Source: Syntrophomonadaceae bacterium
GTDB taxonomy: Bacteria > Bacillota > Dethiobacteria > DTU022 > PWGO01
NCBI GenBank assembly: GCA_003554525.1
Contig: PWGO01000004.1
Span: 1 to 55,336 of the forward strand
Direction of reading: 5' to 3'
DNA: 55,336 nucleotides
In this document: piece after piece, positions 1 through 55,336 of the stretch
Layout: every line of letters begins with the position of its first letter
Position numbering within the stretch: the first letter of the stretch is position 1
The notes under the pieces: model-generated
Databases searched by the model: none
The model's input: only the letters and a program-made list of their open reading frames with translations
Told to the model about the DNA's origin: nothing
Position numbers and translations under genes: made by a program

Positions 1-1
1 C

Positions 2-97
2 GAAGCCGTGGCTGAATTGAGAAGTTGCGCAGGGAGTCAGTTTGATCCTTACCTGGTGGATGTATTCCTGTCGGTGCTGGAAATGGAATATTCCTAA
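2..97 (+). CDS. 3' end of a gene that starts left of the window; HD/HD-GYP-type signalling protein C-terminus (partial)
   Basis: A frame is open from the left edge: ...EAVAELRSCAGSQFDPYLVDVFLSVLEMEYS*, with stop TAA at 95-97. The G(S/T)QFDP.LV..F tail is typical of HD/HD-GYP domain C-termini. The fragment is too short for certainty. Confidence 0.4.
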   Translation, partial: EAVAELRSCAGSQFDPYLVDVFLSVLEMEYS

Positions 98-169
98 GGC
101 CGGTGGATATTGGAGTTCTTTTTTAAAAAAGTGAAATTATCGCTGCGCATGGGGCCATGTAAAGGGTGA

Positions 170-415
170 TTAAACCTCCTTTGTGGTATAAAGTGCGCCT
201 GAAGGGCAGTAATTGGTACAGGTAAATTCCCGGCAGTCGGGAGTATATATGCAGTTTTCTTCTGTACACAGGCTAATGCTCCCGCTGGAGCGGTCCAGGT
301 AAATTTTTATTTTGGCCTTGGCCGGGTTAAACTCCTGGAAATTGATAAATGCACAGGCCAGCTCACAGCTGCGGCAAGCGGTACACAAATTATGGTGATA
401 ATTTAAGCGTGGCAT
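170..415 (-). CDS. small 4Fe-4S ferredoxin-like protein, probable redox partner of the adjacent AOR
   Basis: 81 aa from ATG 415, with AGGAG 8 nt upstream. The track's GTG at 424 lies on the RBS. CTACRSCELAC is a CxxCxxCxxxC motif, and a second Cys group ends ...CTNYCP. It lies 41 nt downstream of AOR-1 on the same strand. Confidence 0.75.
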   Translation of the reverse strand: MPRLNYHHNLCTACRSCELACAFINFQEFNPAKAKIKIYLDRSSGSISLCTEENCIYTPDCREFTCTNYCPSGALYTTKEV

Positions 416-465
416 AATAACCACTCCTTTTTATAAATTACAGGCACGGCTGCCTGTCAATATGG

Positions 466-2397
466 TTACTTCTCCACAAGGCTTCGGTTATTTTTCAGCT
501 TTTCCAATACGCTTTCCATTCCCAGGCCTTCCAGCCCGCTGCGGGTTTGTAAACCTGTTTCCGGATCCCACCCGTGCAGGTTGTAATATTCATCCAGCAT
601 TTTATCCCAGTGGTTTTGTTCCAACATCTCTCCCTTAAAGGGGCCGCTTTTTATGGGTTCATCCATTAGACGGCGGGGAGGGTAATCGTCCTGGCGTTGG
701 AAACCAGCATGAAGCGTGTTGAATGCTTTTTCCAGGTTGTGTATGCGCTGCCCGGTTTTCATAATTTCCCCGGCAGTCAAGTTTTTACCGGTAGCGGCGT
801 TGAAAAGGCGGGTTATTTCCTCCAGGCCCGGCAGTTCGTAGTGCAACCAGCAGGTGATAAAACAGCACAATCCCATCATATCCACGACAGATTTAAATTT
901 TTCAAACCAGAATACAACCTGCGGCTTGCCTTCGTAGGAAGTAGGCACCCCGGCGGTTTCTACCCCGAACCTTTCCCGGGAATCCTGGCGCGATAATTTA
1001 CCAATTTCCGTTGTTATAGCCCCGTTAAGGTGTCCGCCACCCCGGGGAGCCACTACGGTTCCCAGTGCCCATCCTTTAAGTGAGCGAATTCCTTCTACCA
1101 GTTCTTGATTTTTTACGTGGATGGCGAAGTATTCGCTTTCCCGCTGTAGCAGGGAGGAGGCTTCTTTAACGCCGCGGGCCAGTATATCGCCGAAACCTTC
1201 GCGGTAAGCTATTTTGTGCAGAAGCTCCATAACCGGGGTATAATCTCCCCATTTTAAAGTCAGGCCCCCGGTATCTTTTTTGGTGATAATCCCTTTTTCA
1301 AACAGTTCCAGGGCCCAGGCAATTACCCCGGAACTGTTGTCGATATCCAGACCCAGGTCAATGCACATTTCATGGAATTTCAGGGCCGCCGGAGGATGGT
1401 TAATATCTATCCTGGATTGAAAATTCCATACCAGGTTGGCTTCAAAGCCTTCACAGGCCAGGCCAGCAAATTCGCCGTTTTTAATACGGTAAAAAGCGCT
1501 GCAGAATACGGGGCAGTTAAAACAGGATAGCTTGCGTACCCGGTAGTTATTTTTGAATTCTTCCGGGTGAACGCTGTTAATTTTGTCTTCGGGCCAGTGG
1601 TCATCCTGGAAATTTCGAACAGGTAGCCGGCACATCTGGTTGGCCCCGGGTATGGTAGCAGGGGTTCCCAGGGTGCGCAGGGTTTTAATAACTTCGTTCC
1701 GGTTTAATTTTTCCCGGTATTGATTTACTTCGTGTAAAAATTCCCCGGGGTTAAAAATACTAAATCCCTGCGTGCCTCGAACAGCCAGCGCTTTTAGATT
1801 CTTGGATCCCATAACAGCACCCAAAGCTCCGCGGCCGGCGGCACGGGATTCATCTCCAATAATGCAAGCAGATTTCACCAGGTTTTCACCCGCCGGTCCT
1901 ATGGAGATTATTCTGGTGTACTTGTCCATTAACTCCTGTTTTATCCTGTTTTCTGTTTCCCGGGTACCCAGTCCCCACAGGTTTTCCGCATGTTTCAAGC
2001 AGGCTTTTCCGTTGTTAATATACAGGTACACCGGAGCGGGGGCCTGACCGGTTACAATTACAGCATCAAAACCGGCAAATTTTAACTCGGGCGCAAAGTG
2101 GCCTCCCATGTTGGAAGAAGCCATACCTCCGGTAACCGGGTTTTTGGCGTCAATACTGAGACGGCACGATGCGGGGGCCATGGTTCCTGTCAGCGGTCCG
2201 CAGCTGAAAACCATAACGTTTTCCTTTTCCAGGGGGTCAGCTGTTACCGGTATTTCGTTAAAAATTACCCACTGGCCCAGTCCTCTCCCGCCCGGGTAAT
2301 GATTAACCAGCGACAGGGAAGATTCCACTTTTATTTCCTTAGTAGTTAAGTCAATCCTGAGCAATTTTCCGGTCCACCCGCCAGCTTGTTCATCCAT
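466..2397 (-). CDS. aldehyde:ferredoxin oxidoreductase family (tungstopterin) enzyme, copy 1
   Basis: 643 aa. The N-terminus GKLLRIDLTTKEIKVE...YPGGRGLG...GPLTG is typical of the AOR family. CFNCPVFC is the CxxCxxxC cluster motif. AGGAGG lies 9 nt upstream of the ATG. It is a paralog of 29881..31761. Confidence 0.9.
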   Translation of the reverse strand: MDEQAGGWTGKLLRIDLTTKEIKVESSLSLVNHYPGGRGLGQWVIFNEIPVTADPLEKENVMVFSCGPLTGTMAPASCRLSIDAKNPVTGGMASSNMGGHFAPELKFAGFDAVIVTGQAPAPVYLYINNGKACLKHAENLWGLGTRETENRIKQELMDKYTRIISIGPAGENLVKSACIIGDESRAAGRGALGAVMGSKNLKALAVRGTQGFSIFNPGEFLHEVNQYREKLNRNEVIKTLRTLGTPATIPGANQMCRLPVRNFQDDHWPEDKINSVHPEEFKNNYRVRKLSCFNCPVFCSAFYRIKNGEFAGLACEGFEANLVWNFQSRIDINHPPAALKFHEMCIDLGLDIDNSSGVIAWALELFEKGIITKKDTGGLTLKWGDYTPVMELLHKIAYREGFGDILARGVKEASSLLQRESEYFAIHVKNQELVEGIRSLKGWALGTVVAPRGGGHLNGAITTEIGKLSRQDSRERFGVETAGVPTSYEGKPQVVFWFEKFKSVVDMMGLCCFITCWLHYELPGLEEITRLFNAATGKNLTAGEIMKTGQRIHNLEKAFNTLHAGFQRQDDYPPRRLMDEPIKSGPFKGEMLEQNHWDKMLDEYYNLHGWDPETGLQTRSGLEGLGMESVLEKLKNNRSLVEK

Positions 2398-2510
2398 GCT
2401 TATTCGTCCTCCTTTTTATGGCAAAATTACGTTAAATTTGATGTGCTATTGTATTGAGCCTGTATAACCAGCTTTGCTCTCTTGTTTTAAATGCTGTCAC
2501 GGCCGGGAAT

Positions 2511-3422
2511 TTACTTGTTTTTTATTTCACGGTACCAGGGTTTTCCTTTAACCGGGTGAAAGCAAAGTTTGTTCTCTTTGGCCATGCAGTTTACACAGCC
2601 CGGTGTGGTTATGCCTGGCAGTTGCGCACCTTTGACTTTTTCCGCGGTTTCTACTGCTGTTTTAACCTGTTCTTCCGTTCCTTCCAGTACCAGGGTGACA
2701 GCGCCCCGGGCTTCTTCAAAACCACCGCTGGAGATACAGTAAGCATTGACCCCGCTAATGATTTTAAAAGCCTCCAGTTCGGTTATTGTTTTACCCTGGT
2801 CTGTAGCAACCAGGCAGCAAGAAATACCCATGGAATAGGAATACTCGTTTCTTTTTGCAAACTTACTAACCTGGTGAACCGGTTGGGGAACAAGCTTTTC
2901 CAGTCCGGCGGGGTAAACCATAGAGAAATTGTTTTCCTTGGCTTTCTCCAGCACGAAACCAAAAGTGCCGCCTTCAACCGGGTGCCCGGCCAAAACACCT
3001 ACATTTTTTTCATGGTCTACTGCATTTACTCCCTTAATGTACAGGTCTCCCTGTCCCATTTCCGAAATAATATCGCCTAAAGGATAATCGTAAATTACTT
3101 CACCCTTTTTTAATACCCAGGAATGGCGGAATCCGGTAGGGGAGGGGTGTTGTTTTATTTCACTGTCTTCTTTTTTTTCAGAATGAAAAGTAATATTGTT
3201 TTCCACGCAGGCCCCGTTTGAAGTTATAACCCCGCAAACCCAAACCCTTTCTTTGGATGGTGGGAAACCGGTGAGCTCTTCAAAAAGGAACCAGGTGCTG
3301 CTGCTGGGATGTATGGTAATAGTGCCGTTTTGCCAGGCATTTTGTACTTCCGGCAGCCTGGCGGTGGCTATACCGATAATTTTTTTGCCTTCCGTTGGAG
3401 TCAGGCTGATCTGAGCTAACAT
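2511..3422 (-). CDS. conserved hypothetical protein with a C-terminal Cys cluster (paralog of 40788..41651)
   Basis: 303 aa from ATG 3422. This start aligns MLAQISLTPTEGKKI with MIAQFVLTSSEAKKF of the paralog. Shared blocks are IHPSSST(W/Y)FL, VW(V/A)(C/A)GVI...GACVE, YIKGVNAVD and G(A/G)VTL(V/L)(L/V)EG.EE.V. The tail is CVNCMAKENKLCFH. I recognise no family. Confidence 0.7.
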   Translation of the reverse strand: MLAQISLTPTEGKKIIGIATARLPEVQNAWQNGTITIHPSSSTWFLFEELTGFPPSKERVWVCGVITSNGACVENNITFHSEKKEDSEIKQHPSPTGFRHSWVLKKGEVIYDYPLGDIISEMGQGDLYIKGVNAVDHEKNVGVLAGHPVEGGTFGFVLEKAKENNFSMVYPAGLEKLVPQPVHQVSKFAKRNEYSYSMGISCCLVATDQGKTITELEAFKIISGVNAYCISSGGFEEARGAVTLVLEGTEEQVKTAVETAEKVKGAQLPGITTPGCVNCMAKENKLCFHPVKGKPWYREIKNK

Positions 3423-3450
3423 AAAATTCACGCTCCCGTTTTTAATAAAC

Positions 3451-5568
3451 TTAGTCGGAAATTCCGTATTGCTTAAGCTTTTCGTAAAGTACAGATCGGT
3501 GTATCCCGAGGATCTGTGAAGCCTGGCGTTTATTACCCCCGGTTCTCTTCAGGGCTTCTTTTATGGCGTCTTTTTCTACTTCCTGCACCAGCTGGTAAAG
3601 GTGGATGTCGCGGTCGTGGAATTTATAGCTTTTGTCTTTTTTAACCGGCAGGTCATCTACAGTAATATTGCCGTCCTGCTTTGAGACCACCGTTCTTTCC
3701 AGTATATTTAATAGCTCCCTGACATTGCCGGGCCAGCTGTATTCTTGCAGGAGCTGTATGGCATTTTCTTCTATTTCGTATTCGAAATTGTCCAGCCCTT
3801 TTTCCCTGCACAGGATTTGCAGGAAATGTTCCACTAAAAGCGGTATATCTTCGGGGCGCTCTCTCAGCGGGGGTATATCTATACGGCACACGTTTAATCG
3901 GTAGAACAGATCCTGCCTGAATTCGCCCCTGTTAACCATTTCTTCCAGGTTTCGGTTGGTGGCGGTTATCAGTCGGAAATCTATGTACTTCACCTTTTCT
4001 CCGCCTACTTTTTCAATTTCCTTGTTTTCTACCACCCTGAGCAGTTTGGACTGGGTTTCTATCGGCATATCGCCTATTTCATCGAGGAAAATTGTCCCTT
4101 TATGTGCCAGCTCGAATTTGCCTTTTTTGCCCTTTTTAGAGGCACCGGTAAAAGCGCCTTCTTCGTATCCAAAAAGCTCCGATTCAAACAGTTCACGCGG
4201 GATGGCGGAACAGTTTACCCGGATAAAAGGCTGGTTGCTTCTTTTGCTGGACTGGTGTATACCGTGTGCAAACAGTTCTTTTCCCGTCCCACTTTCCCCG
4301 TAAATTAAGATATTGTAATTTCCCTGGGCAAAACGGATGCTCAGGTTTTTGATATTTTCTACCCTGTGGTTACGGGTAATGATATGGTCAAAAGAATACC
4401 TGGCTTTACGGAGGTTGGAAAGTTCCTGGTGGTAATATTCTACCTTGCTTTCCAGTAGGTTGAGCTTTTCCGTTAGCTTTTCCAGTTCTTTTTTGTCTTT
4501 GAAAATCACCATTCCCACGGCCCCGAGAACTTCACCATTTTTATTTTTGATGGGCAGCCTGTTGACTACCATTTCACGGTTGTTGTGTTTTAATATGGTG
4601 CCAATCTGGGGCTGTCCCGTTTCCAGTACCGTCTGCATCTGTGATTTGGGGGTGAGGGAGGTTATGTGTTTGCCCATGACCTCCGCCGGTTTTAGATTAA
4701 ATATGCTGGTATTCTGTTCGTTGGTGTATTTTATAAATCCTTTCCTGTCTACAATTACAATTCCTTCGTAGGCGTAATCCATTATGTCTTTAAGGTTGTC
4801 CAGTGTGGATTGAAAAAAGGAATCTTTCTTTTGGGAGGCCAGGTAGGAAAGATTGCTTACATCATGCAGGGTTATACACACTTCCGCTACGGTATCGTTC
4901 TCCAACAGGGGGACACAATTTACCAGTATTTTCTTGCTTTCTTGCAGCTCAATTACCCAGATTTTGCTAGATTTTTCGCTGAATACGGAGTTAACTTTTA
5001 TCCAGGGCGCTACGTCTACTATTAGCCTGTCTATTACTTCCCGGTGGTTAAGACTGAGCAGGTTAATTGCGGCCTGGTTAATGGAAGTTATTCTTTCGTT
5101 TTTGTTTACCAGTATGACCCCGGCGGCTTCATAGATAGTACTTATCCTGGCTTTAAGCCGGTGATAATTTTGTTCCAGTAATTTTAACCAGTCTTCAGCA
5201 AGAATTATTCCTTCGATAATATCTTTGTCTTTCTCTTCATTTACCACTACCAGCGGGAATTTCCACTCCCGGTGCTGCCACATTTCCAGGAGGTTTTCAG
5301 GATCCATGTTTGTTATATGTCCACGCTTAATTATGTTAACAGGACATAGTTCGAGCCTGCTGATTTTTTCCCCGCTATCCATTAAATGCGCCTGTGCCAT
5401 GGTGTTTAAATCTACCGTTCCTTTTGGGTATCCCCTGGAGCTAACTACCATTATTGCCGAACAGTTATTGTTAGCCGCTGCTTTCCACATTTTATCTAAC
5501 GTCTGTTGTTCTGATAAGGTGCAGAAGTTTTGATTGAGGGTTAGATGCCTGGATTCGGTTAAAGTCAA
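3451..5568 (-). CDS. sigma-54-dependent transcriptional activator (bEBP) with N-terminal sensory region, two PAS-like segments, AAA+ domain and Fis-type HTH
   Basis: Walker A is YGESGTGKE. The GAFTGA loop is YEEGAFTGA. Walker B is FLDEIGDM. The C-terminal HTH is NKRQASQILGIHRSVLYEKLKQYGI. TTG start, with GGGGGT 7 nt upstream. Confidence 0.9.
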   Translation of the reverse strand: MTLTESRHLTLNQNFCTLSEQQTLDKMWKAAANNNCSAIMVVSSRGYPKGTVDLNTMAQAHLMDSGEKISRLELCPVNIIKRGHITNMDPENLLEMWQHREWKFPLVVVNEEKDKDIIEGIILAEDWLKLLEQNYHRLKARISTIYEAAGVILVNKNERITSINQAAINLLSLNHREVIDRLIVDVAPWIKVNSVFSEKSSKIWVIELQESKKILVNCVPLLENDTVAEVCITLHDVSNLSYLASQKKDSFFQSTLDNLKDIMDYAYEGIVIVDRKGFIKYTNEQNTSIFNLKPAEVMGKHITSLTPKSQMQTVLETGQPQIGTILKHNNREMVVNRLPIKNKNGEVLGAVGMVIFKDKKELEKLTEKLNLLESKVEYYHQELSNLRKARYSFDHIITRNHRVENIKNLSIRFAQGNYNILIYGESGTGKELFAHGIHQSSKRSNQPFIRVNCSAIPRELFESELFGYEEGAFTGASKKGKKGKFELAHKGTIFLDEIGDMPIETQSKLLRVVENKEIEKVGGEKVKYIDFRLITATNRNLEEMVNRGEFRQDLFYRLNVCRIDIPPLRERPEDIPLLVEHFLQILCREKGLDNFEYEIEENAIQLLQEYSWPGNVRELLNILERTVVSKQDGNITVDDLPVKKDKSYKFHDRDIHLYQLVQEVEKDAIKEALKRTGGNKRQASQILGIHRSVLYEKLKQYGISD

Positions 5569-5692
5569 AGAGTAAACCCCCTTGTAAATTTCCGTAAAAA
5601 TTTTAATAAGTTTACCCGGGCTGCTTTGCTGTCAGGTACGGGTTCCGGTCAAGGCCTGGGTAAACACGTCAGTTAACTAACTGCTTTTGCCT

Positions 5693-7108
5693 TCATGCCT
5701 GTAGCCTTGTCTGCTGGGCCAGCCATTCCCGGGTGAAGTCTGTTATTAGCTTTACTTCCTCCAGGTTAAGTATACGGTTTAAGAGGCCGTATACGCTTTT
5801 GTTGTTGATAAATATGGTGTGAATGTTGCTTTTGAATTTTTCAATAATGTCTTCTTTTTGCATGGGATTTAGAAGACTTCCCTTGTATCCGGATTCCCTG
5901 GCGGTAAAGGTGGAGCCGTCCCGGGTTTTAACAGTTACCCTGTGCAGATCTTCTTCGTTGTTTTTTATTATACTATAAATTTTGCTCATTAGATACTTAA
6001 TTTCATGATCCGTGCAGGTAAATGCGGAGTCAAATTCTTCTATGCCGGCTCTATTTCTTGACAGTACCAGGGCCACCGCAAAAGGAAGGCTGTACTTGGA
6101 GGCGTATGTATTTTTGGGGTTTATTTTTTCTTCCCACGGTTCGCAAATTATTTTGGACTGTATTTCATTTACGCAACATTCTACAGATTCTATATCCCCG
6201 GGTTTTATGCCGTGATTTTGAACCAGCTTAAAGGCGGCTTCCATGTACGGATGAATGTAAAAGCAGCAGGGGTAGGGCTTGAAGGATATTTTGCAACTGT
6301 TCCAGTTTATACCAAGGTCGTCGAAAAAACCGGAATTTAACCGGGGGTTTCCAAAATAAGCCTGGTTGAAACCCAGGTGTCCTTCAAAGATTTTTTCTGG
6401 GCCGGTAATGCCCCTGGAGGCAAGCATGGCTGCAGTAATACCGGCTTTTGATGACCATCCCGGATGCATGATTTTAGCAAAGCTACCATCTACTGTAGAT
6501 TGAAGCAGGTTGGAATTAAAGTTTGCTCCAATTCCCAGGGCGTTCATGGTCTGTTCTTTAGTTAAACCGAACATTTTGGAGGCCAGAAGGGAGGAAGTAA
6601 TACTCCCGAGCAGGCCGGTAGGAGAGAGTCCGTTGCCGATTAAATTGTTTTGGCTGGAAATGGCTAAAGCGAGCCTGGTAGATATTTCGTATCCCAGGGA
6701 AGCCACGGTAATGACCTCCCTGCCGCTTGCACCAACGGTTTCTCCCAGGGCAAGGGCGGCAGGGACTATAAAGCAGCTGGGGTGGAGGCCGGTGCTTTGG
6801 TGAACGTCATCATATTGAAGCCCGTGGGCAAAAACGGAATTAAAAAAAGCGGCAGTAGGGGCGGAAAGCTTGTAATCCATCCCGAAAACAGTTCCGTGTT
6901 TGTCCGGGCCGGGTAAAAAGTATTCTTCGCCAACCTCCAATAATTTTAAACTCTGTTCCATTTTAGAATATAGCAAGGCGTTCCCCAGGGTATCGACAAA
7001 CCTCAATTTAACGTCTTCCCTGGCATAGTCTGGGAGGTAATCATTGGAAAAGTTGACGGTAAATTCCGCAAGCTTTTCACTAATGGTGGCATAGTTTGGT
7101 TTTTCCAT
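5693..7108 (-). CDS. MmgE/PrpD-family protein (2-methylcitrate dehydratase / cis-aconitate decarboxylase superfamily), copy 2
   Basis: 471 aa. Family-typical block FAHGLQYDDVHQSTGLHPSCF. Its length and overall layout resemble the other two PrpD-family ORFs in the window. Confidence 0.85.
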   Translation of the reverse strand: MEKPNYATISEKLAEFTVNFSNDYLPDYAREDVKLRFVDTLGNALLYSKMEQSLKLLEVGEEYFLPGPDKHGTVFGMDYKLSAPTAAFFNSVFAHGLQYDDVHQSTGLHPSCFIVPAALALGETVGASGREVITVASLGYEISTRLALAISSQNNLIGNGLSPTGLLGSITSSLLASKMFGLTKEQTMNALGIGANFNSNLLQSTVDGSFAKIMHPGWSSKAGITAAMLASRGITGPEKIFEGHLGFNQAYFGNPRLNSGFFDDLGINWNSCKISFKPYPCCFYIHPYMEAAFKLVQNHGIKPGDIESVECCVNEIQSKIICEPWEEKINPKNTYASKYSLPFAVALVLSRNRAGIEEFDSAFTCTDHEIKYLMSKIYSIIKNNEEDLHRVTVKTRDGSTFTARESGYKGSLLNPMQKEDIIEKFKSNIHTIFINNKSVYGLLNRILNLEEVKLITDFTREWLAQQTRLQA

Positions 7109-7178
7109 ATGGCCTCACCTTTTTTAAAAAATATATTTGCTGGAGATGACCTGCCTTGTTTTATGAAAGTTAATTTAG

Positions 7179-8549
7179 TCAGGCTTTTAAGTGCCTGGAT
7201 AGGCTGGATATCTTGATGTTTTCCAGGTCCTTTACTTTGTTTATTATTTTGTTTTTGGTTTCTTTATTCAAGTTATTTACTACGTCATTAAATTTTTGAA
7301 CCAGTTCGTCCCAGCTTAAGGGGTTTTGAGGATCCCCCCGGGGATAATCAATTTTGGCCTGGTAATTCTCTCCTTTTGTGGTGTAAATGTTTACCCGGGC
7401 TGGCCATTTTTGCGGAAACTCCGCATTTAATTCTTCGTCAGTGTAGCATTCTACTTTTTGCATCAGTATTTTAACCTCCTGGCTGCCAATCATTTGCAGG
7501 GTATATTCATCCAGGGAGGCCCTGTTTTTCAACAGGGTGACTGCAGCGGCAAAGGGTAGGCTAAACTGGGCATCAACTACACTCTGTGGGGCTTTTTTGT
7601 GTTCTTCCGGCTCTATTACAATGGGAAAAGCTGTTTTTACCGCCCCAATTTTAATTTTTTCAATTTCTTCTACCGGGACCCGGTGGCTCTTTAATATTTC
7701 CTGGATGGCGTCAATTGGCGCCTGGTTGTACCTGCAGCAGGCATGAGGTTTGATACTGGTATCGTTGATAAGCAGCCTGCCTCCCAGGTCTTTATCAACC
7801 AGCTCCGGGGAGGGTGCTTCGGAATAAGAGCTTAAAAAACCGTTTTTGCCTTCTATAGGGCGGGAGGGACCTTTAAAACCTTCACTGGCCAGGAAAGCGG
7901 CAATTATACCGCTGTGGCAGGCCCAACCCGGGTGAAAGCGCTTGGTCCAGGCGCCGTCGGCCAAAAATTCCATGGAGGCAGCTGCCTGGCTGGCGGCAAT
8001 ACCCAGGGCGTTTAAAAATTCATCTTCTCTTAAATTTAAAAGTCTGGAAGCTACTGCTGCAGCGGCAAAGGTGCCGCAAGTTCCGGTAGGGTGAAATCCG
8101 CGGCGGTAATGCTCTCTGGGATTAAGGGCGCGACCCAGCCTTATCATAATTTCGTAGCCTACAGCGGAAGCGGTAATCAAGTCTTTACCTGAAGCCCCTG
8201 TCATCTCCGAGATGGCTGTAGCAGCAGGGAAAACTGCAACTGCCGGGTGCAGGGAGGCTTCATTTACAACGTCATCAAGCTCCAGGCTGTGTGCAAAGCA
8301 GCCGTTGGCAATCACCGCGTATTCAGGGGAAGTAGTTATATCGGTGCCGGATACCACCGAGGTGGAGTTACCGGGCAGCCTGTTTTTTAACATGTTTATT
8401 ACCGGGGCGCTGGATTCCGCGGCAGAACCCCGCAAAGAGAGGCCCAGGTAATCCAGGTACAGGCTCCGGGTGGATTCCACGGTTTCGGAAGATAGATCTA
8501 CAAATTTTAAAGAGCTTAAATATTCTACCATTTTACTGCTTGCGTTCAT
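7179..8549 (-). CDS. MmgE/PrpD-family protein, copy 1
   Basis: 456 aa. Family-typical block FAHSLELDDVVNEASLHPAVAV. GGGAGGT lies 7 nt upstream of the ATG. Confidence 0.85.
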   Translation of the reverse strand: MNASSKMVEYLSSLKFVDLSSETVESTRSLYLDYLGLSLRGSAAESSAPVINMLKNRLPGNSTSVVSGTDITTSPEYAVIANGCFAHSLELDDVVNEASLHPAVAVFPAATAISEMTGASGKDLITASAVGYEIMIRLGRALNPREHYRRGFHPTGTCGTFAAAAVASRLLNLREDEFLNALGIAASQAAASMEFLADGAWTKRFHPGWACHSGIIAAFLASEGFKGPSRPIEGKNGFLSSYSEAPSPELVDKDLGGRLLINDTSIKPHACCRYNQAPIDAIQEILKSHRVPVEEIEKIKIGAVKTAFPIVIEPEEHKKAPQSVVDAQFSLPFAAAVTLLKNRASLDEYTLQMIGSQEVKILMQKVECYTDEELNAEFPQKWPARVNIYTTKGENYQAKIDYPRGDPQNPLSWDELVQKFNDVVNNLNKETKNKIINKVKDLENIKISSLSRHLKA

Positions 8550-8579
8550 TATACTTACCTCCCTATGGTTTGTTTGTTT

Positions 8580-9227
8580 TTACTGCTGTGGGGCCAGGGA
8601 CTGTATGTGTTTAATGACCCTTTCAGTCTCCATAACATCTGCGTACTTGTTGCCCATGTCGAAAAGAGACTGGTTGTGTGCATTTTCATCCCGGTCGGCT
8701 ACGCATTCCCGGGGGACTATGGTGCGAAAGCCGTAAGAAATACCGTCTACCACGGTAGCCCTAACACATCCGCTGGTGGTCATCCCGGTTATGACCAGGG
8801 TATCCACATCCCGGGAATTCAGGTGCATTAACAATCCTGTCCCAATAAAGGCGGAAGCCATCTTTTTTACAATTACCCGGTCATTTTCCTGCGGGGGGAT
8901 TAGAGGGTCTATGGTACAGTTTTTGCTTCCTTCGCTGCATACGGCCAGGCCGGGGATTTTTTTACCGAATATGCCGGCATCGCTCAGGTCTTTTTCGTAC
9001 TGGACCAGGGTGTAAAACAGGGGTATGTTTTTGGAGCGTGCCGCATCTAAAAGTGGTTTGGTGCTTTCAACTGCCCTGATTCCCTCGGGGCCACCGCCCA
9101 GCTCACCACGGGTGAACGCGTGCTGGAAATCTACCAGGATGATGGCAATTTTACGGCCAAAACCTATTTCCGCGGCAAAGCCCTGCTTTTCAAAAAGCTC
9201 CGTGGTCTCAAAGTTTTGGTTGGACAT
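8580..9227 (-). CDS. isochorismatase-family cysteine hydrolase (N-carbamoylsarcosine amidase / maleamate amidohydrolase-like), copy 1
   Basis: 215 aa. D-K-C triad context: ILVDFQ, VKKMASAF and TSGCVRAT. It is a paralog of 32134..32754. Confidence 0.85.
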   Translation of the reverse strand: MSNQNFETTELFEKQGFAAEIGFGRKIAIILVDFQHAFTRGELGGGPEGIRAVESTKPLLDAARSKNIPLFYTLVQYEKDLSDAGIFGKKIPGLAVCSEGSKNCTIDPLIPPQENDRVIVKKMASAFIGTGLLMHLNSRDVDTLVITGMTTSGCVRATVVDGISYGFRTIVPRECVADRDENAHNQSLFDMGNKYADVMETERVIKHIQSLAPQQ

Positions 9228-9263
9228 ATAAACCTCTCCCTTTCTGTTTATTTTTAGCTAAAA

Positions 9264-10547
9264 TTAATTAACAAGATTTACTAACCCCAAAGAGATAGCT
9301 GGCACGTAGGTTATTAACAGGACCGTGGCCAGCCTTACCAGGAAAAACGGGGGAATATTCCGCAGAATTTTTTCTACCGGTGTCTTGGATATACCGGACA
9401 TGACATACATGTTCAATCCTACCGGAGGTGTTATTTGGGCGATCTCTATACAAGTGCAAAGCACCACGCCGAAGTGAATGGGGTTTACCCCTACGTGGGG
9501 CAGGATAGGATAAAGGATGGGGGCGGTAATCAACCCCAGGGAAATTCCGTCCAGGAAACACCCCAAAAGGATAAAAAACAGCATGGTTATGGTTAAAAAC
9601 ATATAGGGCCCCATGTCTGCAGCTGCTATGGCTTCGGAAAGGTAAATAGGTACCCTGGCGTAGGTGGCGGCATATCCGTATACCGTGGCGCCTACTACCA
9701 CGAACAGGACCATGGCGGTGCTCTGTGCGGATTCGTTTAATATTCTAAGGAGATCTTTAAAACCGATGGCCCGGTAAATAAACAACACGGCCAGAAAAGC
9801 ATACGCTGCTGCCGCAGCCGCTGCTTCTGTCGGGGTAAAAACGCCTCCGTAAATTCCGCCCAGGATAATAGCCGGCATCAGCAAGGCCCAAAAAGCCTGT
9901 AAGAAAGACTTTCCCCATTCTTTCAGGGTTGCCATTTTGCCTATGATTCCGTACTGATACTTGCGGGCTATAAAATAGGCCAGCAGGGCAATGCTTCCAG
10001 TTTCAATTAAGCCCGGAACAATGCCCGCCAGGAACAGCATGGGTATTGAAACCCCGGTTACCGCTCCAATTAGAATAAATACCAGGCTGGGAGGCAACAT
10101 GATTCCCAGGGCGCCTACCGTGGAAATTAAGGCGTTAGAAAAGCCTTCTTCGTAATTTTCCCTTCTTAATTCGGGGTACCCCACACTGCCCACGGCTGCA
10201 GTGCAGGCCACACTGGAGCCGGTTATGGCGCCAAAAATAGCTCCACTAAAGGTAAGGCCTATACTTTTACCCCCGTAAATGCTGCGGGTAGCCCCGCTCA
10301 TGAAATCCAGCAGGTACCTGGCCAGCTTTCCTTTAAGCATGATATTGCCCGCAAGAAGGAAAAATGGTATGGCCAGCATGGTAAAAGAGTTGATGCTGCC
10401 AAAAACCTGTTGAGGTATGAAAGTGGGGGAGGCAAGGTCAAACAGCAATATCCCGGCGGTTCCGGTTATTAAAAGCGCAAAACCAACCGGCACTCCCAAA
10501 ATTAAAAGCAACAGCAACAAACCGACAAAAACCAGGGCTGTTTCCAT
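9264..10547 (-). CDS. dctM: TRAP transporter large permease (DctM family)
   Basis: 427 aa, polytopic and hydrophobic. Length and sequence are typical of DctM, and it follows the DctQ and DctP genes. Confidence 0.9.
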   Translation of the reverse strand: METALVFVGLLLLLLILGVPVGFALLITGTAGILLFDLASPTFIPQQVFGSINSFTMLAIPFFLLAGNIMLKGKLARYLLDFMSGATRSIYGGKSIGLTFSGAIFGAITGSSVACTAAVGSVGYPELRRENYEEGFSNALISTVGALGIMLPPSLVFILIGAVTGVSIPMLFLAGIVPGLIETGSIALLAYFIARKYQYGIIGKMATLKEWGKSFLQAFWALLMPAIILGGIYGGVFTPTEAAAAAAAYAFLAVLFIYRAIGFKDLLRILNESAQSTAMVLFVVVGATVYGYAATYARVPIYLSEAIAAADMGPYMFLTITMLFFILLGCFLDGISLGLITAPILYPILPHVGVNPIHFGVVLCTCIEIAQITPPVGLNMYVMSGISKTPVEKILRNIPPFFLVRLATVLLITYVPAISLGLVNLVN

Positions 10548-10576
10548 TTATGGCACTCCTTTACTGTAATAGTTAA

Positions 10577-11188
10577 TTACATATCAACAACTTTTTCCTC
10601 TGTTCGGGCCTCTTCTTCTTGTTCTTCCGTTTTTGCTTCAACGGGCGTAGTAAACTCAAGCACCAGCATTTCACCCCCCCTTATGAAAAGAAGCAGTGCA
10701 CCGACGAATATGGCAAGGTGGGGAAGCCACAGGGGAAACCTTAGTGGGGTGGAAGAGCGCAGGCCCAGGTCTAAAGTGCTGGCGAAAAATTCGTAAGAAA
10801 TGTAGGTTAGAAGCAACCCAAACAGCATGAATATCAGGCGGTTTAAAACTACCACGATTTTTCCCGCTATACCGCGAAAAAAGCGGTAAAAAAAAGTCAT
10901 TTGCACGTGGTTGTTATACTTGTATACCAGGCTGAACCCGATCAGGGCCAACCACACCAGGATGTAGCGGTTAAATTCTTCGGCCCATACAGTAGAAGAC
11001 CTGAGGACGTAGCGCATGAAAACTTCGTATACAGCTATAAAGGTGGAAGCCCCCATCAACAGCGTTATAACGGCAATCTGCAGGTAATCGAGCTTATCCA
11101 GCAAGAATTTAAATATACCCGCAATTATTTTTATAAGGTAAACCAGCTTGTCAAGCAAGAATTTAAACAAACCCACAATTTTTTTCAT
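10577..11188 (-). CDS. dctQ: TRAP transporter small permease (DctQ family)
   Basis: The start is taken at ATG 11188 (MKKIVG...). The ORF-track extension to 11269 has no RBS and is not DctQ-like. A TTG at 11200, with GGAGGT 8 nt upstream, is an alternative start. Contains the typical ...EVFMRYVLR... segment. Confidence 0.7.
   Translation of the reverse strand: MKKIVGLFKFLLDKLVYLIKIIAGIFKFLLDKLDYLQIAVITLLMGASTFIAVYEVFMRYVLRSSTVWAEEFNRYILVWLALIGFSLVYKYNNHVQMTFFYRFFRGIAGKIVVVLNRLIFMLFGLLLTYISYEFFASTLDLGLRSSTPLRFPLWLPHLAIFVGALLLFIRGGEMLVLEFTTPVEAKTEEQEEEARTEEKVVDM
11081..11180. repeat. in-frame ~54-nt tandem duplication at the 5' end of dctQ
   Basis: Copy A (11081-11126) and copy B (11135-11180) align at roughly 37 of 46 positions. 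They encode KFLLDKL(V/D)YL twice. Confidence 0.8.
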
Positions 11189-11290
11189 GAATATTTTCAA
11201 GAGAATGTACCTCCTTTGGCCCCCTGGATTAAAACCGTGGGAAAAAAGCTGCAGGAGTGGTTGAAGCACCCCTGCAGCTTAAGCAAACCC

Positions 11291-12322
11291 CTAGTAACCA
11301 AATTCCTCTCTGGCTTCTTCCAGCTCTTGCATGATGTCTTCGCCAATCATATCCCGGTGTTCATCCCATACATCTTCACCGACTTCAATCCAGCGCTCCC
11401 TTTCCTCTTCCTCCAGGTGGTGGATTTCCATACCTTTTTCTTCCAGCTCATCTATGCAGCGCTGTTCATCTTTGATTACTTCTTCTCTCCATTCCCTGGT
11501 TTCTTCTACAATAATTTCTTCCATTAAATCACGGATGTCGTCGGGCAGGCCTTCCCACCAGTCAATATTTACGGTGTAGTTAATCAGGCAGTGCAGGTGG
11601 CGGCTCCGGGTCATGTAGTCCTGAAATTCCCAGTAACCCTGGTGCAGGAAAGAATCCGGGCCGGTCATGGCTCCGTCAATAACTCCCTGTTGCAGGGCGG
11701 TAGGTGCTTCAATGCCGGCGATAAATTCGGGTGATCCCCCCGCTGCTTCGATAAAGTCTCCCAGGACCGGGCCGTAGGCCCTCATCCGGATGCCTTCCAT
11801 ATCTTCCAGGGTAGTAATGGGATAGTCCGCGTTGGTAATGTCAATATACGAGTAGTCCATGGAGGCGATTACTCTGATGCCGTAATCTTCTAAAGGTCCA
11901 AAAGCCTTGTCGGGCACATCGGTTTCATCCAGAACGTGATACAGGACTTCCCTTTCCGGAAAAGCAAATGGGAGTTCAAAAACAGCTGGCTCGTCCGACA
12001 GGGCCAGCAGATAAGCGTTGACTACAGGAGTGATCTCTATGTCTCCTCTCTGTACCGCTTCTACTGCCGCGTCAGGCTCGTACAGCTGGGCTGCCGGGTA
12101 AATTTCAAACTGCACCTTGCCGTCGCTTTCTTCTTCAATTCTTTCTGCAATTTTCCGGTTCAGCCTGGCCGGGTGCAATTCATCAATGTAAGCGTAAGAC
12201 ATCCTAACTGTTATCGTATCATCGTCGCCTACTGCGTCACAGCCGGAAACAAACCACATGGAAGTCAAACCTAGCAAAACCGCCAGAAGCATTGTCAGGA
12301 GTGCTTTACCCCTCTTTTTCAT
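11291..12322 (-). CDS. dctP: TRAP transporter solute-binding lipoprotein (DctP family)
   Basis: 343 aa. Signal peptide with lipobox ...WFVSGC. AAGGAGG lies 8 nt upstream of the ATG. The C-terminal tail is acidic. It is followed by dctQ and dctM. Confidence 0.85.
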   Translation of the reverse strand: MKKRGKALLTMLLAVLLGLTSMWFVSGCDAVGDDDTITVRMSYAYIDELHPARLNRKIAERIEEESDGKVQFEIYPAAQLYEPDAAVEAVQRGDIEITPVVNAYLLALSDEPAVFELPFAFPEREVLYHVLDETDVPDKAFGPLEDYGIRVIASMDYSYIDITNADYPITTLEDMEGIRMRAYGPVLGDFIEAAGGSPEFIAGIEAPTALQQGVIDGAMTGPDSFLHQGYWEFQDYMTRSRHLHCLINYTVNIDWWEGLPDDIRDLMEEIIVEETREWREEVIKDEQRCIDELEEKGMEIHHLEEEERERWIEVGEDVWDEHRDMIGEDIMQELEEAREEFGY

Positions 12323-12485
12323 ACGGAAACCTCCTTAAAAATAAAAATGTAGTTTTAACCCTTTCAAAACTCTTTTACAAAAAAATCTTGCTAATAGAGG
12401 TTAAATTCTTATTTAACCACCCCATGTCAGGAAAATGCTGGTCGGGCAGGCACAGGTTCATAATTTTTTATTTAATTTTTAGAAG

Positions 12486-12501
12486 TGCAAATTTTGTGCC
12501 A
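12486..12501 (-). promoter_or_regulatory. sigma-54 -24/-12 promoter for the dctPQM / hydrolase / PrpD-PrpD operon
   Basis: The minus strand reads TGGCAC-AAAAT-TTGCA, an exact fit to TGGCAC-N5-TTGCW. It lies 164 nt upstream of the dctP ATG. Confidence 0.75.
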
Positions 12502-12996
12502 AAACTACTGGCCTCAAAATAAACTGGCAATTTTGATATTTAAAAAAGGTTAAAACTTTTTTTTTGGAGCCGGGCAACCGTCATATAGTTGATAGAAAGG
12601 TTATAAATTCAGTCAATCCGGGAGGGAAAAACAAAAATATAAAAAAAGGCTGCGGCTCAATAATTATTACCGGTGTCTAAATAATGTACAGCATTTTAAG
12701 CCAGTTTTTTAAGTTTTATTTTCAAGGGCGGAGTATTCGGGGGGATTATTTAACCCCGGTTACTGTGCATTTACCCTGTACAAAATTTAGACATGTTTCG
12801 CAACCCGACAGGTATGTTGTGTCGAAAAAACAGATATAAATTATTTTTCTAATATTTATATCTGTAGCTTCCAGCTTTGTAACTCCGGCTTTTAATATAA
12901 AAAGGGTTTTTAAGGGAAGGTGCTGACTGTGTTCCCGCCGGTTCCGTGCAATTGTAATTTTAACCTGTAAAGAGTGTTTTATAAAGCGGAATTATG

Positions 12997-13012
12997 TGGC
13001 ATATATTTTGCT
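12997..13012 (+). promoter_or_regulatory. sigma-54 -24/-12 promoter for the MFS transporter gene
   Basis: TGGCAT-ATATT-TTGCT, about 137 nt upstream of ATG 13150. It is divergent from the dctP promoter. Confidence 0.7.
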
Positions 13013-13149
13013 TGTCTTAATTATTATAGAAAAATTTTTATTAGTATAATAGGAGATATTTTGCAGTGGAACTGCCGGAGCTGGCGGTCCAATTAACATC
13101 ACCAGCGTTTACAGTAAAGCAAATAATCCAGTGAACAAGGGAGCCTAAA

Positions 13150-14382
13150 ATGAAAAACAAGGCGCAGGTGCTAATTATAATTTTTCTGGTTCATATTGTT
13201 GCTGCCACTATTCCTTTTGGTATTCCCCCTCTATCTCCTTTTATTTTAGAAGCCCTGGATATAACCAAGGCCGAGTTCGGGCTTTTCATGAGCCTGTTTT
13301 ATATGGGATTGATTCTATTATCTTTCGGCAGCGGATGGATTGTAGATTACCTGGGTATGGGGAAGTCTCTGTTTTTAGGAAAAATAATCCTGGTGATTTC
13401 CGTTAGCATGTTTTCCTTGATAAATCATTACTGGATCATGCTATTTTTTGCCCTGGTAATCGGTGTAGGTTACAGCTTTATTAACCCCGGGACAACAAAA
13501 GCGGTAATGTACTGGTTTCCGGTAAAACACAGGGGAGCCGCAATGGGTTTTAAGCAAACCGGGGTTACTGTGGGAAGTATGCTTGCAGCGTTTGTTTTGC
13601 CTTTCCTGGCTGTAAACCTGGGATGGAGAACGGCTTTACTGCTCATGTCTGTTCTGGCTTTTGTCATGGCTTTTGTATGCAGATTCAAGCTACAGGAGAA
13701 AGGTGATAATAGCCATAATAGCCATAATGAAAGGGATGCGGGCAGGGAAAACGGAGTCAATTTAAATTTAAAAGAAATTAAAGAACGCATCCTGTTTTCG
13801 CTGCGCCAGGTAGATTGCAGGCCTATTGTGGTAGTAAGCCTGCTTATAGGCATACTGGTATTTTCCCAGGCCTCTTTTATCACCTACCTGGTATTGTTTA
13901 TAAATGAAGAGCTGCTATTTCCCGTGGCTGTTTCCACAATAGCCCTGGGTATTGCCCAGGGAAGCGGTACCGCGGGAAGGGTGGCGTGGGGTTATATAAG
14001 TGACCGGGCGCTGAAGGGCAACCGGAAAAAGACTTTGTCTTTAATTGGGACAATAGCCGCCCTGGTTTTTGTATCTTTTTTATTTTTAACCCCTGATTCT
14101 CCTAACATAATTATTTACTTTCTGGCAGGCGCAGGGGGGTTTTCTATCTTGGGCTATAACGCTGTTTACCTTACCCTGATAGGCGAGCTGGCCGGTGAAG
14201 AAAACACGGGGATATCTAGCGGTTTAAGCATTTCCATAACCCACGCCGGTATTTTACTGGTAAACCCTTTGTTCGGGTATCTGGTAGATACCCTGGGAAC
14301 ATTTTACTATTCGTGGCTTTTTCTTTCCGTACTACTGTTTCTCGTTTCTGCTGCTTTTATCTGGATGGATCGAAAGCAGTGA
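13150..14382 (+). CDS. MFS-type transporter
   Basis: 410 aa. About 12 hydrophobic segments flank a central hydrophilic loop (...EKGDNSHNSHNERDAGRE...). GGGAG lies 7 nt upstream of the ATG. Confidence 0.85.
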   Translation: MKNKAQVLIIIFLVHIVAATIPFGIPPLSPFILEALDITKAEFGLFMSLFYMGLILLSFGSGWIVDYLGMGKSLFLGKIILVISVSMFSLINHYWIMLFFALVIGVGYSFINPGTTKAVMYWFPVKHRGAAMGFKQTGVTVGSMLAAFVLPFLAVNLGWRTALLLMSVLAFVMAFVCRFKLQEKGDNSHNSHNERDAGRENGVNLNLKEIKERILFSLRQVDCRPIVVVSLLIGILVFSQASFITYLVLFINEELLFPVAVSTIALGIAQGSGTAGRVAWGYISDRALKGNRKKTLSLIGTIAALVFVSFLFLTPDSPNIIIYFLAGAGGFSILGYNAVYLTLIGELAGEENTGISSGLSISITHAGILLVNPLFGYLVDTLGTFYYSWLFLSVLLFLVSAAFIWMDRKQ

Positions 14383-14670
14383 CCCGCAACTGTACATGTC
14401 CTGATATTGTACATACTTATCAAAATAAAACCGATGCTATGCAAGTTGAAAGCACAGTATGTACATAAAATAGACAGTTTCCTGCCAGGAGGAAACATGT
14501 TTACAGCAGGACTCGAACCAGTATTATTAATATGCAAAATCTAAAAGTTGGAGCATTACGCAATTTAATTATGGAAGCAACAGGGAAGCAAAGTCGTCCC
14601 GGGCAGATACAACAATAAATAAGAGTACATTTGGCTTTCTAAAATAATTTTATGACTGTAGAGATTGTGT

Positions 14671-14686
14671 TGGCATGTTATTTGCA
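14671..14686 (+). promoter_or_regulatory. sigma-54 -24/-12 promoter for the flavoprotein / CoA-synthetase / lyase operon
   Basis: TGGCAT-GTTAT-TTGCA, about 150 nt upstream of ATG 14837. Confidence 0.7.
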
Positions 14687-14836
14687 TTATTTAATATACA
14701 AAAGTCATCTGATAAGGCCAATCAAGAGCAGTAAATTGCCAGGTAGTTACATTTAGAAGGCTGGAAGAGCGACTAACAGATTAATTATTAATCAATCAAA
14801 AATATATTTATTTTAACAGAGGAGGTATTTAAAAGT

Positions 14837-16585
14837 ATGGTTGATTTAAACAGCCTGGTGGATGAGCGAAAATCAACAGATGTGCTGGTAGTAGGTGCGG
14901 GAGGAGCGGGAGCCAGAGCTGCAATAGCTGCCGCGGAAAACGGTTCCAGGGTTACAGTAGCTGTTAAAGATCTTTTTGGACACAGCGGTTGTACCCCGGT
15001 AGCCATGGGCGGGCATGCCGGGTATGTCGATTACCCGGGTGACAGCTGGATGGTTTATTTTACGGACACAGTAGTAGGTGGAGGTTTTTTAAACAATCAA
15101 AAGCTGGTTGAAGTATTAACCAAAGAAGGCAAACAGAGATTTTGTGAACTGGAAGACTGGTGTGCTGCTTTTGACCGGGATGAGGACAACAAAGTGTACC
15201 TCAGAAGATTCGGAGGACATACTTTCAACCGCAGTACTATAAGTGGAGACCGTACCGGACGTGAAATGATGTGGGCCCTTAAAAGGAAGTGTTTTCAAAA
15301 CGAGCTGGTGGAAGTAAAGGACGAAGTTTTTTTGACACGCCTTTTAGTTAAAGAGGGAAAAATAAACGGGGCCATAGGAGTAGATACCCGTAAAGGTACC
15401 GTTATACTGTTTGAATGCCCTACGGTTATTCTGGCCAGCGGGGGCAGCGGCAGGCTTTGGCCTATTACTTTTTCTACCAAAGGTAAAGTTGGGGACGGGC
15501 CATACCTTGCTTTTGAAGCCGGTGCAGAAGTCAGGGATATAGAGTTTTTCCAAATACATCCGACGGGCTGGCTATGGCCTCCGGCCATCAGGGGCCGGGT
15601 TGTTAGTGAAGGGGTTCGTGCTGATGGTGGTATTTTGCGAAATTGTAACGGGGAAAGATTTATGGAAAGGTACGACCCGCTTAAAAAAGAGCTGGCTACC
15701 AGGGATTACGTTTCCCGCTGCATATTTAAAGAGGTGCAGGAAGGCCGGGGAAGCGAACACGGCGGGGCCTACCTGGATGTAACGCATTTTCCGCCCGAGT
15801 TTATTGAAAGAAGATTAAGCTCCGTAATGGAAACTGGCCTGGTTGGGGGAGTGGATATTAGAAAAGAGATGTTTGAAATTATACCGGAGCATCATTATCA
15901 AAACGGCGGGGTTGATATTAACGAGTGGGCCGAGACCAGGATAGAAGGTCTTTACGCCTGCGGTGAAGCGGCCGGAGGAGTGCACGGCGGAAACCGCCTG
16001 GGAAGCAATTCGCTGCCAGACCTGCTGGTGTTTGGTGCCAGGTCGGGGGAAAGAGCCAGTGAATACGCTGCTTCAAACCAGCCTCCCGGCATAGATAAAA
16101 GCCAGGTTAAAGATGAAGTAGAAAAAATTACTGCACCCCTGCAGAACGACAGCGGCATTGATCCTTTTGAAATATCAAGGAAACTTCACCAGGTAATGTT
16201 TGAAGAGATGCATATAGCCCGCAATGAAAAGGGACTGAATAGGTGCTTAAATGATCTTGAAGAGGCGGAAGGTCAACTGGAAAAAATATCTGTTCCGGGG
16301 GGCTTGAGAGGAAACGAAGCCTGGGCTACTGCCATGGAACTGAGGCCACGGGTGACAGTGGGTAAAATGATGGTAAAAGCTTCACTGGAAAGAACGGAAA
16401 GCAGGTCCGCCCTTTTCCGGGAGGATTATCCCAAAATTAACCGGGAAGAGTGGGATAAGAATATACTGGTCAGGAAAGAAGACGGAAACGGCATGAAGCT
16501 TTATACCAAGCCTGTAGAAGTACTGCACCTTACGCCCCAACAGGTTAATCTGCCTTACTTCCCGGTTCCAGGGGAAGACAAGTAG
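14837..16585 (+). CDS. succinate dehydrogenase / fumarate reductase flavoprotein-like subunit (TfrA/SdhA-like)
   Basis: 582 aa. FAD fold VVGAGGAGARAAIAAAENG. GHSGCTPVAMGG aligns with the canonical RSHTVAAQGG. Also FQIHPTG, HHYQNGGV and GVHGGNRLGSNSLPDLLVFG. Confidence 0.85.
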   Translation: MVDLNSLVDERKSTDVLVVGAGGAGARAAIAAAENGSRVTVAVKDLFGHSGCTPVAMGGHAGYVDYPGDSWMVYFTDTVVGGGFLNNQKLVEVLTKEGKQRFCELEDWCAAFDRDEDNKVYLRRFGGHTFNRSTISGDRTGREMMWALKRKCFQNELVEVKDEVFLTRLLVKEGKINGAIGVDTRKGTVILFECPTVILASGGSGRLWPITFSTKGKVGDGPYLAFEAGAEVRDIEFFQIHPTGWLWPPAIRGRVVSEGVRADGGILRNCNGERFMERYDPLKKELATRDYVSRCIFKEVQEGRGSEHGGAYLDVTHFPPEFIERRLSSVMETGLVGGVDIRKEMFEIIPEHHYQNGGVDINEWAETRIEGLYACGEAAGGVHGGNRLGSNSLPDLLVFGARSGERASEYAASNQPPGIDKSQVKDEVEKITAPLQNDSGIDPFEISRKLHQVMFEEMHIARNEKGLNRCLNDLEEAEGQLEKISVPGGLRGNEAWATAMELRPRVTVGKMMVKASLERTESRSALFREDYPKINREEWDKNILVRKEDGNGMKLYTKPVEVLHLTPQQVNLPYFPVPGEDK

Positions 16586-16639
16586 GAGAAGTAATTAAAG
16601 AGTTAATTTATTTGATGAAAAGAAAAGGAGTGAAACCGC

Positions 16640-18178
16640 ATGGGTGAAACTATCAGAGTTGAGATTTTCAGGTTTGACCCGGAATCCGAAGCAAGTGGAA
16701 GTTTTAAGGAATATACCCTGGAAAAAGATGTCCCCGGGATGCGTATATTGATGGCTTTAAATGCTTTAAACCAGAAACAAGAAGCAAATATATCTTACCG
16801 GTTTTCCTGCGAAGAATGGCAGTGTGGTTCCTGTGCCATCCAGGTAAACGGGGTTCCCAAACTGGCTTGTAAGGAGGAAATACACGACGGGGACAGGTTG
16901 GAACCGCTCCCTGTCTTCCCGGTAATAAAAGACCTGATGGTTGATTTAAGTCAAAGCTTTGAAAAACACGTGGAGCTTGCGCGCCTTAAAGTAAAAGAAA
17001 CGGGGGATCCGCTGGATTACGATACCCAGTCCAGGCTGTGGGAAAGTATTAATTGCATGCAGTGTGATATATGTGTGGCTTCCTGTCCTATGATGTTAAC
17101 CACGGGAAATTCCTACAGTTACACGGGGCAGGAGTACATGATACAGCTATACCGCATGGAATTTGATCCCCGCTACGAAAGCGAAGCCTTGAGGAAAACT
17201 ATTGAAGATGGTCTGTGGGAATGCTTTACCTGCCGCCAGTGCGAAAACAATTGTCCCCAGAGGATACCGCTGACCAAAAACATGGTGGATCTGCGTTCGC
17301 GAGTAATGGAGAAAGATCCTACCCTGCTTCCTCCTACCATACGTGATTTAAACGAAAACCTGTTTAAGCACGGCAACGAATTTGGAGTTCCCAGGTTTAA
17401 GAGAACGGAATGGACAGGGGAGCTGGAAGTACCGCAGCTGCAGGACGGAGAAAAGGAATACCTTTATTTTGTAGGGTGTTCCGAATCTTCAGACCAGCTA
17501 AACCAGGCAGCTGCAAGGGCCATGGTTAACGTGCTAAACCGACTTCAAATTAGCTACGGTATACTGGGTGAGGAAGAAGTATGTGCCAGCGATGCGGCCC
17601 TGCAGACGGGAGAAGTTGATTTGTTCGAGGAGCTGGCCGAAACCAATATAAAAACTTTCAAGAAATACAATGTTTCCAGGGTGATTACTTCTTCTCCGCA
17701 CGTTTATCACATTATTAAAAACGAGTATCCACAGTACGGGGGAGAATATGAAGTCATGCATTACGTTCAGCTGCTGGAAAAAGCACTAAAGGAAGGAAAA
17801 CTTGAATTTAACCAATCTATTAACCAGACTGTCACTTATCATGATCCCTGCTTTTTAGGGCGTTACAATGAAATTTACGAAGCGCCGCGCAAAGTTTTGC
17901 AGGGCTTGCCCGGAGTAGAACTGGTAGAAATGGAGAAAAACAGGGAACAAGCCGAGTGCTGCGGCGGCGGAGGAGGTGGAATGTGGATGGAGATACCCCC
18001 CGGGGAGAGAGTTTCCGAGCGCCGGGTACAGCAGGCCGCTGATACCGGTGCAGGCGTCCTGGTAGTAGCTTGCCCGTGGTGCTGCAGCATGTTCGACGAC
18101 GCCATCAAGAATAAAGGCCTGGAAGAAAAATTGCAAGTTAAACACATCCTGGAGCTTATAGACGAGGCCTTGCAGTAG
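16640..18178 (+). CDS. iron-sulfur subunit: SdhB-like N-terminus fused to two CCG (heterodisulfide-reductase-type) domains (TfrB-like)
   Basis: 512 aa. CEEWQCGSCAIQVNGVPKLAC is 2Fe-2S-like. CMQCDICVASCP and CFTCRQCENNCP are 4Fe-4S motifs. The C-terminal half carries ...YFVGC... and ...ECCGGGGG...VACPWCCSMF. No membrane-anchor gene is adjacent. Confidence 0.8.
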   Translation: MGETIRVEIFRFDPESEASGSFKEYTLEKDVPGMRILMALNALNQKQEANISYRFSCEEWQCGSCAIQVNGVPKLACKEEIHDGDRLEPLPVFPVIKDLMVDLSQSFEKHVELARLKVKETGDPLDYDTQSRLWESINCMQCDICVASCPMMLTTGNSYSYTGQEYMIQLYRMEFDPRYESEALRKTIEDGLWECFTCRQCENNCPQRIPLTKNMVDLRSRVMEKDPTLLPPTIRDLNENLFKHGNEFGVPRFKRTEWTGELEVPQLQDGEKEYLYFVGCSESSDQLNQAAARAMVNVLNRLQISYGILGEEEVCASDAALQTGEVDLFEELAETNIKTFKKYNVSRVITSSPHVYHIIKNEYPQYGGEYEVMHYVQLLEKALKEGKLEFNQSINQTVTYHDPCFLGRYNEIYEAPRKVLQGLPGVELVEMEKNREQAECCGGGGGGMWMEIPPGERVSERRVQQAADTGAGVLVVACPWCCSMFDDAIKNKGLEEKLQVKHILELIDEALQ

Positions 18179-18224
18179 AAGATTTTTGATATGATTTTAA
18201 CTTGAGACAGGAGGTGTCTTTAGA

Positions 18225-19490
18225 GTGGCCAGAATTCACGAATATCAGGGTAAAGAAGTATTAAAAAATTGCGGAATTCCCGTTCCCAGGGGAATGGTTG
18301 CTCAGGATGCGGAGGAAGCAAAAAGATACATGGAAGAGCTGGGTAAACCTGCGGCTCTAAAAGCACAAGTGCTTACCACCGGTCGCTACAAGGCTGGAGG
18401 TATTAAGTTTGCATCGGATCCCGAAGAAGCAGCCAACCGGGCCCGGGAACTGTTTGATACCAGGGTAAGAGGTTTACAGGTAGATCAGCTACTGGTGGAG
18501 GAAAAACTGGATATTAAAAGTGAGTATTACCTGGGGATTATAATTAATAACTCCCACAAGGTCAAGTCTCCTACGCTAATCCTTAGCAGCAGGGGCGGGG
18601 TTGACGTTGAAGAAATAGCTTCCAGCACGCCGGAGAAAATTGCCTATTTAAATGTAGATTACCTGCAAGGGGTAGGAGAAGATGAAGCGGAGAAGATTTT
18701 AGGCATGGTTTCTTTCGATGAAGAGTTAAGCGGCGAGGCTAAAGAAGAGATGAAGAAAATAATATCCAGCTTCTACCAATCCTATATGGAAAGCGATGCC
18801 AGGATAGCGGAAATCAACCCCCTGGTTTTAACCCAGGATGGCCGCCTGCTGGCAGGCGATTGCCGTTTTACCATCGACGATAATTCAGATTTCCGTCAAA
18901 CCCGGTTTGGAATCAGGCTGCCGCGCGACATGGACCGCTCTCCTACAGAACTGGAGTATATAGCGTGGACAATTGAAGAGGGTGACTTCCGGGGTACCGG
19001 CTATTTTACCCAGATGGTGCCGGAGATAGATAAAGAAGGTTATATAGGTTTCCACGGTATTGGGGGCGGAGGCGCTATGCTGGCGGCCAGTGCCCTGGTT
19101 AACCGTAATTTCAAGATAGCGAACTATACCGATACCAGCGGAGACCCTCCGGCCAGCAAAGTGTACCGCGTGGTAAAATGCATATTTTCTCAACCCATTG
19201 AAGGTTATGCCCTGATGGGAGCCTGCCTGGCCAACCAGGAGCAGTGGCACCATGCGCATGCCCTGGTAAAGATACTAAGGGAAGAAGCGGAAAACAGGCC
19301 CGGTTTCCCGGTAGTGCTGCTGTTGGCCGGGAACAGGGAAAAAGAGACCCACGACATAATTGAAAAAGGATTAAAAGATGCAAACCTTCGCTGGGAACTG
19401 TACGGCAGGCAGTATATCTACAACACTGATTATATTGCGGAAAGGATACAAAAGCTGGTGGAGGATTATAGAGAAGAACAAAGGAGGTAA
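18225..19490 (+). CDS. ATP-grasp beta-like subunit of an ADP-forming acyl-CoA synthetase (SucC / malate-thiokinase-like, divergent), unit 1
   Basis: 421 aa, GTG start with AGGAGGTG 8 nt upstream. The N-terminus MARIHEYQGKEVLKNCGIPVPRG is SucC-like. TTGRYKAGGI replaces the canonical GGRGKAGGV. It is about 35 aa longer than a typical SucC. Confidence 0.8.
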   Translation: MARIHEYQGKEVLKNCGIPVPRGMVAQDAEEAKRYMEELGKPAALKAQVLTTGRYKAGGIKFASDPEEAANRARELFDTRVRGLQVDQLLVEEKLDIKSEYYLGIIINNSHKVKSPTLILSSRGGVDVEEIASSTPEKIAYLNVDYLQGVGEDEAEKILGMVSFDEELSGEAKEEMKKIISSFYQSYMESDARIAEINPLVLTQDGRLLAGDCRFTIDDNSDFRQTRFGIRLPRDMDRSPTELEYIAWTIEEGDFRGTGYFTQMVPEIDKEGYIGFHGIGGGGAMLAASALVNRNFKIANYTDTSGDPPASKVYRVVKCIFSQPIEGYALMGACLANQEQWHHAHALVKILREEAENRPGFPVVLLLAGNREKETHDIIEKGLKDANLRWELYGRQYIYNTDYIAERIQKLVEDYREEQRR

Positions 19491-19495
19491 GCCAG

Positions 19496-19822
19496 ATGAA
19501 TGATAAAAAGATCTCTTTTGAAACCAAGACGGCTAAAATAGAAATTAACCTGGACAAGTGTGCAGCAGCCAGGGAGAACAGTCCCAACCCTTCCTGCGGG
19601 TTTATGTGTGTAAAAGCTTGCCGGCTTTACGGTCGTAACGTTTTAAAAATTGAAAACAACCGGCCGGTTTTAACAGTTAGCGACCCGGAAGAAATAAAAC
19701 GGCTGGATAATGAGTGCCTGGCCTGTGAATTTAACTGTAAGATGTATGGTTCTGACTGTATTAACATTGAAATACCTCTGGAGGGGATAGAAGAGTACCG
19801 TAAGAAAGTGCTTTCCAGGTAG
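19496..19822 (+). CDS. small Cys-rich ferredoxin-like protein between the beta-like and alpha-like subunits, unit 1
   Basis: 108 aa with 8 Cys: C-x12-C-x3-C-x3-C ... C-x2-C-x3-C-x6-C. AAGGAGG upstream. It shares LDKC, CV.AC and CLACE..C..YG with 38294..38626. Confidence 0.6.
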   Translation: MNDKKISFETKTAKIEINLDKCAAARENSPNPSCGFMCVKACRLYGRNVLKIENNRPVLTVSDPEEIKRLDNECLACEFNCKMYGSDCINIEIPLEGIEEYRKKVLSR

Positions 19823-19863
19823 AAGTTTCTAAAGCCAAGGGATATTTGAAAGGAGTGAACCGC

Positions 19864-20769
19864 ATGGCCATTTTAATTGATGAGAACACCAAGGTTTTGG
19901 TGCAGGGTATAACTGGAAGGTTTGGAGAGCTGGTGACCAGGAACATGCTGGACAGCGGAACCAACATTGTGGCAGGGGTTACACCCGGACGAGGGGGACA
20001 GAAAGTCTGGGATGTCCCGGTTTATGATAGTGTAGGCGAGGCAATGGAAAAAGAAGGTGAGATAGATACTTCACTGATTGTGGTTCCCGGCCCCGCGGCC
20101 AAGAAAGGTGCCCTGGAAGCAATTGATGCTGGTATAAGAACTATTTTGATGGAAGTAGAAAGGATACCGCTGCACGATTCGCTGGAAGTAATATCCCGGG
20201 CGGAAAAAGCAGGGGTAAGGCTTATAGGCCCCGGTTCAGGAGGGGTGGTTTCTGCCGGTAAAGCGACACTTGGTTTTATCGGTTCCGCTTCTGATGTGGC
20301 TAAAGCGGCTTTTAAACCGGGAAAGCTGGGGGTTATATCGCGCAGCGGCGGACAGACATCAACTCTTTCCTGGGTAGTGGTTAACTCTGGATTTGGGGTT
20401 AGCACGGCTATAAACCTGGGTTCGGAACCGGTACTGGGTACGATGTTCCCGGAACTTTTACCCATGTTTGAAGAAGATGATGAAACAGACGGAGTGGTGT
20501 ATTTTGGCGAAATCGGTACCGTTATGGAAGAAGAGGCAGCCGAAGTAATGAAAGAAGGACGATATACCAAGCCCCTGGTAGCCTATATTGCAGGAAAAGG
20601 CTTGCCTTCCGGGTTACGATTTTCTCACGCCAGTGCCATTATTGAAGGAGGAAGGGGTTCGGCGGAGAGCAAGATTTCAACCTTGAGAGATGCAGGAGCG
20701 CATGTGGTGGAGAATCCTCATGAGCTGTTCTCGGTGCTGCAGAAAGTATTTGGCCCCGGGCAGGGCTAA
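19864..20769 (+). CDS. CoA-binding alpha-like subunit of an ADP-forming acyl-CoA synthetase (SucD-like), unit 1
   Basis: Start at ATG 19864, with AAAGGAGTGA upstream. MAILIDENTKVLVQGITGRFG is SucD-like. Also SRSGGQTST and a phosphohistidine-loop equivalent, RFSHASAII (canonical GHAGAI). Confidence 0.85.
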   Translation: MAILIDENTKVLVQGITGRFGELVTRNMLDSGTNIVAGVTPGRGGQKVWDVPVYDSVGEAMEKEGEIDTSLIVVPGPAAKKGALEAIDAGIRTILMEVERIPLHDSLEVISRAEKAGVRLIGPGSGGVVSAGKATLGFIGSASDVAKAAFKPGKLGVISRSGGQTSTLSWVVVNSGFGVSTAINLGSEPVLGTMFPELLPMFEEDDETDGVVYFGEIGTVMEEEAAEVMKEGRYTKPLVAYIAGKGLPSGLRFSHASAIIEGGRGSAESKISTLRDAGAHVVENPHELFSVLQKVFGPGQG

Positions 20770-20803
20770 ACAGGGTTATTAATAATCTAGGAGGGATAAA
20801 GTC

Positions 20804-21733
20804 ATGAGCGTGGTCCTTAGAACAATGCTTTATGTGCCTTCAAACAGTTGGCGGATGATAAACAATGCTACCAGGGAAATGGCGGATGCAGTAATACTGG
20901 ACCTGGAGGATGCTGTTTCTTTAGAAGAAAAAGAAACCGGCAGGATATTTTCCAGGGATTCCGTGGGTACATTGAAAGAGGCCGGACTGGATGTTTATGT
21001 CCGGGTTAACTCCACTTCCAGCGGCCTCTTGAAAGAGGACATACCGTACGTGGTAGTAGAAGGCCTGGATGGTATTATGCTGGCCAAGACAGAAACCAGC
21101 GAGGATATAATAGATGTAGACAGGCAGATAAGCGAAGAAGAAAAGAAAAAAGGAATAACACAAAACCGTACCGGTATAATTCCCCTGATTGAGAATCCCC
21201 TGGGAGCGCAGAATGTGTTTGAAATAACAGAAGCCAGCCAAAGAGTAGTTGGTGTTGGTTTCGGTGCAGGAGATTACTTGCGGGAAATGGGTGTAGGTTT
21301 TGCCATAACCAGGCTTACAGCAAGAGAATATTTCCCGGCTATCCTTTATGCGCGTTCCCGGATAGCCAATGCCGCCAATATTGCCGGTATAGAAGCAATT
21401 GACACCCCGTTTTTCGGCTTGCTTATTGATACCGAAGGGCTGGTTAATGAGGCGGAATCGGTTAAACTGCTTGGTTTTACCGGCAAGCAGCTGGTTCACC
21501 CGCGGCATATAGAACCTGTAAACAGGGTTTTTGCGCCCTCGGAAGAAGACCTGGAATACGCCAAAAAAATGGTGGAAGTTTATGAAGATGCAAAAGCAAA
21601 GGGGTTGGGCTCTGCTTCTTACCAGGGTCGCATGATAGATTATGCCATGTATAAGATGGGCATGGACATGCTAAATAAAGCTGAAAGGATTTCGGAAAAA
21701 GAAAAAATGAAGCCCGAAGATAGTTTAACCTGA
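20804..21733 (+). CDS. HpcH/HpaI-CitE-family acyl-CoA lyase (malyl-/citramalyl-CoA lyase or citrate lyase beta-like)
   Basis: 309 aa. MLYVPSNS...ADAVILDLEDAV...K is the CitE-type N-terminal signature. TAGGAGGG lies upstream of the ATG. Confidence 0.8.
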   Translation: MSVVLRTMLYVPSNSWRMINNATREMADAVILDLEDAVSLEEKETGRIFSRDSVGTLKEAGLDVYVRVNSTSSGLLKEDIPYVVVEGLDGIMLAKTETSEDIIDVDRQISEEEKKKGITQNRTGIIPLIENPLGAQNVFEITEASQRVVGVGFGAGDYLREMGVGFAITRLTAREYFPAILYARSRIANAANIAGIEAIDTPFFGLLIDTEGLVNEAESVKLLGFTGKQLVHPRHIEPVNRVFAPSEEDLEYAKKMVEVYEDAKAKGLGSASYQGRMIDYAMYKMGMDMLNKAERISEKEKMKPEDSLT

Positions 21734-21889
21734 ACCAGGACATGCATTAGTTAGTTTTCTGCCGGGGCAGGTTGAAGATAAAAAACCAGCCAAGCGATAT
21801 ATAAGGTGACAGGCAGTAAATCTTACAGAAATGAACCAGGAAACGCGAAATTAAAGGACCAGTAAACCTGAATAAATTTGAATAACCGT

Positions 21890-21915
21890 TGTAGGAATAA
21901 ACTGTAGGAATAAAC
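21890..21915. repeat. perfect 13-bp tandem direct repeat TGTAGGAATAAAC x2
   Basis: Read directly: 21890-21902 and 21903-21915 are identical. It sits in the 388-nt gap upstream of the hydro-lyase operon. Confidence 0.9.
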
Positions 21916-22121
21916 GCGGCAGTTAGTTTTTAAAGTATTTAGCAGTGCTCCCAGCAAAACTTTAAAAAATAATCACTCAATTAAGTTAAAGCCCTGTCCC
22001 GGCAGATTTAATATAAGTTTAATGTATTTCTAAACCGGCGGGTGTAACTAACACCTCAGTAAAGTTTATAAACTTTCAGTATATAAAGTGCAGTTTAATG
22101 TATAAGGAGGAGAGAAAAAAA

Positions 22122-23039
22122 ATGATAACACAACAGGTTTTAGGCAAAGCCATTTTTGAAACCATAAAAAAGGCATCCTGTTGTATACCGGGTGATATTG
22201 AAGAGGCGTTCCAGGACTCTATAAGCCGGGAAAGCTCTTCAGTTTCTAAGATGGCCCTGGAAGCAACCCTGGAAAGCCTGCAGCGTTCCAGGGAAACTTC
22301 ACTACTGGCTTGCCCGGATACGGGGTGGCCTCTATTTTTTGTGGAAGTAGGAGATGAAGCTGTAGTTGAAGGAGGCCTGCGGGTAATTGAGACCGCCTCC
22401 AAAAGGGCGGTGGAAAAGGCGACACATGAAGGGTACCTGCGTGCTACTATGAAACATCCCCTTACCGGTGAAGATCCCGGCAACAATATTGGAAATAATG
22501 TTCCCAATTTTACTTACAAATTCGTGCCCGGGGACACTATCAAGTTAACCTTTGTTCCTAAAGGTGGGGGGTCGGAATGCTTTGGGGGAACGCGTTACCA
22601 GGTAATGGCTTTTGCAGACGGCCTAACTGCCATCAAGAAATTTATTGTAGACGCTTATATAGCGGCTTCCCGCGCCGGGGCTATCTGCCCGCCTTCCGTC
22701 CTGGGAGTAGGTATTGGGGGTACTTCCGATATTTCCACCAAACTTGCCAAGGAAGCGGCTGCTTTGAGGAAAGTAGGCAGCAAAAACCCCGAGCCTGAAA
22801 TTGCCCGGATAGAAGAAGAACTGTATGAAGGAATAAACCGGCTGGGTATTGGAGCCATGGGGTCGGGGGGAGACGTTTCTGTTTTTGATGTGAACGTAGA
22901 ATACGCGTATACTCACCTGGCGGGGATAGCCGTGGCCATGAACGCCAACTGTTTTATTGCCCGCCGTGCTACCGTAGAGGTTGACGGTAAAGGAAATATT
23001 AAAGAACACGAAAGTCCAAACTGGTTTAACGGGAGGTAG
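22122..23039 (+). CDS. Fe-S-type hydro-lyase alpha subunit (class I fumarate / L-tartrate / mesaconate hydratase family)
   Basis: Start at ATG 22122, with AAGGAGGAG 9 nt upstream. The track's ATG 22098 lies upstream of the RBS. About 305 aa with CPDTGWP and VPKGGGSE type blocks. The beta subunit follows 5 nt later. Confidence 0.85.
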   Translation: MITQQVLGKAIFETIKKASCCIPGDIEEAFQDSISRESSSVSKMALEATLESLQRSRETSLLACPDTGWPLFFVEVGDEAVVEGGLRVIETASKRAVEKATHEGYLRATMKHPLTGEDPGNNIGNNVPNFTYKFVPGDTIKLTFVPKGGGSECFGGTRYQVMAFADGLTAIKKFIVDAYIAASRAGAICPPSVLGVGIGGTSDISTKLAKEAAALRKVGSKNPEPEIARIEEELYEGINRLGIGAMGSGGDVSVFDVNVEYAYTHLAGIAVAMNANCFIARRATVEVDGKGNIKEHESPNWFNGR

Positions 23040-23044
23040 GTAAA

Positions 23045-23668
23045 ATGGCTGAATATCACCTGAAAACTCCACTGCAGGATGAGGAGATAAAGGATTTAAA
23101 AACAGGGGATAAAGTATATTTTTCCGGGGAAGCCTGGACGTGCCGCTCAAAGCTGCAGAAAACTGTTTTTGACGAGGGGTGGAAGCTGCCTTTTGACACC
23201 CGGGAAAAAAACCTGTTGATTCATGTAGGCCCAGTTATTATAGATGAAGGCGGTAATTGGAAACTGGTATCATTCCAGCCCACTTCCAGTATACGGTTTG
23301 AAAAGTGGGGCCCCGCCTCGGTTAAAGACCTAGGTTTGAAAGCCATAATCGGCAAAACCACCATGGGAAAAGATAGCCAGGAAGCCATGAAAAAATACTG
23401 CTGCATTCACGCTACTCCCCTGGGAGTAACCCCTACTCTTTTTATTGAAAGAATAAAAGTTAAAGAAGTTCACTGGCTGGAAGAAATGGGTAGTATTGAA
23501 GCGGCCTGGATACTGGAACTTGACGAACTGGGCCCCTTCCTGGTAGATATTGACTGTGAGGGCAAAAACCATTTTGACCACCTGGACGAAAAAATTGCCG
23601 CCAACCGCAGGTCTGTATACCAGGAGATGGGTATACCGGAGGATTTTGAGTATACCAGGTTATATTAA
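23045..23668 (+). CDS. Fe-S-type hydro-lyase beta subunit
   Basis: 207 aa. LKTGDKVYFSGEAWTCRSK..., IIGKTTMG and the overall size are typical of the beta region of two-subunit class I hydratases. Confidence 0.85.
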   Translation: MAEYHLKTPLQDEEIKDLKTGDKVYFSGEAWTCRSKLQKTVFDEGWKLPFDTREKNLLIHVGPVIIDEGGNWKLVSFQPTSSIRFEKWGPASVKDLGLKAIIGKTTMGKDSQEAMKKYCCIHATPLGVTPTLFIERIKVKEVHWLEEMGSIEAAWILELDELGPFLVDIDCEGKNHFDHLDEKIAANRRSVYQEMGIPEDFEYTRLY

Positions 23669-23747
23669 AAACTCGAGAAAAACCGCTCACCTCCTTCAAG
23701 GCGGTGGCAAGCGTGCATAAAGCCAACCAAACATTTTTGAGGAGTTA

Positions 23748-23785
23748 TGAGGGGAAGGATTGAGGGGAAGGATTGAGGGGAAGGA
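23748..23785. repeat. 13-bp tandem repeat TGAGGGGAAGGAT x~3, each unit containing a Shine-Dalgarno-like core
   Basis: Units at 23748-23760 and 23761-23773, plus a truncated unit at 23774-23785. They end 8 nt before ATG 23794. Confidence 0.9.
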
Positions 23786-23793
23786 AGGTTTAT

Positions 23794-24489
23794 ATGGAAA
23801 AACTACCATCCTGTGCCAGGTGTAGCTTAAATACGGAAGAAAAAATATGTCGTTCCCCGGGGGGGAAAGGACCGGATTTTTGTCCTACCAGGTTTATGAG
23901 GGAAGCCCTGGAAAAAGCCCGGGAAAAACTTTCCGACCGGGTAATTTACGAGTTTGCACGCCAGGCTTCTATTCAGGAAGGGGAAGGGTATATTAACCGG
24001 GAAGTTAAACCTCACGTGCGCCACCCGGTTAAACCCAGGTTGGAAGAAATCTGTGATTTTGCGGCCCGAATGGGGTGCCGCAGGTTGGGACTGGCATACT
24101 GTGGAGGGTTGCAGTACGAGGCGAGCCTTCTCCAGAAGGTGTTGGAAGCGCATAATTTTGATTTGGTTTCCGTAGTATGCAAGGTGGGTGGCACCTCCAA
24201 GGAAGAAATCGGCCTTACCGAGGAGCAGAAAGTAAGGATAGGAGAGTTTGAACCCATGTGCCACCCCCTGGCTCAAGCGGAAATTCTAAACCAGGCCGGG
24301 ACCGATTTAAATATAATAATGGGGTTGTGCGTGGGCCACGATTCACTTTTTATTAAGCAGGCCCGGGCCATGACCACTGTATTTGCGGTTAAAGACCGGG
24401 TCTTGGGCCACAATCCTGTGGCGGCACTGTATACGCTGAATTCTTATTACCAGAGATATATAAAAAAACCGTTTGCCAATAATAAATAA
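23794..24489 (+). CDS. Cys-rich putative metal-binding protein (DUF1847-like)
   Basis: 231 aa from ATG 23794. The track's TTG 23773 lies inside the repeat. The N-terminus is CARCS...EEKIC...GPDFCPT, with later LAYCGG, VCKVGG and MGLCVGHD. The family assignment is from memory only. Confidence 0.55.
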   Translation: MEKLPSCARCSLNTEEKICRSPGGKGPDFCPTRFMREALEKAREKLSDRVIYEFARQASIQEGEGYINREVKPHVRHPVKPRLEEICDFAARMGCRRLGLAYCGGLQYEASLLQKVLEAHNFDLVSVVCKVGGTSKEEIGLTEEQKVRIGEFEPMCHPLAQAEILNQAGTDLNIIMGLCVGHDSLFIKQARAMTTVFAVKDRVLGHNPVAALYTLNSYYQRYIKKPFANNK

Positions 24490-24498
24490 TGGTATAAT
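24490..24498 (+). promoter_or_regulatory. extended -10 (TGgTATAAT) candidate sigma-A promoter for the PrpR-type regulator gene
   Basis: TGGTATAAT at 24490-24498, about 90 nt upstream of ATG 24590. The -35 is poor (TTTGCC/TTGCCA at sub-optimal spacing). Confidence 0.4.
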
Positions 24499-24589
24499 TA
24501 AAGTACCTGCTTTTGTTTAAAAGCTGTGAGTTAATATTTCAAGTATTACTGGTTTAAAGATAAAATAACCTGGTAAAGGTGCTGTTTAT

Positions 24590-26479
24590 ATGGCCCAGCG
24601 GATTGTTTTTTTTAGTTACCCGCGCCTGACCTCCCTGGCTCAAAATGTGCTGGATAAAAAGACCATTAAAAAAATATGGGTGATAGAAAAATCATTTACC
24701 GAGCTTGTTTCCATAGCGGAATCTCTTATGAATAAAGGCATGGTTGACGTTTTTGTAAGTGCAGGGAGCAACGCCAGTGTTTTAAGCAGCAATTTTCCAC
24801 ACATGCCGCTGGTGCCTATAAACGTCAAGGGCTACGACCTGATAGAATCCATAGTCAAGGCTTCTTGTTACGGTCCGCGTATTGCCGTGGTTACAGTAGA
24901 AGAACAGGTTTCCAGGCTGGAAAAGCTGAAAAATATTTTAAAAGTAGACCTGCTCCAGCGCACTTTTAGCAGCGAAAATGAGCTGGCCCGCATAATGGAT
25001 GAGCTAAAGCTGGAAAAAGTAGATGCGGTTACAGGATCCAGTATTGTGTGCGATTACGCCAATTACTACCGGATAAACAATGTATTTATTTATTCGGAGA
25101 CCAGTGTTAAGGAAGCGTTGAATAAAGCAGTTGATATGCAGGAAGTATTGATCAACGAAAAAATGAAAGCAAACCAGTTTAAAGCCATTATTGATTTTGC
25201 TTACAGCGGGATAGTAGCGATAGATGAAAACCGGAAGGTAAAAGTATTTAACCCGCTTGCGGAAAAGATTACGGGTTTTTCGAAGAACAGTGTCCTGGAG
25301 AAACATATAGACGAAGTAATACCTGATACGCGTCTGGTTAGAGTGCTGGAAAGCGGCGAAAAGGAATGTAATCAGCTGATGAAAGTCCGGGATAACCTGG
25401 TTGTGCTTACCAACCGTATTCCCATCAGGGTTGATAACCGGACAGTAGGTGTTGTAGCCACTTTCCAGGATGTGGCCGATATTAAAAAAGCAGAGCGCCA
25501 TATCCGTATGAACCTTTACCAGAAGGGCTTGATTGCCAAGTATACTTTTGGTGATATCATGGGGCAGTCCGAGGCCATTGATAAAGCCAGAAGGCTGGCC
25601 CGTACTTTTGCCCGCGAAGATTCAACTATCTTGCTGCATGGGGAAACCGGCACCGGCAAAGAGCTGTTTGCCCAAAGCATCCACAATCACAGTTTGCGTT
25701 CTGAAAAGCCGTTTGTAGTAATTAATTGTGCTGCCCTGCCGGAAACACTTTTGGAAAGCGAGCTTTTTGGCTACGAAGAAGGAGCTTTTACCGGGGCCAA
25801 AAAAGGCGGGAAGACAGGCCTTATTGAACTGGCAAATGAAGGGACCCTGTTTTTGGATGAAATATCGGAAATGCCTATAAACCTGCAGGCCCGCTTCCTG
25901 AGGGTTTTACAAGAAAAAGAGATTTTAAGGATCGGGGGCGATAAAATAATACCAGTGGATGTGCGTATTATTGCCGCCACCAACCGGAACCTGATCCAGG
26001 AAATACAAAAAGGAAACTTTAGAGAAGACCTCTACTACCGGTTATATTTAATGTACATCAAGGTTCCTTCGCTGGAAGAAATGCCGGAGGACATACCGTT
26101 TCTGGTGCTTAAAACCATTGAAAATAATTACCCTGAATTGATGGATAAATATTCAAAAACCGTATGCCGGGTGGCCAGGAAGTTAAGCAGGTTATCCTGG
26201 CCGGGAAATGTAAGGCAGCTGTTTAATACAGTTCATCGTATAGCAGTAGTCTTGAAAAGCAGTGAGAGTCGGGAAATATCCCCGGAAGAAATTTTCAGCC
26301 GGGTGTTGGACAATAACCCGGAGAGCGCGGGCAAAACAATTGAAACGGTACCGGAAAAGGAAAGAGAGCTTATAATTCAAAAGTTAAACGAAACGGGCTG
26401 GAACCGCTCCAGAACCGCTCAGAGCCTTGGTATAAGCAGATCCACCCTGTGGCGGAAGATGAAAGAATACCGTATATAA
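24590..26479 (+). CDS. sigma-54-dependent activator with PrpR-type N-terminal sensor domain, PAS, AAA+ and HTH
   Basis: The N-terminus aligns with E. coli PrpR as I remember it: DVFVSAGSNASVL...VPINVKGYDLIESI...IAVVTVEE...VFIYS. Also HGETGTGKE, EEGAFTGA, FLDEISEM and the HTH NRSRTAQSLGISRSTLWRKMKEY. Confidence 0.9.
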   Translation: MAQRIVFFSYPRLTSLAQNVLDKKTIKKIWVIEKSFTELVSIAESLMNKGMVDVFVSAGSNASVLSSNFPHMPLVPINVKGYDLIESIVKASCYGPRIAVVTVEEQVSRLEKLKNILKVDLLQRTFSSENELARIMDELKLEKVDAVTGSSIVCDYANYYRINNVFIYSETSVKEALNKAVDMQEVLINEKMKANQFKAIIDFAYSGIVAIDENRKVKVFNPLAEKITGFSKNSVLEKHIDEVIPDTRLVRVLESGEKECNQLMKVRDNLVVLTNRIPIRVDNRTVGVVATFQDVADIKKAERHIRMNLYQKGLIAKYTFGDIMGQSEAIDKARRLARTFAREDSTILLHGETGTGKELFAQSIHNHSLRSEKPFVVINCAALPETLLESELFGYEEGAFTGAKKGGKTGLIELANEGTLFLDEISEMPINLQARFLRVLQEKEILRIGGDKIIPVDVRIIAATNRNLIQEIQKGNFREDLYYRLYLMYIKVPSLEEMPEDIPFLVLKTIENNYPELMDKYSKTVCRVARKLSRLSWPGNVRQLFNTVHRIAVVLKSSESREISPEEIFSRVLDNNPESAGKTIETVPEKERELIIQKLNETGWNRSRTAQSLGISRSTLWRKMKEYRI

Positions 26480-26580
26480 GTATGCCCCGATGATTTACCC
26501 ATTTCCTCCCCCCTGGTGAGTTATGTTTCTGGTGTTTAGTTCACTTAAACAAGATGTTAAAACAATATGTTTCATAAAGC

Positions 26581-26613
26581 AAAGAAACAACGGCGATATT
26601 TGTTTCTTTTTTT
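26581..26613 (+). terminator. rho-independent terminator candidate after the regulator gene
   Basis: AAAGAAACAA - 9-nt loop - TTGTTTCTTT, then a T-run. The stem is AT-rich. Confidence 0.5.
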
Positions 26614-26675
26614 GTGTTGTATTATTTTTATTGCCCCCTGAAATTATTTTAAACAGGGCTATCAGTGCTACTTTC

Positions 26676-26706
26676 AACAGGCCTTAAACGGCCTGTTTAT
26701 TTATTT
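26676..26706 (+). terminator. second hairpin + T-rich tract
   Basis: AACAGGCC - ttaaac - GGCCTGTT followed by TATTTATTT. It lies about 30 nt upstream of the sigma-54 promoter. Confidence 0.4.
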
Positions 26707-26736
26707 AAAACTATTTAAAACAAGGTATTTTAGATT

Positions 26737-26752
26737 TGGCACGGGAATTGCA
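26737..26752 (+). promoter_or_regulatory. sigma-54 -24/-12 promoter for the symporter / nitrilase-like / AOR-2 operon
   Basis: TGGCAC-GGGAA-TTGCA, an exact consensus match. It lies about 160 nt upstream of the small ORF at 26911. Confidence 0.8.
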
Positions 26753-26910
26753 AAAGAATTATACAGTTAAATCAAAACAGTATTAAAATTGATAATATTT
26801 AAACGCGAAAGGGAGGTGTGGAATAATAGCGGTTCAAGGCTGGACAGGCAGTGTAAGTGTTTTGATAAAGGCCTTGGTTGGCACATTTCTGGAAAAGAGG
26901 TGAATAAGAA

Positions 26911-27003
26911 ATGCTTATGTTGATTATCTGGTTGGTTTTTTCCGTCTTGTTTTTGGGGGGTGTTTTTTATTACGTGTTGACTCAGAGTGGGCCCGACTGG
27001 TAA
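26911..27003 (+). CDS. 30-aa single-pass membrane peptide upstream of the symporter (below the ORF-track length cut-off)
   Basis: MLMLIIWLVFSVLFLGGVFYYVLTQSGPDW*. AAAAGAGGTG lies 7-8 nt upstream, and the ORF ends 45 nt before the symporter ATG. Small TM partners of SSS transporters are known. Confidence 0.4.
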   Translation: MLMLIIWLVFSVLFLGGVFYYVLTQSGPDW

Positions 27004-27048
27004 TCCAACAGGTTTTTCTATACTAAAAGAAAGAAGGAGGTTAATTAT

Positions 27049-28545
27049 ATGTTGTTGTGGATATTCCTGGGAATTTACCTGGTTGTACTGGCCGCTTTAA
27101 CTATTTACAGCTACAAGAAGACCAAGGTATACGAAGACTTTGCCATTGCAGGTGGTCATATTGGACCGTACATGCTGGGTTTTGCTACCGCAGCTACCGC
27201 GGCAAGTACCGCTTTGTTTATGGGGACCCCGGCATGGGGTTATCTGGCGGGGATGACTGTTCTCTGGTACGGGATTGCCATATTTGCTGCCTGTTTTATC
27301 AGTTTTATGATAATTATCAAGCAGTTTAGCGGGATGAGCGGGGTAAAAAAATCTTTAACTCTTCCCGACTGGCTGGGGGACAGGTACAACAGTAACCTTA
27401 TAAAAGTTATTGTAGGGGTTATCTGTTTTGCCAATGTTTTTTATGTAGCCGGCCAGTTTTCCGGGGCTGGTTTTATTTTTGAAGTAGCTACTGACCTGGG
27501 TTACGAGGTAGGGATTATTCTGGCCGTGGTTGTGGTGGTAATATACATTTCCTTGGGCGGCAGCCGCACCGATATCTACACCGATTATTTCCAGGGGGTT
27601 TTAATGAGTGTGATTGCCCTGCTGGTGGGACTGTCTATTTTCTGGGTTTTTGACGGCGGGCTAACGGAAATGATAACCACTCTTGGTGACAAAGATCCCA
27701 ACTTGTTAAGCGCCACCAACCCGGCGGTTCCAGTTTTTAAGGGTCCCATTGACATAATCAGCATCTTTATTTTTTACCTTACCTTCTCATTTTCGCCGCA
27801 GCTTATTAACAAGATCATGATGTTGGACAAGCCTGAGGTGAATTCCCGCAAGTTTGTTGCCACCTACGGAATAGTGTTGTTTATATTCACGCTGATGATA
27901 TTCGGGGGTATAGCAGCCAGGGCTTTTATGCCCATGGGCACTCTTGAAAACCCGAATATGGCAATTCCGCTTTACCTGGAAATTGCGTTTCCCGCAGCAG
28001 TTGCCACCCTGTTTTTGGTTATTATCTTGTGTGCGGCCATGTCTACGGTGGACGGGCTGTTCGTTGTTTTTGCTACTTTTGTTTCCAACGATATCTACCG
28101 CAAGATAATCGTCAAGAAAAGGATAGAAAAAGACCCCAATTACGATGCGCGGGATATTGAAAGAAAGTCTTTCCGCATAAGCCAGGTAGTGGTGGTGATT
28201 GTGGGGATTGTGAGTATTTTGCTGGTTCTTGATCCGCCAGAAATAGTTACGGCAATGGTGGTAGTGGGAATTAACGCTATAGTGGCTTCGTGTTCGGGCC
28301 CCCTGCTGTTTGGAATGTTTTCTAAGCGCCCGTCGAAAGAAGCCGCGCTTTTGTCAATAATTGTGGGTTTTGTAGCTTATCTGGTGGCTGAATTCAGCGG
28401 TATTACAGAAAGTATCCACACTTCAGGAGCTATCGCCGTGGTTATAAATATTGTGGTAATGGCAGTGGCAACTTATGCTTTTAAAGCAATGCCGCAGGAA
28501 GAAGCCAAAGGATTTTTTAAGGCAGGTGCACCGGATAAAGGGTGA
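27049..28545 (+). CDS. sodium:solute symporter (SSS) family transporter
   Basis: 498 aa, about 13 hydrophobic segments. GAAGGAGG upstream of the ATG. Layout is typical of the SSS family (PutP/PanF-like). Confidence 0.85.
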   Translation: MLLWIFLGIYLVVLAALTIYSYKKTKVYEDFAIAGGHIGPYMLGFATAATAASTALFMGTPAWGYLAGMTVLWYGIAIFAACFISFMIIIKQFSGMSGVKKSLTLPDWLGDRYNSNLIKVIVGVICFANVFYVAGQFSGAGFIFEVATDLGYEVGIILAVVVVVIYISLGGSRTDIYTDYFQGVLMSVIALLVGLSIFWVFDGGLTEMITTLGDKDPNLLSATNPAVPVFKGPIDIISIFIFYLTFSFSPQLINKIMMLDKPEVNSRKFVATYGIVLFIFTLMIFGGIAARAFMPMGTLENPNMAIPLYLEIAFPAAVATLFLVIILCAAMSTVDGLFVVFATFVSNDIYRKIIVKKRIEKDPNYDARDIERKSFRISQVVVVIVGIVSILLVLDPPEIVTAMVVVGINAIVASCSGPLLFGMFSKRPSKEAALLSIIVGFVAYLVAEFSGITESIHTSGAIAVVINIVVMAVATYAFKAMPQEEAKGFFKAGAPDKG

Positions 28546-28738
28546 AACATAGATAAGAAAAGCTAAATCAGGTGGTGTGCTCCCTTTTAAAGTTGTTGTT
28601 ATTTAAGGAGGTGAGTTAAAACGGCATGAGGGGAAGTTGCTCGAGCCGGCAGATATAACCAATACTTGAAAACGGAATTTGGTTGAAGTTTGGAATATAA
28701 GAAACTATATTATTTTAATAAACCGGGAGGTATTAAAT

Positions 28739-29833
28739 ATGGGTGATAAGTTTCCTAAATTTAAAGCAGCGGCTGTTCAGGCGTCGCCGGTGTTCCTGGA
28801 CCGTGAAGCCACGGTAGAAAAAGCATGCAAATTGATGAAAGAAGCCAGCGATAACGGAGCCAAACTGGTTGCTTTTCCTGAAACATTTGTGGCAGGGTTT
28901 CCTTACTGGACTTTCCTGGATGCGCCTCTTTCCAGAAACCACTTTTTTGTAAAGATGTTTGAGGAAGGGGTGGAGGTGCCCGGCCCGGCCACGGAAGAAC
29001 TTTGCCGCGGGGCCAGGGAAGCGGATGTCTGTGTGGTGATTGGTATTAACGAAAGGCAGAAGAACCAGATGGGTACCATGTTTAACACCAATATTATCAT
29101 TGACAACAACGGCAACCTTTTAGGCAGGCACCGCAAGATAGTTACTACCGTATCGGAAAAGCTGGTTTATTCAAGGGGTGACGGTAGTGGCCTCAGGGTA
29201 TGGGAGACGGACCTGGGCCGTATCGGGACTCTGATATGCGGCAACAATACCCACAACCTGTACAAGTACGCCCTGCTGGCTCAAGGCGAACAGGTTCATG
29301 TGGCGAACTATCCATCTTACCATCAGCCCACGCACGTGGACTTGCCCAACTGGATCAGGATCAGGTCCGGGGCACATAGCCTGGAAGGGAAGCTCTTTAC
29401 GGTAACTTCCTCAAGTACCATGAACCCGGAAATGGTGGAGATGTTAAGTGAAGGAGACGAGAAGAAGCAGCAGTGGCTGGAAGCCTGCCGCTGTTACAGC
29501 TGTATTCACGATCCCATTGGTAATGAGCTGGCCGGGGCGGAAAGTGAAGACACGATTATATACGCAGATGTCGACATATCGGAGGAGATTGTTCCCAAGC
29601 AGTACCACGATATCCTGGGCCAATACACGCGGATGGACGTGGTTTCCATGAACCTTTGCCAGGATGAAGACCGGCCCATTTATTTCGTTTCGCGCAAAAA
29701 AAACCAGCGGGTGGAAGCCGAAAGTGTGGGAGGCAATATGCAGGGATACTTGAAAGAATTAAAGCAGGAGATAGAAGAAGTAAAAAGCCTTACGGAGAAG
29801 CTTGCTGACAAAATAGGAAAAGATGACGTTTAG
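28739..29833 (+). CDS. carbon-nitrogen hydrolase (nitrilase superfamily) with atypical active-site context and coiled-coil tail
   Basis: Start at ATG 28739, with GGGAGG upstream. FKAAAVQASPVFLD...LVAFPETF (Glu), HRKI (Lys), GTLICGNNTHNLYKYALLAQGEQVHVANYP (Cys). The canonical C-W-E is C-G-N here. The C-terminal ~40 aa is heptad-like (LKELKQEIEEVKSLTEKL). Confidence 0.8.
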   Translation: MGDKFPKFKAAAVQASPVFLDREATVEKACKLMKEASDNGAKLVAFPETFVAGFPYWTFLDAPLSRNHFFVKMFEEGVEVPGPATEELCRGAREADVCVVIGINERQKNQMGTMFNTNIIIDNNGNLLGRHRKIVTTVSEKLVYSRGDGSGLRVWETDLGRIGTLICGNNTHNLYKYALLAQGEQVHVANYPSYHQPTHVDLPNWIRIRSGAHSLEGKLFTVTSSSTMNPEMVEMLSEGDEKKQQWLEACRCYSCIHDPIGNELAGAESEDTIIYADVDISEEIVPKQYHDILGQYTRMDVVSMNLCQDEDRPIYFVSRKKNQRVEAESVGGNMQGYLKELKQEIEEVKSLTEKLADKIGKDDV

Positions 29834-29880
29834 GAGGTAGACGGCTATCACAAATATACTGCAGTTAAAGGAGGTTAACC

Positions 29881-31761
29881 ATGTTTGGTGGATACGCCGG
29901 AAAAATCCTGCGGGTAAACTTGACTACCCGGAAAATTACTCGGGAGGATATACCCGAAAATGTAATCAGGGATTATGTAGGGGGAGTAGGTCTGGGAACT
30001 TATTACCTTACTAAAGAAATAGATCCCACAGTGGATGCGCTTGGCTCGCAAAACAAGATGATATTTGCCAGCGGGCCCCTCTGCGGTATTGGCCTACCTG
30101 CTGCTTCAAGGTGGTCAGTGGTTACCAAGTCTCCCCTGGGTATATGGGGAGAGGGGTTGGGAGGCGGTTTCTGGGGCCCCGAGTTAAAGTTCAGCGGATA
30201 TGACGCGGTTATAATGGAAGGAAAAGCATCAAGCCCGGTGTACCTGTATATAAACAACGGCTTTCCCGAGCTCAGGAGTGCGGAACACCTCTGGGGCCTG
30301 GATACGTACCAGACAGTTAATGTTGTAAGGAACGAACTGATGGAACGCTGGGTGCGGATTGCCTGTATAGGACCTGCCGGGGAAAGCCAGTGCCACCTGG
30401 CTGGAATTATCAGCGATCCTGATGCCGGTGCCTGGCGGGGAGGCCTGGGGGCGGTAATGGGTTCCAAGAATTTAAAAGCTATTGCGGTGCGCGGAGAAGG
30501 GGAAATCAGTGTGGCCCACCCGGACACCCTGGAGGAGATAGTACACGATCTTTTATTTGAACATTTCGGCAAAAACTCCCTGATAACTGATTTCAGTGAA
30601 GTAGGGGGCATGCAGGTGCTTACTTCTCTTAACCTGGAGGGAGTTTTGCCTTCCTTTAACTGGCGGGATGGTTATTTTGACACCACAGAGAATTTTGACG
30701 GCAAAAAGGTAAAGGAAACCATACTGTTGAGCAAGTACGGCTGCATGGATTGCCGGGTAAGGTGCAGGGGAAACGTCCGGGTTAAAGACGGTCCTTTTGC
30801 GGGCACTACGGGTTACAGGCCGCAAATTGACCCGGCTTGTGCATTTGGACCGCTAAGCGGCGTGGGAGAGCTGGGCGCGATTATCAAAAATACTATCGAG
30901 TGCAACCGGCTGGGTATGTGCGGCATCTCCGCTGGGGCAAGTATAGCTTTTGCCATGGAATGCTATGAAAAAGGGCTTATCAACAAGACGGATACGGGGG
31001 GAATAGACCTTTCGTGGGGGAATAGCCAGGGTATATACGAATTGCTGCAGCTAATGGCCAGGAAAGAAGGTTTTGGCAAGGTTCTTTCAGATGGCGTAAG
31101 GGAGGCGGCCAAAAGGATAGGTGGTAATTCCGAAGATTTCGCTGTTCACGTCAAGGGTCTGGAGCCGTACACCTACGATGCCAGGGGCCTTTGGGGGATG
31201 GGCCTAACTTTTGCCACCTCTAACCGCGGGGCCTGTGGCGTAAGGCAGGCCATGGTTAACCTGGACCTGGGTGAAAAATACAGTCTGGGAGGCGGCGGTA
31301 CGGGAGGTTACCATCCTGCGCTGGGAATTACCCCGGAGAAGTATTCCCAGTTTAAAATTGACAACAAGGGGCAAACCCTGGTGTTGCTGCAGAATATTAA
31401 ATCAATAATTGACTCCGCCATAGTCTGCAATCTGCCATGGCGGCGACTGACCGACCTTCCCGAGCTGCTTCCCAAGGTTATCTCTGCAGTTACCGGTTGC
31501 GACATGAGCATGAACCAGATGCTGGAAAACGGGGAGCGTATTTTTAACCTTCAGAAAATGTTCAACGTTAAAAACGGAGTAAAACGCAAAGACGACATGT
31601 TGCCCAGAAGATTCCTGGAGCATCCCTTGAGGAACGGGAAGTTGAAAGGTAAAGTTCTGGAGAACTTCGAGGAGATGCTTTCGGAATATTACACGGCGCG
31701 GGGGTGGGACGAAGATGGCATTCCCCAACGAGAAACACTGGACAGGCTGGGGATAAGGTAA
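29881..31761 (+). CDS. aldehyde:ferredoxin oxidoreductase family (tungstopterin) enzyme, copy 2
   Basis: 626 aa. GKILRVNLTTRKITRE...YVGGVGLG...GPLCG. CMDCRVRC is the CxxCxxxC motif. AAAGGAGG upstream. Confidence 0.9.
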   Translation: MFGGYAGKILRVNLTTRKITREDIPENVIRDYVGGVGLGTYYLTKEIDPTVDALGSQNKMIFASGPLCGIGLPAASRWSVVTKSPLGIWGEGLGGGFWGPELKFSGYDAVIMEGKASSPVYLYINNGFPELRSAEHLWGLDTYQTVNVVRNELMERWVRIACIGPAGESQCHLAGIISDPDAGAWRGGLGAVMGSKNLKAIAVRGEGEISVAHPDTLEEIVHDLLFEHFGKNSLITDFSEVGGMQVLTSLNLEGVLPSFNWRDGYFDTTENFDGKKVKETILLSKYGCMDCRVRCRGNVRVKDGPFAGTTGYRPQIDPACAFGPLSGVGELGAIIKNTIECNRLGMCGISAGASIAFAMECYEKGLINKTDTGGIDLSWGNSQGIYELLQLMARKEGFGKVLSDGVREAAKRIGGNSEDFAVHVKGLEPYTYDARGLWGMGLTFATSNRGACGVRQAMVNLDLGEKYSLGGGGTGGYHPALGITPEKYSQFKIDNKGQTLVLLQNIKSIIDSAIVCNLPWRRLTDLPELLPKVISAVTGCDMSMNQMLENGERIFNLQKMFNVKNGVKRKDDMLPRRFLEHPLRNGKLKGKVLENFEEMLSEYYTARGWDEDGIPQRETLDRLGIR

Positions 31762-31810
31762 ACGTTTCACGGGCTTAAACAAATAAATTTTGTGAATCTC
31801 ATCTCACTAA

Positions 31811-31856
31811 TTACTAAGGGTGCATGAAATTTATTTATGCACCCTTAGTAATTTTA
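31811..31856 (+). terminator. strong rho-independent terminator after AOR-2
   Basis: A perfect 15-bp stem, TTACTAAGGGTGCAT / ATGCACCCTTAGTAA, with an 11-nt loop, followed by TTTT. Confidence 0.85.
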
Positions 31857-32030
31857 ACTGCTGCTGTTTAAACGTGGCATTATTGGTGGATTACAATATA
31901 AAGCCAACCTGTGGGGTGTTGCAACAAAGTGTTTACACGCAATGTAGCATATTAACGGTGGGTATACCGATGTTTAATTGCGGTCACCGGGCCGGGGCTA
32001 TATCCGGTATTTATATATTTCACCTGAAAG

Positions 32031-32046
32031 TGGCACCGATTTTGCA
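32031..32046 (+). promoter_or_regulatory. sigma-54 -24/-12 promoter for the 10-gene hydrolase ... PrpF operon
   Basis: TGGCAC-CGATT-TTGCA, an exact consensus match, 88 nt upstream of ATG 32134. Confidence 0.8.
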
Positions 32047-32133
32047 TGGTTAGTATTATAAACCTTATGTTTGCTTAAACGGTGGAGTAATAGTAATCCT
32101 GGTCGATTAAAGTAAACAGGGGTGATTAGCGTT

Positions 32134-32754
32134 ATGCGTGGAGATGGAACAAGAGAAAACGCCGGTTTTAAAGGCAGGCACGGTTTTGGGAAAAGTCCCG
32201 CGGTTCTGGTAGTGGACCTGATAAAAGGAGAAACAAACCCGGAGTACCCCTTGGGCTCGGATTTATCTTCCGTGCTGCTCAATACCAGGCGGTTGGTAGA
32301 GGAGGCCAGAAAAAAAAATGCCCCAGTAATATACGTTAAGCACGGCTATGAGCCAAACCTGTGTGATGTGGGAGTATGGAGCAACAAGGTTAAATCCGTA
32401 GAAACCTTGCGGTTGGGGACCAAACTGGTGGAACTTGATGAGATGCTGGAGGTAAAAGAAGAAGACGTGATTATAATAAAAAAACAGGCTTCTGCTTTTT
32501 TCAATACTCCGTTGCAGGCGGTTTTTACCTCAAGAAAAATAGATACGGTAATTGTATGCGGCTGCTCTACCAGCGGATGTATCCGGGCTACTGCCACGGA
32601 TGCCTGTATGAGCGGCTACTTGACCGTTATACCGGAAGAGTGCGTAGGGGATCGCTCCCTGGAAGCGCACAATTACAACTTGAGAGACCTTGATTATATT
32701 TTCGCAGATGTGGTTCCTTTAAAAGAAGTTATTTCTTACTTTTCCGCCATGTAA
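32134..32754 (+). CDS. isochorismatase-family cysteine hydrolase, copy 2
   Basis: Start at ATG 32134, with AGGGGTGA 8 nt upstream. VLVVDLI, IKKQASAF and TSGCIRAT give the D-K-C triad context. Confidence 0.85.
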   Translation: MRGDGTRENAGFKGRHGFGKSPAVLVVDLIKGETNPEYPLGSDLSSVLLNTRRLVEEARKKNAPVIYVKHGYEPNLCDVGVWSNKVKSVETLRLGTKLVELDEMLEVKEEDVIIIKKQASAFFNTPLQAVFTSRKIDTVIVCGCSTSGCIRATATDACMSGYLTVIPEECVGDRSLEAHNYNLRDLDYIFADVVPLKEVISYFSAM

Positions 32755-32828
32755 CTGCAAATTAGATAAATAAATAAAATGATAGAAATTTTGTTTTTTG
32801 GTTTTTAAGGTGGTAATTACAAGGAGGT

Positions 32829-34202
32829 GTGGTTTTGGATTATACTTTTAAAATTGCCGAACACGTATTCTCCACGAACATAGAGCACCTGCCTTCAGAA
32901 GTGCGGAATAAAGCAAAAGAAGTGCTGCTGGACTACCTGGGTGTCACCCTGTACGGCGGGCAAAAACCGTGGTCGAAAATGGTTTTGGATTACGTCAGGG
33001 AAAGGAAGGGGACCCCGCAGAGCACGGTAATTGGAACAGCTTTAAAAGCAGACTGTGCTTCTGCTGCGCTGGCTAACGGAAGCATGGCCCACGGGTTCGA
33101 AATTGACGATACTCATGATCCTTCAGTTTCACACCCAGGGGCGGTAGTAATATCTGCGGCCCTGGCTTTGGGAGAAAAAGAAAACGCAGTAGGGAAAGAA
33201 GTGCTGACGGCTATAGTCCACGGGTATGAGGTAATGGCGCGGGTTGGCATGGCAGTGGGCAGCTCCTTGATAGAGCGAGGTTTTCATCCTACTTCTTCAT
33301 TGGGCCCCTTTGGAGCTGCCGCTGCGGCCGGAAAAGTGTTGGGGCTGGACAGAGAGAAGCAGCAAAACTGCCTGAGCCTGGCCGGTTCTTTTTCCTCGGG
33401 GTTGATGGAGTTTTCGCAGGATTCCGCGGGCAACATGGTCAAAAGGCTGCACGCGGGTAAAGCTGCGGAAAACGGTATAGAAGCGGCATGCCTGGCGCAG
33501 AGGGGATTTACTGGCCCCCGAAAGGTACTAGAGGGAAAATACGGCTTTTGCCGGGTTTTTTCCGAAACACCGGAAATGGAAAAATTAACTAAGGACTTGG
33601 GTGAAGATTATCAAATCATGCACTTGAGCGTAAAGCCCTATGCTTGCTGCCGCCTGTTTCACTCGCTTATTGATGCGGTTTTGGAAATAAAGCGAAAGGA
33701 GGGGGTAAGCGCGGAGTTAGGAGAAATAGAAAAAATAACCGTATACGGGCCTTCCATAATGATTACCCAGCATCTGGTTTACCGGCCCGCCTCCATCATG
33801 GCTGCTCAGTACAGCCTGCCATATGTTGCGGCGGTTGCAGTTTGCAGGGATCCCGGAGACCCGAACTTGTTTTCGGAAGAAAATCTTTATAACCGGGAGC
33901 TGCTGGAAATGGCCTCCCGGGTGGATGCGGAAATCGATATGAATTTGGACCGGCAATTTCCCAAAAAATTTGGTTCGGCGGTGCAGGTTGAGTTCAAGGA
34001 CGGCAGGAAGTGCTACCAGGAAATGCTGGATTCCCGGGGGACTCCTTCTCGCCCCTTGAGCGGGGAAGAGATGGAAGCAAAATTTTTGGCCTTAACTGAT
34101 CGTATTTTATCAACGGCTGCACAAAAGAAAGTTATTGAAAAAGTAAATGGCCTGGAAGAGCTTGAAGATATTACTGCGCTGGTAGAGGAAACATTGGCTT
34201 AA
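32829..34202 (+). CDS. MmgE/PrpD-family protein, copy 3
   Basis: Family-typical block MAHGFEIDDTHDPSVSHPGAVV. The start is ambiguous: GTG 32829 is only 1 nt from AAGGAGG, so TTG 32835 (7 nt spacing) is more likely. Confidence 0.85.
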   Translation: MVLDYTFKIAEHVFSTNIEHLPSEVRNKAKEVLLDYLGVTLYGGQKPWSKMVLDYVRERKGTPQSTVIGTALKADCASAALANGSMAHGFEIDDTHDPSVSHPGAVVISAALALGEKENAVGKEVLTAIVHGYEVMARVGMAVGSSLIERGFHPTSSLGPFGAAAAAGKVLGLDREKQQNCLSLAGSFSSGLMEFSQDSAGNMVKRLHAGKAAENGIEAACLAQRGFTGPRKVLEGKYGFCRVFSETPEMEKLTKDLGEDYQIMHLSVKPYACCRLFHSLIDAVLEIKRKEGVSAELGEIEKITVYGPSIMITQHLVYRPASIMAAQYSLPYVAAVAVCRDPGDPNLFSEENLYNRELLEMASRVDAEIDMNLDRQFPKKFGSAVQVEFKDGRKCYQEMLDSRGTPSRPLSGEEMEAKFLALTDRILSTAAQKKVIEKVNGLEELEDITALVEETLA

Positions 34203-34231
34203 AGTAAACGTTAAAAAGGAGTGAATGGAAA

Positions 34232-35503
34232 TTGGGTGAAACCTTTGCACAAAAGATCCTGGCTCAAAAATCGGGGCGGAAAAGGGTGGAAAACGATCAG
34301 TTTTTACGTTGTAAGGTGGACGGGGTGCTGGCAAATGACGCCACCGCCAAGCTCATGATTGAGAGTTTTAACAAGATGAACCGCGAAGTTGCCGACATGC
34401 CGGAAGGATGCACTATTTATTTTGATCACTTTGCCCCGGCACCCAACCAGGATGCGGCAGCCAACCACAACCTGGTAAGGGATTTTTGTCGCAAACACAA
34501 AATCAAGCTTTACGATGTGGGAAGGGGCAGTCACCTGCACGTACCGGTAGAAATAGGACAGTGCAGGCCAGGAATGCTTTTTGTGGGCGCAGATTCTCAC
34601 ACTACTGTTTTGGGAGGTGTGGGGGCTTTTGCCACCGGCGTTGGTTCCACTGAGCTGGCTTCGGTTCTGGCCACTGGAGAGCTCTGGTTTCGCGTGCCCC
34701 GGGTTGTAAAAGTTGAGCTAAAAGGCGAAATGCCGGAGTACGTAGTAGCAAAAGACATTATGCTTGAGGTGGTACGCCAGCTAACTATATCGGGCGGGAG
34801 GTATAAAGCGCTGGAGTTTACCGGTGAAGCAGTAAAAAATTTAAGCGTGGAATCGCGTCTGGCCATGGCCAGTATGGCGGTTGATATCGGCGCCAAGGTG
34901 GGATTCTTTGCTGCAGACCGCATAACGGAAGAATACATTCGTGAATATACGGACAGGCCCTTTAACATTGTAACAAGCGACCCGGGAGCAAATTACGAGC
35001 GTACTGTTACTGTTGATTTATCCAGCCTGGAGCCTCTGGTGGCCCTGCATCCCAGCATAGACAATGTACAGCCGGTTTCCGGACTAACCGAAACTATAGA
35101 AATAAATGAAGTATACCTGGGTTCCTGCACTAACGGGAGGCTGGAAGACCTGGAAACAGCGGCGGAAATGCTGCAGGGAAGAAGGATTTGCCCCGGGGTA
35201 AGGCTGATAGTAGCACCACAGAGTAAAATTATTTACGAAAAAGCGCTGGCGGAAGGCATTATTCAAAAATTGTCCGAGGCCGGGGCGGTAATTTTGCCCA
35301 GCGGCTGCGGCCCGTGCTCCGGGACTCACCTGGGAGTTATGGCTCCGGGAGAAAAAGTTTTATCCACTGGCAGTCGCAACTCCCCCGGAAGAATGGGAAG
35401 CGGGCAGTCGCAGATATTTGTTGCCTCCCCGGTTACAGCTGCGGCAGCGGCACTGGAAGGAAGGATAGTTGATCCCAAACAAACAGGATGGGGGGGGAAA
35501 TAA
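34232..35503 (+). CDS. aconitase-family hydratase large subunit (LeuC / homoaconitase / dimethylmaleate-hydratase type)
   Basis: 423 aa, TTG start with AAAGGAGTGA upstream. VGADSHTT, GSCTNGR and PSGCGPCSG are the Fe-S ligand and substrate motifs of this family. Confidence 0.85.
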   Translation: MGETFAQKILAQKSGRKRVENDQFLRCKVDGVLANDATAKLMIESFNKMNREVADMPEGCTIYFDHFAPAPNQDAAANHNLVRDFCRKHKIKLYDVGRGSHLHVPVEIGQCRPGMLFVGADSHTTVLGGVGAFATGVGSTELASVLATGELWFRVPRVVKVELKGEMPEYVVAKDIMLEVVRQLTISGGRYKALEFTGEAVKNLSVESRLAMASMAVDIGAKVGFFAADRITEEYIREYTDRPFNIVTSDPGANYERTVTVDLSSLEPLVALHPSIDNVQPVSGLTETIEINEVYLGSCTNGRLEDLETAAEMLQGRRICPGVRLIVAPQSKIIYEKALAEGIIQKLSEAGAVILPSGCGPCSGTHLGVMAPGEKVLSTGSRNSPGRMGSGQSQIFVASPVTAAAAALEGRIVDPKQTGWGGK

Positions 35504-35504
35504 G

Positions 35505-36011
35505 ATGCTGGAAACGTATAAAGGGAAAGTAGTAAAACTGGGTGATAACGTGGATACCAACGACATAATTGCCACCAGATTTTTAATTTATACTGATCCC
35601 CAAAAACTCAAAGATTACCTGTTTTACGAAATAGACCCGGGTTTCACTGAACGTATTGAACCCGGGAGCATCCTTGTGGCCGGACACAATTTCGGGTGCG
35701 GCAGTTCACGGGAGCATGCGGCTATAGTAATTAAGGCAGCGGGTTTCAGGGCTGTAGTAGCAGAAAGTTTTGCCCGTATATTTTTCCGAAATTCTATTGC
35801 CATAGGGCTGCCCCTTATAGAGTGCCCGGGCATTGCCACGGAATGCAAGCAGGGTGATGAACTGGAAGTGGATATCAGGAACTCGGTGGTAAAAGTAAAG
35901 GACAGGGAGATGGAGGGCCTTAAGTACCCGGAATTTATTCTGGATATACTCGAATACGAGGGGCTTTCCAACTGGATAGCGGAAAACAGGGACCAGGTAT
36001 TAAAGCCATAA
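35505..36011 (+). CDS. aconitase-family hydratase small subunit (LeuD type)
   Basis: ATG 35505 sits immediately after the large-subunit stop (ATAAGATG). GHNFGCGSSREHA is the LeuD signature. Confidence 0.85.
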   Translation: MLETYKGKVVKLGDNVDTNDIIATRFLIYTDPQKLKDYLFYEIDPGFTERIEPGSILVAGHNFGCGSSREHAAIVIKAAGFRAVVAESFARIFFRNSIAIGLPLIECPGIATECKQGDELEVDIRNSVVKVKDREMEGLKYPEFILDILEYEGLSNWIAENRDQVLKP

Positions 36012-36029
36012 AAAGCTCAGACGGGAAAT

Positions 36030-36893
36030 TTGATGGAGGTGAAAAAAGTGACGGAACAGAGTAGCGGCAGAAAAGGATGGTGGGATAGCTCCATTTTTAA
36101 GGCAGAACCGAACAAGCTGTTGTACAGGGGTTACCGTATAGAGGATTTGTTAGGCCGCGTTTCATACGGTGAAATGGTTTATTTGATGGTCAAGGGTGAA
36201 CTGCCCCGCAAAAACGCAGGAAGGCTTATGGATGCTCTCCTGGTAGCGGCATGCGACCATGGGGCGGTATCACCTGCGGTAACCGCCTCCATGATGGCTG
36301 CCACCTGCGGGGTTACTTTTAACTCAGTAATAGCTACGGGTATGAACCTCCTGGGAAGAATACACGGGGGTGCAGTGGAAGAAGCCATGCGGGTTTACCT
36401 GGAGGCTGGAAGAGAAGTGGAAGATGGCCGGGAAGAGCTGGAAGTGTGCCGGGAAATTGCCCGGCGCTATAAAGAAAACAAACATTTTGTTCCCGGCTAC
36501 GGGCATCCCGTACACGACGATGATCCCCGGGTAAAAAAGCTTTTGGAAATGGGCTCGGAGGTGGTTCAGCTTGGGGAAATAAGCGGCAGGTATATATCTA
36601 TTTCACGGACCATGGGTGAATGTATAAACGAAAATTCCCGCCGACATATACCTTTAAACGTGGATGCGGCTATTGCAGCACTGTTGTGTGAGCTGGAACT
36701 GCCCCCGGAAACGGCCATGGGGTATATCTGTCTGTCGCGTGGAATTGGCCTGATGGCGCATGGCTACGAGGAATACCGGAAAGGAACCAGGATGAAAGCA
36801 CCCTGCCCTCCGGACATCTTGAAGGAAGAGATGACGTATTCTGGCCCGTCGGAAAGAGACCTCCCGGAGGAGCGCGAAAAAAATAAGGAGTAA
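36030..36893 (+). CDS. short citrate-synthase-family protein (citryl-CoA-lyase-like)
   Basis: About 281-287 aa, far shorter than a full citrate synthase. LLYRGYRIEDL, GRIHGGAVEE, VPGYGHPVH and PLNVDAAIA are the citrate-synthase catalytic His/His/Asp contexts. The start is ambiguous (TTG 36030, ATG 36033, or GTG 36048 with GGAGGTG 6 nt upstream). Confidence 0.75.
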   Translation: MMEVKKVTEQSSGRKGWWDSSIFKAEPNKLLYRGYRIEDLLGRVSYGEMVYLMVKGELPRKNAGRLMDALLVAACDHGAVSPAVTASMMAATCGVTFNSVIATGMNLLGRIHGGAVEEAMRVYLEAGREVEDGREELEVCREIARRYKENKHFVPGYGHPVHDDDPRVKKLLEMGSEVVQLGEISGRYISISRTMGECINENSRRHIPLNVDAAIAALLCELELPPETAMGYICLSRGIGLMAHGYEEYRKGTRMKAPCPPDILKEEMTYSGPSERDLPEEREKNKE

Positions 36894-37014
36894 GGTAGAA
36901 GTGAAATGGGGACCAGCTGGTAGTAAAGGAAGCCTTAATAATCCGGGAAGTGAAGTTAGTTGCGCATGCGGTACTTTTAAAGGGTAAACATCCAGGAAGG
37001 AGGAGGTTGAATAC

Positions 37015-38286
37015 ATGGCAAGGCTGCTGGAATACCAGGGGAAGGAACTGCTAAAGAAGTCGAAAATAAAAGTGCCCCGTGGGGAAGTAGTTGAAAGCAT
37101 GGAGAGGGCCGTGGCTGCTGCTTTAGAGATAGGTTTCCCGGTTATGGTAAAAGCCCAGGTGTTTCGCGGGGGAAGGGGAAAAGCCGGGGGCATTCATAAA
37201 GCGGAAGATATGACTTCCCTGGATAAGATTTGCAGGACGTTGCTGGGGAACGAGGTGGGCGGGTTAAAGGTAGAGAAGTTGCTGGTGGAAGAAAAGCTGG
37301 ACATAAAAAAAGAGGTTTACCTGGCGATAACGGGAGACCCTCAGACCCGCAAACCGGTGTTAATTTTCAGCGAAACCGGGGGAGTAGATATTGAAGAAGT
37401 TGCCCGTAATAACCCGGAAAAGGTAGTGTCGCAAACCATTGATATTTTAGAAGGACTTTACGATTACCAGGCCCGGAATGCTATTCGGAAGTGTCCCGGT
37501 CTGGACGGCAGAGAAATGGTCAAGTGTGCCGAAGCTGCTACCGGGCTATTTCTTGTTTACCGCGGTTACGATTGCAAACTGGTGGAAATCAACCCGATGG
37601 TTATCACTACCGGGGGTGAACTGCTGGCGGCTGATGCCCGTGTAGACGTGGATGATGATGCCGTATGGCGACACCCGGAGCTGGGCCTTACCGCGGCGGA
37701 AGAGGCGGGAGACCGGCCTTCCACGCTTCTGGAAATGGAGGCCGGCTGTATTGACGAGGGCGATCACCGCGGCTCGGCTCATTTTGTCCAAATAGACCCG
37801 GACGGGGCTTATGCCGAAGAAACCGGTAAAATATCCATAGGGTTTAACACGGTGGGTACCGGCTGCGGCCTGACCTTGCTGGACGAAATAGTTCCGCTGG
37901 GTTACTACCCGGTGAACTTTTGTGATACCTCCGGCAACCCTACCTCCTTGAAAATGTACGCTGCCACCAGGATTATTTTTTCTCAGCCTGGTATAAACGG
38001 CTATATATTTGTCACGGGAGTTGCGGCACAGCTGCTGGATAATACTGCCAGGGGTATAATAAAAGCGCTCCTGGAGTTATACCCGGGAACAGGAGGGCAG
38101 CCAAACATACCCTGTGTTTTTGTTTTTCGGGGACGTTCCGATGAGGTGGCTCTGCAGCTTTTCGAGGAGCACGGAATAAGCAAAAGCCCCATGGTTAAAA
38201 TGATGGGGCGGTGGGCCACGGAAAAAGATGCGGCACGTGCTTTTGACGAATTATACCGGAAGTTTCAACCGGTGGGAAAGGAGTAG
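37015..38286 (+). CDS. ATP-grasp beta-like subunit of an ADP-forming acyl-CoA synthetase (SucC / citryl-CoA-synthetase large-subunit-like), unit 2
   Basis: 423 aa. MARLLEYQGKELLKKSKIKVPRG...KAQVFRGGRGKAGGI. GAAGGAGGAGG upstream. Confidence 0.8.
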   Translation: MARLLEYQGKELLKKSKIKVPRGEVVESMERAVAAALEIGFPVMVKAQVFRGGRGKAGGIHKAEDMTSLDKICRTLLGNEVGGLKVEKLLVEEKLDIKKEVYLAITGDPQTRKPVLIFSETGGVDIEEVARNNPEKVVSQTIDILEGLYDYQARNAIRKCPGLDGREMVKCAEAATGLFLVYRGYDCKLVEINPMVITTGGELLAADARVDVDDDAVWRHPELGLTAAEEAGDRPSTLLEMEAGCIDEGDHRGSAHFVQIDPDGAYAEETGKISIGFNTVGTGCGLTLLDEIVPLGYYPVNFCDTSGNPTSLKMYAATRIIFSQPGINGYIFVTGVAAQLLDNTARGIIKALLELYPGTGGQPNIPCVFVFRGRSDEVALQLFEEHGISKSPMVKMMGRWATEKDAARAFDELYRKFQPVGKE

Positions 38287-38293
38287 GTGGATA

Positions 38294-38626
38294 ATGCCGG
38301 AAATAATGAAGTTTAGAACCATGGGGGAAGCAACGGTAACCGTGGAACTGGATAAGTGCGGGGCATGTCGCAGCAAGGCCTGCGTAGAAGCATGTAGCAA
38401 ACCGCACATGGGTAATATCCTGGAACTGGACGGGGAAGGGAAACCCAGGCTGTTAATGGAGAAAAACAAGGTAAAACGTGGCGGATGTACGGACTGCCTG
38501 GCCTGTGAGCTTGACTGCAGGCTTTACGGTAAAGGGGCGCTAAAAATTAGCCTGGAAATGCCCTACCTGGAAGAACACCTGCGGCAATTAACCGAACGCG
38601 GGGAGAAAATAGTTTACCGGGATTAA
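38294..38626 (+). CDS. small ferredoxin-like protein between the beta-like and alpha-like subunits, unit 2
   Basis: 110 aa from ATG 38294. The track's earlier start overlaps the upstream gene. CGACRSKACVEAC and CTDCLACELDC make 8 Cys, with the second motif canonical CxxCxxCxxxC. It is a homolog of 19496..19822. Confidence 0.65.
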   Translation: MPEIMKFRTMGEATVTVELDKCGACRSKACVEACSKPHMGNILELDGEGKPRLLMEKNKVKRGGCTDCLACELDCRLYGKGALKISLEMPYLEEHLRQLTERGEKIVYRD

Positions 38627-38692
38627 TAACGGCAAATAAGGGAATTTGTCAATTTCCCTTGATCATTAACAAGAAGAGCCAAGGAGGCCTGA

Positions 38693-39595
38693 ATGATGAG
38701 TATTCTATTGGATCAAAATACGGGATGTATGGTCCAGGGGATAACGGGAAGGGAAGCGCGAATACGCGCTGCTACCATGAAAGAATACGGAACCAGGCTT
38801 GTCTGTGGGATTACTCCCGGACGCGGAGGTGAAGTGGTGGAGGGAGATATCCCGGTTTACGATACCGTAGAAGAAGCGAAGGAAAACCACCCTGAGGTAG
38901 CGGCATCCGCGCTAATGGTGCCCGCCGCACTGGTGAAAAATGCCGCTTTTGAAGCCATTGATGCCGGTATAAAAGTTATTCTTTTAATTCCCGAAAGAGT
39001 TCCCCAGCAGGATATGCTGGAGATTATCGAGAGAAGCAGGAAAAAAGGTAGTTTTGTGGTTGGCCCCAACTCTATCGGGCTGATCAGCCCCGGGAAAGCC
39101 CTGCTGGGTATGATAGGGGGCACCCCGGAGCTGGCGCGGGAGCTTTTTAAAGAAGGCGAGTGCGGAGTGATGTCGCGAAGCGGAGGGCATACTACCACTA
39201 CTTCTTACTACCTTACCAGGGAAGGTGTGGGACAGAGTACTTGTGTAGCAGTGGGAGGCGACGCTTTTGTGGGCTCTTCTTTCGACGAGCTACTGCCCCT
39301 TTTTGAAACAGACCCGCAGACAAGGGCGGTGGTGATTTTTGGCGAACCGGGCACTACTGCCGAGGAAGATGTGGCCCGGATGATGGAAGAGAAAAAGTTT
39401 ACCAAGCCGCTTATCGCTTACGTAGCGGGGAAATACGTGCGCCCGGGTATGCGCTTTGGACATGCGGGAGCCATAATAAACAAGGGTGAAGGCAGGGTGG
39501 AAGATAAATTGCACAGGTTGAGAAAAGCAGGAGTTCACGTGGTGGATCACCTGGGGGATGTGGGAAAGGTAGCCCGTGAGCTTAACCTGAAATAA
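38693..39595 (+). CDS. CoA-binding alpha-like subunit (SucD / citryl-CoA-synthetase small-subunit-like), unit 2
   Basis: 300 aa. CMVQGITGREA, SRSGGHTTT and RFGHAGAII (phosphohistidine loop). AAGGAGG upstream. Confidence 0.85.
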   Translation: MMSILLDQNTGCMVQGITGREARIRAATMKEYGTRLVCGITPGRGGEVVEGDIPVYDTVEEAKENHPEVAASALMVPAALVKNAAFEAIDAGIKVILLIPERVPQQDMLEIIERSRKKGSFVVGPNSIGLISPGKALLGMIGGTPELARELFKEGECGVMSRSGGHTTTTSYYLTREGVGQSTCVAVGGDAFVGSSFDELLPLFETDPQTRAVVIFGEPGTTAEEDVARMMEEKKFTKPLIAYVAGKYVRPGMRFGHAGAIINKGEGRVEDKLHRLRKAGVHVVDHLGDVGKVARELNLK

Positions 39596-39608
39596 GGTGG
39601 GTAGACCT

Positions 39609-40760
39609 ATGTGGAGCCGCGAACAGGATCTTTTAAAATGTGTAATCATGCGGGGTGGGACCAGTAAAGCGGTGTTTTTTAAATCCAACGAGCTTCCCGG
39701 GAATCTGGCAGAGCGGGAAAGACTGATTTTAAAGGTTTTTGGTAGCCCTGATTTAAGGCAGATAGATGGACTGGGTGGAGCCGACGTTACTACCAGCAAG
39801 GTGGCTATTATCGGGCCTTCTACCAGGAAAGATGCAGATGTGGATTATACTTTTGGACAGGTTGGCTTGAACCAACCCCGGGTGGACTGGAATGTGAACT
39901 GCGGCAATATTTCTGCGGCAGTGGGCCCTTTTGCTGTAGACGAAGGGATGGTTCCTCCTGCAGAGGGGGAAACCAGGGTGCGTATATTTAATACCAATAC
40001 GCAGAAGATTATTACCGCCTTTGTTCCCGTGATTTCCGGGAAAGCAGCGGTAAAAGGTGAATACGCTATAGACGGTGTGCCGGGGCGGGGGGGGCGGATT
40101 AACCTGGACTACTCGCAGACAGTGGGGGCCGCCACGGGCAAGCTCCTGCCCACGGGAAACGCCGTAGATTATATCGAGCACAGCGGAAAGAAAGTGCCGG
40201 TTTCAGTGGTGGATGTAGCCAATCCTTCCCTGTTTATTGCTGCCGAAGAGGTAGGGCTTACCGGTAAAGAAGCCAGGCCGGCGCTGTCTTCTTGCACGGA
40301 GGTACTGCAGCATCTGGAAGAAATCCGTTGCATAGCCGCGGTAAAATGCGGTTTTGTAAAGAACCCGGGGGAGGCAACGGAGAAAAGCCCGGTCCGGCCC
40401 AAGGTTATCCTGGTAGCGGCTCCGGTTGATTATGAGGATTACGCAAGCGGTGAAATCATTGCCGGGGATAAAGTGGATTTCCTTTCCCGGGTGATCTGGA
40501 ACCAGGCCCCTGTGGAAACGCACACGGGAACAGGGGCGGTTTGTGCTGCTGCTGCGGCGCTGGTGCCAGGAACTGTTTTGAACATGGTAGCCTCCGAAAA
40601 AGCCAAAAACAGCGGCCTGGTGCGCATAGGACATCCCCGCGGCATCCTGGAACTGGAGTGCGAAACAAAGATGGAAGGCGGAAGTATTTCTTTCCAGCGG
40701 ATCTTTTTTGGAAGGACTGCCAGGAGAATTATGGAGGGATATGTATATATAACGGTTTAA
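39609..40760 (+). CDS. PrpF / 3-methylitaconate-isomerase / aconitate-isomerase family protein
   Basis: Start at ATG 39609, with AAGGTGG 8 nt upstream. LKCVIMRGGTSKAVFF is the family's N-terminal signature. About 383 aa. Confidence 0.85.
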   Translation: MWSREQDLLKCVIMRGGTSKAVFFKSNELPGNLAERERLILKVFGSPDLRQIDGLGGADVTTSKVAIIGPSTRKDADVDYTFGQVGLNQPRVDWNVNCGNISAAVGPFAVDEGMVPPAEGETRVRIFNTNTQKIITAFVPVISGKAAVKGEYAIDGVPGRGGRINLDYSQTVGAATGKLLPTGNAVDYIEHSGKKVPVSVVDVANPSLFIAAEEVGLTGKEARPALSSCTEVLQHLEEIRCIAAVKCGFVKNPGEATEKSPVRPKVILVAAPVDYEDYASGEIIAGDKVDFLSRVIWNQAPVETHTGTGAVCAAAAALVPGTVLNMVASEKAKNSGLVRIGHPRGILELECETKMEGGSISFQRIFFGRTARRIMEGYVYITV

Positions 40761-40787
40761 AATACAAACCAAACGGAGGAATGGCCT

Positions 40788-41651
40788 ATGATAGCCCAGT
40801 TTGTTTTGACCTCCAGCGAAGCCAAGAAATTTATATCCCTGGGGCTGGCCCGGCATCCCCTGGTACAGGAAGCTGTGGAAGATTCTATGGTAGTTATACA
40901 TCCCAGCAGCAGCACATATTTCCTGGTGGAGGCGCTTACCGGTTATGTACCCGGGACAAAGGTGTGGGTAGCGGGAGTTATTGTGCCGCGCGGGGCCTGC
41001 GTGGAAGCAAATACGCGGCCCACGCGCCGGGAAGGTGAAGCCCTGACTACTTCCCTGAAAGACCCGGGAATGTTTCCATACTCCTGGGTAATAAAAAAGG
41101 GGAGCCTGTATACTGGTATAAAACTCGATGATATCCTGAAAGAGATGGACGAAAAATCGGTCTATGTAAAAGGTGTTAATGCCGTAGATACAGCCAAAAA
41201 TGCAGGGGTGCTTCGTGCCAGCATGGCCGAAGGTACCATCGGCAAGGTTTTAAAGGTGTCGGAAAAAAATAAATTTAAAATTATTTGCCCTGTGGGAACG
41301 GAAAAACTGGTATGGGGAAGCTTGGCGGAAAAAGACGGTTTTAGCTCAAAAAAGAAAGACTACGCTATGGGTTGCAGCGTCAATCTGTTTACGTTAAAGC
41401 CGTTGGTAATAAACGAAACGGAAGCCGCATCTCTTCTGGGTGAAGTCAACGCAGAAGTTATAGCTTCAGGTGGACTGGCCGGAGCGGAAGGAGGGGTAAC
41501 GCTCCTGGTAGAAGGAGAAAAAGAAGAAGTAAGAAAAGTTATCCAGGCCGCAGAACTTAGCAAGGGAGCCCGCCTGCCGGAGGTGCTGTTGGCCCCGTGC
41601 AGTGACTGTGGAGTGCCCACCTGCGAGTTTAAGGGTTGGGAAGAAGTATAA
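40788..41651 (+). CDS. conserved hypothetical protein with a C-terminal Cys cluster (paralog of 2511..3422)
   Basis: 287 aa. See 2511..3422 for the shared blocks. The tail is APCSDCGVPTCEF. It is the last gene of the operon. Confidence 0.7.
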   Translation: MIAQFVLTSSEAKKFISLGLARHPLVQEAVEDSMVVIHPSSSTYFLVEALTGYVPGTKVWVAGVIVPRGACVEANTRPTRREGEALTTSLKDPGMFPYSWVIKKGSLYTGIKLDDILKEMDEKSVYVKGVNAVDTAKNAGVLRASMAEGTIGKVLKVSEKNKFKIICPVGTEKLVWGSLAEKDGFSSKKKDYAMGCSVNLFTLKPLVINETEAASLLGEVNAEVIASGGLAGAEGGVTLLVEGEKEEVRKVIQAAELSKGARLPEVLLAPCSDCGVPTCEFKGWEEV

Positions 41652-41973
41652 GTGTATTTTTAAGTATTAAATTTAGAAATACGGCTGTTAATATGGGTGG
41701 TAATATATAGATATTAAGCTGCTCCTGTTCCCGTTTGAGGCAACAGTTAAGAGTGGCTTTTTTTTAATTTTGGCTTTATAATTAATGTACCCTCAGGCAG
41801 CCGGGTTATAGCAGGAAAGATGGAAATAAATGATACCGGGTGGAGGTATCAGTTTCCTGAAGGAAAAAGGGGCTCTTTATGGAAGTACCAAAATATCGTA
41901 TCAGAATTTTAACACAAGGCTGGGGGAATAAAGAAAAAAAACAACCTTCTTAAACGAAACGAGGGGTTTTAAT

Positions 41974-43377
41974 ATGAAATTAGAACAAAACTTGGATATA
42001 AAACAAGCCCAGAAATTAGTAATGACTCCCGAGTTGAAACAGGCTATTGCTCTTTTACAGATGCCTGCTGTACAGTTGCTGGAATTTTTACAAGAAGAAA
42101 TGATTAACAACCCGGTCCTGGAGTGGGAAGAAGATAAGGAAAATAGCGGGGAATACGATGAAAAAGTAGAAACCGGGGAAGAAGAGTTTCCCTGGGAATA
42201 TTACTTTTCGGAAAATAACTATGAAGAAAATACCGGCGTGGCTTCTGACGGATATTCTACCAGCCATGTGCTGGAGAATACTTATAGTAATGAAGAATCC
42301 CTGCTGGATGAACTCTGCAGCCAGGTAAGGATGTTGTTTGCAAGAAAAGACCATTCTCTGGGTGAATACCTGATAGGCTGTCTGGACGCGGATGGATACC
42401 TCAGGCTGGAATTGCAGGAAATAGCTTATGCTTTAAAAGTACCGAAAAGAAGGATCAAAGAAGTTTTAAAATTAATCCAGGATTACCTGGAACCGCCGGG
42501 TATAGGTGCGCGAAGTTTAAAAGAGTGTCTGTTGATACAGATGAGAAGAAACATGGATTACCCGGAACTGGTCGAAGAACTGTTAAACAACTATCTTCCT
42601 GCGGTAGCTGACGGGCGATACAGTTACCTGTCTGGACAGTTAGATGTGAGTCTCGAAAAAATATTTGAAGCGGTTGATTATATCAAAACCCTGAATCCCA
42701 GGCCGGGAAATCTGTGGGGCTCTTTACTGGATGTGCGGTTTATAAACCCCGATGTAATTGTAGAAAAAGTAGAAGGGGAATACGTGATCCATATTCCGGA
42801 AAACAGTTCACCTTACATTAAAATAAATCCTTACTACCGCAGCCTGCTCCATGATAACAAAAGCGAAGGCTCTGTTTATATTAAAAAATGCCTGGACCGG
42901 GCCATGTGGTTGTTGAAAAGCATAGAGCAGCGCCGTATTACTCTATACCGGGTTTCGGAAATTATTGTAAATGAACAACAAGGGTTTTTAGAGCACGGCT
43001 TAAAATATTTATCGCCACTTACCTTGAAGAAAGTTGCCGCTTCGCTGGAAATGCATGAATCCACGGTAAGTCGTGCAACTTCTAACAAGTATATGCAGAC
43101 ACCGTTGGGTCTGTTTCCCTTTAAATTTTTTTTTACCAGCAGCCTGCAGGGAGAAGACGGCCAGAATTATTCTTCTACCAGCATAAAATCTTATATCAAG
43201 GAGCTAATTTCGCAGGAAAGCCCGGAAAAACCTTACAGCGACAGCAAGCTTGCTGGACTATTAAACCAGGAAGGAATTGAAATCTCCCGACGAACTGTGG
43301 CCAAGTACAGGGAAGAACTCTATATTCCATCTTCGCAGAAAAGGAAACAAAAAAGCAGGAAAGAAGTAACGATATAA
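41974..43377 (+). CDS. rpoN: RNA polymerase sigma-54 factor
   Basis: 467 aa. Region I is LKQAQKLVMTPELKQAIALLQM, followed by an acidic linker. The C-terminal RpoN box is ISRRTVAKYREEL. Confidence 0.9.
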   Translation: MKLEQNLDIKQAQKLVMTPELKQAIALLQMPAVQLLEFLQEEMINNPVLEWEEDKENSGEYDEKVETGEEEFPWEYYFSENNYEENTGVASDGYSTSHVLENTYSNEESLLDELCSQVRMLFARKDHSLGEYLIGCLDADGYLRLELQEIAYALKVPKRRIKEVLKLIQDYLEPPGIGARSLKECLLIQMRRNMDYPELVEELLNNYLPAVADGRYSYLSGQLDVSLEKIFEAVDYIKTLNPRPGNLWGSLLDVRFINPDVIVEKVEGEYVIHIPENSSPYIKINPYYRSLLHDNKSEGSVYIKKCLDRAMWLLKSIEQRRITLYRVSEIIVNEQQGFLEHGLKYLSPLTLKKVAASLEMHESTVSRATSNKYMQTPLGLFPFKFFFTSSLQGEDGQNYSSTSIKSYIKELISQESPEKPYSDSKLAGLLNQEGIEISRRTVAKYREELYIPSSQKRKQKSRKEVTI

Positions 43378-43595
43378 CGTAGGTAGAAAGCTCACTGTAA
43401 AAAAATGCGGTGGAATTTGTCAATACCGGTGGGAAGCTTGTAACCAGGAAAGCCCGGGAGTCCTGCTTAGCTAAATGGTAACTACTAAGAGTGTGAATCT
43501 TAGAGGATAAGAAGCCCTACTACACCATGAGACTGAGTAGATGCGTCAAATTTTTAATCGTATTGTTGTATCATTTGCCTTGGGAGGGGTTAAAT

Positions 43596-45050
43596 ATGTT
43601 AACAGCCGATGAATATATTAAATCTTTGCGGAAGCTAAATCTAAAAGTTTACCTGTTTGGAGAACTGGTAGATAACGTGGTGGATCACCCGGTAATAAAG
43701 CCCTCTATTAACTCCGTGGCCAGGACCTACGAGCTGGCTGCGGATCCGGATTACCGTGAAGTAATGACCGCCCAGTCCAGTTTAAACAGACAGGTAATTA
43801 ACCGTTTTACCCACCTGCATCAGAGCACGGAGGACTTGATTAAAAAAATAAAGATGCAGCGCATTTTGGGCCAGGAAACAGCTTCGTGTTTCCAGAGGTG
43901 TGTGGGCTTTGATGCTTTTAACGCGGTAGACAGCGTAACTTTTGAAATGGATAAAAAGCTGGACACGGATTACCACCATAGATTCCGCCGTTTTATACAA
44001 CAGGTACAGGAGAAAGACCTGGTAGTGGATGGGGCCATGACCGATCCCAAGGGGGACCGTTCTTTGCGCCCCTCGCAGCAAGCCGATCCAGATTTGTACC
44101 TTAGGCTGGTGGAAGAAAGGGAAGACGGAATAGTGGTCAAAGGGGCCAAAACCCACCAGACAGGAGCTCTTTGTTCGCACGAAATCCTGGCCATGCCTAC
44201 CGTGGCCATGGGGGAAGAAGATAGCAATTATGCGCTTTGCTTTGCCGTTCCTAGCGATAGCGATAACCTGGTTTACATATACGGGCGGCAGTCCAGTGAT
44301 ACCCGCAAACTTGAGGGAGGGAACATAGACGTGGGCAACTGCCGCTACGGGGGACACGAGGCGCTGGTAATATTCGATAACGTGTTTGTACCAAAAGAAA
44401 GGGTTTTTATGTGTGGGGAATATGAATTCAGCGGTTCCCTGGTAGAGCGTTTTGCAGGCTACCACCGGCAGAGCTACGGGGGCTGCAAGGTTGGCGTAGG
44501 AGATGTTTTGATCGGGGCGGCAGCACAGATAGCCGAGTACAATGGTGTTCAAAGGGCCTCCCATATCCGGGACAAGATTATAGAAATGGTGAACTTAAAC
44601 GAAACCATATATTCGTGCGGGATTGCCTGTTCCAGCCAGGGGGTACCTACAGCTTCCGGTACTTACCTTATTGATTTGTTGCTAGCAAATGTCTGCAAGC
44701 AGAACGTTACTCGCTATCCTTACGAAATAGCCAGGCTGGCGGAGGATATAGCGGGAGGATTAATGGTAACTCTGCCTTCGGAAAAAGATTTTAACCATCC
44801 CGAGGCGGGCAAGTACCTTAAAAAGTATTTAAAAGGGGTTGACGGAGTAAAGACGGAAAACCGGCTGCGCATGCTGCGGCTGCTGGAAAACATGACCCTG
44901 GGAACTGCGGCAGTGGGTTACCGTACGGAATCCATGCACGGTGCCGGTTCTCCCCAGGCCCAGCGCATCATGATATCGCGCCAGGCTGACCTGGAAAACA
45001 AGAAGAAAATGGCACGGGCTATAGCCGGGATAGAGGAAGAGAAACAGTAA
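43596..45050 (+). CDS. abfD: 4-hydroxybutyryl-CoA dehydratase / vinylacetyl-CoA isomerase-like protein
   Basis: Start at ATG 43596, with GGGAGGGG upstream. MLTADEYIKSLRKLNLKVYLFGE is AbfD-like. CFQRC and HRQSYGGC match the Cys-x3-Cys and His-x6-Cys cluster ligand spacing I recall for AbfD. The related HpaB family is not fully excluded. Confidence 0.75.
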   Translation: MLTADEYIKSLRKLNLKVYLFGELVDNVVDHPVIKPSINSVARTYELAADPDYREVMTAQSSLNRQVINRFTHLHQSTEDLIKKIKMQRILGQETASCFQRCVGFDAFNAVDSVTFEMDKKLDTDYHHRFRRFIQQVQEKDLVVDGAMTDPKGDRSLRPSQQADPDLYLRLVEEREDGIVVKGAKTHQTGALCSHEILAMPTVAMGEEDSNYALCFAVPSDSDNLVYIYGRQSSDTRKLEGGNIDVGNCRYGGHEALVIFDNVFVPKERVFMCGEYEFSGSLVERFAGYHRQSYGGCKVGVGDVLIGAAAQIAEYNGVQRASHIRDKIIEMVNLNETIYSCGIACSSQGVPTASGTYLIDLLLANVCKQNVTRYPYEIARLAEDIAGGLMVTLPSEKDFNHPEAGKYLKKYLKGVDGVKTENRLRMLRLLENMTLGTAAVGYRTESMHGAGSPQAQRIMISRQADLENKKKMARAIAGIEEEKQ

Positions 45051-45600
45051 CTATAGCAAAAACCTCTGAACAAAAACAACTATTGGGAGGGCCGAAGTTA
45101 ATACATGCTCACTTTAGTGATGGTGGCTCTCACAGCAGTTTGCCCGGGTTGGGCAACTCTGTAGACGCTGTATTTGAAGATGGTATATACGCATTTTTTT
45201 CCACCAGATAACACACTCCGGGATAGCTGCAAGTTTAATTAAGAATACCATAACGTTATTAATCAATACAATTGAGTTTACTAAAAGTTTACATATTAAT
45301 TTTTTCCACTTCTCTTTCTACAAAGTATTCCCTGTAAAGGATATTACTATTCAATTACTAATAATGTTGTAACTACTCAGGCCTCTATGTGGATAGGGAA
45401 AAATCAATACAGTGAGCAATTTATACGAGTTTAACAAAATGGCTTGCAATTACAGGCAAGCTGTGGTATTGTTAAATATAATTAATGTTAAAAAGTAGAA
45501 AGAGCAGGCCATTTTTGACTTCTGTAACTTGTTTACAAGGTTAAGCTTATGGTTCTTGAAAAAGTTTTACTTTTTGACAAAAAACATAAGGAGGCCAAAA

Positions 45601-45798
45601 ATGGTCGGTACAGTCAAGTGGTTTAATGCAAATAAAGGGTACGGTTTTATTGAAAGAGATGACGGGGACGATGTTTTTGTCCATTATACCGCTATCAATG
45701 GAGATGGATTTAAAACACTGGAAGAAGGGCAGAAAGTTGAGTTTGAAGTAGTTGAAGGGAGCAAGGGTTTGCAATCCGCAAATGTAACCGTAATTTAA
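45601..45798 (+). CDS. cold-shock protein (CspA family)
   Basis: 65 aa from ATG 45601, with AAGGAGG upstream. [15 protein letters not shown] is RNP1 and VFVHY is RNP2. Confidence 0.95.
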
Positions 45799-45823
45799 AG
45801 TAGCTAAATTTTAAATTAACATG

Positions 45824-45857
45824 GGGCATTTCCGGCTTACCGGGAATGCCCTTGTTT
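45824..45857 (+). terminator. rho-independent terminator after csp
   Basis: GGGCATTTCCGG - ctta - CCGGGAATGCCC (one mismatch), followed by TTGTTTAT. Confidence 0.7.
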
Positions 45858-45964
45858 ATGGGTTATTATGTTATATTGTCGCCTGTTAGCAGGGTCAACT
45901 AAATAAAGAGACAAAGCGGGGCGTAGAGGTCCACGTGATAAAAATTATAAAGGAGAACAAGATC

Positions 45965-47398
45965 ATGTTTACATTTGAAGAGATAGGATTAAGCCGGTAT
46001 GTAATCCAGGCAATTTACGGTATGGGGTTTGAAACCCCTACTACAATCCAGGAAAAGGCTGTTCCTCCAGCTATAAAAGGCCAGGATTTGATAGGGCAGG
46101 CCCAGACCGGCACCGGGAAGACGGCGGCTTTTGGTATACCTATGGTAGAAAAAATTGATGCCGCTAAAGGTAGTATCCAGGGGTTGGTAATCACGCCTAC
46201 CCGTGAACTGGCTGTCCAGGTAGCTACAGAGATTAATACTATCGGGCAGTACAAAGGGGTACGTGCTTTACCTGTTTTTGGAGGGCAGGATATAAACCGT
46301 CAAATAAAGGCTCTTAAAAAAAAGCCCCAGGTAATTGTCGGTACGCCGGGGCGGCTTATGGATCACATGATGCGGAAAACCATCCGGCTGGCAAGCGTAA
46401 CAGTGGCGGTATTGGATGAAGCTGACGAAATGCTGAATATGGGGTTTATTGAAGATATTGAAACTATAATGCATGAAGTGCCAGAGCAGCGGCAAACGTT
46501 ACTTTTTTCAGCTACCATTCCAAAATCGATCCAGGATCTGGCCCAACGTTTTATGAAGGAGCCCCAGGTATTAAAAACCAGGCCCAAAGAAGTAACTGTT
46601 TCCAACACAGAACAGTTTTATATCGAGGTTTCGGAAAGACAAAAGTTTGATGTGTTGTGTCGAATTTTAGATCTGCAATCCCCCGATATGGCCATAGTTT
46701 TTGGGCGAACCAAAAGGCGGGTGGATGAACTAAATGAAGCCTTAAACAAGCGCGGGTATTCCGCGGAGGGCATTCACGGGGATTTAACCCAGGCAAGAAG
46801 AGATAGTGTAATGCATAACTTTAAACAGGCAAATACAGAGCTTTTGGTAGCTACAGATGTTGCAGCCCGGGGATTGGATATAGGAGGGGTAACCCACGTA
46901 TATAACTTTGATATACCCCAGGACCCGGACAGCTATGTTCACCGTATTGGCCGCACCGGGCGCCTGGGTAAAACCGGGATGGCTATTACCCTGGTGACTC
47001 CAAGGGAAATAACCCATTTGAGAACGATTGAATCGTCAATTAAAAGAAAAATTAAAAGGCAGCCTATACCCACTATGAGCGAAGTGATGGAAGGACAGAG
47101 CCGTCTTACGTTAGAAAAGTTGAGGCAGGTGGTAAAAGAAGAAGATCTGCGGCCGTATTATGAAGCTGCAGAATCACTATTAGAAGAAATAGATTCCGTT
47201 TCCCTTTTATCGGCGGCTTTAAAAATACTAACCAGGGAACCAGACAGCACGCCGGTAAGCCTTACCGAAGAGCGGCCTCAGCAGAAGAATAAAAAACATG
47301 CCAGGGGGAAGGAGGAATTTTACCGGAAACATGATAAAAAATCCAAGGGTGGGAAGGGAAAAAGAAGAAATTACTACCGGGACGACAGGAAGCGGTAA
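45965..47398 (+). CDS. cshA: DEAD-box ATP-dependent RNA helicase with basic C-terminal tail
   Basis: Start at ATG 45965, with AAGGAG 9 nt upstream. Motifs [18 protein letters not shown] (VLDEADEML), SAT and HRIGRTGR. The gene symbol is by analogy only. Confidence 0.9.
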
Positions 47399-47557
47399 AC
47401 AGTATTGATTTGTTCATGTTTATAGTAATTTGAGGGAGGGCAATACAGCAGCGCTGGTTTATTGTTTTTTCTGCCTGGCTTGCTCTGTGCGGTGTTATAA
47501 GTTTACATTAACTCGGTTACATCAACTCGGAAGGTAGAGAAACAATAAACCTGAACC

Positions 47558-47586
47558 TTGATCCGCCTGGTTTTATATATTATAAT
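47558..47586 (+). promoter_or_regulatory. sigma-A promoter for tRNA-Thr
   Basis: TTGATC - 17 nt - TATAAT. The -10 ends 16 nt before the mature tRNA 5' end. Confidence 0.55.
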
Positions 47587-47602
47587 AATATACGCAATGC
47601 GC

Positions 47603-47677
47603 GCCGGCGTAGCTCAAGGGCAGAGCAGCTGATTTGTAATCAGCAGGTTACCAGTTCAAATCTGGTCGCCGGCTCCA
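47603..47677 (+). tRNA. tRNA-Thr (anticodon UGU), CCA encoded
   Basis: Hand-folded 75-nt cloverleaf. Acceptor GCCGGCG/CGCCGGC, D stem GCTC/GAGC, anticodon stem GCTGA/TCAGC with loop TTTGTAA, T stem ACCAG/CTGGT with loop TTCAAAT, discriminator T, then CCA. Confidence 0.9.
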
Positions 47678-47691
47678 GATTTGAAGGGATT

Positions 47692-47724
47692 GAGGGCTTG
47701 GCTAAAATTACCAAGCCCTCTTTA
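47692..47724 (+). terminator. rho-independent terminator after the tRNA
   Basis: GAGGGCTTGG - 9-nt loop - CCAAGCCCTC, then TTT. Confidence 0.75.
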
Positions 47725-47748
47725 GTGTGCATATAGTGTGCCTAGAAC

Positions 47749-47988
47749 TTATTTATTAGCTGCGGTATGAAATAAAAGGTCTTCAAGTTTTTGTGTAGCT
47801 TGTTCTTGCATAGTGGGAAGAACGTGGGAATAAGCGCCTCAGGTCAATCATTTTTTATATGCCGACTGGTACGGATAATTAAACGGCAATTTCATAATTA
47901 CATTTCGGACAGCCTTAATAATTTTTGCAGCCAGAAATACATGCTTCAAACGGAAGGTTTTAATCTGTTGTCTGTATTCCGCTGTTTT
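47749..47988 (-). pseudogene. decayed 3' fragment of a tyrosine recombinase (phage-type integrase)
   Basis: The minus strand reads ...FRLKHVFLAAK...YKK*LT*GAYSHVLPTMQEQATQKLEDLLFHTAANK*. Y-S-H-V-L-P-x-M-Q is the catalytic-Tyr tail of many integrases. An upstream L-K-H sits at about the right distance for the H-x-x-R box. There are two in-frame stops and no N-terminal part. Confidence 0.45.
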
Positions 47989-48216
47989 TTAAAGAACTAG
48001 ATTTGCGCCCTTATGTAACAACCCCCTTGCGCAGCAGTGGATGCCTGAGTAGTTACATTTTTATAAGTATTTGCACAAAAGAAGTTTTGCTATACCTAGA
48101 AGGAAATAAGCAATAATTTAAAGAATATATTAGTTACCTATTAGTTACCTACATTTTAATAAGTCCCGGCCGATGATTTCACAAGTTTATTCTTATAATT
48201 TTAAGATGAGGTGTTC

Positions 48217-49320
48217 ATGATGCGTCTTGTTCCTATTGAAAAAGTTCAACCCGGCAGTACCCTGGCCCGCTCCATTTACAGCTCCGGTGGTCAGCTCATT
48301 TTAAGAAACGGGGTAGAGCTAAAACCCCACTACCTGCAGTACCTGAAAGATCTGGGCGTAAAGCGTATATACCTCCAAGACAAAGAGCTGGAAGGAGAGG
48401 AAGAAGTAAAAGAAGTAGAAGACGTTATAACTGAAACCACGAAAATGGAAGCCCGCACTGCCCTGAACAATGTTTTTAAGTTTGCTGGAAGCCAAAATGT
48501 GCCCCAAAAAGCTTTAATTGACGATAAGTTGAGGAAAGTTACCACCGAGATTATTGAAGAACTTTTAAGTCAAAAAGAAGTGGTAGTGCAGCTTTCGGAA
48601 ATTAAAACGGAAGATAACTACTTGATTTCCCACTCGGTAAGTATAACTGCTCTTTCGGTAATACTGTTAAAAAAGATGAACTACCCGCACTCAAAAATCA
48701 AGCGGATGGCAACAGGGTTTTTGCTGCTGGACCTGGGTGCGGCCAAGCTGCCCGAACATTTACTGGCCAAAGAAGAAGATCAGCTTTCTGACAATGAAAA
48801 GAAAATTGTCCATGAACATCCCAGGTACGGGTACGATATGTTAAAAAAAACTGACTTGTTTACCGAGGAAGCAGGTAGAATTATTTACCAGCACCACGAA
48901 AGGATTGGGGGGCAGGGTTACCCCCAGGGATTAAAACAGGATGAAATATCAATTCCGGCCAGGATAGCAGCGGTAACCGATGTTTATGACACCTTGATTT
49001 CTCCACGCCCGGGGAAGACACCGTTTCAGCCATACCAGGCAATTAACTACATGCTGAAACACGAGCAGGAAAAACTGGACCCGGAAATAATGCAGGCCCT
49101 GTTTACTTTTGTAGCCGCTTACCCGGTGGGGACTCATGTTCGTTTAAGCAACGGGGACAGCGGCATAGTAATAGGAAATACCCCGGGTTATACATTTAAC
49201 CCCAAGGTTAAAGTTCTTTACCAGGGGGAAAACCTGGAGAACCACCCGGATCCGTATGAGATCAACCTGGCTCAAAATTTGGATTTTGTAGTTGAAGAAG
49301 TTATCGACGACAGGGCTTGA
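48217..49320 (+). CDS. HD-GYP domain protein (probable c-di-GMP phosphodiesterase / signalling protein)
   Basis: HHERIGGQGYPQGL is the HHExxDGxGYP-type motif. Upstream His/Asp blocks are present (ISHSVS..., VHEHPRYG). The start is ATG 48217 or 48220. Confidence 0.85.
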   Translation: MMRLVPIEKVQPGSTLARSIYSSGGQLILRNGVELKPHYLQYLKDLGVKRIYLQDKELEGEEEVKEVEDVITETTKMEARTALNNVFKFAGSQNVPQKALIDDKLRKVTTEIIEELLSQKEVVVQLSEIKTEDNYLISHSVSITALSVILLKKMNYPHSKIKRMATGFLLLDLGAAKLPEHLLAKEEDQLSDNEKKIVHEHPRYGYDMLKKTDLFTEEAGRIIYQHHERIGGQGYPQGLKQDEISIPARIAAVTDVYDTLISPRPGKTPFQPYQAINYMLKHEQEKLDPEIMQALFTFVAAYPVGTHVRLSNGDSGIVIGNTPGYTFNPKVKVLYQGENLENHPDPYEINLAQNLDFVVEEVIDDRA

Positions 49321-49335
49321 GTGTTTGAACCAAGC

Positions 49336-50427
49336 CTACATGTTTTTATGTTCAAGCAGGTTCTCCATTTTATGGGCCAGGCGGTTGATTTTTTGGTCCA
49401 TTTCATGCCAGCGATCTTCTAACCGGTTTTCCAGTTCTTTAATGGATGCCGTGGTATCCTGGTAATTTTCACGCCTTTCTTCACGGTTTATTGCCGGTTC
49501 CGTTTGTTTCCCTTTTTCCCCGTAGGGATAAGTTTCTTTTTCCGGGATTTCCCCCCGGTTTTTATATGCCTGCCAGGCTTCTATTAACTTGCGGCTTCCT
49601 TCATCAAACTTGCCGGCTGTATAATCAATACCCTCCAGGATTTCGCTAACCCCGGCGGAAAACAGCAGCTGGTAAAGCCGGTGGTTAGCCCGTGCTTCGT
49701 CAATAATTTCCTGGGTTATTATATCACCTTTATTTACCAGTGTTTTGCCGCTTGCGGTGCTGACAGTGTAGCCTGCTTCTTTACCCAGTGCGTGTTCAAT
49801 AGTTCTAACTTCCAGTGAACGCCCCAGGACGCGCGCTTTATCTTCCAGGCTTGAAGACCATGTTTCTGTAGGATATTTTACGGCTTCCCCGGCCTTTGTT
49901 TCAGCACGGGAGTCTTCTTTAATGTTTTCCGGCAGGGCCTCTATATTTTTAATACTGCTGCTGGTGCTTATAATAAAATCTCTTCCAAAATTCATTATGT
50001 TGTTTAATGGCAAGTAACCGCGTCCACCGGGGAAAGAAGCTGCAGTACCGCCTTTAATTACCAGGGCCTGCAGTTTTCCGGTAGCCGGGTCAAAAGTAAA
50101 ATCTTCTACTGTACCTACCAGCTTGCCTTCTTCGCTTATGACCTGTTGTTCAAGCAGACTGTTTTCCAGCTGTTTTTCCAACTCCGGGGTATTAGTCAGT
50201 TTAATAGCTTCTTCTTCGCTTCCTACGGTAATTGCATCCTGGCCGATACTGCGGAGCTGGTCAAAAAACACGGCTGCTGATTTGGTTTTTAAAAATACTT
50301 TTTCTCCTACTACCAGGGCGTTTACTTTTTTATTTTCTACATCCACGGCTACTTCCTGTACTTTTCCCAGCATTTTTCCCGTTTGCAGGGTAATTACGGG
50401 CAGGCTGCGTATTAATTTGCTTTCCAT
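49336..50427 (-). CDS. PRC-barrel-domain-like protein (two tandem barrel-like segments plus a charged C-terminal region)
   Basis: LPVITLQTGKMLGKVQEVAVDVENKKVNALVV and VISEEGKLVGTVEDFTFDPATGKLQALVI resemble PRC-barrel repeats. The function is unknown. Confidence 0.55.
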   Translation of the reverse strand: MESKLIRSLPVITLQTGKMLGKVQEVAVDVENKKVNALVVGEKVFLKTKSAAVFFDQLRSIGQDAITVGSEEEAIKLTNTPELEKQLENSLLEQQVISEEGKLVGTVEDFTFDPATGKLQALVIKGGTAASFPGGRGYLPLNNIMNFGRDFIISTSSSIKNIEALPENIKEDSRAETKAGEAVKYPTETWSSSLEDKARVLGRSLEVRTIEHALGKEAGYTVSTASGKTLVNKGDIITQEIIDEARANHRLYQLLFSAGVSEILEGIDYTAGKFDEGSRKLIEAWQAYKNRGEIPEKETYPYGEKGKQTEPAINREERRENYQDTTASIKELENRLEDRWHEMDQKINRLAHKMENLLEHKNM

Positions 50428-50607
50428 ATAGTAAAATAAACCTCCTTGAAAATTTAAGTGTCTTTTAAAATATAACCCTTTTAAAGTATAACCATAGAAA
50501 AAAATTTTATAGAGGGAGGGGAAAAGAATTTTAATATAAACTGTTCAGTATCTTTTTAAAATATATTATGAAAATTTTCAATCCGGGTGAAATCCGGGTG
50601 TGGGATT

Positions 50608-50635
50608 TTGCATATAGTTCAGGTAATGATATAAT
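50608..50635 (+). promoter_or_regulatory. sigma-A promoter (with extended -10) for the tsaE-tsaB-rimI operon
   Basis: TTGCAT - 16 nt - TGaTATAAT, which ends 16 nt before the TTG at 50652. Confidence 0.55.
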
Positions 50636-50651
50636 ATAATTAAGGAAAATA

Positions 50652-51227
50652 TTGAAAACAAAATGGAAAAAGCGTGAAACCATGAAAACCGGCAAGGTGC
50701 TTATTTCTACTACTGAAGAAAAAGAAACAATGGTCGTTGGCGAAGCCCTGGGATTTATAATTAAAGAGCCCCTGGTAATTGCTATAGACGGCGATTTGGG
50801 AGCGGGCAAAACAACGCTGGTAAGGGGAGCCGCCCTTGGTCTGGAAGTTGAGGGGAAAATCCGCAGCCCGACATTTAACCTCTTGCGGGTATACCGGGGA
50901 AGATTGCCGGTATACCACTTCGATTTTTACCGACTGGAAGTTGAAGAAGAGTTGTTTGATCTGGGGCTAGAGGAATACCTTGAAGGTCAGGGTGTGGTTT
51001 TTATTGAGTGGGCTAACAAGTTTCCTTCATTTCTTCCGGGAGAATACCTGGAAGTGTACCTGGAACGGGTTTGTGGAGAAGGGGGCAACCGGCAAGAGTG
51101 GAGGAACCTGTATTTTAACCCGCGCGGTGATTACTACGAGCGTCTTTTAGATATCTTTTTGGAAAATACCTGCTACGATTTCCAGGGTAGAATTAACTAC
51201 CGGGGAAGGGATATTAAAGAGGAATAA
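50652..51227 (+). CDS. tsaE: tRNA t6A37 biosynthesis ATPase TsaE
   Basis: IAIDGDLGAGKTTLVRG (P-loop), SPTFNL and YHFDFYRL are TsaE signatures. The start is either TTG 50652 or ATG 50682. It has a ~35-aa C-terminal extension relative to the usual ~150 aa. Confidence 0.8.
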   Translation: MKTKWKKRETMKTGKVLISTTEEKETMVVGEALGFIIKEPLVIAIDGDLGAGKTTLVRGAALGLEVEGKIRSPTFNLLRVYRGRLPVYHFDFYRLEVEEELFDLGLEEYLEGQGVVFIEWANKFPSFLPGEYLEVYLERVCGEGGNRQEWRNLYFNPRGDYYERLLDIFLENTCYDFQGRINYRGRDIKEE

Positions 51228-51240
51228 AGGGGTAATAAAG

Positions 51241-51945
51241 TTGATTATACTTGGGCTTGATACGACGTCTAAAACCTGCAGCGTGGCCTTGCTGGAGGGT
51301 GATAATGTTATAGCCGAATATACGCAGAACCTTCCCCGAACTCATTCGGAGAAGTTGATGCCTTTAATAGACACTGTTTTTAGAGATACTGGTTACGGCC
51401 CGAAAGACCTGGATGCAGTTGCAGTATCGCGGGGCCCCGGTTCTTTCACCGGTCTCCGTATCGGTGTTTCTACAGCCCGCGCTTTGACGCAGGGACTGGG
51501 ACTGCCTGCAGCTGGAATATGCACCCTGGAGGTGCTTGCCAGGGGAGCTTTTGTTGGTAATAATCTGGTTTGCCCGGTGCTGGATGCCAGAAAAAGCCAG
51601 GTTTATACTGCATTGTACCGCTTCAATAAATCATTTTCCAATCTGGAAATCCTGCAAGGACCTTTTGCCGTGAGTATAGAAAGTCTCTTAGAGCTGCTTT
51701 CCCGCTACCATGAACCGGTGGTTTTTAACGGGGACGGGGTTATTCCTTACGGGGAAATATTTAAAAAAAGGCTTAAAGAGAGGTATTTGCATTTGCCCCA
51801 TCCTTTAAGTTACCCTCGCGCTTCGCTGGTAGCCTGGTGTGCTTTAAAGCGCGTAGAGGAAGGAATACCTTTAACTTCATACCTGGAGCTAAAGCCGCTT
51901 TATTTAAGGGTTTCCGAAGCAGAGAGGGCACAACAGAGAGAATAG
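51241..51945 (+). CDS. tsaB: tRNA t6A37 biosynthesis protein TsaB
   Basis: ILGLDTTSKTCSVALLEG..., VSRGPGSFTGLRIG. TTG start. Confidence 0.85.
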   Translation: MIILGLDTTSKTCSVALLEGDNVIAEYTQNLPRTHSEKLMPLIDTVFRDTGYGPKDLDAVAVSRGPGSFTGLRIGVSTARALTQGLGLPAAGICTLEVLARGAFVGNNLVCPVLDARKSQVYTALYRFNKSFSNLEILQGPFAVSIESLLELLSRYHEPVVFNGDGVIPYGEIFKKRLKERYLHLPHPLSYPRASLVAWCALKRVEEGIPLTSYLELKPLYLRVSEAERAQQRE

Positions 51946-51990
51946 CAGCGGCCAGGTGGTGTAAAGGCTGCTTCCCGGGAGGAACAGATC

Positions 51991-52512
51991 GTGGCTAATT
52001 TGGGGGATGAAAACAAAAACGGTTCAGGCAAACCGAAAATTAAACGCCTGGGTATCCGGCCCATGAAGTGGGGAGATCTTAACCAGGTGATGGAAATTGA
52101 AACCCTGTCGTTTATGAGGCCGTGGAATATAAACGGTTTTATAATGGAAATTGTATTTAACAGCCTCTCTTGCTACCTGGTAGCTTTGGATAAAACAGAA
52201 AAAGAAAAGGTAGTGGGTTATGGGGGTATCTGGTTTATGTCCCAGAGGGCGCATATCACTACTCTGGCAGTTCATCCTCGCTACCACAACTGTGGGGTAG
52301 GAAGCAAACTGGTAAACAGCTTAAAACAGAGAGCGCGCTACCGGGGATGCACCCGCATGACCCTGGAAGTCAGGGTCAGCAACGAGGCTGCACGGCATCT
52401 TTATCAAAAGCACGGGTTTACCGTGAGCAGCGTCAGCCCCGATTATTATTACGATGAAGATGCGCTGGTTATGGAAATCAACCTGTTAAAAGAAAGAAGC
52501 GAGCAGGTGTAG
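51991..52512 (+). CDS. rimI: ribosomal-protein-alanine N-acetyltransferase (GNAT)
   Basis: The GNAT core is LAVHPRYHNCGVGSKLVNSL...LEVRVSNEAARHLYQKHGF. The tsaB-rimI-tsaD context is conserved. GTG start is uncertain. Confidence 0.8.
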   Translation: MANLGDENKNGSGKPKIKRLGIRPMKWGDLNQVMEIETLSFMRPWNINGFIMEIVFNSLSCYLVALDKTEKEKVVGYGGIWFMSQRAHITTLAVHPRYHNCGVGSKLVNSLKQRARYRGCTRMTLEVRVSNEAARHLYQKHGFTVSSVSPDYYYDEDALVMEINLLKERSEQV

Positions 52513-52535
52513 CTGTTAATAAATCGTAAATATTC

Positions 52536-52574
52536 ATGGGGTGAAAGCTTAGAGAATAAAAGCACCCCATTTTT
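52536..52574 (+). terminator. hairpin + T-run after rimI
   Basis: ATGGGGTG - 19-nt loop - CACCCCAT, then TTTT. The loop is long. Confidence 0.45.
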
Positions 52575-52660
52575 AATTACTTCTCCACCAGGGGGATGCG
52601 GGGTTAAATTGATAAAAAGTTGTATTTTTACAAATCCGAACTATAAAGAGGTACAATATC

Positions 52661-53689
52661 ATGAAAACACTAATTATGGGGCTGGAAACTTCTTGCGATG
52701 AAACAGCCGTAGCCGTGGTGGAGGACGGCTGCCGGATATTAAGCAACCTGGTTTCTTCTCAAACTGATCTTCATTCCAGGTATGGCGGGGTAGTTCCGGA
52801 AATAGCTTCAAGGAAGCACCTGGAGATGATAAACCCTTTAATTGACGAGGCACTAAAAGAGGCGGGTTTACATTACCAGCAACTTTCCGCTTTTGCGGTA
52901 TCCCATGGCCCCGGCCTTGTGGGAGCACTGCTGGTAGGCGTATCTACGGCGAAAGCTCTATCTTATGCCTGGGAAATTCCCCTGATACCTGTAAACCACT
53001 TGCGGGGGCATCTTTACGCCAATTACCTTACCGGGGCTACGGTTAAACATCCTTACGTTGGCCTGATAGCTTCCGGTGGGCATACTGACCTTCTTTATTC
53101 TTCGGAAGAAGGTGAAATAACCCTGCTGGGAGAAACAAGGGATGATGCCGCCGGTGAGGCTTTTGATAAAATAGCCAGAAGTCTGGGTCTGGGGTATCCC
53201 GGGGGCCCGGCAATTGATTCCCTGGCCCGGGAAGGAGACCCGGCCGCCGTTGAATTGCCCAGAGCTTCACTGGGTGAAGAAGGCAGGTTTGATTTCAGTT
53301 TCAGCGGTTTAAAAACCGCAGTATTAAACTATAAAAACCGGGTGGAACAAAAAGGAGAAGAGGTTAACCTGGAAAACCTTGCCGCCAGCTTTCAGCAGGC
53401 GGTAGTAGATATGCTGGTGGATAAAACTATTGATGCAGTTCTTCATAAAAAACCAGCTTCACTGCTTCTTTCCGGGGGTGTTGCTGCCAACAGCTTGTTG
53501 CGGCAACAGATGGAAGAAAGGCTATCACGTAAAGCTCCCGGGGTTTTCCTCTTGTGTCCCCCGGTGCACCTTTGTACTGACAATGCGGCCATGCTGGCTG
53601 CTGCAGCGCACTTTCAATACCGGGAAGGCGCCAAGGCTCCCCTGGACCTTAACGCGATACCCGATTTGGCCGTATCTCGAACCTCGTAA
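52661..53689 (+). CDS. tsaD: tRNA N6-adenosine threonylcarbamoyltransferase TsaD
   Basis: GLETSCDETAVAVV, VSHGPGLVGALLVG, NHLRGH and GGVAANS are classical Kae1/TsaD motifs. Confidence 0.95.
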   Translation: MKTLIMGLETSCDETAVAVVEDGCRILSNLVSSQTDLHSRYGGVVPEIASRKHLEMINPLIDEALKEAGLHYQQLSAFAVSHGPGLVGALLVGVSTAKALSYAWEIPLIPVNHLRGHLYANYLTGATVKHPYVGLIASGGHTDLLYSSEEGEITLLGETRDDAAGEAFDKIARSLGLGYPGGPAIDSLAREGDPAAVELPRASLGEEGRFDFSFSGLKTAVLNYKNRVEQKGEEVNLENLAASFQQAVVDMLVDKTIDAVLHKKPASLLLSGGVAANSLLRQQMEERLSRKAPGVFLLCPPVHLCTDNAAMLAAAAHFQYREGAKAPLDLNAIPDLAVSRTS

Positions 53690-53759
53690 TTAATATTTAC
53701 ATTCAATTTCCATGAATCAAGTTTCAATGAATTAATGAAAAACAAGAGGTGTATCTGGT

Positions 53760-55034
53760 TTGAATATGAAAATAAAAATGTTGGAAAACGGAGAGCCAGC
53801 TGCTGCTGTAATGGGGCATGTAGGAGCCGGGCATGTGAATAGCCACTCGGGCCTGGTGCAGGACGATTCTGCTGGATTTGCTGTTGCAGCTTACTTGTTA
53901 AGGGAAGCCATGCGGGTTAGCACTACTATTAAGGAAATTACTGCTTCTATCCATACGGCTACTGTAACCGTAGTAACTGAAGGGGGAGGGGAAGGGAGCG
54001 CGGAATCCGCAGCGGGTATCACTCCATACGAGATAGAATTATTGGAAAGAGCCAGGGGAGTAGATGCAATTTATTCCCAGCACGTTGCCACAAAGGTTTT
54101 AGGAAGGGTATACGGGCAGGGGGGTGGAGAAACTTCCGTTGCTTTAATTGCTGCAGCTTCACTTGCGGTAATTGACACATTATCACGGGACAGAAACTCG
54201 ATTTTAACCGGGAAAGAAGAAAACCCGAATAACTGTGGGGCTTTTGCCGGCGGGATAGTAGAACTGGAGGGAATACCGGTATCAGTAGTGGTATCGGTAA
54301 ACGCTACTCTGGGGGGGGTGGGCCCCAATGAAGACCTGGAAGGCAACGTGGCCCTGGGAGAAAAGGGGGAAATTATAAAAAAGTTAAAAGGGCCCCGGCT
54401 TCCTACTGTGGTCCTGGAAAGCAAGGCTTTTGATCCCGGTGTTTCCCCGGCGTTAGACAGCAGGCATATTTGGATACGCGCCAACCGGGAATGCGATAAC
54501 CAGGTAGTGGCCCGATCTCTGGCTGAAGCCGCGAAACAATTAAATTTTCCTTATATATTCAGTAACGAGGTAATGCCTCTTTCACGGGGACGCTTAAAAG
54601 AAAAAACCATTGACTTTGCAGACCGGGTAATAGAAACGGCTGAAAGCCTCAAAGAAGCCGAAAATTCATCACAGAAAGTGCAGGCGGTTTATCGCCTTTT
54701 AAAACTTGCCAGGGAAGAAGCAGGCGGTATAACTTTTATGACTGATGAGCTGTATGATACAGTGCGGGCCGTGGGATTAATACCGGGAACCTCTGCGGTT
54801 CTTTCCATGCTGGTGCCCCCGGATGAAAAAGAATACTGGAAAATTCCGCTTTTGACCGGGGAAGACTTGCAGAAGTACCTGGAAGTACTTGTACGGGGGC
54901 TTGAGATATTAAAAAAATACCGGGGGGAAGCCGCCAAAGAACTGGAACGCAAGTACGTTTTCCCCGAAGATCAGTTAAATAGGGTAGTTTACTACAGTAA
55001 GACCGGAACTACTACAGATAATACTGATAATTAA
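53760..55034 (+). CDS. hypothetical protein, no family recognised
   Basis: A long ORF of about 422-424 aa, starting at TTG 53760 or ATG 53766, with AAGAGGTG upstream. Composition is coding-like, Gly/Ala-rich at the N-terminus and charged and helical at the C-terminus. I see no diagnostic motif. Confidence 0.65.
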   Translation: MNMKIKMLENGEPAAAVMGHVGAGHVNSHSGLVQDDSAGFAVAAYLLREAMRVSTTIKEITASIHTATVTVVTEGGGEGSAESAAGITPYEIELLERARGVDAIYSQHVATKVLGRVYGQGGGETSVALIAAASLAVIDTLSRDRNSILTGKEENPNNCGAFAGGIVELEGIPVSVVVSVNATLGGVGPNEDLEGNVALGEKGEIIKKLKGPRLPTVVLESKAFDPGVSPALDSRHIWIRANRECDNQVVARSLAEAAKQLNFPYIFSNEVMPLSRGRLKEKTIDFADRVIETAESLKEAENSSQKVQAVYRLLKLAREEAGGITFMTDELYDTVRAVGLIPGTSAVLSMLVPPDEKEYWKIPLLTGEDLQKYLEVLVRGLEILKKYRGEAAKELERKYVFPEDQLNRVVYYSKTGTTTDNTDN

Positions 55035-55052
55035 TTGGGGGGAGCTTATTGG

Positions 55053-55254
55053 AAATTAGAGGTTGGAAAAGTAGCACCCTGGTAGTAGTACTCACAATGG
55101 AACCTCGAGTTTTTCCTCGGTGTCTCGACATCTTCCTCTTTTAATTCTAACTTCTCACCTCTAACTTCCAACTTCTAAGAAGGGGGGTATCTTGCCTCTT
55201 GCCTCTTACTTTTTGAAGGAAGTCTTTTCTTTTCTAACCACTAACCTCTAATAA
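55053..55254. repeat. non-coding stretch built from degenerate 7-nt repeats (CTAACTT family) in both orientations, rich in CCTCT motifs
   Basis: CTAACTT|CTCACCT|CTAACTT|CCAACTT|CTAAGAA at 55147-55181. CTAACCA|CTAACCT|CTAATAA at 55234-55254. Inverse-orientation copies AAATTAG|AGGTTGG|AAAAGTAG at 55053-55074. ATTAGAGGTT (55055-64) is perfectly complementary to AACCTCTAAT (55243-52). Confidence 0.7.
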
Positions 55255-55336
55255 GCACCAGGGGCGCCTCGGGTCTGTGTTATACCTTCGCTCGCTGCTT
55301 TGCGCATAAAATGTTCCGTGCTCGCGGCTTCAGGCC

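Follow-up and report, generated by a model that had tools for sequence, protein, structure and literature searches.

A putative ATP-dependent activation and cleavage module for citramalate-type acids in a sigma-54-associated operon of a Syntrophomonadaceae bacterium

Introduction

CcsAB and Ccl of Hydrogenobacter thermophilus (PDB 6hxq, 6hxp) constitute a split form of ATP-citrate lyase. Which acid would be activated and cleaved by a module of similar layout that lies not in an rTCA cycle but in the sigma-54 catabolic operon of an anaerobe? We analysed such a module in a 55,336-nucleotide stretch (contig PWGO01000004.1, hereafter the window) of a Syntrophomonadaceae bacterium. The source is an uncultured salt-lake anaerobe. 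Our analysis suggests, with a probability of about one half, that the module activates citramalate (or 2,3-dimethylmalate) at the expense of ATP and then cleaves it, in an anaerobic catabolism of the itaconate/citraconate type.

Organisation and control of the operon

Four module genes, citrate-synthase-fold, SucC-like, ferredoxin-like and SucD-like, were confirmed at 36030-39595, all on the + strand. They are contained in a ten-gene operon (32122-41651, +), in front of which lies a perfect sigma-54 −24/−12 box, TGGCACCGATTTTGC (32031-32045, +), with a terminator-like hairpin just 5′ of it (31991-32008). The motif TGGCAC-N5-TTGC was found without mismatch three times in the window, where 0.12 occurrences would be expected; none of 100 shuffles reached three. 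All three boxes are intergenic and correctly oriented. One of the others, TGGCACGGGAATTGC (26737-26751, +), precedes a unit of SSF transporter, nitrilase and AOR genes (27049-31761), and the last one (12487-12501, − strand) heads a TRAP-transporter operon. The region is flanked by genes for a PrpR-type sigma-54 enhancer-binding activator (24590-26479, +; Pfam PrpR_N, PAS, AAA+ sigma-54 interaction domain and HTH_8) and for sigma-54 itself (rpoN, 41974-43377, +). The sigma-54 promoters, the PrpR-type activator and the transporters point to a catabolic setting; the perfect boxes, together with the activator and rpoN in the flanks, support the view of a sigma-54-driven catabolic operon given in a preliminary description of this locus.

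The first operon gene (32122-32754, +) encodes an amidase-type hydrolase of the isochorismatase family, as assigned by Pfam, with all NCBIfam matches below cut-off. The last one (40788-41651, +) encodes an uncharacterised protein of 287 aa with conserved C71, C271, C274 and C279, in which no Pfam match was found.

The predicted lyase and three-component ligase

The first module gene (36030-36893, +) encodes a predicted short citrate-synthase-fold acyl-CoA lyase (CCL-like), which is 287 aa long from a TTG start; translation could also begin at ATG 36033 or GTG 36048, and the gene as called in the database has 281 aa. Its Pfam Citrate_synt match covers the C-terminal part only (profile positions 164-350 of 357). 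The preliminary description had reported a citrate-synthase-family protein of about 285 aa with His/His/Asp contexts, and all three motifs are present just as given there: GRIHGG (36354-36371), GYGHPV (36495-36512) and NVDAA (36657-36671). The His, His and Asp are unchanged across 23 homologues. The protein scored 302.7 bits against the NCBI citryl-CoA lyase equivalog NF004864 (cut-off 261), and its nearest solved structure is H. thermophilus Ccl (6hxp, 144 bits), which has the same triad, whereas citrate synthases reached at most 72 bits. On these scores, the putative lyase belongs with the citryl-CoA lyases.

The beta subunit of the predicted ADP-forming acid-CoA ligase (37015-38286, +; 423 aa) combines an ATP-grasp domain with an acid-binding domain that appears to be of the CcsA type and not succinyl-CoA synthetase (SCS)-like. 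Although the full-length protein scored best against Thermus SCS (184 bits), its C-terminal domain alone gave 61 bits with CcsA, 29 with Thermus SCS and 17 with both E. coli SCS and AclB, and no Ligase_CoA Pfam match was found in the subunit. The landmarks of this domain are RPSTLLEMEAGCIDEGDHRG (37714-37773, +) and NFCDTSGNP (37915-37941, +); a 7-residue insertion (ID..DHRG) and D-x-x-G-N-P are common to the beta subunit and CcsA, while none of three SCS references carries either. A rough NJ tree with these three references placed the ligase family with CcsA and outside them; a position within bona fide SCS, which the preliminary description had named as refuting its view, was not seen. Both ligase subunits remained below the NCBI SCS cut-offs (241.8 against 370 and 282.8 against 353).

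The SucD-like alpha subunit (38693-39595, +; 300 aa) has a CoA-binding domain and the phosphohistidine motif GHAGA (39458-39472). Its highest score was with archaeal SCS alpha (277 bits, against 192 with CcsB), and by sequence it resembles a common SCS alpha of the archaeal type.

Between the two lies a real ferredoxin-like gene (38294-38626, +), shorter than the 132-aa open reading frame. Its ATG at 38294 sits eight bases past the SucC stop and is preceded by a GGTGGA ribosome-binding site; the product has 110 aa and eight Cys, arranged as CxxCxxxxCxxxC ... CxxCxxCxxxC. All 64 related loci whose downstream sequence is long enough have the gene, in each case between beta and alpha; at least nine cluster representatives show a fusion to beta, and one shows a fusion to an alpha-like protein. 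The AlphaFold model is of high confidence (pLDDT 95.8), and most of its best fold matches are 2x[4Fe-4S] ferredoxin-type domains. Fusions, linkage and model indicate that this protein is a constant third component of the ligase; we infer a physical association of the three components and, likewise, any role of the Fe-S subunit. We know of no characterised SCS, CCS, ACL or malate thiokinase with a ferredoxin-like component.

Related loci

The order CCL-beta-Fd-alpha was found again in 13 further loci, in other phyla. Among 86 loci, the lyase adjacent to the ligase trio (beta, Fd, alpha) was CCL-type in 14 and belonged to the HMG-CoA-lyase subfamily in 25, which makes the latter the commonest partner of the ligase family. 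The window also contains a paralogous module (18225-21733, +), consisting of SucC2 (18225-19490), Fd2 (19496-19822), SucD2 (19846-20769) and a CitE/HpcH-type lyase (20804-21733) that matches the RipC/Ccl model below threshold. These counts and the paralogous trio indicate that one ligase family pairs with three non-homologous C-C lyases (CCL, HMGL and CitE), which would fit a scheme of "activate, then cleave".

The gene logic of a citryl-CoA synthetase plus citryl-CoA lyase, as first proposed for this locus, thus holds in part. The ligase-lyase pairing is real and conserved across phyla, the lyase passes the CCL cut-off and the beta domain is CcsA-like; however, the ligase is not a plain CcsAB orthologue, since its alpha subunit resembles archaeal SCS alpha more closely than CcsB and the ferredoxin-like component is always present.

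The ligases of CCL-type and HMGL-type clusters show a systematic loop difference (VTGxAAQ against vSCvSSQ) and form separate clades, so that clusters of the two types may differ in the acid or enantiomer they use. Elsewhere the trio adjoins genes for HMG-CoA reductase, methylmalonyl-CoA mutase or hydantoinase, which suggests that the substrates of the ligase family are diverse. Among the trio loci, the 287-aa protein with the conserved Cys was seen only in CCL-type clusters, and a nitrilase 63% identical to that of the window directly adjoins one such cluster on its 5′ side (locus L103). A Mii-like gene is absent from most CCL-type clusters, being present in 2 of the 14 besides the window.

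Neighbouring enzymes and the proposed pathway

The second operon gene (32829-34202, +) encodes an MmgE/PrpD-family protein of the IRG1/IDS-epimerase branch, not a 2-methylcitrate dehydratase. It scored 148 bits with 7bra, 128 with 2hp3 and 121 with cis-aconitate decarboxylase, but only 28-33 with true PrpD structures; with the NCBI PrpD models it reached 44-62 bits, against cut-offs of 458-950. The PrpF-family isomerase (39597-40760, +) is closest to 3-methylitaconate delta-isomerase (Mii; 3g7k, 382 bits, against 238 for PrpF), and its orthology with the PrpF of the methylcitrate cycle was rejected on this ground; its NCBIfam matches are below cut-off. The labels PrpD and PrpF given earlier are therefore right at the level of Pfam families, but the proteins are not methylcitrate-cycle orthologues.

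An Fe-S (de)hydratase is encoded by a LeuC-type large subunit gene (34232-35503, +; NF001614, 501.7 bits against a cut-off of 385), which falls below the LeuC equivalog cut-off, and a LeuD/DmdB-type small subunit gene (35505-36011, +). The substrate loop of the latter, RFLIYT (35577-35594), resembles the RYLVYT of isopropylmalate/citramalate isomerase and is without the Arg of homoaconitase PYLRTT, an argument which presupposes that LeuCD acts in the same pathway and that the Arg rule of methanogen homoaconitases holds here. The role of this Arg in the recognition loop was reportedly described by Jeyakanthan et al. in 2010.

From the genes present and their motifs, from the family placement of the proteins, and from conserved linkage and promoters, we infer substrate and direction of the module as follows. 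The three-component ligase would convert a free hydroxy-acid with ATP and CoA to its CoA thioester, and the lyase would then cleave the thioester by a retro-Claisen reaction, with its His/His/Asp triad, to an acyl-CoA and a 2-oxo acid. The substrate class would be tertiary 2-hydroxy-dicarboxylates, most probably citramalate (2-methylmalate), giving acetyl-CoA and pyruvate, with 2,3-dimethylmalate, giving propionyl-CoA and pyruvate, as the next candidate. For supply, the Mii-like isomerase would turn itaconate into citraconate, or methylitaconate into dimethylmaleate, hydration of the cis-alkene by the LeuCD-type enzyme would yield the tertiary alcohol, the IRG1-like protein would act as epimerase or decarboxylase on a C4-dicarboxylate backbone, and the amidase-type hydrolase would bring in a nitrogen-containing precursor. 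Citramalyl-CoA would be the simplest acyl-CoA to suit all three lyase types: it shares a 3-methyl group with the substrates of HMG-CoA lyases and a 3-carboxyl group with those of citrate-synthase-fold enzymes, and CitE-family enzymes are known to act on it (PMC6689899). The citramalate reading does not account for the nitrilase, the AOR, the isochorismatase-type hydrolase or the 287-aa protein of the last operon gene.

Alternative explanations

A true citryl-CoA synthetase and lyase might be used catabolically, with (trans-)aconitate or a precursor passing through cis-aconitate, citrate and citryl-CoA to acetyl-CoA and oxaloacetate. Aconitate isomerases occur in the PrpF family, and members of the MmgE/PrpD family use aconitate and citrate-type acids; the lyase passes the citryl-CoA lyase cut-off with Ccl as closest structure, the beta acid-binding domain is nearest to that of a citrate-activating enzyme, and one sister cluster has the tricarboxylate transporter TctCBA. 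However, we consider this route unlikely. The LeuD loop, on the assumptions given above, is without the third-carboxylate Arg and matches isopropylmalate/citramalate isomerase, and the isomerase resembles methylitaconate isomerase far more than methylaconitate isomerase. The commonest partner of the ligase family is an HMG-CoA-lyase-type enzyme, and we know of no citryl-CoA cleavage in that family. Anaerobes normally ferment citrate by an ATP-independent citrate lyase, which also argues against this route. Furthermore, annotated citryl-CoA lyases have in earlier cases proved to be citramalyl-CoA lyases (PMC6689899).

The module might instead run in reverse and conserve energy, an acyl-CoA and a 2-oxo acid being condensed by the citrate-synthase-fold enzyme and the thioester converted to free acid with formation of ATP; the product would be processed onward, to citraconate, itaconate or methylsuccinate, for instance, as an electron sink. 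Both reactions are reversible in principle, and a TfrAB-like soluble fumarate-reductase-type enzyme in the window and an enoate-reductase-like protein in a sister cluster could reduce unsaturated products. Yet the effector-sensing PrpR-type activator, the uptake transporters and the hydrolases are typical of substrate-induced catabolism, and the HMG-CoA lyase and CitE partners in sister clusters are degradative enzymes. This direction is improbable, and none of our results favours it.

The preliminary description read the catabolic, sigma-54/PrpR-controlled setting as pointing to a citrate analogue and away from CO2 fixation, which is reasonable; its candidates 2-methylcitrate and homocitrate, which would be handled in a (reverse) methylcitrate-type pathway with PrpD, PrpF and LeuCD, are unlikely. 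Pfam does assign proteins of the region to the PrpD, PrpF and aconitase/LeuCD families and the regulator to PrpR_N, but the PrpD scores are far below those of true PrpD, the PrpF-family protein is Mii-like, the loop RFLIYT is not of the tricarboxylate type, and no PrpB or PrpC homologue was found among the open reading frames annotated between 466 and 50427. A substituted tricarboxylate is slightly more doubtful still, and methylcitrate, homocitrate and citrate all appear disfavoured as substrates.

An ordinary SCS beside a degenerate citrate synthase by chance is hardly credible: the top full-length scores of both subunits are with SCS, but both fall below the SCS cut-offs, beta has a CcsA-like C-terminal domain and no Ligase_CoA match, the ferredoxin-like gene always separates the two subunit genes, and the CCL-beta-Fd-alpha order recurs in the 13 loci of other phyla.

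Comparison with known systems

The module resembles H. thermophilus CcsAB and Ccl in that an SCS-superfamily ligase is followed by a short citrate-synthase-fold lyase, with the insertion and GNP motif in beta and the phosphohistidine motif in alpha. It differs in the ferredoxin-like gene between beta and alpha, in an alpha subunit that resembles SCS alpha more than CcsB, and in neighbouring enzymes that point to alkyl-dicarboxylates, not citrate. With SucCD and MtkAB it shares the two-subunit architecture, ATP-grasp domain, CoA-binding domain and phosphohistidine, but its subunits are below the curated cut-offs, its acid-binding domain differs and it has an extra Fe-S subunit.

The lower part of nicotinate fermentation in Eubacterium barkeri uses Mii, dimethylmaleate hydratase DmdAB and dimethylmalate lyase Dml. 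The Mii-like isomerase of the window, together with its LeuD/DmdB-family hydratase, suggests the same alkene-shift-then-hydrate chemistry, which would give a tertiary alcohol. The window showed neither a 2-methyleneglutarate mutase nor a lyase of the Dml type (isocitrate-lyase family), and, unlike in E. barkeri, C-C cleavage would pass through an ATP-made CoA thioester.

Aerobic itaconate and methylsuccinate degradation employs Ict, Ich, Ccl and an MmgE/PrpD-family methylsuccinate isomerase encoded in the itaconate clusters (PMC12290011), and (S)-citramalyl-CoA lyases belong to the CitE family (PMC6689899). The proposed end point, citramalyl-CoA to acetyl-CoA and pyruvate, would be the same, and the window likewise has an MmgE/PrpD-family protein and, in the paralogous module, a CitE-type lyase. 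However, activation would be by an ATP-dependent ligase on the free hydroxy-acid rather than by a CoA transferase on itaconate, the Fe-S hydratases would hydrate the free acid and not the CoA ester, and the lyase comes from a different fold family. According to a 2025 paper, an anaerobic route for itaconate-like compounds is still unknown. If the citramalate reading is true, the module described here would be a candidate for such a route.

The sigma-54-dependent operon

The four genes of the module lie on the + strand at the positions given for them in the preliminary description: a CCL-like lyase gene (36030-36893, 287 aa), a SucC-like gene for the beta subunit of a ligase (37015-38286, 423 aa), a ferredoxin-like (Fd-like) gene (38294-38626, 110 aa) and a SucD-like gene for the alpha subunit (38693-39595, 300 aa), whose product carries the phosphohistidine motif GHAGA. 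The true start of the Fd-like gene is the ATG at 38294, eight bases past the SucC stop. All four belong to a tightly packed ten-gene operon, headed by a perfect sigma-54 box at 32031-32045 (+). Its products are, in order, an isochorismatase-type hydrolase, an MmgE/PrpD-family protein, LeuC, LeuD, the CCL-like lyase, the beta subunit, the Fd-like protein, the alpha subunit, a PrpF-family isomerase and an uncharacterised 287-aa protein.

The same description had called this operon sigma-54-driven, and our analysis bears this out: there are perfect promoter boxes, a PrpR_N/sigma-54 activator upstream and rpoN directly downstream. The sequence TGGCAC-N5-TTGC occurs without mismatch in three copies in the window, against 0.12 expected by chance, and none of 100 shuffles reached three. 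All three perfect boxes are intergenic and correctly oriented. Scans for consensus terminators and sigma-70 promoters gave the background level only. The rpoN gene, directly 3' of the operon, is followed by an HpaB-family protein gene (both within 41974-45050); the HpaB-family protein scores far below the HpaB cut-offs, and its Pfam family is shared with 4-hydroxybutyryl-CoA dehydratase.

The window was found in one public run, a salt lake metagenome. Its sole near relative is a 5.7-kb metagenome contig (L088) with identical gene order and 69-83% identity. Exact-sequence look-ups of the lyase returned no record with either start. Among 185,579 species representatives, the closest match to it has 54% identity.

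The lyase

All available sequence tests assign the lyase to the short citrate-synthase-fold (Ccl) group. It is placed there because it scores above the curated cut-off of the NCBI citryl-CoA lyase model (NF004864; 302.7 bits, cut-off 261) and because the closest solved structure is a Ccl, that of Hydrogenobacter thermophilus (6hxp; 144 bits, against 72 for the best citrate synthase). The Pfam Citrate_synt model covers it only at profile positions 164-350 of 357, which is the C-terminal part, and its length is that expected of a Ccl-type enzyme comprising only the C-terminal, catalytic part of citrate synthase (about 260-290 aa). The motifs GRIHGG, GYGHPV and NVDAA, reported earlier, are present verbatim; the His, His and Asp in them coincide with the equivalent residues of 6hxp in the alignment and are invariant across 23 homologues. 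The DPR and SR motifs likewise keep their Arg residues, and the equivalent of citrate-synthase His238 is His or Gln.

The substrate does not follow from the family name "citryl-CoA lyase". The short citrate-synthase-fold lyase group has more than 500 species representatives whose gene contexts are not uniform, and, contrary to expectation, most of the CCL homologues are not adjacent to a ligase gene. Homologues with 40-54% identity lie beside a TPP-dependent enzyme with no SCS-type ligase adjacent, both in Desulfobacterales/Thermodesulfobacteriota MAGs (L004-L008, L016) and in Bacillota (L002, L011, L014). In Desulfobacterales the neighbours include the TPP enzyme, an ACD-alpha-like CoA-binding protein, DUF2889 and an alpha/beta hydrolase; two Bacillota loci include type I dehydroquinase and TctC, and in Bacillaceae (Geobacillus) the homologue occurs with a TPP enzyme and with dehydrogenases for aldehydes and alcohols. 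The role of a CCS partner therefore does not cover the whole lyase family, which suggests further roles of this fold. For the enzyme in the window, context argues for a substrate other than (3S)-citryl-CoA; inspection of its oxaloacetate-binding residues could not separate oxaloacetate from pyruvate as the product.

The ligase subunits

The label "CCS-like" in the preliminary description holds for one part of the ligase and not for another. Over its whole length, the beta subunit scores 184 bits against Thermus SCS, 157 against CcsA, 126 against E. coli SucC and 80 against AclB. Its isolated C-terminal acid-binding domain, however, scores 61 bits against CcsA, compared with 29 for Thermus SCS, 17 for E. 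coli SCS and 17 for AclB. Beta and CcsA also have in common a seven-residue insertion (RPxTxxExEAxxIDxxDHRG) and the motif D-x-x-G-N-P, whereas all three SCS references have a gap at the insertion and GGG at the site of the motif. The label is thus justified for the substrate-binding part, beta being a large subunit that combines an ATP-grasp domain with an acid-binding domain of the CCS/ACL type. It does not suit the alpha subunit, which scores 277 bits against archaeal SCS alpha, 216 against E. coli SucD and 192 against CcsB.

The ligase differs from CcsAB in two respects, since its alpha subunit is not CcsB-like and it would have three components rather than two. The role of CcsAB is in the reductive TCA cycle, whereas the operon in the window is a catabolic context under sigma-54 control. 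The module would work in the same manner as CCS plus CCL, by activation followed by cleavage by a lyase. From SucCD the ligase is set apart because both subunits are below the NCBI SCS cut-offs (241.8 vs. 370 and 282.8 vs. 353), beta lacks the Ligase_CoA Pfam match that SucC has, and a further gene lies between the two subunit genes. In a rough neighbour-joining tree with four references (AclB and MtkA not among them), the family, its paralogue in the window and CcsA group outside the three bona fide SCSs; this grouping with CcsA is indicative only.

A probable third, ferredoxin-like component

The comparison covered 86 loci: 80 metagenomic ones retrieved by means of the beta subunit, and six identified before these. 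The Fd-like gene is present in 64 of the 64 loci with at least 450 bp of downstream sequence, and the alpha gene follows it in all 47 loci with at least 1.5 kb downstream. An exhaustive search gave 93 representative clusters of the Fd-like protein. At least nine fusions carry the Fd-like domain at the C-terminus of a SucC-like beta subunit (471-541 aa), and in one other the Fd-like domain is followed by a SucD-like, alpha-like CoA-binding domain (nine beta-type and one alpha-type: P0354, P0358, P0382, P0399, P0414, P0415, P0421, P0422, P0428 and P0429).

The Fd-like protein has seven to eight conserved Cys in the pattern CxxCxxxxCxxxC ... CxxCxxCxxxC. Its matches to Pfam 4Fe-4S models are all below threshold. 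The AlphaFold model is very confident (pLDDT 95.8). Among the best fold matches to it, 2x[4Fe-4S] ferredoxin-type domains predominate, at weak E-values. We infer that this protein is an iron-sulfur subunit which binds the ligase. To our knowledge, no characterised SCS, CCS, ACL or malate thiokinase has such a subunit, and our literature searches found none of these enzymes with an Fd-like subunit.

Cluster types and exchange of the lyase

Two main types of clusters carry the ligase trio together with LeuCD. Type A comprises the window and 14 loci from Thermodesulfobacteriota-like and other MAGs, with the order CCL, beta, Fd, alpha, LeuC, LeuD; the gene of the 287-aa protein is often added, and sometimes PrpF-family and MmgE/PrpD genes are. 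Type B comprises 25 loci (Chloroflexota, Clostridia and others) with the order (MmgE/PrpD), LeuC, LeuD, PrpF-family, beta, Fd, alpha, followed by an HMG-CoA-lyase-type enzyme whose scores exceed the NCBI HMG-CoA lyase subfamily threshold (364-376 bits vs. 246). The paralogous trio of the window, SucC2-Fd2-SucD2 (18225-20769), is followed by a CitE/HpcH-type lyase, and genes for a TfrAB-like fumarate-reductase-type enzyme and for a class-I-fumarase-type hydratase flank the trio. A single ligase family thus occurs together with C-C lyases of three unrelated folds. This gives strong contextual support to the view, already put forward for the module, that a free hydroxy-acid is activated and its thioester is then cleaved.

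The ligases of types A and B form separate clades and differ in one loop of the active-site region, so the two types may differ in substrate or stereochemistry. In three further loci (L119, L134, L156), the trio lies beside an HMG-CoA reductase; a methylmalonyl-CoA-mutase-type gene and a 3-hydroxyacyl-CoA dehydrogenase; and hydantoinase/oxoprolinase A and B. Neither a hydratase nor a known lyase was found near the trio in these three loci. Judging from these contexts, the ligase family probably spans several acid substrates and is more diverse than types A and B together.

A variant order was seen in an Anaerolineales MAG (L009, 8835-17390): an FAA-hydrolase-family protein, CCL, the Fd-like protein, a 432-aa protein resembling isopropylmalate/citramalate/homocitrate synthases, alpha, beta, an MFS transporter and a family III CoA transferase. 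The beta subunit at this locus is closer to SucC2 of the window.

The probable substrate

Four observations, independent of one another, speak against citrate, methylcitrate and homocitrate as the substrate and favour a malate with an alkyl substituent. The PrpF-family protein (39597-40760) scores 382 bits against 3-methylitaconate isomerase (Mii) of Eubacterium barkeri (3g7k), compared with 238 against the methylaconitate isomerase PrpF.

LeuD (35505-36011) scores 167 bits against the small subunit of Methanocaldococcus isopropylmalate/citramalate isomerase and 111 against homoaconitase. Its recognition loop reads RFLIYT, to be compared with RYLVYT in isopropylmalate/citramalate isomerase and PYLRTT in homoaconitase; the LeuD loops of sister clusters are RYLMLT, RYLVLT and RYLSLT. 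The Arg in the homoaconitase loop reportedly binds the distal carboxylate (Jeyakanthan and colleagues, 2010). This substrate-recognition loop of LeuD sets specificity (PMC7308503).

The exchange of lyases bears on the same question. The substrates of HMG-CoA-lyase-type enzymes are 3-hydroxy-3-methyl acyl-CoAs, and those of citrate-synthase-fold enzymes are 3-hydroxy-3-carboxy acyl-CoAs. CitE-type enzymes act on malyl-, citramalyl- and HMG-CoA (PMC6689899). The simplest substrate common to the three lyase types would be citramalyl-CoA or, as its 2-methyl homologue, dimethylmalyl-CoA.

The branch of E. barkeri that leads from methylitaconate to dimethylmalate is one of the closest known systems, as an Mii-type isomerase and a LeuD/DmdB-family hydratase are also present in the window. 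LeuD scores 166.7 bits against the family model TIGR02087 ("LeuD/DmdB family", cut-off 108.95). Two further enzymes of the E. barkeri system have no family member among the annotated ORFs of the window: Dml, a dimethylmalate lyase that belongs to the isocitrate-lyase family, and the 2-methyleneglutarate mutase, which depends on B12.

A methylcitrate or homocitrate pathway with PrpD and PrpF, as first proposed for this operon, is disfavoured, since by score neither family member is of the methylcitrate type. The "PrpD" (32829-34202) scores 44-62 bits against the NCBI PrpD models, whose cut-offs are 458-950. Against structures, true PrpD gives 28-33 bits, compared with 148 for a Bacillus IRG1 homologue, 128 for iminodisuccinate epimerase and 121 for cis-aconitate decarboxylase; scores for PrpD so far below those of the IRG1/epimerase type rule it out as a methylcitrate dehydratase. 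The 2-methylcitrate cycle (PrpC, PrpD, PrpF/AcnD, PrpB) has no PrpD or PrpF orthologue in the window, and neither the PrpB nor the PrpC family is among its annotated ORFs. In aerobic itaconate clusters, one member of the MmgE/PrpD family has been identified as a methylsuccinate isomerase (PMC12290011).

Taken together, the four substrate observations therefore make an itaconate-type route the most economical pathway.

Other units in the window

The paralogous trio is part of a second catabolic module (14837-24489), which has a sigma-54 box with one mismatch at 14671-14685. The fumarate-reductase-type enzyme of this module consists of soluble TfrA/TfrB-like subunits, of which B has CCG domains; the hydratase has two subunits and is of the class-I-fumarase/tartrate-dehydratase type, and a DUF1847 protein is also encoded. 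The module reads as a route from methylsuccinate/mesaconate via (S)-citramalate and citramalyl-CoA to acetyl-CoA and pyruvate.

A third sigma-54 unit is on the - strand (466-12501, perfect box at 12487-12501). Encoded here are a TRAP transporter (DctPQM), a hydrolase of the isochorismatase type and two MmgE/PrpD paralogues, as well as a second sigma-54 activator, which has a PAS domain, a 306-aa ORF without family match and the second aldehyde:ferredoxin oxidoreductase of the window. An isochorismatase-type hydrolase is thus paired with MmgE/PrpD at two places in the window.

The sigma-54 unit next to the ten-gene operon contains a nitrilase-superfamily gene (28679-29833) below the Nit6803-family cut-off, along with an SSF transporter gene and an aldehyde:ferredoxin oxidoreductase gene. 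A copy with 63% identity lies directly upstream of a type A (CCL-type) cluster on an unrelated metagenome contig (L103, 596-1699). This recurrence hints at a nitrile- or amide-bearing precursor, and the hydrolases likewise hint at a nitrogen-containing precursor as the actual growth substrate.

The 287-aa protein at the end of the operon (40788-41651; also L001, 15189-16052, and L084, 10791-11654) has no Pfam match. Its family has more than 260 clusters, all annotated as "hypothetical", with an invariant Cys71 and a C-terminal CxxCxxxxC. The AlphaFold model is confident (pLDDT 90.8); the sole fold matches are weak and eIF2B/ribose-1,5-bisphosphate-isomerase-like (TM about 0.35, E about 3e-3). 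Among the trio loci, the gene is present in 5 of the 14 of type A and in none of the 25 of type B. Homologues at about 42% identity occur in unrelated contexts, and more distant ones have as neighbours a glycyl-radical enzyme with its activase (L086) or an amidohydrolase (L087).

Proposed pathway and its meaning

In the proposed pathway, the Mii-like isomerase would convert itaconate (or methylitaconate) to citraconate (or dimethylmaleate), which the LeuCD pair (LeuC, 34232-35503) would hydrate to citramalate (or dimethylmalate). The ligase would form the CoA thioester of this acid, and the lyase would cleave it to acetyl-CoA (or propionyl-CoA) and pyruvate. The paralogous module would serve the mesaconate/(S)-citramalate branch. 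Seen in this way, the 50-kb region as a whole looks like an island for branched C5-dicarboxylates. It encodes four paralogues of MmgE/PrpD, two hydrolases of the amidase type and transporters of the TRAP, MFS and SSF types, and it has five promoter boxes of the sigma-54 type.

A bolder reading, to which we give a probability of about 0.3, is that the trio is a previously unrecognised ligase family of the SCS superfamily, widespread in anaerobes and with an obligatory Fe-S subunit. Together with interchangeable lyases of the citrate-synthase, HMG-CoA-lyase and CitE folds and with Fe-S hydratases acting on free acids, it would provide a CoA-transferase-independent anaerobic fermentation of C5 (or C6) dicarboxylates of the itaconate/citraconate/mesaconate type. 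As of 2025, no organism or pathway was yet known for the anaerobic fermentation of such dicarboxylates (PMC12290011). Our literature searches found no description of this gene combination. The chemistry itself is conventional; new are the predicted Fe-S subunit, the exchange of lyases as modules and the probable connection with an anaerobic catabolism of the itaconate family.

The labels "succinyl-CoA synthetase", "ATP-grasp domain protein", "citryl-CoA lyase", "PrpD" and "PrpF" that these genes now receive are likely to mislead metabolic reconstructions, including automated calls of the reductive TCA cycle. The division of labour between CCS and CCL had been regarded as a leftover from the evolution of ATP-citrate lyase and citrate synthase. 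If our reading is true, Aquificae-type autotrophs and their CO2 fixation would not be the only setting of this division. Many anaerobic sediment bacteria (Thermodesulfobacteriota, Chloroflexota, Bacillota) would employ it in catabolism, as a modular device in which the lyase is swapped among three unrelated folds. An Fe-S subunit would also be added to the SCS superfamily, in which we know of none, and this would raise the question of redox control versus structural use of the cluster in enzymes of substrate-level phosphorylation. The genes would then be the first candidates for an anaerobic breakdown, beyond mere reduction, of acids of the itaconate family, which are of importance for immunometabolism, fungal ecology and bioplastics.
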